Shown here: in pieces, positions 1 through 30,479 of the stretch
How positions within the stretch are numbered: the first letter of the stretch is position 1
Layout of the letters: each line of letters opens with the position of its first letter
Assembly (NCBI GenBank): GCA_046714815.1
Contig: JBKKAI010000450.1
Span: 1 to 30,479 of the forward strand
DNA: 30,479 nt
Reading direction: 5' to 3'
From: Terriglobia bacterium
GTDB taxonomy: Bacteria > Acidobacteriota > Terriglobia > JAJPHL01 > JAPKYU01
Translations under genes and position numbers: made by a program
The notes under the pieces: model-generated
Told to the model about the DNA's origin: nothing
The model's input: only the letters and a program-made list of their open reading frames with translations
Databases searched by the model: none

Positions 1-260
1 TCGGCGGCGCGCTCCGGCAGCACGTGGCCCTGCGGGCGGACCGTCAGGTCCACGCCGGGGAAGCCCAGTTCCTTCAGCGTTTTTCCCAGGCGCAGGTAGT
101 CGAGCTCGGCCAGGTGCTTGGAAAAGAAGCACAGCGTGGGCGTCGCCGAATGAGGCGGCGGCGGCGTCCGGGAGCGTACGCTCCGGGTTGCAGGCGCGAG
201 AAGCGGCGAGGCGGCCAGCGCCGCGCCGGCGCGCAGGAAATCGCGGCGGGTCGGCTTCAT
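1..260 (-). CDS. Tat-exported sugar phosphate isomerase/epimerase-like TIM-barrel protein (partial, runs off the window start)
   Basis: Not in the ORF track. Hand translation from ATG at 260 gives [23 protein letters not shown]...LCFFSKHL...[21 protein letters not shown]: twin-arginine motif plus the FSKHL/DLTVR/GHVLPE pattern of xylose-isomerase-like (AP_endonuc_2) proteins. ATGA overlap with the upstream stop at 257-260. Confidence 0.8.
171..193. repeat. REP-like hairpin, copy 1 (minus strand CTGCAACCCGGAGC-GTAC-GCTCC), inside a CDS
   Basis: 23 nt identical to 30451-30473 when read on the minus strand; related to 21942-21963. Confidence 0.75.
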
Positions 261-1591
261 GCCAATCTCCATGGCGCCCTGTACTTATACGACAGCAGCT
301 TGTTGGCGGCGTCGTTGTTGGTGACGCGCTCGGTTTTTGCATCCCACTCCAGGTAGCTTTTCGTCCTTAGCGCGACGTTGCCGAGCAGCGTGGCGGACGT
401 CGAGCGATGTCCCGTCTCGATGTCGCAGTTGCAGGCCTTCCGGCTCTTGACGCAGTCCAGGAAGTTGCGCGCGTGGTCGGCGTCGTCCACCTTGCCTTTC
501 GCCGCCCGCGGCTCCATCGCCGGCCGCCCCGCGCGGCCCTGCGCGCGATCCTGCTCGCGCCTGAGCGGGCTGCGACCGGGCAGCTCCTGCTCGCGCATGC
601 TTTCCGGAACGATCTCGTAGGAATCATCGCCGTTGATGTACAGCGTCCCCTGGGTGCCGCGGAATTCGACGAGCGCCCTCCTGATGTTGCCCGGAGCGGC
701 GTTGCAGTTGTACTGGGAGAAGACCACCAGCGTGCCGCCCGGGAACTGCCACAGCACCTCCATCGTGTCGGGGATCTCGCGGTTGTCCTCCACCGAGTAC
801 TTGCCGCCGATGGCGGTGACCGCCTGCGGCGCGTCCTTGCCAATGCCCCACTGGATCAGGTCCATATAATGCGTGCCGAAGTTGGTAAGCTGGCCGCCGG
901 AGTAGTCGTAGAACCAGCGGAACTTGTACAGGCAGCGATTGACGTTGTAGGGGACTTTGGGCGCCGGGCCCAGCCACATGTCCCAATCGAGGCCCGGCGG
1001 CGGCGCGCTGTCGGGCGGGTTGCCGATGCCCATCGGACACTCGTTCACGACGTGGTAGCCCTTGGCGACGGTTACCTTGCCGATAGCGCCGTTGCGCACC
1101 AGGTCGCAGGCTTCCTTGCAGACGGCCGACGAGCGGCGCTGGATGCCGACCTGCGTCACGCGGTTGGTGCGCCGCGCCGTCTCCACCATCCTGCGCCCCT
1201 CGCTGACCACCAGCGACAGCGGCTTCTCGACGTACACGTCCTTTCCCGCCTCGCAGGAGTGGATGAACTGCAGCGCATGCCAGTGGTCGGGTGTGATGAT
1301 CGCCACCGCATCGAGGTCCTTCATCTCGAGCATCTTGCGGTAATCGCGGAAGTGCGTGGGGCTGCCGCCGGCCTTGCGCGCGGCGGGCTCCAGGTAAGGC
1401 TCGTAGGCCTCGCACAGCGCGGCCACCTGAGCGTCTTTATGTTTGAGAAAAGCGTCCAGCACCTGGTCGCCGCGGTTGCCGACGCCGATGAAGCCAACAC
1501 GCACGCGGTCGTTCGCGCCCAGAATGCGCGCGCTGCTCAGCGCGGTGAATGCCGCCGCCTTGCCGAAGTCCCGCCGCGTAAGCTTGTCCAT
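257..1591 (-). CDS. Tat-exported Gfo/Idh/MocA family NAD(P)-dependent oxidoreductase
   Basis: [11 protein letters not shown] Tat motif, GFIGVGNRG Rossmann motif, TPDHWH and YVEKP motifs. ATG at 1591 is preceded by AGGAGG/AAGGA, so it is preferred over the ORF-track start at 1612. Confidence 0.92.
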
Positions 1592-1666
1592 TTCCTTTTC
1601 CTCCTGCCTCACCGTGTATTACATTCCTTCGGCACGGTTTTTTCAAGCCGTGAAGGAAGAATTTCC

Positions 1667-3637
<1,971 letters not shown>

Positions 3638-3673
3638 AACCTGGCACACGGTTCCTTCGGCCTCCCGACTGTC

Positions 3674-3764
3674 ATCCCGAGCTCGCCGCGGCGACCGAGG
3701 GACCTGCTTTTCAGCAACGTGTTCAAGCAAGGAAGAAAAGCAGGTCCCTCGCAGCGCTCGGGAT
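3674..3764. repeat. Intergenic REP-like palindromic element with nested arms
   Basis: Outer arms ATCCCGAGC (3674-3682) and GCTCGGGAT (3756-3764); inner perfect 17-bp arms CGAGGGACCTGCTTTTC (3696-3712) and GAAAAGCAGGTCCCTCG (3735-3751). Lies between convergent genes. Confidence 0.85.
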
Positions 3765-4969
3765 TAGCGGCGGGCGGCGAGCTGCTTCTGGATCGAAGCG
3801 CGAACCGACGGCAGGTAGCGCAGCGCGTTGGCGTAGTAAACCTTGCGGAGCACGTCGTCGGGCAGGCCGATGCCGTAGATTTTCCAGCGGCCGTGCAGCG
3901 GCGCGCCGGTCTCGGAGCGAATCTGGGCCGGGTGATCGAAGTGCTCGTCAAAGGTCTCCAGGAACCGCCAGTGAGGCGCCCAGAACTCTTCGATCCCGCG
4001 GTTGGGGTTGCCGTCGGAGCCGAACACGATGCGGTCCTGGTACTTGAGGAAGAACTTGCGGATCATCAGCGGCGCGCGGCCCAGGTCCTGAACCGCGGCC
4101 GAGATCTCGACATCGGCGTTGGGATACTTGTCCAGCAGCGCGGCGACTTTGTCCATGTCGTAGTACAGCATCGCCACGTGGGCGTTGACGAAGCGCGTTT
4201 TGGGGTGCTTGGCGTGCATGTTCTCGCGCGCCTTTTCAATGACGTCGGGGCCCGGCTGGCCCGTCTTGTAATAGTTGCCCGAAGGATTGCTGCGCCACAG
4301 CCCGGCTTCATATCGCTCGTTCTCCGGGCCGATGGGAAGGAAGCGGCCGTACGAGTCGCTGATGTGGATCATGACCGGCTTGCTGTACCTGCCACACGCC
4401 TCCCAGATCGGATCGAACCGCCGGTCGTCGGCCTGAATGTACGTGCCGTCGGGATTCCTCAGGTCGAGCCCGAGCACCTTGTTGATCTTCAGCCCCGCCG
4501 CGCCGGCCCGAAAACAGCGCTCCAGCTCTTCGGTGGTTTTTGCGGACCATCCCGGTTCGTTGATCCCTTCCCAGTCCAGCCGCGCGAAATGAATGATGCG
4601 GTCCCGGTAGGGCTCGCCCACCTTCATGTTCTGATCGAATGTCTTTCCAAATCCGCCGTCCATGTTGCACAGCACGCCCAGGCCGGTCTCGTCCATCAGC
4701 TTGATCATCTTCCGGTAAGCGTCGTCGGAACTGATCCCTCGTCCATGCAGGTGGAAGTCAATCGCCGGAAACTTCGCCCGGGTGAGGGCGGTCCTGGGGA
4801 GTTTCATCAGGGCCTTGGGGATGGCCGGCACTTCGGGCGTGGGCCGGAAATCGGGATGCGAGGGAAACCGGGCAGTCTCGGATTTTGCCCCGGGCCTTTG
4901 GGCCGAGGAAGGAGAGAAGCCCGCGGCGGCGAGCAGAGCCAAGACGGATAACCATCGAAGTCCAGTCAT
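3764..4969 (-). CDS. Exported amidohydrolase-family (Amidohydro_2-like) metallohydrolase
   Basis: N-terminal signal peptide; DFHLH (HxH), IHISD, NAH and FGSD metal-ligand motifs; GAGG RBS before the ATG. Confidence 0.85.
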   Translation of the reverse strand: MTGLRWLSVLALLAAAGFSPSSAQRPGAKSETARFPSHPDFRPTPEVPAIPKALMKLPRTALTRAKFPAIDFHLHGRGISSDDAYRKMIKLMDETGLGVLCNMDGGFGKTFDQNMKVGEPYRDRIIHFARLDWEGINEPGWSAKTTEELERCFRAGAAGLKINKVLGLDLRNPDGTYIQADDRRFDPIWEACGRYSKPVMIHISDSYGRFLPIGPENERYEAGLWRSNPSGNYYKTGQPGPDVIEKARENMHAKHPKTRFVNAHVAMLYYDMDKVAALLDKYPNADVEISAAVQDLGRAPLMIRKFFLKYQDRIVFGSDGNPNRGIEEFWAPHWRFLETFDEHFDHPAQIRSETGAPLHGRWKIYGIGLPDDVLRKVYYANALRYLPSVRASIQKQLAARR

Positions 4970-5584
4970 AAGTCCTCATTTCTCCTCGGGCGACGAGTAC
5001 GCGCATTGTTACACAAAGCCGGCCCGGCGTCACGAGAGTGAGTAGGCACGGGTACGCACGGTCTGTCAGGATCGAGGGCTTGCTGGAAAAACCAGGGCCG
5101 ACGACTTGCGCTCGAAAAAAATCCCTTGACATGGGTCTGAAAGTTTGGGAATATGACACTCTTACGATAATTCCGGATAGAAAGCAGCAGGGCAGCGTAG
5201 CACAGGCATTCCCGTCTGTGCGTGGGAAGGCGTTGTTAGCGGAAAGCCTGCTGACGGTAATTATCTAACTGCCGTACAATCAATAATTTAGGAGTTTCGT
5301 GCCGCTGTTAGCGGGAAAGTTGGCTAACACTCATCTCTTTGAGCCCCAAGGAGTTAGGGCCCAAAAAACACATCGAGTTGTTAGCAGGAAACCGGCGAAA
5401 ACGCTAAGGGCAGGCAGCCCTGCCCAATGTTTTCCTAAACTTACGTATTTTGCCGGCCTTGGGAACCTGCTTTTCAAGGAGGTTCCGAGGAACCCTGCTT
5501 TTCAGACCGAACCCGCTCAGTTCGCACTTCCATGTTGCACACCCGCATCCCATGCACGCGGCAAACCGGCGGCCGTCTTCCGTC

Positions 5585-5593
5585 TGTTAGAAT
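5585..5593 (+). promoter_or_regulatory. Extended -10 element (TGtTAGAAT) for the lyase gene
   Basis: TGnTAGAAT ends 8 nt before ATG 5602, and there is no clear RBS. Confidence 0.5.
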
Positions 5594-5601
5594 CGGAACC
5601 A

Positions 5602-8022
5602 ATGAGAATCGCTTGGCTCTCGATTTGCACGCTCGCTGCCGGTCTGTCATTGGCGGCGGAGGAGTTCGTGCCGATTCCCGGCGGAACATTCCTGAGCGGG
5701 GACGTGGTGACGCGCAAGGGGCGGCAGGAGCCGGTGCGGCTGGATGCGTTCGAGATTCTTGCGCATCCGGTGACGAACCGTGACTACCGGACCTTTGTGG
5801 ACGCCACCGGCTTCGCGCCGCCGCCGCACTGGGCCGGCGGGCGAATTCCCGCGGGCATGGAACAGCACCCCGTGGTGTTCGTGAACCGCCACGACGTCGA
5901 AGCCTACCTGGCATGGCGCAGCCGCGCGGAGAAGCGCGTTTACCGCCTGCCCGCCGATGCCGAGTTCGAATATGCCGCGCGCGGGAGGCTGGAAGGCAAG
6001 CTGTATCCGTGGGGCGACGAAGAGCCGGCCGGGCGCGCCAATTTCGACGGCGACGGAACTCGCACCGCGGCCGACTGGCGGCGTTACCTGAAGCCGGTGA
6101 AGAGCTACGCGGCCAACGGGTTCGGCCTTTACGACATGGCGGGCAATGTGTGGCAGATGGTGGTGACGTCCCCGGACCCGGCGCGGCAGCGGTTCAAGTA
6201 TCGCATCGAGAGTCCGACGGACCTGGAGAGCCGCGCGGTCGGCGGCTCCTGGGCTCGCGCCGCTCCCTACCTGCGCTGCGGCTACGGCGGCGGCCTGGGC
6301 GCGGGCATGCGCCTGCCCGACCTCGGGTTCCGCGTGGTGCGGGAGGTAGCGGGATCGGCGTCGTTCCAACCCGCGCCGCGCCGCCTGATCGCGTTGCCTC
6401 AGGGCGGCGGCCGGGTGTTTCTCGGCTGGCAGTTGCTCGCGGGCGATCCGGCCGGCGTCACCTGGAACATCTACGCCTCGCGGCGGCGTGACGCGGCCGG
6501 CGAGCGTGTCAACCGCCAACCGGTCGTGGGTGGCACGAATTACGTGGTTGAAAGGGGCGTGGTTGAAGGGGGCCTGGTTGGAAGGGACAATGACACGCGC
6601 GCCGCCGCGCCGCTCACATATTACCGCGTGCGCCCGGTGGTGAACGGCCGCGAAGGGCAGCCCTCGGAATGGGCCGGCGCGGAGCCGTCGGCGGCGCCCA
6701 CCGGCGCCGTGATGACCTTCAAGCCCACCGTCCAGCAAGGCAACATGGTCCCGGTGTTCGGCGACCTGGACGGCGATGGGTTGCTCGACGTCGTGGTCCG
6801 GCTCGACAACGGCATCCGCGAGATGTCGCGCGACCCGGGCGTTCCGGTCGAGCTCGAGGCCTTTACCCACGACGGCCGCGCGCTTTGGCGGCGCCCGCTG
6901 GTCTGGCACGACCACTGCTTCGGCAATGCCAACAATGTTCCCGTCGTGGTTTACGATCTCGACGGCGACGGCCGCGCCGAAGTTATCGCCCGCGTGCAGG
7001 AGGGCGACGGTGTCTATCTCGCCGTGCTCAACGGCGCGAACGGCCGCCTGCTGCGCAAGACCGCCTGGCCGGAGATGGTCAGCGATTTCTCGAAATCGTC
7101 TACGCGCATCCATCTCTCGGTGGCCTACCTCGACGGCCGGCATCCGGCGCTGGTCACGCAGACCGGCCTGTACGAGAACGAGGTTTTCACCGCCTACGAC
7201 CGGGATCTCAAAAAGCTCTGGGAATATCGCAGCACGATGGAAACCAACGGCAGCGGCTCGCACCACGTGGACATCGCCGACGTGGACGGCGATGGCCGCG
7301 ATGAGGTGTTCAACGGCACCACGTGCCTGAACCCCGACGGCACCCTGCGCTGGTCCATCTATCGCCAGCACCCGGACATCGTGGCCATCAAGGACTTCCT
7401 GCCGGAGCGGCCCGGGTTGGAAGTTTTCTTCGCCGTGGAAAGCTCGGTGCACGCCGGCGCCTACCTGGTAGAGGCGAAGACCGGGAAGGTGATCTGGAAA
7501 GTGAACCGCGAAGATGATCCGCGCTGGACGCACGCCCATACGGGATGGGCCGCCGATATCTGGGCGGGATCGCCCGGCATCGAGATGCTTACCAACCGCG
7601 ATGGCCACGAGGCCAAAGATCTGGTGCTGTTCTCGGCCGGCGGCAAGATTCTGATGAACCCGTTTCCCCAGGGCTGGATGCCGGTGACCTGGGAAGGCAA
7701 CGCGACGCGCGAGCTGATGACGCGCAACGGCAACTCGCTGGGAAAATTCGATGGGCGCGACGTCGCAGCCGCGGGTAGCGCACCGCCCAACCCCGGCAAA
7801 GGCAATTGCCCGATGGTGGCGGACATCGTCGGCGATTACCGCGACGAAGTGGTCTGCACCGGGCCGGCCTCGGATGGCGGCACGGCGATCTTCGTCTACA
7901 CCAATACGACGCCCCTCGCCCGCAGCGCCGTGACGCCCACCGCCGGACGCCAGTATCGTCTGTGGATGGCGCGCAACATGGGCGGCGGATACCCGTCGTA
8001 TTTCGAGCCGGAAGGGAAATGA
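5602..8022 (+). CDS. Secreted fusion: FGE-sulfatase (SUMF1)-fold domain plus PL11 rhamnogalacturonan-lyase-like beta-propeller
   Basis: Signal peptide MRIAWLSICTLAAGLSLAA. FGE-fold motifs: HPVTNRDY, LPADAEFEYAARG, YPWG, NGFGLYDMAGNVWQ, GGSW, LGFR. These are followed by VFLGWQLL...WNIY and repeated DxDGDG Ca-binding loops typical of YesW/YesX-like proteins. 806 aa. Confidence 0.82.
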   Translation: MRIAWLSICTLAAGLSLAAEEFVPIPGGTFLSGDVVTRKGRQEPVRLDAFEILAHPVTNRDYRTFVDATGFAPPPHWAGGRIPAGMEQHPVVFVNRHDVEAYLAWRSRAEKRVYRLPADAEFEYAARGRLEGKLYPWGDEEPAGRANFDGDGTRTAADWRRYLKPVKSYAANGFGLYDMAGNVWQMVVTSPDPARQRFKYRIESPTDLESRAVGGSWARAAPYLRCGYGGGLGAGMRLPDLGFRVVREVAGSASFQPAPRRLIALPQGGGRVFLGWQLLAGDPAGVTWNIYASRRRDAAGERVNRQPVVGGTNYVVERGVVEGGLVGRDNDTRAAAPLTYYRVRPVVNGREGQPSEWAGAEPSAAPTGAVMTFKPTVQQGNMVPVFGDLDGDGLLDVVVRLDNGIREMSRDPGVPVELEAFTHDGRALWRRPLVWHDHCFGNANNVPVVVYDLDGDGRAEVIARVQEGDGVYLAVLNGANGRLLRKTAWPEMVSDFSKSSTRIHLSVAYLDGRHPALVTQTGLYENEVFTAYDRDLKKLWEYRSTMETNGSGSHHVDIADVDGDGRDEVFNGTTCLNPDGTLRWSIYRQHPDIVAIKDFLPERPGLEVFFAVESSVHAGAYLVEAKTGKVIWKVNREDDPRWTHAHTGWAADIWAGSPGIEMLTNRDGHEAKDLVLFSAGGKILMNPFPQGWMPVTWEGNATRELMTRNGNSLGKFDGRDVAAAGSAPPNPGKGNCPMVADIVGDYRDEVVCTGPASDGGTAIFVYTNTTPLARSAVTPTAGRQYRLWMARNMGGGYPSYFEPEGK
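6544..6588 (+). repeat. 15-bp imperfect tandem repeat x3, in-frame (VVERG VVEGG LVGRD)
   Basis: GTGGTTGAAAGGGGC / GTGGTTGAAGGGGGC / CTGGTTGGAAGGGAC. Confidence 0.75.
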
Positions 8023-8077
8023 TTCCGACGGCTTACCGATCTGACCCAAAGCATCCATCCTGGCTTGCTGAATCTTG

Positions 8078-8083
8078 TATAAT
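8078..8083 (+). promoter_or_regulatory. -10 box TATAAT, probably for a leaderless Uma2 transcript
   Basis: Perfect TATAAT 6 nt before GTG 8090; no RBS and no clear -35. Confidence 0.5.
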
Positions 8084-8089
8084 CCGTTG

Positions 8090-8599
8090 GTGCTCACCAA
8101 AGTGTTGATGGATGTAGAGGAGTACCTGCGCACCAGCTTCGAGGGAGCCGACTGCGAGTTTTTGGACGGCGAAGTCGTCGAACGCAACATGGGCGAGCTG
8201 CCACACAGCAAAGCGCAAACCAAGCTGGTTATCCGCCTGGGGCAGATTGCCGAGAAGCTGGGCCTGCAACTTCACGTGGAGATCCGTATCCAGATCAGTC
8301 CGCGCCGCTTTCGGGTTGCCGACGTGGCCGTCTGGCGCGCCGGCGATATCGGCAGTCGCATTCCCACCGTGCCCCCATTTCTAGCGATCGAGATCCTCTC
8401 CGCCGAAGACCGCATGGTGCGGATGCTGCCGAAGATTCAGGAGTACCTTTCCATCGGCGTTGAGTACGTATGGCTGGTTGATCCGCTGGAACGCAAGGCG
8501 CTGGTTTATTCTCAACAGGACGCTGCCGGACGCCTGGTAGACGTACTGCGCACCAGCAACCCCGCGATTGATCTCCCACTCACGGCTGTCTTCTCATAA
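8090..8599 (+). CDS. Uma2 (DUF820) family PD-(D/E)xK-like endonuclease
   Basis: VEEYL...[10 protein letters not shown]...[33 protein letters not shown] pattern. Start chosen at GTG 8090. The 3' end overlaps the convergent wecB by 20 nt. Confidence 0.88.
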
Positions 8600-9719
8600 C
8601 CGGCGGGCGGAGGAGGATTTCGGCGATGCGGCGGCTGGCCTGGCCGTCGCCGTAGGGATTGTGGGCGCGGCTCATGCGCTCATAGGCGGCGGGGTTGTCC
8701 AGCAGCTCGGTGGCCGAGTCCACAATTTTTTCTGTGTCGCTGCCCACCAGTTTCACCGTGCCGGCCTCGACCGCCTCGGGCCGCTCGGTAACCTCGCGCA
8801 TTACCAGCACCGGCTTGCCCAGCGACGGCCCTTCTTCCTGGATGCCGCCGGAATCCGTCAGGATCAAGTATGCCGATTCCATCAGGCCGACGAATGGGAC
8901 GTAGGCAAGCGGCTCGATCAACTGTACGTTGGGCAAGCCGCCGAGAATTCGAGACACCGGCTCCCGCACGTTGGGGTTCAGGTGAACCGGATAAACCAGT
9001 TCGACGTCGGGGCGCTCCGCGATGCGGCGGAGCGCGCGGCAGATGCCCTCGAAGCCCTCGCCGAAGCTCTCGCGGCGGTGGCCGGTCACCAGCACCAGGC
9101 GCTTTTCCGGCGCGATCGGCCGCATGCCGGACGGCGCCGGCCAGCGCCCGCGGTACTTGTCGCAGGTGTAAAAAAGCGCGTCCACAACCGTGTTGCCGGT
9201 GACGAAGATGTGCGTATCCGGAACGCCTTCGCTGCGCAGATTGGCCGCGGCGCTTTCGGTCGGCGAAAAATGCAGGTCGGCCAGCGGCGATGTCAGCCTC
9301 CGGTTGATCTCTTCGGGAAACGGCCGCCGCTTGTCGAAAGTGCGCAGGCCCGCTTCGACGTGCCCCACGCGGATGCCCAGGTAAAAGGCCGCCAGCGCCG
9401 CGGCGAACACGGTGGTGGTATCACCCTGCACCAGCACGATGCCGGGGCGCTCATCCATCAGCACCGGGCGCAGGCCGGTGAGGCAGCGCGCGGTCAGGTC
9501 GAACAGGTCCTGGCCCGGCTGCATGATGTCCAGGTCGTAATCGGGCCGGATGGAGAAGGTTTCGAGCACCTGGTCGAGCATTTCGCGGTGCTGCGCGGTC
9601 ACACACACCGAGACGTGGAACTCGGGGCGCGCCCGCAGTTCGAGCACGACCGGAGCCAGCTTGATCGCCTCCGGCCGGGTCCCAAACACCAAGAGTACTT
9701 TTTCAACGGTCGGCTTCAC
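8580..9719 (-). CDS. wecB: UDP-N-acetylglucosamine 2-epimerase (non-hydrolysing)
   Basis: [52 protein letters not shown] and NPYGDG motifs. Start GTG 9719 is uncertain. Confidence 0.95.
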
Positions 9720-10413
9720 AAATGTAGCCCAGGGTGAAATCGCGCCGCCGGTCGAGGCCATCGCAGAAGTAGAGCAGCAGCGGGACCAGCAGGCCGAAAA
9801 ACGGCGCCAGCAGAACGAACAACGCCCATTTCAGGCCGCCCTGAAAGAAGCTGAGCAGGTTCACCGAGCGGCGGGCCATCAGCCAGAAAAAGCCGCCCAC
9901 CGCTTCCAGGCGGCGGACGCGGAAGCCGCTGCCGGCCAGCAGGTGGTCGAGGCCGTAGCGGGTATAACGGAAGTAGTCGTGCGGCGCCTGGTGCACCTCC
10001 CACTCCTGGGGGACCACCAGGAACAGGCGCCCGCCCGGGCGCAGGACGCGGGCGATCTCGCGCAATACTTTCATCGGCTCGCGCGTATGCTCGAGCACCA
10101 CGACGCTCAACGCCGCGTCGAAGGTGGCGGCGGCCAGGGGCAGGCTCTCCAGGTCGCCGCGCAGATCGAGCCGCGAATAGTTCCAGGCGGCGTCGCCAAC
10201 AGCATTGTCCAGCGCCAGGTAGCGATGCGCGGCGAACAGCCCGGCATAACGGCATTCGCCGGCGCCGGCGTCGAGCACGCGCGAGTTCGGCGCCAGCGAC
10301 GCGGCAAATCCGGCCAGCGCCTCATCGGCGCGCGTCTCAAACGGGTTGAGCGCGCGCAGCAGGAATCGGGGCAGCAGGCGCTGGGCGGCGCCGCGGACGC
10401 GCGGGTCTAGCAT
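9703..10413 (-). CDS. Class I SAM-dependent methyltransferase
   Basis: VLDAGAGE motif [21 protein letters not shown]; typical of glycan-locus methyltransferases. Confidence 0.85.
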
Positions 10414-11411
10414 TTGCGCGCCTCGATCATGATGGTGGCGCCGCGGCCGGCCAGCGCCTCGGCGGCGGCCAGCGGCAGCGCGGCAACGACCAGCGCGAAA
10501 TAGGCCAGGTCCAACGCCAGCCGCCAGGAGACACTCTCCCGGCGCCGCGCGCGCCGCGAAACCGGCTCGAGCCCCGGCGCCAGGCTGGTGGCCAGCGCCG
10601 CCGGATTATCGCGCAGGGAGAAATGCTTGAGGCGGCCGATGCGGAAACCGGATCTTTCCACCAGGCGCTCGAGGTCGGCGCGCCGGAAATTCACCAGGTG
10701 CCGCGGCACGTCGAAGCCGCTCCAGCGCCCGCCCAGGGCCGCCGTCTGCCAGCTTGCGGCGTTCGGGACCTGGACGATGAGCCGGCCCGAAGGCCGCAGG
10801 ACGGCGCGCGCGAAGGCCAGCGCCGCGGCGGGATCGGGAACGTGCTCAAGAAAATGAAACATGCTGACCGCGTCGAAGCTTTCGGCCGCCAGAGGCGCGG
10901 TATGATAGTCGCCGAGGACGGCGGCGATCCCCTGCCGATGGGCCGCTGCCAGCGCGGCCAGCGACGCATCCATGCCGCAGCAGGAGTAGCCGCGCTGCCG
11001 CAGCGCCGCCAGCAAGTCGCCCGAGCCGCAGCCGACGTCCAGGATGCGCGCCGGCGGCCTACCCAGCACGGAGGTGACAAAAGCCACGTGGTCGCCGAGG
11101 ACGGCGCGCCGGTAGAAGCCTTCCAGCCGCCGCGCGGCGCCGCCTTCCGAGCCGCCGCTCCACCAGTACCCCGGCGGGTAGTAGCCGGCCAGCTCCCGGC
11201 CGGCGGGGCGTGGAGAAAGATACAGCACTCCGCAGGAGGCGCATTCCACAATTTTGAACTGGCGCGTGGTGGTGCGGAACAAACGGTCGGAAGCGCGGAA
11301 GCGCGGGCGCTGCTCGCTCGAGCCGCACAGCGGGCAGTCGCCGGGCGCGGCGGCAGTTTCGCCGGCAGCAGCCGCCTCCGCTTTCGCGCCGCCCGCGGCC
11401 GGTTCGCTCAC
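10407..11411 (-). CDS. Class I SAM-dependent methyltransferase with N-terminal Cys4 (Zn-ribbon-like) motif
   Basis: CPLC...CASC, ILDVGCGSG, FHFLEHVPDP and DVPRHL motifs; GTGA overlap with the upstream gene. Confidence 0.85.
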   Translation of the reverse strand: MSEPAAGGAKAEAAAAGETAAAPGDCPLCGSSEQRPRFRASDRLFRTTTRQFKIVECASCGVLYLSPRPAGRELAGYYPPGYWWSGGSEGGAARRLEGFYRRAVLGDHVAFVTSVLGRPPARILDVGCGSGDLLAALRQRGYSCCGMDASLAALAAAHRQGIAAVLGDYHTAPLAAESFDAVSMFHFLEHVPDPAAALAFARAVLRPSGRLIVQVPNAASWQTAALGGRWSGFDVPRHLVNFRRADLERLVERSGFRIGRLKHFSLRDNPAALATSLAPGLEPVSRRARRRESVSWRLALDLAYFALVVAALPLAAAEALAGRGATIMIEARKC

Positions 11412-12457
11412 AAAGGCTCCGGAGCTTCGCGCACCGGAATTGTCTGGAAGGCCAGCTCACGGGCGCTGATGCGGAAGCGTCGCAGCAGCCGCAGAAACTC
11501 ACGGTCGGAGAGCTTGCGGGAGCGCCGGACCTGCCGGCGCTTGCGCCACATGGCGGGCAGGCCGGCCAACGCCTCCGCCCAGGCGTGGGACAGGGCGCGC
11601 AACATCGGCCACCAGCCGCGCGCGCCGGTGAAGGAACCGGCCTCGCCGCGGCCGCGGAGCGCCGCCAGCGCGCTGGCGCCCAGCCGAACAGCGACATAGA
11701 ACGGGTTTAGAAGCAGCAGCCCGGGCGGGAACAGTTTCAGGGCCAGCCAGGCCCGGTTGCGCTCCACCAGCACCAGGCGCCGCTCGGAGAATCGCCCGAG
11801 CGTCGAGGAGTGGTGATGGTAGACGACCGCGGCGGGCATGTACATGCATCGCCAGCCGGCCAGCCGCGCGCGCAGCCCGAGGTCGGCGTCATCGCCGTAG
11901 GCGAAAAAATCTTCATCGAACATCCCGGCGCTCTCGAACACGCGACGGTCGTAGAGCGCGGCGCATCCGTCCGGCATCAGGACCTCTTCGGGGCGGTCGA
12001 ACTGGCCGTGGTCGGTTTGCCCGCATCCGCGGCCCCGGTTCTGGCCGTCGGGATAAATCAGGTGCCCGGCCTTGTCAATGACGTCGCGTGCCTCGTAGAA
12101 CAGGATCTTCGAGGCGCACATACCGATGTCCTCTGCCGTGCGCGCGCCGGCGAGCAACTCTTCCAGCCAGCGCGGTCCCGCCTCGGCGTCGTTGTTGAGC
12201 AGTGCGATGTAGCGGCCTCGCGCCTGGCGGATGCCCTGATTGTTGCCGCCGCAGAAGCCGCGGTTCTCGCTGTTGCGGATCAACACCGCCTCGGGGAATT
12301 CTTCGAGCACCATGGCCGGCGAGCCGTCCTCGGAGCCGTTGTCCACCACGATGATCTCGAAGTCACCGAGCGTTTGGGCGCGCAGCGAGAGCAGGCAGGC
12401 GCGCAGCAATTCGCGCCGGTTCCAGTTGACCACGACGGCGGAGAGAAGCGGGGTCAT
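11408..12457 (-). CDS. Glycosyltransferase family 2
   Basis: VVVNWN, VDNGSEDGS, NRGFCGGNN, LLNNDA, FFAYGDDADL motifs; start MTPLLS at 12457 in an ATGA overlap. Confidence 0.9.
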   Translation of the reverse strand: MTPLLSAVVVNWNRRELLRACLLSLRAQTLGDFEIIVVDNGSEDGSPAMVLEEFPEAVLIRNSENRGFCGGNNQGIRQARGRYIALLNNDAEAGPRWLEELLAGARTAEDIGMCASKILFYEARDVIDKAGHLIYPDGQNRGRGCGQTDHGQFDRPEEVLMPDGCAALYDRRVFESAGMFDEDFFAYGDDADLGLRARLAGWRCMYMPAAVVYHHHSSTLGRFSERRLVLVERNRAWLALKLFPPGLLLLNPFYVAVRLGASALAALRGRGEAGSFTGARGWWPMLRALSHAWAEALAGLPAMWRKRRQVRRSRKLSDREFLRLLRRFRISARELAFQTIPVREAPEPL

Positions 12458-13674
12458 CGCTGTCTGTTCTTGGTCACGAGTTCCCGGAACAACTGCTCGT
12501 AAGCGGAGGTGACCGCCTCCCAATCATACAGCCGGAGCGCGCGTTCGCGGGCGGCCTCGCCCAGGCGCCGGCGCTCGGCGGCGGCATCTTCGCCGGGCCG
12601 CAGCAGGTGGCGCATTTTCCCGGCGAGGTCGCCGGCCGAGTGGGTGAAGGCAATGCCGGCGTCGCCCGCCACTTCCCGGTTTTCCGCTGTGTCGAGGTAG
12701 AGAAAAGGAAGTCCCGCGGCCATGGCCTCCACCAGAGCCGGGTGCGTGCCGCCCACTTCGGTGGCATGGACGTAGGCCCGGGCGTGCGCGCGCAACTGGC
12801 TGTAGCCGGCGCCGTAGATCGCGCCGGGAAAGACGATGCGCGGATCGCGCGTCTCGCGGACGCTGCCGATGTAGCGAGAGGCGTAGGGCGCGTCACCGAC
12901 GATGGCCAGGCGAAGGCCGGCCGCCACGTTTTCGAAGGCCCGCACCACGAGCAGGGCGTTGTTCTCCGGCTCGAGGCGGCTGACGTAGAGCAGGTATTTG
13001 TCCGGCTCCAGGCCCAGCCGCTCGATCGTTTCGGTTCCCGTGTCCGCCGGCGGGCCGGCCCCATAGGGAATGAAGCGGAACTCCTTGCCGAATTTTTCCC
13101 GGTAGTAACGCTGGATATGGAGCGCGTCGGTGACCACGGTTGTGGGCATCCAGGTGGACAGCCATTCCGACAGCCGATAATAGGTCCGGCCAAGAAAATT
13201 CCATTTGCGGCGCAGGCGCTCGAGCCCGTCAACGTTCACTACCGTCGGCGTGCCCACCAGCCGCGGCATCCAGGAAAAGGCGCTGTTGGCCGCGTTGCAG
13301 ATCAGCGCCACCTCCACCGAAGGCATCCGGAACACCAGGTGCAGGACCGAGAGAAACGTGTGGCTGACCGTCTCGAAATACTTGTGGCGGATGGAGGGAA
13401 GAAAAATCAGCCCAACGCCGCGGTGCTCCGGCGTCACGGCCGGCCGGCAGCGGCCAAACCAGCGCTTCCCGCGCTGGCCGGCTGCCGGCCAGCGCGGAGC
13501 GCTGGTTGTGGCCAGAGCTTTCGCTTCGGGCGCCGCCGCGACGCTATGGGGGCGGCCGTAAACCCAGACGCGATGGCCACGGGCGGCCAGGCGCGCCGAC
13601 AATTCTTCGGCAAAGGTTTCAAAGCCGCCGTAAGCGGCGGGCACCCCGCGCGTACCCAGGATGGCGATGGTCAT
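12454..13674 (-). CDS. Glycosyltransferase family 4 (GT-B, DUF1972-like N-terminus)
   Basis: ILGTRGVPAAYGGFETFAEEL, NVDGLE, YVSRLEPENN and EVGGTHPALVEAMA motifs. Confidence 0.9.
   Translation of the reverse strand: MTIAILGTRGVPAAYGGFETFAEELSARLAARGHRVWVYGRPHSVAAAPEAKALATTSAPRWPAAGQRGKRWFGRCRPAVTPEHRGVGLIFLPSIRHKYFETVSHTFLSVLHLVFRMPSVEVALICNAANSAFSWMPRLVGTPTVVNVDGLERLRRKWNFLGRTYYRLSEWLSTWMPTTVVTDALHIQRYYREKFGKEFRFIPYGAGPPADTGTETIERLGLEPDKYLLYVSRLEPENNALLVVRAFENVAAGLRLAIVGDAPYASRYIGSVRETRDPRIVFPGAIYGAGYSQLRAHARAYVHATEVGGTHPALVEAMAAGLPFLYLDTAENREVAGDAGIAFTHSAGDLAGKMRHLLRPGEDAAAERRRLGEAARERALRLYDWEAVTSAYEQLFRELVTKNRQR
13452..13513. repeat. Near-perfect ~30-bp-arm palindrome inside the GT4 CDS
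   Basis: GGCCA-AACCAGCGCTTCCCGCGCTGGCCGGC t GCCGGCCAGCGCGG-AGCGCTGGTT-g-TGGCC; the arms pair apart from two small bulges. Confidence 0.85.
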
Positions 13675-13696
13675 TCACGGCTGGGGCCGGCTTCGC

Positions 13697-14779
13697 TCAT
13701 CGGGAAACGCCGAAGCGGGGCCGGGACCCGGTGGCGACCGAAAGGACCGGCTGCTGCGGCGCCGGGAAAGTCACCGGACGGAAGCGGAACCAGCGGGCCA
13801 GCTCGCGGTCGGGCACCCGGCGGCGCTGCTGGATCCAGCGGCGCTTGCCCATCGCGCGCGGCCAGGCTTCGCCCAGGAGCCGGAAGGCCTTCAACGAGCT
13901 GTGTTCCACCAGGAGGCAGTAAAACAATACTCCCACGTCGCGGACGGTGATAGGCAGCAGATTTCGCAGGTAAAGCGAAGTGCCGGCGTTTTTCAGGCGC
14001 ATCAGGAACCGGTTTTTCACCGAGTGCATGTTGATTTCGGCCGGCAGTTGGGCGCGGTTCCAGGATTGCACCGTGCGAACGTGGTAGCCGATGGCGTCGG
14101 GCAGGTACAGGCATTTCCACCCCAGCAACTGGGCGCGCCAGGCGACATCGGCGTCCTCACGATAGGTGAAAAAATCAGGGTCGAAGAACTCACCTTCGAA
14201 ACTGAGGTCTTCAATCATCTCCCGGCGGTAGAGCGCGGCGGCGGCCGAGGCGCCAAAAACGTATTCGGGGTTCTCATATTTGCCGTTGTCCGGCTGTCCC
14301 GAGCCGCGGTCGAAGTGGCGCAGCGTGGGCGTGAAGTACATGCCCGCCGAATCCACGACGCGGCGCGCGGGAACGGTCATGTCCTCGGCCAGTCCCAGCA
14401 GCTTGCCGCAGAGGACGCCGATTCGGGCATCGTCGCCGGTCCCTTCGCCGCCGGCCATTCTTTCGGCTGCTTCAACCAGGTGGCCCACAAACCCGGCGGT
14501 CAACTGCACGTCCGGGTTCAGCACCAGCACCCACCTGCCCGATCCGGCGGCGATCGCCTGGTTCTGCGCGGCGGCAAAGCCGGTGTTGCGCTCGTTCAGG
14601 ATCACCTGAACCCGATCTCCGTAACGGGCCAGGGTGTCGCGCGTGGCGTCGCTCGATGCGTTATCCACGACGATCACTTCCAGCCGCGGATACTGTTGGG
14701 CGAAGACGGACTGCAGGCAGCGGTCTATGAATCGCCCGCTATTGTAAGTGACGAGGGTAACGCTAACGAGTGGTGGCAT
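13697..14779 (-). CDS. Glycosyltransferase family 2
   Basis: VTYNS, VDNASSD, NTGFAAAQN, LNPDV and YREDADVAWR motifs. Confidence 0.9.
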   Translation of the reverse strand: MPPLVSVTLVTYNSGRFIDRCLQSVFAQQYPRLEVIVVDNASSDATRDTLARYGDRVQVILNERNTGFAAAQNQAIAAGSGRWVLVLNPDVQLTAGFVGHLVEAAERMAGGEGTGDDARIGVLCGKLLGLAEDMTVPARRVVDSAGMYFTPTLRHFDRGSGQPDNGKYENPEYVFGASAAAALYRREMIEDLSFEGEFFDPDFFTYREDADVAWRAQLLGWKCLYLPDAIGYHVRTVQSWNRAQLPAEINMHSVKNRFLMRLKNAGTSLYLRNLLPITVRDVGVLFYCLLVEHSSLKAFRLLGEAWPRAMGKRRWIQQRRRVPDRELARWFRFRPVTFPAPQQPVLSVATGSRPRFGVSR

Positions 14780-15724
14780 TCAGACCGTTTTGGGCGGCGT
14801 GCGGTTTGCCGGTCCCGTGAGCGCCAACTTCATCACCGCCCAATAAGCGCTCCAGGAGCGCGTTCCACCGGGCGCAAATAACGCCGCAAACATCCGGATG
14901 GAAACGCCGACACATGTAAGGGCCCTCATTGCCGGCGCGGCGGTAGAACCCATGTTCTTCTGCACGTAGCAGAAAAGATTACGGTACCAGAAAAACTGTT
15001 TCTGGGCAAATGAGATACGCGCCAGGGAATGGGCGCCCCGGTGGCGCCAGCGGGAGGCGGGGCACAAAAGTATCCGAAAACCCGCCCGGCGGAGCCTCAG
15101 GCACAGGTCTACGTCCTCAAACCACAGAGGATAAAAGACTTCGTCCCAGCCGCCGATCTGTTCCAAGGCCTCGCGGCGCACCAGCAGGCAGGCCCCGGCG
15201 GGTTGCTCGACGTCTATGGTGCGATCCAAGGGCACTCTCAGGCAGCGGTAACGACGGTTCACCGGGTTGGCGGGCCACAGGCGATTCACCAGCAGTACTT
15301 CGAACGCCAGCGCCGCAAAGCCGGGCAGCGCGCGCACCGTGAATCCAACCTGCGGGCGGCCGTCACCATCCACCAGCAGGCCGGCGGCGGCGCCTGCACC
15401 GGGAGCCGCCTCGATCGTCCGGACAAGGTCTTCGAAGCCTTTTTCGAGAACCGCGTCGGGGTTGAGGAACAGCACATACCGCGCGGCGGCAGCGGCGGCG
15501 CGCGCGCCCTGGTTGGCGGCCGCGGCAAAGCCCCGGTTCTCGCGGTTGGCAATGACCCGAGCTCCGCCTTCCATTGCTACGGCCACAGTTTCGTCGCTCG
15601 ATCTATTATCCACGACGATGATTTCGGCGCCGGTATCGCGCAAGGATTCGAGACACGTTGCGATGTGCCCGGCTGAGTTATAGGTGATGATGATGACGGA
15701 GACGGGGATGTCAGAGGCAGGCAC
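14780..15724 (-). CDS. Glycosyltransferase family 2
   Basis: ITYNS, VDNRSSD, NRGFAAAAN, FLNPDA, QPAGACLL and WFEDVDLC motifs. Confidence 0.88.
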   Translation of the reverse strand: MPASDIPVSVIIITYNSAGHIATCLESLRDTGAEIIVVDNRSSDETVAVAMEGGARVIANRENRGFAAAANQGARAAAAAARYVLFLNPDAVLEKGFEDLVRTIEAAPGAGAAAGLLVDGDGRPQVGFTVRALPGFAALAFEVLLVNRLWPANPVNRRYRCLRVPLDRTIDVEQPAGACLLVRREALEQIGGWDEVFYPLWFEDVDLCLRLRRAGFRILLCPASRWRHRGAHSLARISFAQKQFFWYRNLFCYVQKNMGSTAAPAMRALTCVGVSIRMFAALFAPGGTRSWSAYWAVMKLALTGPANRTPPKTV

Positions 15725-15742
15725 GCGCGGCGCTTCCTTCGC

Positions 15743-16882
15743 TTATTTCGCGTTCCGCATCCCGCATTCCGCGCCGGCGGCCGGTTCCGTCGCGGCGGGG
15801 AACAGCCGGAAATACAGCCGCCAGAATGTGTCGAGGTGGGCGCGGTCGGCGTAAATCTGCGCTTCCGAGGCCCGCAGCAACTCCAGCATCCGGCCGGGAG
15901 AGCCGGATGCCGGGCCGCCGTCGGGGAAACGCCAGTGACGCACCCGGGGCAGGCGTGCGGCGGCGATAGCCAGGCCGCGCAGCCAAGCCAGGCCGCGCCC
16001 TCGAAGCAGCAACCGCGCCGCCCACAGGGCCTGCACCACCACCACGCGCGGCAGCACCACGCGCAGCGTGCCGCGACGCGCGTACCGCGCCGCCAGCAGA
16101 AGCTGGTGCGCGGTGATCCAGGCCGCCACGCGCGGATGCAGTTCCGCGGCGCGGCCCTTCCCACCACCTTTTACAGGGCCACCACCTTTTACAGGAGAAG
16201 ACGCGCTGACTTCGTGCCAGGCCACCGCCTCCGGGATGTACCGCGCCTGGAAGCCGGCCAGTTGCGCGCGAAGGCAGAAATCGGCGTCTTCGAGGTAGGC
16301 GAAAAAAGCCTCCTCGAAGCCGCCGACGCGCCGGAACACTTCGCGGCGGATCAGGCAGGCGGCGCCGGAGACGGCCAGCACCGCGCGCTCGCGGCGGCGG
16401 GACGGACTGTCGGGCCGGCCGTAGCCCAGCCGCGCCGCGGCAAAGCCCAGCGAAAGCGCATCGCCCGAGCCATCCACGAGCGGCACATCGCTCTGTTCCC
16501 GCGGCGTGTTGTTTCCGCCCGAACCAATCAGGATCGTTCCCGTGACCATGCCGCACTCCGGATGGGCATCGAGCGCCGCCTCCAGCCGCGCCAGCCACTC
16601 CGGATCGAGCGTCGCGTCGTTGTTGATGACGGCGACGAACTCCGAATCGCTCCCGGCCACGCCGCGGTTGACCGCCGCGGCGAACCCCAGGTTACGCGGC
16701 AGGCGGACGACGCGCGCGCCGGCGCGGGCGGCCGCTTCGGGCGAGCCGTCGGTGGAGGCGTTGTCGGCCACAATAATGTCGGCCGCCGCTCCCCGCTGCG
16801 CGGCAAGCGACGCGATCGAGCGCTCCAGCCGTCCCTGCCCGTTCCAGTTGGGAATCACCGCGGCCGTCCGCACGCGGCTCAT
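15743..16882 (-). CDS. Glycosyltransferase family 2
   Basis: IPNWNG, ADNASTDGS, NLGFAAAVN, INNDA and YLEDADF motifs; start MSRVRT at 16882 in an ATGA overlap. Confidence 0.88.
   Translation of the reverse strand: MSRVRTAAVIPNWNGQGRLERSIASLAAQRGAAADIIVADNASTDGSPEAAARAGARVVRLPRNLGFAAAVNRGVAGSDSEFVAVINNDATLDPEWLARLEAALDAHPECGMVTGTILIGSGGNNTPREQSDVPLVDGSGDALSLGFAAARLGYGRPDSPSRRRERAVLAVSGAACLIRREVFRRVGGFEEAFFAYLEDADFCLRAQLAGFQARYIPEAVAWHEVSASSPVKGGGPVKGGGKGRAAELHPRVAAWITAHQLLLAARYARRGTLRVVLPRVVVVQALWAARLLLRGRGLAWLRGLAIAAARLPRVRHWRFPDGGPASGSPGRMLELLRASEAQIYADRAHLDTFWRLYFRLFPAATEPAAGAECGMRNAK
15745..15772. repeat. Heptamer tandem array (consensus ATTCCGC x4) over the 3' end of a GT2 gene
   Basis: ATTTCGC GTTCCGC ATCCCGC ATTCCGC; encodes the C-terminal ECGMRNAK. 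Confidence 0.7.
16161..16195 (-). repeat. 18-bp-period tandem duplication, in-frame (PVKGGG x2)
   Basis: CCACCACCTTTTACAGG at 16161-16177 and 16179-16195. Confidence 0.85.
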
Positions 16883-17553
16883 CGCGCGAACCTCTTCTTC
16901 AGCAGAAAAAGCAGGTTGCGCATGCCGTCGCGCCACGGCTGCAGCTTCTTCTCGCCCACGCGCGACGAGTAGTTGATGAAGATCTCGCGAAACCGGATCC
17001 TCCGGTTGAGGATGGCCTCCACTTTGATCTCTTCGCTGAAAGCCATGCCGTCGCTTTCCAGCTTCATCAGCGGCAGGATGTGGCGGGAGAAGACCCACAT
17101 GCCCGACTGCGAGTCGCGCACCCAGCGGAAAAACAACAGCGACATGGCCAGCGAAAGCACCCAGTTGCCGAACATGTGCTTGAAGCTCATGGCCTCGGCG
17201 TCCTGGACCGGGAAGCGCGAGGCATTGAGGAAGTCGGCGTTGAGATGCTGGAAGGCTTCGAGCAGGTAGGAAAGCGCGTCCACCGGGTAGGAATGGTCGC
17301 CGTCGAGGGTGATGATGATGTCGCCGGTGGCGTGGCTGAAGCCGCGCTTATAGGCCCGGCCATAGCCGCGAATGTCTTCGTGGACCACCAGCGCTCCGAG
17401 CGAGCGGGCCACGTCCGGGGTGCGGTCGGTGGATCCGTTATCAACCACGATCACTTCATCCACCAGGGACGGCATGCTTTTCAACACCCGGCCGATGCCC
17501 TCTTCTTCGTCCAGGCAGGGAATGATTACGGTGATGCGCTTGTCTTTATACAT
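16879..17553 (-). CDS. GT2, DPM1-like polyprenyl-phosphate glycosyltransferase
   Basis: IPCLDEE, VDNGSTD, RGYG.A, TLDGD and DSQSGMW motifs; start MYKDK at 17553. Confidence 0.88.
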   Translation of the reverse strand: MYKDKRITVIIPCLDEEEGIGRVLKSMPSLVDEVIVVDNGSTDRTPDVARSLGALVVHEDIRGYGRAYKRGFSHATGDIIITLDGDHSYPVDALSYLLEAFQHLNADFLNASRFPVQDAEAMSFKHMFGNWVLSLAMSLLFFRWVRDSQSGMWVFSRHILPLMKLESDGMAFSEEIKVEAILNRRIRFREIFINYSSRVGEKKLQPWRDGMRNLLFLLKKRFAR

Positions 17554-17571
17554 CCGGCAGCGGGAAAAAAT

Positions 17572-18012
17572 AACCACCAAGACACCAAGACACCAAGAAA
17601 ACTACAAAACGATTCTCCGAATACCCGCCTTGATCAACGGCACGTTGAAATTGATCAAAAGGCCGATCCGATGTCCGGTCATTTTCAAGTAGGTCAGCAC
17701 CTGGGCCTCGTGAACGGGCAGGAGCGCGTCAATCGCCTTGATCTCGACGATGACACAGCTCTCGACGACGAGGTCCAGCCGAAGGCCGCCGTCAATGCGG
17801 ATTCCATCGTAGAGAATCGGAAGACAAAGCTGACGCTCGACGGCTAGATTGTGCTTCTTCAGTTCGTGGAACATGCAAATCTCGTAGACACTCTCTAGAA
17901 GTCCGGGTCCTAGCTGCGAATGGACTCGATATGCCGCGTCAACGACGAGTTTCGCGACCCGATCCACGCTTTCCGAGACCGGCTCTCTTGGTGTCTTGGT
18001 GCCTTGGTGGTT
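17572..18012. mobile_element. Candidate cassette: GxxExxY gene bounded by a 27-bp inverted repeat made of 8-bp units
   Basis: Left arm AACCACCAAGACACCAAGACACCAAGA (17572-17598). Right arm TCTTGGTGTCTTGGTGCCTTGGTGGTT (17986-18012), whose reverse complement matches the left arm 26/27. Interior is about 55% GC by hand count versus about 70% in a sampled flanking GT line. Mobility is inferred, not shown. Confidence 0.6.
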
Positions 18013-18015
18013 CAT
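17602..18015 (-). CDS. GxxExxY protein (PD-(D/E)xK nuclease-like, PDDEXK_3 family)
   Basis: LGPGLLESVYE signature and RLDLVVE..IVEIKA (D...ExK intact); 137 aa. Confidence 0.93.
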   Translation of the reverse strand: MNHQGTKTPREPVSESVDRVAKLVVDAAYRVHSQLGPGLLESVYEICMFHELKKHNLAVERQLCLPILYDGIRIDGGLRLDLVVESCVIVEIKAIDALLPVHEAQVLTYLKMTGHRIGLLINFNVPLIKAGIRRIVL

Positions 18016-18055
18016 TTTCCTACCGGACTTCCGTGCAGGCCTCGCCGGAAGCCCG

Positions 18056-18733
18056 CTACGGATTCTGCTTTCGCGGGGGAGCCGCTTTCTGTGCCGCGGA
18101 CGCGCCGGCTTTGCCCGCCGGGGCGGCTTTGCCTGCCGGGGCGGCTTTGCCTGCCGGGGCGCCGCGTCCCTTCTTACCCGCCGGTGGATCAGAGGGCATC
18201 AGCCTCCGAATCGTGGCTTCCAGGTTGCCTTCCAGGCTTCCGAACCACTCCTGGTTACCAGCCATGTCCGGGTCGCGCTCCTCGAGGATCTTGCCGTCCG
18301 GCCCGACGAAAAAAAACGTCGGCACGTGGTATTGCGGCCGGGCCGGCCCAATTCCCAGGTAGTTGATGGCCACGATGCGGTCGCCGATTACCACCGGGTA
18401 AGTGACCCCATGGTCCTTGTCGGAGGTGTATCTTCGGATGGCGTCCAGCGCGCGGGCCGGCGCTTCGTCGGTGACGTAGATGCCCACCACTTCAAACTTT
18501 TGGTTGCCGAACTCTGTATAAAGCTTCTGCATAACGCGGCCCGCGCGTTGGCAGACCGGTCAGGTGGGCGAAAGAAACTCCACCACCACGAACTTCCCGC
18601 GCAGGCTGGAAAGAGTGATCTGCTTTCCGTCGGGCGTCGGCAGGGTGAAATCGGGCGCATTGCGGGCGAGGGCAGCGGGCGCCGCCAGCAACACGGCCAG
18701 GAGCGCGGACGAAAAAAAGCGGTGTTGGTTCAT
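18056..18733 (-). CDS. Secreted TlpA/ResA-like thioredoxin-fold protein, predicted selenoprotein (U58-P-V-C)
   Basis: ATG 18733 (ATGA overlap with the upstream stop) gives a signal peptide, then APDFTLPTPDGKQITLSSLRGKFVVVEFLSPT-TGA-PVC. The TGA (18562-18560) is in frame with the ORF-track fragment 18056..18532. 225 codons. Confidence 0.85.
18107..18160 (-). repeat. 18-bp tandem repeat x3 encoding an APAGKA basic tail
   Basis: GGCTTTGCCYGCCGGGGC x3 on the + strand. Confidence 0.85.
18528..18553 (-). promoter_or_regulatory. Putative bacterial SECIS hairpin
   Basis: Downstream of UGA: UGC-C-AACGCG-[CGGGC]-CGCGUU-AU-GCA. The G-containing apical loop starts 17 nt after UGA. Confidence 0.6.
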
Positions 18734-21228
18734 AGGATCCTCGGAGAAGCGGCCACCAGCAAATGATTTTCCGCCGGCGCCGGAGCGTGCGCCCGCAGCG
18801 CCTCCCGGTAAGCCTGCTCCAGGCGCTTCAAGACGACATCCCAGTCCCAGCGCTCCTCCGTGGTGCGGCGGGCGCGGCGGGCCAGGGCCTCGGCGCGTTC
18901 GGGGTTTTCCAGCAGTTCAATGATAACAGAGATGAACTGGCGGGCATCGTGCGCCAGCAGCAATTCGCCGCCGTCGTTCACGTCCAGCCCCTCGGCGCCC
19001 AGCGGCGTGGAGATCACCGGAATGCCCGCGGCGAACGCCTCCAGAATCTTCACGCGCACGCCGGAGCCGCTGAAAATCGGGCTGAGGAACAGGGCGTAGC
19101 GCGACAACACCTCGCGGATTTCCGGAACCATCCCCAGCAAACGGACTCCGGGGCGCCGGCACAGGGATTCCACCTCGGGCGTGGGATAGGCGCCCACCAC
19201 CATCAGATCCACCCCCGGCCGCGCCGCGCGCAGCGCCGGCAGCACGTCGTTGACCAGGAACCGAAGGCCGGCCAGGTTCGGCGGATGGCGGAAGTTCCCG
19301 ACAAACAGCAGCGTCTCCGGCTGGCGGCCACGGAACACCGGGACGTAATCGGCGGTGTCCACCGCGGTGCGCAGGGAGCCGCGGATGGGCGGCGCGCCGG
19401 GCCCGAGGAATGACTCGAGCAGGCGCCGCTCTTTTTCGCTGCACGTTTGCACCAGGTCCATGCGGCGCAGCAGGCGCAGCTCATAGCGCAGCGCGCGCAG
19501 CCACTCCACGAACATCTCGAGGAACGTGACCAGCGGCTGCGGCTGCGGCAGGGTCATCGGCTGGGTCAGCGCCTGCACCATGGCGCGGCGTACCGACTGG
19601 AAGTACACGTCGTGCTCGAAAAGAACCGTCGGCGTGTGCCGCCAGCCCCCGGCAAAATGGCCGAGCTGCGTGTATTCCACCTGCACCAGGTCAATCTGGC
19701 GCTCCCAGATCAGGCGGTGGACGCGCCGCTGGAACTCCGGACTCTGGAAGCAGCGCACCGAGTATGGCGTCAGGCCATGAAAATCCCGGTGCGGCGGAAA
19801 ATCGCGCAGCACGCACTCCACCGAGCGCACGTGACGTTCGAGCGCGCGGTTGGTCTCCACTTCTTCCGGGCGATCCACGAAAGCCAGGACGTGGACCTCG
19901 TGGCGGAGCGCCAGTGCCCGCACCGTCTGGTACATGAAGACGCCGCCGCCGTGCGTCGGCGGGTAGAGCGAGTAGGGGGACAGGAACAGGATGCGCAGGG
20001 GCCGCCCGGAATCGGGGTCCGCTGCGGCAGGCCCGGCGGGTAACCCCCCGGGCTCGCCGTCGCGCGCCGCCGCCGCGGGGTGGCCCTCTTCGCGTTTCGC
20101 CGGAAGCAGGAAGCGGTCGCGATAGAACGCCGCGAACGGGCGCCGCAAGGCTTCGGCGTCGTCCACGGCGGCCAGGCTGCGGGCGGTCCAGCGCCGCGCC
20201 AGCGCCCGCCCCCAGCCGCGCAGCGCGCCGAGGTAGCCGGGCAGCGTCGCTTGAGTTGCGCCGGTGGCCAGAGGGGACAGAACAGTGTTGGCGTACAGCA
20301 ACAGAAAATGCTGCGCCAGCCGGCTCCAGCAGTGAATGTTCTTCCACACCATCAGCGTGTGGTTCTTCTTCACGATCGCGTCAATCCGCTCGGGGGAAAA
20401 ACGCTTGCCGATCGTGGCGCGGTGCTCGTGGTGCACCACGGCGCGGGGCTGGTACAGCACCTGCCAGCCGCGCTTCCAGGCGTTGTAGGAAAGGTCCGCA
20501 TCCTCCACGTAGAAAGGATGGAACAGCCTGTCGAATCCGCCGAGCTCGAGGAACTTCGCGCGGTCGTACGCGGTGGAGCCGCCGCCGGCGTAGAAGGTGG
20601 GATAAGGCGCCGACACGTCCTCGATCAGGTGCCCGAAGCGAAAGAAGCCGCCCTCGAAGCGGCCCTCGGTCAGCCCGGTCTCTTCACGGCGCTTCCCCTG
20701 GTCGAGAAAAAATATCTGCGCGCTCACCGCGAACACCCCGGCGTCGGTAAAGCCTTCGAGCAGGCGCTCGAAGGCGTCCGGCTCAACGCGCATGTCGTTG
20801 TTCAGCACCACCACGACGCCGTTGCGCGCCGCGGCGACCCCGGCATTGTTGCCGCCGCCGAAACCGAGGTTGCTCTCCATCCGCAGCAGGCGAACGGAGG
20901 GGAATCGCCCACGCACCATTTCGGCGGTGCCATCGTCGCTGGCGTTGTCCACGACGATCACTTCGTTATGGGGGTGGACGGCGGCGGCCTCGACCACCGA
21001 GGGAAGGAATTTCTCGAGCAGTTCGCGGCCATTCCAACTCGGAATAACCACGCTGAGCGACTCGGGGCGCGTGAAGGCAGGGGGCGGAACGGGCTGCCCC
21101 GATGGGCGGCCGCGGCCCATCACCAGCCAGGCCAGGTCCACCAGCGCCAGGCTTGCTGCGTTCAGCAACAGCAGCGGCGGCAGAAGAAGCACCGCCGCAA
21201 GTGCCTCCAGCAGGCGCAGCAGGATCAC
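18730..21228 (-). CDS. Bifunctional GT2 + GT4 glycosyltransferase with hydrophobic N-terminus
   Basis: GT2 motifs: IPSWNG, VDNASDD, NLGFGGGNN, LNNDM, YVEDADL. Then a Pro/Ala linker and GT4 motifs: ILFLSPY, FVGNFRHPPN, GSGVRVKILEAFAAG. Confidence 0.9.
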   Translation of the reverse strand: MILLRLLEALAAVLLLPPLLLLNAASLALVDLAWLVMGRGRPSGQPVPPPAFTRPESLSVVIPSWNGRELLEKFLPSVVEAAAVHPHNEVIVVDNASDDGTAEMVRGRFPSVRLLRMESNLGFGGGNNAGVAAARNGVVVVLNNDMRVEPDAFERLLEGFTDAGVFAVSAQIFFLDQGKRREETGLTEGRFEGGFFRFGHLIEDVSAPYPTFYAGGGSTAYDRAKFLELGGFDRLFHPFYVEDADLSYNAWKRGWQVLYQPRAVVHHEHRATIGKRFSPERIDAIVKKNHTLMVWKNIHCWSRLAQHFLLLYANTVLSPLATGATQATLPGYLGALRGWGRALARRWTARSLAAVDDAEALRRPFAAFYRDRFLLPAKREEGHPAAAARDGEPGGLPAGPAAADPDSGRPLRILFLSPYSLYPPTHGGGVFMYQTVRALALRHEVHVLAFVDRPEEVETNRALERHVRSVECVLRDFPPHRDFHGLTPYSVRCFQSPEFQRRVHRLIWERQIDLVQVEYTQLGHFAGGWRHTPTVLFEHDVYFQSVRRAMVQALTQPMTLPQPQPLVTFLEMFVEWLRALRYELRLLRRMDLVQTCSEKERRLLESFLGPGAPPIRGSLRTAVDTADYVPVFRGRQPETLLFVGNFRHPPNLAGLRFLVNDVLPALRAARPGVDLMVVGAYPTPEVESLCRRPGVRLLGMVPEIREVLSRYALFLSPIFSGSGVRVKILEAFAAGIPVISTPLGAEGLDVNDGGELLLAHDARQFISVIIELLENPERAEALARRARRTTEERWDWDVVLKRLEQAYREALRAHAPAPAENHLLVAASPRIL

Positions 21229-22613
21229 GAGCCACTCCCGCGGCCGCGGTCCGAGGGCGGCACCGGACTCAGGCGCAGCTTCTTTCCGATGCGATACCAG
21301 CGCGAGCCAAAGATCTCGGCCAGCTCCGCGGCCAGCCGCGCCCGATCGGCATCGAGGCTGAGCGCCCAGGTGGTGCGCTCGTCGAACTCCAGTTGTAGCT
21401 TGAGCGCCCAGACGGTGCGCTCCTCGAACTCCTGCTGTAGCCTGGCCAACGCTTCGCGGGCCGCGCCGACATCACCCTCGAGCGAATGGGCCCAAGCGAC
21501 TTTGTTATCGAGCTCAGCCTGTAGTTCCTGCACGATTCCCGCCAGCCGCTGCCGCTCCTTCTCAATCTCGGTGGCCCATGCGGTGCGCTCCTCGATCTCG
21601 CGCGACCGTTCCGAAACCACCTGGCGGGCGCGATCCAGTTCTGTTTCGACGCCCTTCCCCCAGGCCACCGCCGCCTCGTGGTCGGTCTGCTGCTTTTGAA
21701 TGGTCTGATCGCGGGCCTCGATCTCCGCCTGCTGCTGCTCGGCCCATTGCTTGCGCTCGTCGAGCTCGCGTCGCGTTGTTTCCTGGTAGGCGGCCAGGTC
21801 CTGCTCCACTTTGCGGATGTGCATCTCGCGCTCGCGGAGCAGATTGCCCGCCGCGGGAACAAACACGAACGGCTCGATGACCGGCAGTGCTTGCCCTGAG
21901 GCGATCGCCACCAGGAAATGCGGCTGATCGCCGGCGACACTCGGAGCGAAAGCTCCGGGTTGCCCGGCGGGATACCCGCCGGGGCTGCCGGCGGCCGCGG
22001 CGAACCCGGCGCTTCCAACCGCTCCGCCGCGACACGCGGGATAGAAACTCACCGCGGCGGTATGGTTCTGGCTGAAAATCGCCCGCTCGGGAAAGATCGC
22101 TGCCAGCAGCGCGTCAAATTCTTCCCTGTCGTACTCGCGGGTATGAAACGGGTTGGTGTAGCCGCGTTCTTCCGAGTAGTAGCGCCGGTTGGGCGTGGAA
22201 ACCAGCAAACGCCCCGAGGGAGACAGCACCCGCCGGGCCTCGGTGAGAAATGCCGCCGCCGCGCTCAAATGTTCGATCACTTCGAAGGCCACCACCAGGT
22301 CATACTCGCTGTCGGCGAAGCCGAGTTTGAGGCAGTCGCCTTGCTGGAAGCGCAGGTTCGGAGCGGAATAGTGGGCGCGGGCGTAGGCCAGCGCTTCTTC
22401 GCTCAGATCCACACCGACCACTTCCACTCCCGGTCCGAGGCAGGCGAGTTGCGCCGCGCCATAACCGGAACCGCAGCCGGCGTCGAGAATACGCAGCGGC
22501 CGCCGGCTTCCGGCCAGGCGCGCGGCAAAGGCATAGCGGGCCAGGTGTTCGTTCCACAGGTCCGGTTCGACCCGCCCGGGGATGACTCGCTCGCCTGTAA
22601 ATTCGAAGTTCAA
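21225..22613 (-). CDS. Methyltransferase plus C-terminal coiled coil (WbdD-like cap/chain-length protein)
   Basis: FTGER..P, EHLARY, ILDAGCGSGYG, AFEVIEH, STPN and NPFH motifs, followed by a long heptad region; start codon TTG. Confidence 0.85.
   Translation of the reverse strand: MNFEFTGERVIPGRVEPDLWNEHLARYAFAARLAGSRRPLRILDAGCGSGYGAAQLACLGPGVEVVGVDLSEEALAYARAHYSAPNLRFQQGDCLKLGFADSEYDLVVAFEVIEHLSAAAAFLTEARRVLSPSGRLLVSTPNRRYYSEERGYTNPFHTREYDREEFDALLAAIFPERAIFSQNHTAAVSFYPACRGGAVGSAGFAAAAGSPGGYPAGQPGAFAPSVAGDQPHFLVAIASGQALPVIEPFVFVPAAGNLLREREMHIRKVEQDLAAYQETTRRELDERKQWAEQQQAEIEARDQTIQKQQTDHEAAVAWGKGVETELDRARQVVSERSREIEERTAWATEIEKERQRLAGIVQELQAELDNKVAWAHSLEGDVGAAREALARLQQEFEERTVWALKLQLEFDERTTWALSLDADRARLAAELAEIFGSRWYRIGKKLRLSPVPPSDRGRGSGS
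21942..21983. repeat. Two abutting REP-like hairpins inside the methyltransferase CDS
   Basis: CGGAGC-GAAA-GCTCCGGGTTGC (21942-21963) and CCCGGCGGG-ATA-CCCGCCGGG (21963-21983). Confidence 0.75.
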
Positions 22614-22622
22614 CGTTGCTGC

Positions 22623-23924
22623 CTACCGGCGGCTGGCTGCCAGGCGGACTCCGTGGATCTCGACGCGGCAGGGCATGCGGAAATGGCCGTACATTTCCCG
22701 GCGCTTCTCCATCTGCAGCGTGACCGCGTTGTCAATCCAGTCGCACATTTCGTAGCCTTCGAGTGTGCCGTTGGCGACGGCCGGAGAAAATGAAAAATGG
22801 CCGGGGTAAAGCTCCGGCAGCGTCACCTGGAAATCCACCGTCAGGGTGTCGCCGGGCTCGAGCGGCGGCATCGCGACACTTTCCATCGCCGTGTTGGTGC
22901 CGGAAAAATCCACGCCCAGGTGGTTGCGCAGCATGAAGCCGACGATGGGCAGCGGCGTGGGCTGCTCGGCGCGGATGCTGATGCGCACGGTGACCAGTTC
23001 GCCGGGCGGCAGCAGCCCCAATTCCTCGCCGGCGGGATTGAGGACCGCAATGCCCAGCAGGCGGGCGCGCCCGGTCCCGTAGCGGAAATCCACGTTGGGG
23101 ATTCTTTCGACAAGCTGGGGAGCGTGCAGGGCGTAACCGCGGCCCTGCGCCGCCGCTTCGGCCGCCGCGTGATGGCGCAGATACTCGGTGTCCTTGTTCA
23201 CCATGGCCGCCTGGTAGCGGCTCACAACCCGGTCCGGGTCACCGATCTCGGCGACCCGCCCGCCGGCCATCCACAGCGCGCAAGTGGCCAGGCTCTTGAC
23301 GTCGGCCACACTGTGCGTCACGAAGATGATGGTAACGCCGGCGCGGTGCATCTCGTGGATCTTGCGCATGCAGCGCTGGCGGAAATAAATGTCGCCCACG
23401 GCCAGCGCCTCGTCCACCAGCAGGATCTCCGGGTCCACGTGGATGGCCACGGCGAATGCCAGGCGCACCGCCATGCCGCTGGAGTAGGTCTTCACCGGCT
23501 GGTCAATGAAGTCGCCGATTTCGGCGAAGTCGAGGATGGCCGGGTAGCGCCGTCCGATCTCGCGGTTGCTCAGGCCCAGGATGGCGCCGTTCAGGAAAAC
23601 GTTCTCGCGGCCGGTGAACTCGGGATTGAATCCCGAGCCCAGCTCGAGCAGCGCCGAGACGCGCCCGTTCACCCCGATCCGCCCGGATGTCGGCCGCAGA
23701 ATTCCGGCGATGAGCTGCAACAGGGTGCTCTTGCCGGCCCCGTTCTCGCCCAGGACGCTGAAAGTGGTTCCACGCTCGATCTCGAAACTGACCTCGCGCA
23801 GCGCCCAGAATTCCCGGTGGTACGAGCGCCGGCCGAAGGCCAGGAGCTCCTTCAGCCGGTCGGCCGGCCTGGTGTATACAGCGTAGCTCTTGCTGACACT
23901 TTCCAGAGTGACGGCCGCGCCCAT
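22623..23924 (-). CDS. wzt: ABC transporter ATP-binding protein Wzt with C-terminal Wzt_C domain
   Basis: GENGAGKSTLL Walker A, YSSGM signature, LLVDEALAVGD Walker B, plus a C-terminal beta-sandwich extension. Start MGAAVT at 23924 overlaps the wzm stop. Confidence 0.93.
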   Translation of the reverse strand: MGAAVTLESVSKSYAVYTRPADRLKELLAFGRRSYHREFWALREVSFEIERGTTFSVLGENGAGKSTLLQLIAGILRPTSGRIGVNGRVSALLELGSGFNPEFTGRENVFLNGAILGLSNREIGRRYPAILDFAEIGDFIDQPVKTYSSGMAVRLAFAVAIHVDPEILLVDEALAVGDIYFRQRCMRKIHEMHRAGVTIIFVTHSVADVKSLATCALWMAGGRVAEIGDPDRVVSRYQAAMVNKDTEYLRHHAAAEAAAQGRGYALHAPQLVERIPNVDFRYGTGRARLLGIAVLNPAGEELGLLPPGELVTVRISIRAEQPTPLPIVGFMLRNHLGVDFSGTNTAMESVAMPPLEPGDTLTVDFQVTLPELYPGHFSFSPAVANGTLEGYEMCDWIDNAVTLQMEKRREMYGHFRMPCRVEIHGVRLAASRR

Positions 23925-24739
23925 CAGAGCACGTCTCCAAAGGCGCGCTTGGTGTAGCGGAAGAACAGGCCGCCGGCGACAAACACCGTGGCCGCGAAGG
24001 CGGCGGTGACGGCCAGGTCGCCGAGCGCGGGCGCCCGGCCCGCCAGCAGGCAGGTGCGGTAGGCATCCACCACGTAGGCCAGCGGGTTGATTCGAGCGAT
24101 GAAGCGCAGGTTTTCCGGCAGCCGCTCGGCGCCAAAAAAAATCGGGGTGAACCAGAACCAGAACGTCAGCACGATCGAGAGCGCCTGTGCCGTGTCGCGC
24201 AGGAACACGTGCAGGCTCGAAACGATCCAGCTGACCCCGATGGTAAACAACGCGAGCAGGAACAGGTACACCGGCAACAGCAGCACGAACACGGTGATTT
24301 TCTTCACCAGGAAGGCGGAGATGGCCACCAGCACCAGCAGCCCCAAAAGGTGGTTCAGCATTCCGGAAAGGAACAGCGAGATGGGCAGCACCTCGGAGGG
24401 AAACATGGTCTTGGTGATGAGGTTGGAGTAATCCACCACCGCGGTCACCGAGCGCAAGACGGTATCGTGGAACAGCAGCCAGGGCAGGATGCCGGCGAAC
24501 AGGTAAAGGGCGAAGCTGTCGGTGCCCGATCCCGGCGCGGGTGGGATCTTGAAAACCAGCGAAAAAACAAACGTATAGCTCAGCAGCAGCACTGCCGGAT
24601 GCACCGCTCCCCAGAGCCATCCCAGCGCCGAGCCCACGTAGCGCTGCCGGAAGTCGCGGGCCACCAGGTTGCCGACCAGCGCCCGCCGCCGCAGGAGATT
24701 GGACGCAAAAGCCCGCCCCACTGTCAGGAAAAACGCCAT
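23924..24739 (-). CDS. wzm: ABC-2 type permease Wzm
   Basis: RDFRQRYVGS.LG.LW, GILPW, LITKTMFP, LRDTAQ, FTPIF and NPL motifs; multiple hydrophobic segments. Confidence 0.93.
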   Translation of the reverse strand: MAFFLTVGRAFASNLLRRRALVGNLVARDFRQRYVGSALGWLWGAVHPAVLLLSYTFVFSLVFKIPPAPGSGTDSFALYLFAGILPWLLFHDTVLRSVTAVVDYSNLITKTMFPSEVLPISLFLSGMLNHLLGLLVLVAISAFLVKKITVFVLLLPVYLFLLALFTIGVSWIVSSLHVFLRDTAQALSIVLTFWFWFTPIFFGAERLPENLRFIARINPLAYVVDAYRTCLLAGRAPALGDLAVTAAFAATVFVAGGLFFRYTKRAFGDVL

Positions 24740-24757
24740 CTTCGTTAAGGCCTTTTC

Positions 24758-24784
24758 GGTTTACGGCCCGTAAGCCTTATTGTA
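24758..24784 (-). promoter_or_regulatory. Putative -10 (TACAAT) with an adjacent 19-bp palindrome upstream of wzm
   Basis: ATTGTA at 24779-24784 (TACAAT on minus); GGTTTACGG-C-CCGTAAGCC at 24758-24776 with one mismatch. No good -35. Confidence 0.4.
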
Positions 24785-24795
24785 TGGCAGAAGCC

Positions 24796-24854
24796 GGCTG
24801 CCCCCGTGGCTTTAGGGGGTTGCCGCAGCGTGGCGGGGTAACCCGCCACGTTGC
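24796..24854. repeat. Two adjacent intergenic hairpins, REP-like
   Basis: GCAGCGTGGCGGG-GTAA-CCCGCCACGTTGC (24825-24854) and GGCTGCCCCC...GGGGGTTGCC (24796-24824). Both begin with GCAAC on the minus strand; no U-tract. Confidence 0.55.
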
Positions 24855-24877
24855 CGCCGGAGGGGCTCATTAATGAA

Positions 24878-27433
24878 TCAGCGGCCGGCGACGGCCGGGG
24901 CCAGCAGCTTGGCGGCGACATTTTCGCTGGCCGCGGCTTCCAGCGCGTCTTCCAGCCGGTTGATCAACTCGGTGACGGTGTCTACTGGATCTACGTCGCC
25001 GTCAATCACCGCTTCGGCCATGCCGGCGATGAACGCCGGGCCTTCGTGGTCGCCGGCGCGGACGGCGGCCATGGCCTTGCGGATACGCTCGATCACCAAC
25101 CCGAGGTCCTTGCCGCGGGTGTCGGGCAGCACCATGGCCAGCGTGGCGGAATCGTAGCGGACGCCGATGTCATTCTCGCGGAGCAGTCCCAGCAGGACCT
25201 GCGCGGCGTCCTTCATGAATTTCTGCAGCGTTTTCTCGCCGAAACCGCGGGCCGCTTCGGTCCCGCCGGCGAAGCGCAGCAGCACCGCGGAAAGCGGTGT
25301 GTTCTGCTTGCGCGCGCGCGAAGTTTCCGAAACCAGGCAGTCTACGTAGGAGCTGCGGTTGAGCAGCCCGGAGCGCTCGTCGGCCACCGCCTTCACCAGG
25401 CTGCGCAGCTTGACGTTGGACATGGCGATCCCCATCTGATCCACGATCGTCTTGGCCATGAAGATCTCGTTGGGACGCCAGGGCCGCAGCCGGTCGCACT
25501 GCTCCAGAACTACCACGCCGGCAGGCAGGTCGGCATCGAGCAGCGGCAGCGCCAGCAGTGAGCGCACGCCGAGCGCTTTCAGGACCGGCGCCAGCTCGGC
25601 CAGCCGCGGTTCGGTAGTCACGTCGTCGGCCGGCAGCGGGTTTCCGTCGCCGGCGAGTTGGACCATCGTCGTAACCAGCTTGACGATCGAAGCAACGTCG
25701 GACTGCTTGATTCCCGGAGCGCAGTATTCCAGCGCCGCTGTGGGCGGCTTGCCCGGCGTGCACAACCCGACGACGCAGCGGCTGGCGGCCCAGGCCTTGC
25801 CGATTTCATTGACGCACACCGAGAGCACGCCCTTGATGGTGCCCTGCCGGTAAATCGAGCGCGTGATTTCCGACGCCTGGCCGATGTTGGCGCCGCCTTC
25901 TTCCGGAGATGGCTCGTGGCGGGGGAAGCCGCCGCTGAGGCTCGTCGAAGTCTGGACCGGCGCTGGTGGCGGAGGCGGGGCCAGTTTTGCCACCAGTCCC
26001 GCCTCCACGCACAAGTTGCGGAGTTGCTCGTTCTTGTCCTCCTCGCCGGGGAAGGCCCGCAGGATGCCCTTCATGTAATCCACCGCGGCTTCTTTGCTGC
26101 CGAACTGGAGGAGCATCTCGGCCTGCAGGATCATCTCCTCGAGCGAGCCCCCGGCCGGCGGGCCGCCCGGCTCTCCCTCGGCCGGCCCCGCGGTGTGGGT
26201 CACGCGCGCCTCCAGGGTCCGGTACGCGTCGCCGTCCAGTTTTTCCTGCAGCCGGCCGAGCAGCGCCTGGATCCGCTCGCCGTTCTTCGGATCGGACGGT
26301 TCCACGTCGGAAAGCCGCTCGATCGTCGCCGACGCGCCCGGATAGTCGCCTGTTTCCATGTGCAGGTCGAAAATCCGCGCCAGCGTGCCGCCCAGGTCAG
26401 ACAGCCGGTTCATTTCGCTGTACAGTGCGGCGAGAAACTCCAGCACTTCGACGCCGGCGATTTTCTTTTCGTGAAGGCCTTCGACCCGGACGATGAACTC
26501 CTGCTCCTTGCGCGAAGAGAAGTGGGCTTGTTTCAAGCGCCGCAGCAGGTCTATCGCGGCGTCCACGGCGCGCGGCGCACCGTCTGCGCCCAGGGAGCGG
26601 TCCAGCACCAGCCAGAGTTGCGCCTGAGCGTCGGGCTTGGTCGCCGGCAGCTTCCAGAACAACTCCTCGGCGCCTCTCAGATTTCCGATGGCCAGTAGGG
26701 CGTCGGCCAGCAGGCGGTTGCGCTCCGGAACGTTTTCGGCGGCGAAGGGCCCGAGCAACTCGACAGCGCGGCCGGGCTGGCCGCCGGCGAACAATACGCC
26801 GGCCAGCGCTGTGGCCACAGCGGCATCTCCCGGCGCCAAGGTGTGCGCCCGCTCCAGCAGCGCGATGGCCTGCTCGGTGGAGCTGCCATCGGCCGCGGCG
26901 GCGACGCGAAGCAGCTCGCCGGCGCGGAAGAACGACTGCGCCGCCACATCGCTCTGGCCCAGGCCCTCGGCCAGCCCACCCACCCGGTTATGTACTTCGG
27001 CGTTGTTTTGCTGAATCTGGGCCAGCCCCCGCAGCGCGGCCAGCGCCTGCGGTTTGTTTCCCGCATCGAGAAACATCTGTGCGCTCTGCCGGTAATAGTC
27101 GCGCGCCTCGGCCGGCTTCTGTTTGGCCTGGAAATCGGCGCAGATCAGCATGCGCGCCGGGTCATTCAGCCCCAGCCGCGCCATCTTGCGGTACATCAGC
27201 ACCGCCGCCGGGCCGTTCTTCTGCTCCACCCGCTTGTCGAACAGATAGGAGTAGCACTCCATCCCCTTTTGCTGCTGGTTCTGTTTCAGATAGAGCTCGG
27301 CGATGATCTCGACCAGCCCATCGTTGCTGGGATCCTCCTTGAAGGCATACAGATACTCGGTCAGGGCATCTTCGAGCTTTCCCCTCTGCACATACTTCTC
27401 GGCCTTCTCGACGCGCTTGGCGGCTTCAGACAT
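24878..27433 (-). CDS. TPR + GAF + degenerate GGDEF protein
   Basis: Helical TPR-like N-terminus, GAF-like RCVVGL...LLALPL.....GVVVLEQC...W, and a GGDEF-fold region (GLLNR...LLRENDIGVRYDSATLAMVLPDT) lacking GG(D/E)EF. Confidence 0.82.
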   Translation of the reverse strand: MSEAAKRVEKAEKYVQRGKLEDALTEYLYAFKEDPSNDGLVEIIAELYLKQNQQQKGMECYSYLFDKRVEQKNGPAAVLMYRKMARLGLNDPARMLICADFQAKQKPAEARDYYRQSAQMFLDAGNKPQALAALRGLAQIQQNNAEVHNRVGGLAEGLGQSDVAAQSFFRAGELLRVAAAADGSSTEQAIALLERAHTLAPGDAAVATALAGVLFAGGQPGRAVELLGPFAAENVPERNRLLADALLAIGNLRGAEELFWKLPATKPDAQAQLWLVLDRSLGADGAPRAVDAAIDLLRRLKQAHFSSRKEQEFIVRVEGLHEKKIAGVEVLEFLAALYSEMNRLSDLGGTLARIFDLHMETGDYPGASATIERLSDVEPSDPKNGERIQALLGRLQEKLDGDAYRTLEARVTHTAGPAEGEPGGPPAGGSLEEMILQAEMLLQFGSKEAAVDYMKGILRAFPGEEDKNEQLRNLCVEAGLVAKLAPPPPPAPVQTSTSLSGGFPRHEPSPEEGGANIGQASEITRSIYRQGTIKGVLSVCVNEIGKAWAASRCVVGLCTPGKPPTAALEYCAPGIKQSDVASIVKLVTTMVQLAGDGNPLPADDVTTEPRLAELAPVLKALGVRSLLALPLLDADLPAGVVVLEQCDRLRPWRPNEIFMAKTIVDQMGIAMSNVKLRSLVKAVADERSGLLNRSSYVDCLVSETSRARKQNTPLSAVLLRFAGGTEAARGFGEKTLQKFMKDAAQVLLGLLRENDIGVRYDSATLAMVLPDTRGKDLGLVIERIRKAMAAVRAGDHEGPAFIAGMAEAVIDGDVDPVDTVTELINRLEDALEAAASENVAAKLLAPAVAGR

Positions 27434-27529
27434 GGAGGACGACGAGAATCTCCCCTGTGAACGGTCATTCTAATGAAAGCGGAGGCCGGTAGCAATGTCA
27501 GGAAACAGGGGGGTCGTTTCGCCGGCGGG

Positions 27530-28690
27530 TCATGCCGGCTGCTTTTGGTAGGCGGCCCGCAGGATCTCCGCCACTTCCGGCCGGGTGAACTCGATCGGCA
27601 GGTCCTGGCCGTTGCGCAGCATCTCACGCACCTTGGTGCCGCTCAGCACCAGGCGCGCCTCGGAGCCGTGGGCGCAGGTCTTCTCGGAGGCCACCTGCGC
27701 GCACTCGCGGCAGTAGAAGGTGGCGTCGAAGCAGACCGGGGTGATGCCCAATTCGCCCGGCTCGAACTCGGCGAATTTCTTCTGCGCGTCGTAGGGGCCG
27801 TAGAAATTGCCGACGCCGGCATGGTCCCGCCCCACGATGAAATGGGTGCAGCCGTAGTTCTTGCGGGCGATGGCGTGGAAGATGGCCTCGCGCGGCCCGG
27901 CGTAGCGCATCGCCGCCGGATAGCAGCTCAGCACGGTGTGTTGCGGCGGGTACGCCGCGCGCAGCAGCGCCAGGTAGCACTGCAGGCGCACTTCGGCCGG
28001 GACGTCCTCATCCCGGGTGTCACCCACAAGCGGGTGCAACAACAGCCCGTCAACCGTTTCCAGCGCGCACTTCAGAATGTATTCGTGGGCGCGATGCACC
28101 GGGTTGCGCGTCTGGAAGGCGACGACCGTTCGCCAGCCGCGTTCCTCGAACAGCAACCGGGTTTCGCCCGGGTCGAGCGTGTAGTCGCTGAACGCGCCGC
28201 GCTCCTGGCGCCGCAACAATTGGATCGGCCCGGCCAGGCAATGGTCGCCCGTGGCCTGCAGATAACGCACGCCGGGATGCTGGCCGCTGGTGGTGAGCAG
28301 AACGCGCTGGGCTTCCTGCTCCCGGTCATATCGGAACACGTCGTCGAGATCGAGCACGGCCACGACTTCGTCCCGGCCGTCCACCAGCGCGATTTCCTTC
28401 GCTCCGCGGACCCGGCCCGCCTGCTCCTCGCTGACCGCCAGCGTAATCGGGATCGTCCAGGGCAGTCCTCCGGCCAGACGCTGTTCCGCCAGCACGCTGC
28501 GGTAATCCGGCCCGCTCATGAAGCCTTCGAGCGGCGAGAACGCGCCGGTGGCGATCAGCTCCGCGTCGAGGAGCTGGCGCGAGTTGAGCGGCACGCGCGG
28601 AAGCGATCGCGCGCGGTCCAGCCAGTGCTGACGCTGGTCGCCTTCGAAGACCCGGTGAATCAGCCTGCCGCCGTGTGGCGCAATCGTCAT
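27530..28690 (-). CDS. sat: Sulfate adenylyltransferase (ATP sulfurylase)
   Basis: APHGG, GAFSPLEGFM, FQTRNPVHRAHEY, MRYAGPREA, HFIVGRDHAGVG and LSGTKVR motifs. Confidence 0.96.
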   Translation of the reverse strand: MTIAPHGGRLIHRVFEGDQRQHWLDRARSLPRVPLNSRQLLDAELIATGAFSPLEGFMSGPDYRSVLAEQRLAGGLPWTIPITLAVSEEQAGRVRGAKEIALVDGRDEVVAVLDLDDVFRYDREQEAQRVLLTTSGQHPGVRYLQATGDHCLAGPIQLLRRQERGAFSDYTLDPGETRLLFEERGWRTVVAFQTRNPVHRAHEYILKCALETVDGLLLHPLVGDTRDEDVPAEVRLQCYLALLRAAYPPQHTVLSCYPAAMRYAGPREAIFHAIARKNYGCTHFIVGRDHAGVGNFYGPYDAQKKFAEFEPGELGITPVCFDATFYCRECAQVASEKTCAHGSEARLVLSGTKVREMLRNGQDLPIEFTRPEVAEILRAAYQKQPA

Positions 28691-28696
28691 GATCGT

Positions 28697-29152
28697 TCAC
28701 TGGCCAATGATGTCGAAAGTAGTGGTGCCGGGCTGCCGCACCTTCTCATAGATTGCAAGCCAGTCCTTGTGATAGGGGTGTTCGGCGTAGGTCTTGATCG
28801 CGGCCTCGTTTTCCATCTCCATGCAGACACCGTGCTGGCGCACGCGCCGGGTCACTTCACCCGTGACTTTTGCTTCGCCGCCGGCGAGCTTTTTCTGGGC
28901 CTCGCGGTCGGCGCCGAAAATCGCCAGCGGGCGGACCAGCTTGCCGTGCCAGACCTTGCTGACGACGGGAATCTTCGACGGCAGAAGGTCGGTAGCCTTG
29001 GCGAAGGCCTGCCAGTCGGTTTCGGCCGCCGTGTCAATCACGGTGAAGGCGAAGCAGTGCATCAGTTTTTTCTCGCCCGCCGAAAGCGAGGCGGAGAGAA
29101 GGAAGAGGCAGGCAACCAGGGCCAGGGGTCGAAGTTCGATAAGTGTTCGCAT
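28697..29152 (-). CDS. Exported Dabb-like (stress-responsive alpha/beta barrel) protein
   Basis: Signal peptide, then HCFAF...LPSKIP...W.G...HGVCMEM....YAEHPYH, which resembles Dabb proteins; start ATG 29152. Confidence 0.7.
   Translation of the reverse strand: MRTLIELRPLALVACLFLLSASLSAGEKKLMHCFAFTVIDTAAETDWQAFAKATDLLPSKIPVVSKVWHGKLVRPLAIFGADREAQKKLAGGEAKVTGEVTRRVRQHGVCMEMENEAAIKTYAEHPYHKDWLAIYEKVRQPGTTTFDIIGQ
29134..29148. promoter_or_regulatory. Perfect GTTC-N7-GTTC LexA-box match at the 5' end of the Dabb gene
   Basis: GTTC-GATAAGT-GTTC directly after the start codon. A TATCCT -10 (29164-29159, minus) lies 6 nt before the ATG. Confidence 0.5.
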
Positions 29153-29196
29153 CAACTGAGGATAGCGCAGCCGCGGCCACGCCACAAGCGGGCGCG

Positions 29197-29226
29197 ACAG
29201 TAGGGGTCAGTAGCGGTCAGTAGCGG
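29197..29226. repeat. 10-bp tandem repeat x3 across the lexA stop codon
   Basis: ACAGTAGGGG TCAGTAGCGG TCAGTAGCGG. Confidence 0.7.
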
Positions 29227-29891
29227 CGCAGGACGCCGATCAGGCGGCCCTGGATTCTCACTGCGGCGGCGGGCAGCAGAATCGGCGCCATCGCGGCGTT
29301 GGCGGGCTGCAGGCGCACGCGCCCGTCGCCTTCCAGGAAGAAGCGCTTCAGCGTGGCGTCGGAGCCTTCCACCAGCGCGACCACGACGTCGCCGTTGTGG
29401 GCCGAATCGGCGCGTTCCACCAGGATGTAGTCGCCGTCCAGGATGTGGTCTTCGGTCATCGAGTCCCCCTTCACCAGCAGCACGAAGACATCCTTCTGCC
29501 CGGCGAAGTCATTCAAGGAGATGCTCTCGGGATTCTCCACGGCTTCGAGCGGCCGGCCCGCGGCGATGCGGCCCACAAGCGGCAGGGTCCCCAGCGGTGT
29601 TCCCGGCGGCGCGCCTGCTCCCCTGCTTGGCGTTGCGCCGCCGCGGTGGGCGCGCGCCCGGCGGCGTGACTCCTGCTGGTAACGCGCACCAAGATCAATC
29701 GAGCGGCTCTGGTGCGGCCCGCGCACCAGGAATCCCTTCTGCTCGAGCGTCGAGACATGCTTGTGCACGGTGGCCAGAGAAGAAACATCGAGGCCCGCGC
29801 ACAACTCCTCGTAGCTGGGACTGTAGCCGTTGTCGCGGATGAAGCCCGCGATGTAATCGAGCACCTGCCACTGCCTGCGCGTCAAAGCCAT
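29217..29891 (-). CDS. lexA: SOS repressor LexA
   Basis: LTRRQ...GYSPSYEEL wHTH, IAAG Ala-Gly cleavage site, catalytic Ser (VKGDSM) and Lys (TLKRF). Confidence 0.97.
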   Translation of the reverse strand: MALTRRQWQVLDYIAGFIRDNGYSPSYEELCAGLDVSSLATVHKHVSTLEQKGFLVRGPHQSRSIDLGARYQQESRRRARAHRGGATPSRGAGAPPGTPLGTLPLVGRIAAGRPLEAVENPESISLNDFAGQKDVFVLLVKGDSMTEDHILDGDYILVERADSAHNGDVVVALVEGSDATLKRFFLEGDGRVRLQPANAAMAPILLPAAAVRIQGRLIGVLRRY

Positions 29892-29902
29892 TCCTGTCCG
29901 TC

Positions 29903-29931
29903 ACTGTAGGCGAACAAAAAGCGAATGTCAA
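29903..29931 (-). promoter_or_regulatory. lexA sigma70 promoter with LexA box in the spacer
   Basis: TTGACA (29931-29926), 17-bp spacer, TACAGT (29908-29903). GAAC-N7-GAAT at 29912-29926 is a one-mismatch GTTC-N7-GTTC box. Confidence 0.8.
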
Positions 29932-30044
29932 GAGCCATGATCCTCGTGACCCCTCGTGGCGCGCTTTTCTCCAATACCGGCAGCCCCGTTTCGACGCGCA
30001 GCAGTGGTATTGTTATTCAGGTGCAAACGCGACTTTTCTTGATG

Positions 30045-30072
30045 CCATTTTGTGCCCGCCCCATTTTGTGCC
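30045..30072 (+). promoter_or_regulatory. 12-bp direct repeat just upstream of the MocR start, possible autoregulatory site
   Basis: CCATTTTGTGCC at 30045-30056 and 30061-30072. MocR-family regulators are known to bind short direct repeats; assignment here is inference. Confidence 0.4.
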
Positions 30073-30075
30073 GAG

Positions 30076-30479
30076 ATGAGCGCCCCGATCGCCTCTCTTA
30101 GCGTTGCGGTGGACCACCGCTCCCGGACGCCGCTGTACAAACAGCTCTACCAGGCGCTCCGCGATGCGGTGCTGCAGGGGAGGCTCACGCCGGGCGCGCG
30201 CCTGCCCGCCACGCGGACGCTGGCAACGGACCTGCAGGTCTCCCGCAACACGGTGATGATCGCCTTCGAGCAGCTTCTGGCAGAAGGCTACCTGGAAGGC
30301 AAAGTCGGCGCGGGAACGTACGTGGCGGGCCGCCTGCCGGAAGAGATGCTGCACGCCGGCGGCGTGGCCGGATCGGCGCCGAGAGCGCGCGTCCCGGCCA
30401 AGTTATCGCGGCGGGGCAAGGCGATCCTAAGCGCGCAGGCCGCCGCCTGGCTGCAACCCGGAGCGTACGCTCCGGGTTG
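30076..30479 (+). CDS. MocR/GabR family PLP-dependent GntR regulator (partial, runs off the window end)
   Basis: Not in the ORF track. Hand translation: MSAPIASL...PLYKQLYQALRDAVLQGRLTPGARLPATRTLATDLQVSRNTVMIAFEQLLAEGYLEGKVGAGTYVA. Confidence 0.88.
   Translation, partial: MSAPIASLSVAVDHRSRTPLYKQLYQALRDAVLQGRLTPGARLPATRTLATDLQVSRNTVMIAFEQLLAEGYLEGKVGAGTYVAGRLPEEMLHAGGVAGSAPRARVPAKLSRRGKAILSAQAAAWLQPGAYAPG
30451..30479. repeat. REP-like palindrome, inside the MocR CDS
   Basis: CAACCCGGAGC-GTAC-GCTCCGGGTTG (30454-30479) is a perfect 26-bp palindrome ending at the last base of the window. Confidence 0.8.

Follow-up and report, generated by a model that had tools for sequence, protein, structure and literature searches.

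A GxxExxY nuclease gene between inverted octamer arms: a candidate mobile cassette in a Terriglobia glycosyltransferase operon

A small nuclease gene enclosed by inverted arms

The DNA analysed here is a 30,479-nt stretch (the window) on contig C450 of a metagenome-assembled genome (MAG) of a Terriglobia bacterium (G000; 754 contigs, 3.85 Mb, 65% GC, 71% complete). A run of glycosyltransferase and methyltransferase genes on its minus strand contains a small gene for a GxxExxY protein, and this gene is enclosed by an inverted repeat (Table 1). A repeat search matched the two arms at 26 of 27 positions, and the repeat extends to 33 nt with 91% of positions matched (17566-17598 and 17986-18018), lengthened by the T-tract behind the 3′ arm, which pairs with GGAAAA in the leader. 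On an ungapped score the repeat reaches 24; none of 1,500 random pairs of windows with the same geometry, taken from this genome, reaches 14. The sole mismatch within the arms is A 17582 versus C 18002 on the plus strand, which becomes a G-U pair in the minus-strand sense RNA. Read in the sense direction, the cassette consists of an A-tract and ribosome-binding site, the ATG, three 8-nt units, the remainder of the open reading frame (ORF), the stop codon, the units in inverted order, and a T-tract; the ATG of the family-2 glycosyltransferase (GT2) gene lies 9 nt beyond.

Table 1. Positions of the nuclease gene, its arms and the adjoining host genes in the window
Feature	Position	Strand	Description
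GxxExxY / PDDEXK_3 nuclease gene	17602-18015	minus	137 aa, starts MNHQGTKTPR; profile matches TIGR04256, PF13366
5′ arm (sense)	17986-18012	minus	three CACCAAGR octamers; encodes residues 2-10 (NHQGTKTPR)
3′ arm	17572-17598	minus	three octamers, inverted; first base is the fourth after the TAG stop
Leader	18016-18032	minus	sense GGAAGTCCGGTAGGAAA; non-coding, contains ribosome-binding site; aligns to C15 host gene end
T-tract (sense; A-tract on plus strand)	17563-17571	minus	3′ limit of homology to the C15 copy
Upstream host gene, 158-aa thioredoxin-fold protein	18056-18532	minus	weak AhpC/TSA match; Ala/Gly/Lys-rich repeat tail
Downstream host gene, DPM1/AglJ-like GT2	16879-17553	minus	profile matches

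The segment differs from its surroundings in composition, with a GC content of 0.53-0.57 over 17400-18100 and of 0.60-0.72 in both flanks. No promoter-like site was found within the cassette, which appears to depend for its expression on transcripts that read through from the gene upstream; at 18 of the 24 cassette loci scored with a crude ORF caller, the upstream neighbour has the same orientation as the cassette. At this locus that neighbour is the thioredoxin-like gene, whose Pfam match to AhpC-TSA (9e-5) is under the curated cut-off. Three 18-nt tandem repeats at 18101-18161 form part of its 3′ end and encode an Ala/Gly/Lys/Pro-rich tail (AGKAAP-like).

An earlier reading of this DNA from its letters alone (the sequence-only reading) had described arms of about three octamers with 26 of 27 positions identical, one arm encoding the first codons and the other beginning 4 nt past the stop, a gene of about 55% GC below that of its neighbours, and a single mismatch that is a G-U pair in sense RNA. 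The repeat search, the ORF translation and the measured composition agree, and that observation of the gene and its arms is confirmed in every detail. Its description of a tightly coupled operon needs one qualification: the minus-strand glycosyltransferase and methyltransferase genes do abut or overlap, with one exception, an interval of about 200 nt at 18532-18730.

The protein is predicted to be a hydrolytic nuclease core

The 137-aa protein matches both TIGR04256 (GxxExxY; 1e-42, 145 bits against a curated cut-off of 35) and PF13366 (PDDEXK_3; 9e-41, 139 bits against a curated cut-off of 22). The motif residues G38, E41 and Y44 are invariant across 26 aligned sequences, and so are D81, E91 and K93, which bears out the earlier statement that the D...ExK motif is intact. 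An AF2 model (pLDDT 87) has a restriction-endonuclease-like core, with Cas4 SSO0001 as its best fold match in the PDB (E 3e-3, TM 0.50) and lambda exonuclease and Hjc among the others; a PDB sequence search returned nothing, and there is no close solved relative by sequence. By fold and motif, we predict that the protein is a PD-(D/E)xK hydrolytic nuclease core of roughly 115 residues. PDDEXK_3 is its sole domain, and no recognised transposase (DDE, serine, tyrosine or HUH) was found in it. A search for defence systems (PADLOC) gave weak Cas4 matches only and no known defence-system family, and a PHROGs search gave no match. In the literature, GxxExxY, PF13366 and TIGR04256 are mentioned in passing, with the function given as 'unknown', and we found no paper that describes the combination of a GxxExxY gene with repeat arms.

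Relatives of this protein are abundant: one search returned more than 7,900 at E ≤1e-20. The best 120 homologs are 63-75% identical to the window protein and nearly all begin with MNHQ[GD]TK[TA]PR. The few whose source is named come from Acidobacteriota, Planctomycetota, Armatimonadota, Verrucomicrobiota and one bin labelled Nitrosotalea, so that relatives at this level of identity occur in at least five phyla. The conserved decapeptide is encoded by the arm and is not part of the domain, and the AF2 model predicts it to be disordered (pLDDT <50 for residues 1-8); where it varies it does so mainly at the purine (R) spacer bases of the octamers. A near-invariant yet disordered peptide that varies at spacer purines therefore points to constraint on the nucleotides and not on the residues. 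Two metagenomic homologs (P0062 and P0064) have the N-terminus MNHQDTKTPRHQDTKTPRHP, in which the arm-encoded peptide is duplicated; the arm has therefore grown by three octamers, and array length changes as slippage predicts.

The cassette occupies a spacer that is short in relatives

Orthologs of the GT2 gene (63-84% identity) occur in 19 relatives, and in G002-G006 and G010 a thioredoxin-like ortholog lies directly 5′ of it. The sequence-only reading had proposed looking for an empty site between these two genes, and five relatives (G002, G004, G005, G006 and G010) provide one: they carry both host genes 4-73 nt apart without the cassette, as compared with 502 nt here. These five relatives show that the window cassette is an insertion into a short operon spacer. 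The orthologous spacer of G003 (locus L043, contig C486) holds a gene-less hairpin of GCGGATT/AATCCGC units, which belong to another arm family.

As the sequence-only reading had noted, no convincing target-site duplication is present at the window site. We considered GCCTGCACGG, to the left, and GCTGCCGG, to the right, as an imperfect direct repeat whose two halves correspond to one GCCTGC(C)G(T)GG of the empty sites, and rejected it as too weak and gapped. Donor flank, or microhomology with the target GGTCC(C)GG, explains part of the left junction better. Likewise, none of 32 gene-less (solo) elements (15 from G008 and 17 from G003) has a target-site duplication of at least 3 bp above expectation.

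A decayed sister copy marks the donor site

Contig C15 of this genome carries another member of the subfamily, which is flanked by the same arms and has lost codons ~11-88; its neighbours are a cpaF/tadA-like ATPase gene on one side and a tadB-like gene on the other. At the same junction G003 carries an intact cognate cassette, whose protein is 71% identical to that of the window, and in G007 and G010 the junction is empty. The copy on C15 is preceded by the last codons of the host gene, E-V-R-stop, which are host-derived: they are conserved in the orthologs of G001, G003, G007, G008 and G010. The same 17 nt, with two differences, form the leader of the window cassette, where they are non-coding. 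A 17-nt match with two differences cannot be an assembler join. Furthermore, over a shared 138-nt segment of the gene the C15 and C450 copies are 81% identical, and either one is 65-66% identical to the G003 copy.

The window leader is homologous to the end of the C15 host gene, and C15 contains a decayed sister copy; these alignments show that the window cassette was copied within this genome from the cpaF-tadB junction, along with about 17 nt of donor flank. The simplest history that fits would be an old insertion at the cpaF-tadB junction common to G003, a copy made in the G000 lineage to the glycosyltransferase spacer, and subsequent decay of the donor. The relation between C15 and C450 is direct evolutionary evidence of cassette movement. 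By the same alignment, the 5′ end of the moved segment was not cut at the arm; the carried donor flank argues against clean cutting at the arm ends, at least in this event.

Short-period hairpins whose units are unrelated in sequence have also entered the cpaF-tadB junction more than once. In G001 (L113, contig C92) the hairpin there has units of the CAGCTTTC type; that of G008 (L116, contig C3) has six GGCAAAA units in each arm.

Gene and arms diversify together

Matches to TIGR04256 occur in 26 of 41 genomes of the class, and many genomes carry several cassette families side by side. We surveyed 68 GxxExxY gene loci from 27 related genomes for flanking inverted repeats that score at least 14 and found such arms at 45 (66%), compared with 0 of 1,500 control windows. 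Their architecture is shared as well: the units each have a 7-nt core that fits C-R-C-N-R-A-K, followed by a free spacer base, and 35 of the 45 elements have at least two such units in the 5′ arm, at periods mostly of 8-10 nt (0.8% of random windows). Arm similarity tracks protein distance (Mantel r 0.49, which none of 2,000 permutations reaches). It had been proposed that such repeats should flank GxxExxY homologs and co-vary with the protein, and these counts answer in the affirmative on both points.

Comparison of the window cassette with its G003 relative separates the constraint on the arms from that on the protein. Codon positions 1, 2 and 3 are identical at 70%, 84% and 43%, whereas the arms are identical at 29 of 33 and 23 of 25 positions; the arms are therefore constrained as DNA. 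Taken together, the comparisons indicate arms held at the DNA level far above synonymous sites, and a gene and arms that are inherited and diversify together. The view that gene and repeats form one unit, put forward from the sequence alone, is supported by the empty sites, by the co-variation of arms and protein, and by the copy event that moved gene, arms and flank.

Gene-less hairpins are abundant where the cognate gene is present

Arms of this type are also found without a gene between them. A strict 20-nt array pattern occurs eight times in this genome, as against 0.0003 occurrences expected from base composition, and a relaxed pattern finds 19 CACCAAGR arms in the MAG. Outside the cassette these are single arms or short-loop hairpins. 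Most directly follow a stop codon, many lie between convergent genes, and A- and T-tracts flank them. Across 41 genomes, the 20-nt pattern with up to two mismatches gave 135 matches in G003, 27 in G000, 15 in G038 and at most seven in each of the other 38, and reversed-pattern controls gave 0-4 per genome. The cognate protein is present only in G000 and G003 among these genomes, the next best match being 56% identical. The genome-wide count that the sequence-only reading had proposed bears out an association in that arms abound in the genomes with the cognate gene; the association is imperfect, as G038 illustrates. In addition, kinship between G000 and G003 may explain part of the abundance by shared ancestry.

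Most of the 18 solos that we retrieved from G003 are palindromic almost throughout: they span ~48-65 bp, each arm has three units, and the loop measures roughly 0-20 nt. Their mismatches fall at the same degenerate unit positions. As a family they are uniform and sharply bounded, and so is a solo family of ~107 bp with a CACAGAG unit in G008. This genome also holds 45 CRCAGAG arms and 31 CRCNGAT arms, each type with its own GxxExxY gene or remnant. A prediction set in advance for the pairing of CACAGAG arms with a gene held in two of four genomes; with the strict pattern there were none in G035 and G022. Both G007 and G008 have many CACAGAG arms, but their genes are only near-cognate (CACCGAG-armed). 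We conclude that the association of arms with genes is real and not strict.

Public reads give a similar picture. Part of 17300-18300 was present in 21 read runs (share ≤0.18), and in the best four of these the reads were mainly the arms as gene-less hairpins of other organisms, with no contig that spans the locus. In two metagenomes only the window's two arms were present at high depth, joined by 13-40 unrelated bases and set in varied flanks. No RNA run contained the locus.

The genome G038 (99% complete) has no cognate GxxExxY gene, and its 15 arm matches are degenerate, none of them exact; these are perhaps orphans left after gene loss. In the genome studied here, positions 1-300 of contig C726 contain a gene 3′ end like that on contig C80 (3567-4015), followed by a copy of ~125 nt of the C80-type cassette that is internally deleted and keeps the leader and first codons between CACAGAG arms, and is thus a MITE-like derivative.

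The distribution of the solos bears on an alternative in which the repeats belong to the host and the nuclease guards them, much as Ssn does with its NTS. The hairpins would be useful as terminators or as marks on single-stranded DNA, the nuclease would act on them in trans, for instance on single-stranded DNA that is entering the cell or being replicated, and the repeats would flank the gene for autoregulation or co-inheritance and not for its own mobility. Solos just past stop codons, often between convergent genes and with A/T-tracts like those of bidirectional terminators, are what this alternative would lead one to see, as is the abundance of arms where the cognate gene is present, and Ssn itself is a published precedent of a different fold (PMC11893778). 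However, the cassette is insertion-polymorphic and was copied between loci in this genome, relatives that are 63-75% identical reach at least five phyla, and many single genomes hold several cassette families; for these reasons we regard a host repeat with a guardian nuclease as rather unlikely.

The arms carry the signature of DNA units and not of a selected RNA stem

The inverted arms could instead act in the operon transcript, pairing so as to hide the start codon, with RNase III looping out or cutting the paired segment and selection acting on the pairing. A model of this kind was one of two that the sequence-only reading had offered. In its predicted fold, the sense RNA of 17555-18030 closes on a stem of 31 bp, in the MFE structure as in the centroid (z = -6.2); this predicted stem encloses the ORF and buries the start codon. 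The G-U nature of the only mismatch in the window arms and the predominance of cassettes 3′ of a co-oriented gene also agree with such a device.

If pairing in RNA were selected, an excess of G-U over A-C mismatches would be anticipated in the sense strand. Over 45 elements (1,308 aligned nucleotides) the arms have 120 mismatches, of which 33 are G-U and 29 are A-C (p = 0.70), and 58 are transversions; this wobble test lends no support to a selected RNA stem. Furthermore, the arm sets, read by eye and not counted, have their mismatches mostly at the inter-unit spacer or at unit position 4, with the core mostly intact, and the G003 solos behave likewise. Mismatches so placed, with no G-U excess, form the pattern of repeated protein-recognition units and not that of a selected duplex. 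The physical half of the earlier proposal stands, in that the 31-bp stem can form; for its evolutionary half no signature was found, and a selected RNA device is improbable. We suggest that the arm-arm stem in RNA is probably a consequence of the arms, and that, as the fold predicts, it may limit translation of the nuclease on read-through transcripts. A comparable effect limits translation from read-through transcripts in IS10.

A proposed mechanism

On balance, we lean towards a model in which the window holds an inserted repeat-armed cassette whose arms are DNA recognition arrays, and in which cuts made by the encoded nuclease let host repair copy the DNA that the arms bound. The arrays would be read as DNA, most likely by the encoded Cas4/RecB-like hydrolytic nuclease itself. 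Cutting would be followed by host repair or recombination that copies the arm-bounded DNA to new gene junctions, and both the cassette and the gene-less hairpins would be copied in this way without duplication of the target. A hydrolytic nuclease cannot carry out strand transfer itself, which fits the absent target duplication and the imprecise 5′ end. The same property counts against the model, as the protein has a hydrolytic nuclease core only and no known transposase chemistry. The other model of the sequence-only reading, a minimal mobile element resembling REP/RAYT, comes closest to what was found, with gene-less hairpins abundant in genomes that have the cognate gene; what counts against it is the missing target-site duplication and the donor flank, which speaks against clean cutting at the arm ends.

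A broader version of this proposal is that GxxExxY cassettes are a distinct and very widespread form of autonomous selfish DNA, in which a hydrolytic nuclease of roughly 115 residues reads the tandem 7-nt units in its own arms and host repair copies the arm-bounded DNA to new gene junctions, with no target duplication and at times with donor flank; the same activity would amplify the short-period hairpins found at the gene ends of many bacteria and some archaea. We offer this generalisation tentatively; it is possible but doubtful at present.

We regard it as improbable that the hairpins spread by some other means and that the gene is a homing passenger, which would cut cognate hairpins that lack it and be placed at their centre by repair. 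In favour of this alternative, the gene always lies exactly between the arms, solos far outnumber gene-bearing copies, and the fold neighbours include nucleases that process junctions and ends (Hjc, lambda exonuclease and Cas4). Against it, no cognate hairpin is present at the empty sites of either locus (the glycosyltransferase spacer and the cpaF-tadB junction), and the window copy brought along non-homologous donor flank from beyond the arm; homing from arm to arm would not transfer such flank.

Relation to known systems

Comparison of the repeat-armed cassette with characterised elements reveals partial likenesses to several of them; the nearest published ones are REP/REPIN with RAYT and the Ssn nucleases, which share its logic and differ from it in fold, chemistry and repeat architecture. 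REP and REPIN sequences are dispersed extragenic palindromes that lie mostly after genes and between convergent genes; one or a few RAYT genes are flanked by inverted copies of their own repeats, and the repeat families are specific to gene lineages (PMC3116915; PMC3733652). The cassette gene is similarly flanked by inverted, dispersed, extragenic palindromic repeats, and the gene-less hairpins would correspond to non-autonomous copies. However, RAYT is a Y1/HUH transposase (IS200/IS605-like) and the cassette protein a PD-(D/E)xK nuclease; REP repeats have a GTAG or CGTC tag at one end (PMC3733652), whereas the cassette arms start with AACCACC or TTAGCCAC and have no such tag; the arms are tandem 7-nt cores, with periods mostly of 8-10 nt, and not a single palindrome; and the cassette gene starts inside its own arm.

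A second comparison is with Ssn (SsnA), a GIY-YIG nuclease specific for single strands that was shown experimentally to cut next to its own NTS/SRM repeat and has been interpreted as a host function that modulates transformation (PMC11893778). Both systems have a small single-domain nuclease gene with its own multi-copy hairpin repeat on both sides, and in both the repeat variants track the nuclease variants. They differ in fold (GIY-YIG, cd10448, versus PD-(D/E)xK) and in repeat architecture; Ssn cleavage is known from experiment and the cassette from sequence alone, and the GxxExxY cassette is itself insertion-polymorphic.

Like transposons with terminal inverted repeats and their MITEs, the cassette is bounded by terminal inverted repeats in which several sub-sites recur, is missing from the corresponding sites of relatives, and has uniform derivatives that keep the ends and lack the gene (about 50 bp long in G003 and about 107 bp in G008). 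In contrast to them, the cassette has no recognised transposase and no detectable target-site duplication, and one copy event carried donor flank. Intervening sequences of 23S rRNA that contain an internal ORF are excised by RNase III, and the small ORF inside a long inverted repeat, with a stem possible in the host transcript, recalls them; however, the cassette lies in the spacer of an mRNA operon, its arms lack a G-U or compensatory signature, and they also occur elsewhere as short DNA palindromes. Homing endonuclease genes split an intact recognition site that the empty allele carries; the empty spacers of G002-G006, G007 and G010, by contrast, contain no arm-like sequence.

The findings tie PF13366/TIGR04256, a very large family without an established function, to a predictable DNA partner, the flanking repeat array, which can often be read from the first ten residues of the protein. 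Because the partner is predictable, function is directly testable with purified protein and its own arms. If the proposed mechanism is true, it would account for a common class of short-period hairpins at the junctions of genes, and next to the REP/RAYT and SRM/Ssn partnerships it would place one based on a PD-(D/E)xK nuclease. The copy made within one genome, with its donor flank, gives a tangible lead on the way in which such cassettes spread.

Cassettes in other contexts

Three more loci place related cassettes between lexA and imuB-dnaE2, between carA and carB, and on a short contig, and the 3′ arm is present in all three. In the first of these (L108, a Planctomycetota contig; 2501-2914), the cassette ATG overlaps the lexA stop codon (ATGA) and the cassette separates lexA from a DUF6504-imuB-dnaE2 mutagenesis cassette; with its start at the lexA stop, the nuclease may share the expression of the SOS regulon at this locus. 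A contig of GCA_035519235.1 labelled Candidatus Nitrosotalea (L107) carries a CACCAAG-type cassette whose protein is 69% identical to that of the window. It adjoins bacterial-looking genes for a PAS/response-regulator protein and a succinyl-CoA ligase, and behind its degenerate 3′ arm comes a second arm in direct orientation; this would mean a transfer of the element between domains, unless the contig was binned wrongly. Finally, in the genome studied here, a paralogous GxxExxY gene with CGCAGAG arms (L001; contig C68, 799-1152) is in one 389-aa frame with the upstream gene, and as no stop codon separates the two, the host protein may acquire a C-terminal extension made of the translated arm and nuclease.

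Follow-up and report, generated by a model that had tools for sequence, protein, structure and literature searches.

We provide evidence that a gene in the window, by which we mean the whole 30,479-nt stretch of DNA analysed here, very probably encodes a real selenoprotein, judging from comparison of orthologous sequences. The protein would be a 225-residue exported thiol-disulfide oxidoreductase of ResA/TlpA-like type with selenocysteine (Sec) in the motif U58-P-V-C61. A periplasmic Sec-dependent enzyme of this kind had been proposed by a sequence-only reading of the window, and the proposal is supported by comparative data, a SECIS-like hairpin, a tRNA-Sec gene and selD, with export to the periplasm predicted.

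Reading frame and public gene calls

The table-11 ORF list holds nothing more for this gene than a frame of 158 aa (18056-18532, minus strand), exactly as the sequence-only reading had it. That reading had further claimed that the frame runs upstream through a single TGA to an ATG at 18733 which overlaps the stop of the previous gene (ATGA), and this is indeed the case: the frame 18056-18733 on the minus strand, starting with ATG at 18733-18731, is continuous but for one TGA at codon 58 (18562-18560). The translation, MNQHRFFSSALLAVLLAAPAALA / RNAPDFTLPTPDGKQITLSSLRGKFVVVEFLSPT-U-PVCQRAG..., agrees with the signal peptide, the redoxin start APDFTL and the SPT-UGA-PVC active site that had been described, the N-terminal region reading APDFTL...LSSLRGKFVVVEF followed by SPT-U-PVC. 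All coordinates given in the earlier reading are correct, and those of the features discussed here are collected in Table 1. The predicted signal peptide, read from the sequence, has a charged n-region and a hydrophobic core, with predicted cleavage between ALA and RN, just before RNAPDF; the orthologues keep a small-x-A motif ahead of R-N/K-APDF. Basic C-terminal tails, variable in sequence, are likewise found in all orthologues.

Table 1. Features of the redoxin gene and its surroundings, in window coordinates
Feature	Position	Strand	Basis or remark
Polysaccharide operon	8580..24739	-	Pfam
Operon order, first part: Wzm (23924-24739), Wzt (with Wzt_C domain), methyltransferase, GT2/GT4 fusion, redoxin		-	
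Operon order, after the redoxin: PDDEXK_3 cassette, four GT2, GT4, GT2, two methyltransferases, UDP-GlcNAc 2-epimerase		-	
Upstream gene, GT2 + GT4 fusion glycosyltransferase, 832 aa	18730..21228	-	Pfam
ATGA start/stop overlap, redoxin ATG with TGA of the GT2/GT4 gene	18730..18733	-	translational coupling
Putative Sec-containing TlpA/ResA-like redoxin, complete CDS	18056..18733	-	225 codons + TAG stop
Predicted Sec-pathway signal peptide, codons 1-23	18665..18733	-	MNQHR + hydrophobic core + ALA; read from sequence
In-frame UGA, codon 58, putatively read as Sec; first position of U-P-V-C	18560..18562	-	
SECIS-like hairpin	18526..18555	-	local MFE -13.6 kcal/mol; spacing 16 nt
Hairpin lower stem, 5 bp, with bulged C at 18550	18551-18555 paired with 18526-18530	-	
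Hairpin upper stem, 6 bp, with apical loop CGGGC at 18539-18543	18544-18549 paired with 18533-18538	-	
C-terminal tail, disordered, basic, Lys/Ala/Pro-rich	18059..18175	-	three 18-nt tandem units (APAGKA)

The Sec-type gene is wrongly split in public gene calls: every call found for this clade consists of a 51-60-aa ORF ending in the TGA and a C-terminal ORF of 109-158 aa. Read-through thus recovers a full active-site enzyme from two fragments that are meaningless by themselves.

Conservation of codon 58 and selection on both sides

Orthologues of the Sec type were found by a protein-database search with the C-terminal part (gene calls of 109-158 aa), and codon 58 was kept as TGA in six further orthologous loci with five distinct sequences, making six distinct sequences with that of the window. 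The loci with TGA at codon 58 are L043, L064, L065, L066, L067 (L068 is identical) and L069, sharing the motif PT-U-P[V/Y/H]-CQRAG. When read through, these genes, which come from different assemblies and samples, give intact frames to a TAG or TAA stop and proteins about 55-71% identical to that of the window. One more gene call, P0002, was left out of the Sec-type counts; it probably represents another gene of this type, since it begins with MCQRAG. Cys-type orthologues, with 37-54% identity, were identified in six genomes of the same family and one of the same order, and in eight distinct sequences a Cys is aligned with the TGA, as the first Cys of C-P-x-C-Q. Homologues checked at codon 58 thus carry either TGY (Cys) or TGA, with conservation on both sides (VV.E upstream, CQRAG downstream), the pattern that the sequence-only reading had proposed to look for. 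To count as a selenoprotein rather than a candidate, a protein should have its UGA conserved in two or more different sequences (PMC1088965); here six distinct sequences have TGA at the same codon.

Other searches were less productive. Single-protein searches of genome and metagenome contigs gave no match, alignment-based searches of the same contigs gave Cys-type relatives only, and the 12 matches of a DNA pattern around the UGA in genome contigs were all due to chance, none having a redoxin frame. Near-identical sequence is present in runs from sediment, soil, groundwater and permafrost metagenomes, and no RNA run was found among the listed runs that hold the locus.

That the TGA is a sequencing or assembly error for a true TGC or TGT might be suspected of a window taken from a fragmented metagenome bin, yet the chance of this is negligible. 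Logan contigs of runs X1 (covering 18434-18797) and X3 (covering 18473-18668), which belong to two different studies, leave 18560-18562 unchanged and each differ from the window elsewhere, at 4 positions and 1 position, respectively, so that independent contigs show TGA rather than TGC or TGT. Moreover, TGA occurs in the six other loci, with their five distinct sequences, from other samples.

The possibility that a nonsense mutation at codon 58 has left a pseudogene, or a split gene whose 158-aa ORF (ATG 18532) is dead or made separately, has in its favour that public callers split every Sec-type orthologue in just this way and that an ATG is available at 18530-18532. However, NG86 estimates of dN/dS were 0.12-0.30 downstream of the TGA (about 118 codons, all 21 pairs, with dS of about 0.6-2.3 and partly saturated) and 0.08-0.39 upstream of it (all pairs with computable dS), which shows that the 3' part is under purifying selection and is not decaying; the relaxed selection by which the earlier reading would have recognised a pseudogene was not observed. 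Both halves therefore fall at ratios of 0.1-0.4, without any frameshift or second stop, and six distinct sequences have retained the TGA at this codon at dS of about 1-2. In addition, the downstream start varies between gene calls, the C-terminal piece by itself would be missing the nucleophile as well as two of the beta strands that make up the fold, and the hairpin described below is conserved only in TGA-bearing genes. A dead or split gene is thus very improbable, and a Sec codon within one intact gene is the preferred explanation.

A SECIS-like hairpin restricted to TGA-bearing genes

The hairpin AACGCG, CGGGC, CGCGUU, reported by the sequence-only reading to begin 11 nt after the UGA, was found at 18549-18533. 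The gap between UGA and the upper stem is 10 nt, the stem starting with the 11th nt, and that between UGA and the loop is 16 nt. The minimal SECIS of E. coli fdhF is a 17-nt stem-loop located 11 nt after the UGA, and the upper stem-loop of the window likewise comprises 17 nt starting at the 11th nt. According to the published model of bacterial SECIS elements (PMC13188914, Fig. 2 legend), the apical loop has 3-9 nt and the upper stem 4-16 bp, one of the first two nucleotides of the loop is G, the UGA-loop distance is 16-37 nt and the MFE is at most -7.5 kcal/mol. The window hairpin lies within all of these limits, its spacing of 16 being the lower one, and so do all seven Sec-type sequences, with local MFE of -8.4 to -17.4 and loops GGC, GGU, GGG or CGGGN at 16-18 nt.

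The comparison of Sec-type and Cys-type genes is what gives the hairpin its weight. All 6 distinct Sec-type sequences have it, as against none of the 8 distinct Cys-type sequences, whose best model-compatible hairpins reach -6.4 to +0.1 kcal/mol. Sec-type genes encode the QRAGR region as CGC-GCG-GGN-CGC-GUK, in which the loop N is the only free third position, whereas Cys-type genes use CGC-GCC/GCU-GGC-CGC-ACN, which does not fold. A Mann-Whitney comparison of local folding energies between the two types gave p = 0.024, a value that ignores relatedness and is descriptive only. RNAalifold recovered the hairpin from the 7 Sec-type sequences with compensatory changes at 3 pairs (U-A/C-G, G-C/A-U, G-C/C-G), the covariation term being slightly unfavourable (+1.1) due to the coexistence of two stem registers among the orthologues. 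As a single sequence, the fold of the window is not significant against shuffles (z = -0.99), and its perfect upper stem alone amounts to only -5.8 kcal/mol; thus the window alone could not settle the significance of the hairpin, and it is the Sec/Cys comparison that does so. An MFE fold of the whole region, in which the UGA itself is base-paired, was not significant; since the ribosome encloses the nucleotides that directly follow the A site, we rejected this fold as the structure of interest.

Sec machinery and other candidate selenoproteins in the genome

The genome is a Terriglobia MAG (3.85 Mb, 754 contigs, completeness 71%), and the Sec machinery sought in it was recovered in part: selC and selD are present, but selA and selB were not found. 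The tRNA-Sec gene on contig C611 scored 78.5 bits against a gathering score of 47. Its acceptor stem has 8 bp, its T stem 5 bp and its D stem 6 bp; the variable arm is long, the anticodon is UCA and the discriminator base is G73. The selD gene (337 bits) is cut at a contig end, and, as no selenouridine synthase was found in the MAG, it is most simply explained by Sec synthesis. Neither HMM searches nor tblastn with the proteins of relatives found selA or selB in the MAG, a generic GTPase match being all that these searches gave for selB. We attribute the gap, which is the main weakness of our case, to the incompleteness of the MAG, since it holds only 20 tRNAs and is also without the EF-Tu-level hit which every relative shows. 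In the same family, selA (551-561 bits) and selB (308-341 bits) occur together in four near-complete genomes.

It is improbable, although somewhat less so than a dead gene, that the UGA is decoded as Cys or another standard residue, either by a SelC* tRNA-Cys or, after loss of selA, by a Ser- or Cys-tRNA delivered via SelB. In its favour, selA was not found in the MAG, and SelC* tRNA-Cys(UCA) that reads Sec codons as Cys does exist in some anaerobes (Mukai et al., PMC5389517). However, that study reported no SelC* genes of Acidobacteria (PMC5389517), and the tRNA of the MAG has G73, not the U73 needed by CysRS, together with the canonical 8/5 shape of tRNA-Sec. The presence of selD, the complete selABD set of the relatives and the fact that the MAG is only 71% complete also argue for Sec rather than Cys at codon 58. 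Nor is TGA globally reassigned, since of 15 genes checked in the operon and next to it, 10 end with TGA as their ordinary stop.

The redoxin is not the only putative Sec-encoding gene in the MAG. Among 13 AhpC-TSA matches, 6 carry one TGA, always at the redox-active position; the motifs of the others are FTGG-U and WTAV-U (peroxiredoxin type), W-U-SC, G-U-INC and G-U-TF. True TxxU peroxiredoxins occur elsewhere in the MAG (C724, C668). Formate dehydrogenase is represented in the MAG by fragments only, without TGA.

Protein class and fold

Pfam assigns the redoxin to AhpC-TSA (3.4e-19, above cut-off) and Redoxin (2.2e-14), and its nearest solved relatives by sequence are thiol-disulfide oxidoreductases of the ResA type (7.7e-12). 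An AlphaFold (AF2) model built from 10 sequences is confident in the core (pLDDT 80-95, residues 40-180) and places residue 58 directly ahead of helix 1 (residues 59-79); pLDDT below 50 across residues 187-224 indicates a disordered tail. The first 19 Foldseek matches were all ResA or an annotated ResA homologue (4nmu), with TM of about 0.8 of the target. V137-P138, invariant in the orthologues, aligns with LPT of the cis-Pro loop in ResA. Model and alignments thus point to a ResA/TlpA-like thioredoxin fold in which helix 1 carries (C/U)xxC at its N-terminus and the cis-Pro loop is conserved.

No NCBIfam model reached its cut-off with the redoxin (ResA 51 vs 170, TlpA 32 vs 230, NF041054 26.6 vs 300). 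These scores set the redoxin apart from ResA or TlpA proper, as do its neighbours, which are glycosyltransferases, methyltransferases and Wzm/Wzt instead of genes for cytochrome c maturation or Sco/CoxB, and the ResA-like WAxxUGC selenoprotein of NF041054 was rejected on its score and on the absence of its motif. A peroxiredoxin (AhpC/TSA, Prx) was also rejected: in S-P-T-U-P-V-C the Thr is adjacent to U, which is not PxxxTxxC(U), and the motif is the dithiol-type UxxC rather than the TxxC of peroxiredoxins.

Polysaccharide operon and putative function

The operon in which the redoxin lies encodes an ABC-transporter-dependent polysaccharide pathway. The GT2/GT4 fusion gene (58-77% identity) adjoins the redoxin in all 19 orthologous loci, and the order GT2/GT4, redoxin, GT2 genes is kept in these 19 loci as far as their contigs reach, so that the redoxin is a stable component of this operon. 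Three GT2 genes closely follow it in every orthologous locus long enough to show them. According to gene calls, L064, L065, L066, L067, L068 and L069 have the 4-nt overlap with GT2/GT4, and L043 has a 2-nt gap instead. Conservation of the operon neighbours (58-89%) exceeds that of the redoxin (37-71%). The gene order is common to Cys-type and Sec-type loci, including the order-level relative. Thus the pairing with surface-glycan synthesis, which the sequence-only reading had called unusual, is real and conserved, but it belongs to the whole orthologue family including the Cys forms and is not specific to the selenoprotein. A redoxin, predicted to be periplasmic, that is fixed and translationally coupled in an O-antigen-like operon is an unusual association.

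This position raises the question of whether a genuine Sec codon might serve mainly for regulation, with inefficient Se-dependent read-through tuning the downstream glycosyltransferases of a coupled operon. Sec insertion in bacteria competes with RF2 termination, the redoxin is ATGA-coupled to the upstream glycosyltransferase, and the three GT2 genes follow closely. On the other hand, the Cys-type orthologues at this place in the operon have no UGA, the Sec takes the catalytic site that it also takes in other redox selenoproteins, and the redoxin of the window is separated from the next glycosyltransferase by a cassette bearing inverted repeats of its own. A mainly regulatory UGA is thus as poor a prospect as a dead gene, and a catalytic role for Sec is favoured.

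We propose that tRNA-Sec and SelB, recruited by the hairpin 16 nt downstream, insert Sec at UGA codon 58, and that the protein would then be exported through its cleavable signal peptide. By analogy with the ResA/TlpA family, the selenolate of U58 would attack a substrate disulfide, C61 would resolve the intermediate to give a U58-C61 selenenylsulfide, and a membrane reductant of the CcdA/DsbD type might re-reduce the enzyme, which would reduce or isomerise a disulfide in the periplasm. Catalysis by the Sec form may be faster and more tolerant of oxidation than that by the Cys orthologues. The substrate may be connected with assembly of the envelope polysaccharide, and one may speculate that the basic, K/A/P-rich disordered tail might hold the enzyme on anionic envelope polymers. 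A bolder proposal, which we consider rather doubtful, is that the redoxin contributes directly to the polysaccharide pathway instead of being a passenger, as a periplasmic Se-dependent reductase or isomerase which is tethered to the anionic envelope by its polycationic tail and maintains the proper redox state of a cysteine-bearing component of Wzm/Wzt export, ligation or the acceptor. If so, the surface-glycan output of these Terriglobia would depend on the redox state of the envelope and, in the Sec clade, on selenium supply.

Evolution of the Sec-type clade

The seven Sec-type proteins cluster together (support 85/87; 86% of bootstrap trees) in a maximum-likelihood tree built from 19 sequences, where they are nested among the Cys-type orthologues, with more distant Cys paralogues outside. 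Rooted on the outgroup side, the tree is most simply read as a single change from Cys to Sec in a Terriglobia clade that already decoded Sec. The difference between Sec and Cys is gene-specific, since relatives which use Cys here still possess selA and selB. The locus would thus be a natural and clean case of a recent change of Cys to Sec, in which the SECIS was carved from synonymous sites of an unchanged QRAGR peptide.

Comparison with known systems

As a UxxC redoxin of PF00578, the protein belongs to a known kind of selenoprotein. Prx-like thiol:disulfide oxidoreductases with UxxC or UxxU (PF00578) have been recorded in Geobacter, Syntrophus and others (PMC1794560, Table 1; PMC13188914), and TlpA-like selenoprotein forms are documented as well (PMC13188914). 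The redoxin resembles the Prx-like family in its AhpC-TSA/Redoxin match, in Sec as the first residue of UxxC, in its widespread Cys homologues and in a SECIS directly 3' of the UGA. It differs in its SPT-U-PVC motif, predicted signal peptide, basic disordered tail and fixed position in a polysaccharide operon, and constitutes a separate orthologue group, so far from uncultured Terriglobia only, which is set apart on the basis of published descriptions of the family.

With ResA of Bacillus subtilis and TlpA of Bradyrhizobium, the redoxin shares the position of the active site at the N-terminus of helix 1, the Pro of the cis-Pro loop and predicted extracytoplasmic targeting, but it has Sec in place of Cys and glycosyltransferase neighbours instead of genes for cytochrome c maturation or copper chaperones. 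The ResA-like WAxxUGC proteins of NF041054 and the UGC-containing TlpA family (cd02966; PMC13188914) are, like the redoxin, selenoproteins of the TlpA/ResA fold; the motif of the redoxin is T-U-P-V-C, not WAxxUGC, in line with its low NF041054 score. The Cys-type orthologues in the same Terriglobia family (G001-G006, L012-L018, L044-L051) have the same position after GT2/GT4, a predicted signal peptide, a basic tail and a mostly conserved QRAG, but carry C-P-x-C encoded with TGC or TGT, have no hairpin and form the paraphyletic background of the Sec clade.

In the 2006 survey, Acidobacteriota had 3 selenoprotein families with 4 proteins (PMC1794560). The redoxin adds a clade-specific selenoprotein to this phylum, and the MAG alone contains at least six thioredoxin-fold candidates. 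What is new in comparison with these systems is the orthologue group and its lineage, its consistent mis-annotation in public gene calls, and the contrast between Cys and Sec forms, which shows a SECIS built from synonymous sites.

Organization and variation of the redoxin locus

The PDDEXK_3 gene that follows the redoxin (the TGA-bearing ResA/TlpA-like gene) is flanked by 33-nt inverted repeats (17566-17598 and 17986-18018; 91% complementary), both made up of CACCAAGA units. The cassette is missing in all 18 other orthologous redoxin loci, in each of which a GT2 gene (GT2a) comes directly after the redoxin, so the cassette is an insertion particular to the source genome. Within the redoxin itself, the C-terminal tail contains three 18-nt tandem units encoding APAGKA (18100-18160). 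Most of the differences between the window and contigs from metagenome runs X3 and X4 fall at 18133-18158, within these units, which suggests that the tail repeat varies at strain level. Tandem duplication of the redoxin was seen in one family member, locus L017 of a relative (G003:C486:1163-2406), where two Cys-type copies with CPHC motifs and 43-48% identity to the window's protein lie after the GT2/GT4 fusion gene.

At the Wzm end of the operon, the listed 665-aa Wzt ORF (region 22623-24739) overlaps the Wzm gene, and its ABC domain starts only at residue 274. The ORF is probably over-extended, since the real start probably lies near 23930. The TPR-GAF-GGDEF protein may regulate the polysaccharide through c-di-GMP. 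No Pfam family matches the 576-aa ORF at 27473-29203 (+).

Features of the window and of the source MAG
Feature	Location	Strand	Remark
PDDEXK_3 (GxxExxY-type)	17602-18015	-	between redoxin and next GT2 gene
PDDEXK_3 cassette	17566-18018		includes inverted repeats
Wzm	23924-24739
TPR-GAF-GGDEF	24878-27433	as operon	just upstream of polysaccharide operon
LexA homologue	29217-29891		farther beyond TPR-GAF-GGDEF
tRNA-Sec	C611:1521-1614
Cys-type redoxin paralogue	C611:1854-2210	as tRNA-Sec	SCPVCQ motif
selD	C77:5783-6611		partial
TGA-bearing gene	C724:3573-3941
TGA-bearing gene	C668:1313-1708
TGA-bearing gene	C46:123-473
TGA-bearing gene	C688:909-1220
TGA-bearing gene	C49:4-303

Sec-machinery and probable selenoprotein genes of the source MAG

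The source MAG carries tRNA-Sec and selD genes. The contig breaks off where selD has reached profile position 37, which leaves the N-terminal Sec/Cys site of SelD unreadable in the assembly. About 240 nt separate the tRNA-Sec gene from a redoxin paralogue on the shared strand. Five further AhpC-TSA/thioredoxin-fold genes each contain one in-frame TGA at the redox-active position (site motifs FTGG-U, WTAV-U, W-U-SC, G-U-TF and G-U-INC), and these candidates probably represent additional unannotated selenoproteins.

Follow-up and report, generated by a model that had tools for sequence, protein, structure and literature searches.

REP and REPIN elements are reportedly accompanied by a RAYT transposase of the Y1/HUH type (Bertels and Rainey 2011), and Rickettsia palindromic elements (RPEs), reportedly described by Ogata (2000), are the classic case of such repeats inside genes; to our knowledge, no dedicated transposase is known for RPEs. 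In fungal mitochondria, GC clusters and double-hairpin elements are short GC-rich palindromes that have spread within the genome and lie in frame inside protein genes. Most REPs are intergenic, but intragenic REPs have been documented, and RPE-4 and RPE-6 are CGTC REPs (PMC3733652). Intragenic GTAG REPs of Opitutus terrae occupy about 70 rows of a published list, with 7–8 residues per unit (PMC3733652, Additional file 3).

Here we describe a palindrome with CCGGAGC arms, found in an acidobacterial MAG, for which no published description was found in the literature. As in REP/REPIN systems with RAYT (Nunvar 2010; Di Nocera 2013, PMC3733652), the repeat is a short, GC-rich, imperfect palindrome with tens to hundreds of dispersed, lineage-specific copies, many of them with a single G.T or A.C mismatch in the stem, and its stem is identical to that of a GTAG-tagged REP lying at a Y1 gene in G011, a genome of the same class. 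Unlike REPs, it has no GTAG tag, occurs mostly as a singleton and lies within genes in about 80% of cases. No matching RAYT was found in the 71%-complete assembly. Like RPEs, it is a palindromic repeat placed in frame in many unrelated protein genes, contributing a peptide at apparently tolerated positions; RPE-1 measures about 100–150 bp and resides in obligate intracellular bacteria with reduced genomes, whereas the present element measures 20–40 nt and resides in a free-living acidobacterium. The two have no sequence relation: the RPE/CGTC families are recognized by a CGTC tag, a stem starting with A/T pairs and a CCA tail (PMC3733652), and here the CGTC tag and the A/T-starting stem are absent, the stem being CCCGGAGC. 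The Opitutus terrae repeats likewise occur by the dozen in known genes of a free-living, high-G+C host, but there they form a small part of GTAG-tagged families that are very large, lie mainly between genes and are often dimeric, whereas intragenic copies are the majority here. Fungal mitochondrial GC clusters differ in belonging to an organelle, in their AT-rich background and in their unrelated sequences. Bacterial MITEs such as Correia, ERIC and Nezha (PMC10969869) are also non-autonomous and dispersed, have inverted-repeat ends and in some cases lie in frame, but they are longer and have target-site duplications and a parent insertion sequence, neither of which was found for the CCGGAGC element. 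We class the element as a free-living counterpart of the RPEs, one that works like an RPE but lies outside the GTAG and CGTC families, intragenic REPs and RPEs being themselves already known.

Copies, anatomy and distribution of the palindrome

The window, that is, the whole stretch of 30,479 nt that was analysed, is the entire contig C450 of a fragmented MAG (3.85 Mb, 754 contigs, 65% G+C, 71% complete). The source names of the nearest protein homologues place the host in Acidobacteriota. It is a free-living soil or sediment acidobacterium, and it is present in public soil and sediment runs at low depth, as short contigs that are 100% identical. Genes were called with our own codon log-odds model, trained on 873 long ORFs, and the resulting 3,366 genes (89% coding) are predictions, not curated annotation.

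The motif GGAGC-N4-GCTCCGGGTTG occurs in the window at 171–190 (loop GTAC), 21943–21962 (loop GAAA) and 30454–30479, and shuffled windows contained a mean of 0.11 matches, with none of 100 shuffles reaching 4. These are the three hairpins that a sequence-only reading of this DNA had located inside genes; all three are borne out (Table 1), as are the peptides that it had given for them (QPGAFAP, QPGAYAP and ATRSVRSR). Copy 1 follows directly on the Tat signal peptide of a minus-strand gene, copy 2 reads as GQPGAFAPSVAG on the minus strand, and copy 3 lies about 45 residues past the GntR HTH. As for the host genes, the Tat protein, the methyltransferase and the HTH regulator were recovered as proposed, while the aminotransferase part assigned to the third gene lies beyond the contig end. 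The interval 21942–21983, which had been read as one site, does contain the CCGGAGC hairpin but holds two adjacent hairpins, the second from another repeat family. This arrangement is seen again on contig C265. Both hairpins fall in a variable loop of the methyltransferase (about residues 210–232), a region that is about 10 residues shorter in same-family orthologues. The two intergenic hairpins noted earlier near 24800–24854 are also present, both ending in GTTGCC; for the one at 24800–24824 no repeat family was found, and this tail is its sole shared feature.

Table 1. Palindromes of the window and the genes that contain them
Feature	Position	Strand	Remarks
Host gene 1, Tat-exported protein	3–260	-	N-terminal fragment of 86 aa, truncated by contig start; Pfam PF10518 TAT_signal, E 1e-5
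Copy 1 of the CCGGAGC-type palindrome	166–193		Core GGAGC-GTAC-GCTCC at 171–184; 5' arm imperfect; 3' side GGGTTGC; peptide ATRSVRSR
Host gene 2, class I SAM methyltransferase	21225–22613	-	Domain residues 40–142; coiled-coil tail
Copy 2, 35-nt sub-family	21934–21968	+	GCGACAC-CCGGAGC-GAAA-GCTCCGG-GTTGCCCGCC, 2 mismatches
Second hairpin, adjoining copy 2	21963–21983		CCCGGCGGG-ATA-CCCGCCGGG; GGCGGG-N3-5-CCCGCC family
Weak intergenic hairpin	24800–24824	+	CCCCC-N9-GGGGG, then TTGCC
Intergenic hairpin	24825–24854	+	GCAGCGTGGCGGG-GTAA-CCCGCCACGTTGC; GGCGGG-family member, GCARCGT outer arms, one G.T pair
Host gene 3, GntR-family regulator	30052–30477	+	N-terminal 142 aa; HTH residues 28–91; remainder off contig
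Copy 3, perfect 26-nt palindrome	30454–30479		CAACCCGGAGC-GTAC-GCTCCGGGTTG, exactly at contig end; peptide QPGAYAPG

A further palindrome of the window (13452–13513), near-perfect over 62 nt and unrelated in sequence to the CCGGAGC family, lies within a glycosyltransferase gene. It is also dispersed: contigs C505, C370 and C551 carry copies of 88–95% identity, and C345 has a shorter match of 42 nt.

Exact CCGGAGC-N4/5-GCTCCGG was found at 142 loci genome-wide, against 0 for a control with its arms reversed, so the genome-wide count agrees with the earlier proposal of a repeat family and reveals one of high copy number, mostly inside genes. When one mismatch was allowed, the number rose to 277 loci, compared with 11–51 for each of five composition-matched control hairpins, and an nhmmer profile search of the genome returned 146 hits at E ≤ 1e-3, both strands counted. 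Solo arms, that is, CCCGGAGC lacking its partner, numbered 169 and 145 against about 265 expected by composition; since they are not over-represented, the repeated unit is the hairpin and not the word. Copies are also in excess at contig ends, with 12 of the 142 exact copies lying within 50 nt of one (an approximately four-fold enrichment over the 2% expected). Palindromes of this kind probably add to the fragmentation of the assembly, and because they break it, the true copy number is probably higher. Contigs C453, C588, C447 and C152, and the window contig itself (30454–30479), end in or beside these palindromes. No Rfam family matched the window at gathering score.

The invariant part of the element is an 8-bp stem, CCCGGAGC/GCTCCGGG, closed by a 4–5-nt loop of almost any sequence, among which GAAA is commonest, with loops found in both orientations. 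Stems extend over 7–15 bp and the whole element over about 20–40 nt. The outer arms define sub-families: CAAC...GTCG, which bears the GCAAC foot and one G.T or A.C mismatch; CCAC...GCGG with the loop GTAAC; and a perfect 27-nt palindrome, GAAC...GTTC. Among 272 arms, the extensions were most often CAAC (51), CCAC (36), CGAC (27) and CGGC (22), mostly pairing with the opposite arm. The GCAAC foot, which the sequence-only reading had taken for a feature of the family, thus marks a sub-family. GCAAC was also considered as a general hairpin tag of the genome and rejected, its observed/expected ratio being 0.86 outside the CCGGAGC family. The 272 arms carried no conserved unpaired GTAG (GTRG) tag, and GTAGC is enriched solely at other hairpins of the genome. 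Doublets of the REPIN type are rare (a second copy lies less than 150 nt away for only 1 of the 142 exact loci, and 10 pairs occur among the 277), so the copies are mostly singletons. No longer element bounded by CCGGAGC arms was found in a search limited by short contigs.

The 35–40-nt form, GCGACAC-core-GTTGCCCGCC, is present in 17 copies, two of them identical, all in unrelated genes and encoding three different peptides. The occurrence of this sub-family in unrelated genes with three peptides, and the use of all three phases across the family as a whole, show that the repeat exists at the level of DNA and not of protein. The 17 copies are confined to three of the six frame and orientation combinations, which suggests selection on the peptide.

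Among relatives, the 20-nt core CCCGGAGC-N4-GCTCCGGG was counted 66 times here against 0 in all six same-family genomes; four other genomes of the order held 0–1, a search across the entire order bringing in no further ones, and G011 held 7. The orthologous DNA of relatives (324 kb) contained one chance-level near-match to the element. A scan of one genome per species with the footed pattern, from which records of the present genome may be missing, yielded 27 scattered stretches in other species and no second genome with a multi-copy family; 25 of the stretches matched once, and in the other two one match overlapped on both strands. By these comparisons, the family is lineage-specific.

Position within genes and comparison with orthologues

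By the codon-model gene calls, 113 of the 142 exact copies (80%) lie wholly within genes, spread over 105 of them, and 28 are intergenic; in the one-mismatch set, 221 of 277 loci are intragenic, in 195 genes. The intragenic share of the exact copies is slightly below the 89% expected at random placement (p = 0.001), and copies are over-represented in the outermost tenth of genes at either end. The copies occur in all three phases (47/25/41) and in both orientations. Other hairpins of the same genome are distributed differently: the CACAGGCA-N4-TGCCTGTG family is 89% intergenic, and the intragenic share of the stems ACAGGCA, GCGGGCA and GCGGTGG is 7%, 13% and 5%, respectively, two of these three families flanking Y1-transposase (RAYT-like) genes. 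Given that these families are mostly intergenic, the gene caller is not merely swallowing hairpins. Pfam domains were found in 19 of 20 sampled host ORFs, which include SMC, acyl-CoA dehydrogenase, PBP1, sulfatase, TamB, FtsX, histidine kinases and S9 and M14 peptidases. Copies showed no preferred orientation with respect to the mRNA (23 with G.U against 32 with A.C, p = 0.28), which, together with the absence of an Rfam match, lends no support to an RNA-level role.

A second mostly intragenic family, GGCGGG-N3-5-CCCGCC, has 56 copies, 45 of them in genes, with TTA and TAA as recurrent loops. It has the outer arms CCGGCRAS...GCCGG in common with the CCGGAGC family and sometimes adjoins CCGGAGC copies. 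On contig C550 (4540–4720), a small Cys-rich CxxC ORF sits between two CCGGAGC-type hairpins in an intergenic stretch that is otherwise AT-richer, and a near-identical hairpin with the same flanks was seen on C90, where it follows the gene that precedes a putative biotin carboxylase.

Eleven host proteins were compared with orthologues from same-family and same-order genomes. In eight, an insertion of 7–24 codons, unique to this genome, lies exactly at the element: methyltransferase (window site 2; about 10 aa), acyl-CoA dehydrogenase (9 aa, i.e. 27 nt), PBP1 (24 aa), sulfatase (9 aa), peptidase S9 (11 aa), TamB (17 aa), FtsX (7 aa) and histidine kinase (7 aa). In the remaining three (SMC, DPP-IV and the M14 carboxypeptidase), the element falls within hypervariable low-complexity stretches. 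For window sites 1 and 3, the orthologues are just 42–44% identical and the element regions do not align. In acyl-CoA dehydrogenase, the inserted sequence forms a perfect palindrome that none of the nine nearest homologues, with identities reaching 85%, contains. In the predicted structure (pTM 0.86), the inserted residues form a loop between helices 304–336 and 351–360 with pLDDT < 50, so the model would put them at a tolerated position. In TamB (C277), the 51-nt insertion consists of the palindrome and about 15 nt that resemble an imperfect tandem copy of the PSVTP codons just upstream of the element; the extra nucleotides could have arisen by duplication of the adjacent sequence when the element inserted, or the resemblance could be fortuitous.

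Target-site duplications were sought at the eight filled sites, and nothing consistent was found. At two of them, in acyl-CoA dehydrogenase (GAACCC) and peptidase S9 (GCCGGC), a short direct repeat lies beside the element; three other copies of the 27-nt sub-family have no such repeats. No contig bridging an element-free version of a CCGGAGC site was found in the public runs, which offer low depth and short contigs.

The encoded peptides had been suspected of being insertions relative to orthologues, and for window site 2 and seven other host genes this is what the alignments revealed. The wider proposal of the sequence-only reading, that an active or recent palindromic element is adding sequence to proteins in this lineage, also holds in that insertions are present and lineage-specific, lineage specificity being the demonstrated extent of it. 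It is therefore very probable that a dispersed palindromic element has been physically inserted into this genome, including its coding DNA.

Y1 genes, proposed mode of spread and alternatives

Two Y1 genes reside in the genome, both flanked by other hairpin families. On contig C15 (L013, 1349–2044), a REPtron consists of a 212-aa Y1_Tnp-like ORF between three copies on one side and two to three on the other of GCACAGGCA-TTCC-TGCCTGTGC; the GTAG-tagged CACAGGCA hairpins that flank this gene outnumber every other repeat of the genome, at about 166–210 copies, about 90% of them intergenic. A second REPtron-like unit on C707 (L014, 11–654) has a 223-aa weak Y1_Tnp match with two hairpins on each side, GCGGTGG-CTTG-CCACCGC (40 copies, 5% in genes) and CGGCGGGAG-CTTG-CTCCCGCCG; the latter contains GGCGGG and GGAG sub-motifs in common with both intragenic families. 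Searches of the assembly, which is 71% complete, found no Y1/RAYT gene with CCGGAGC hairpins on its flanks and no homologue of the G011-type Y1 enzyme, though it is common in the class.

In G011, the identical stem CCCGGAGC, tagged with GTAG, lies inverted on both sides of a Y1_Tnp gene (E 2.4e-20), as in a classical REPtron. There it stands between two other small hairpins in a composite REP (L017, 1023–1707; also L015, L016 and L018), and the stem also occurs in composite repeats that are intergenic. One composite pair flanks the gene for a Y1 transposase of 148–174 aa, an enzyme with eight paralogues, and another flanks what by eye is an apparent tRNA gene. The 8-bp stem in common with G011 could be a coincidence.

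Taken as a whole, the observations are, on balance, best explained by a GC-rich palindromic mobile repeat of about 20–40 nt that has multiplied in this lineage and inserted across the chromosome, coding DNA included. A Y1/HUH enzyme of the kind known from REP-RAYT and IS200 systems would copy the single-stranded hairpin in trans, leaving no target duplication. Selection would then retain only those insertions that span a multiple of three nucleotides and encode a stop-free peptide, rich in Pro, Gly, Ala, Ser and Arg, within a loop or linker or at an end of the protein. That a Y1/HUH enzyme is the mover is a tentative part of this account, to which we give slightly less than an even chance: it is suggested by a bare hairpin without target duplication, by the G011 stem at a Y1 gene and by the two resident REPtron-like Y1 genes. 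Counting against it are the lack of a matching enzyme in the assembly and the departures of the element from classical REPs in tag, location and doublets.

The failure to find a matching Y1 enzyme in the assembly would also suit a MITE, or the footprint of a transposon, moved by a DDE-type or other non-Y1 transposase and reduced to little more than its terminal inverted repeats, which the two arms would represent in minimal form. Arms of 12–15 bp resemble such repeats, and the GAACCC and GCCGGC direct repeats beside two filled sites could be read in the same way, but these repeats are inconsistent between sites and missing from the three other copies of the 27-nt sub-family. No longer arm-bounded element was found, solo arms are at or below expectation, and known bacterial MITEs are usually at least 50 bp long. 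We regard this origin as improbable. A strongly conserved stem with a loop that is free to vary could instead reflect a signal selected by the host and spread because it is useful rather than selfish, such as the site of a dimeric protein, an RNA pause or stability hairpin or an uptake-type signal. Loops of the GCGAAAGC type give very stable mini-hairpins, and the 28 intergenic copies could serve as terminators. Such a role is nevertheless very unlikely, as the copies are physical insertions rather than motifs accrued by point changes, show no bias of orientation on the mRNA and are wholly absent in relatives; the lack of a solo-arm excess argues against a word of the DUS/USS type, no Rfam family matched, and near-random positions in 105–195 unrelated genes are unexpected for a cell-wide signal.

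A genome of 65% G+C contains many GC-only hairpins, and an assembly of 754 contigs with copies enriched four-fold at contig ends might raise the suspicion of chance palindromes, a protein-level linker motif or an artefact of the fragmented MAG. These explanations were refuted and have next to no probability left: the reversed control gave 0 against 142; all frames and both orientations are used, and intergenic copies exist; and long reading frames stay open across copies in genes with known domains. One contig from an independent public run also reaches and folds back at the copy at 21930–21966.

Implications for protein evolution

Short indels in protein loops are usually ascribed to slippage, whereas here a single DNA element accounts for no fewer than 113 peptide insertions, and probably for about 200, across at least 105–195 genes of one free-living bacterium, including essential-type genes such as SMC, PBP1, TamB and FtsX. 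The genome also offers a natural contrast, with several hairpin families side by side, among which only CCGGAGC and the related GGCGGG populate coding DNA. This contrast makes it possible to test what lets a REP-like element enter and survive in genes, and whether the insertions are neutral. On the practical side, such palindromes break short-read assemblies and can mislead alignment and annotation.

A more far-reaching interpretation, which we consider possible but rather unlikely, is that of a selfish element adapted to the coding DNA of a free-living bacterium. Such an element would be free of stops in all six frames, would encode linker-like peptides, insert near-randomly with respect to genes and perhaps remain active through a trans-acting Y1 enzyme whose own REPs are intergenic, and would have remodelled loops in at least 3–6% of the proteome. 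If this interpretation is true, it would represent an unrecognized source of lineage-specific protein indels outside intracellular bacteria.
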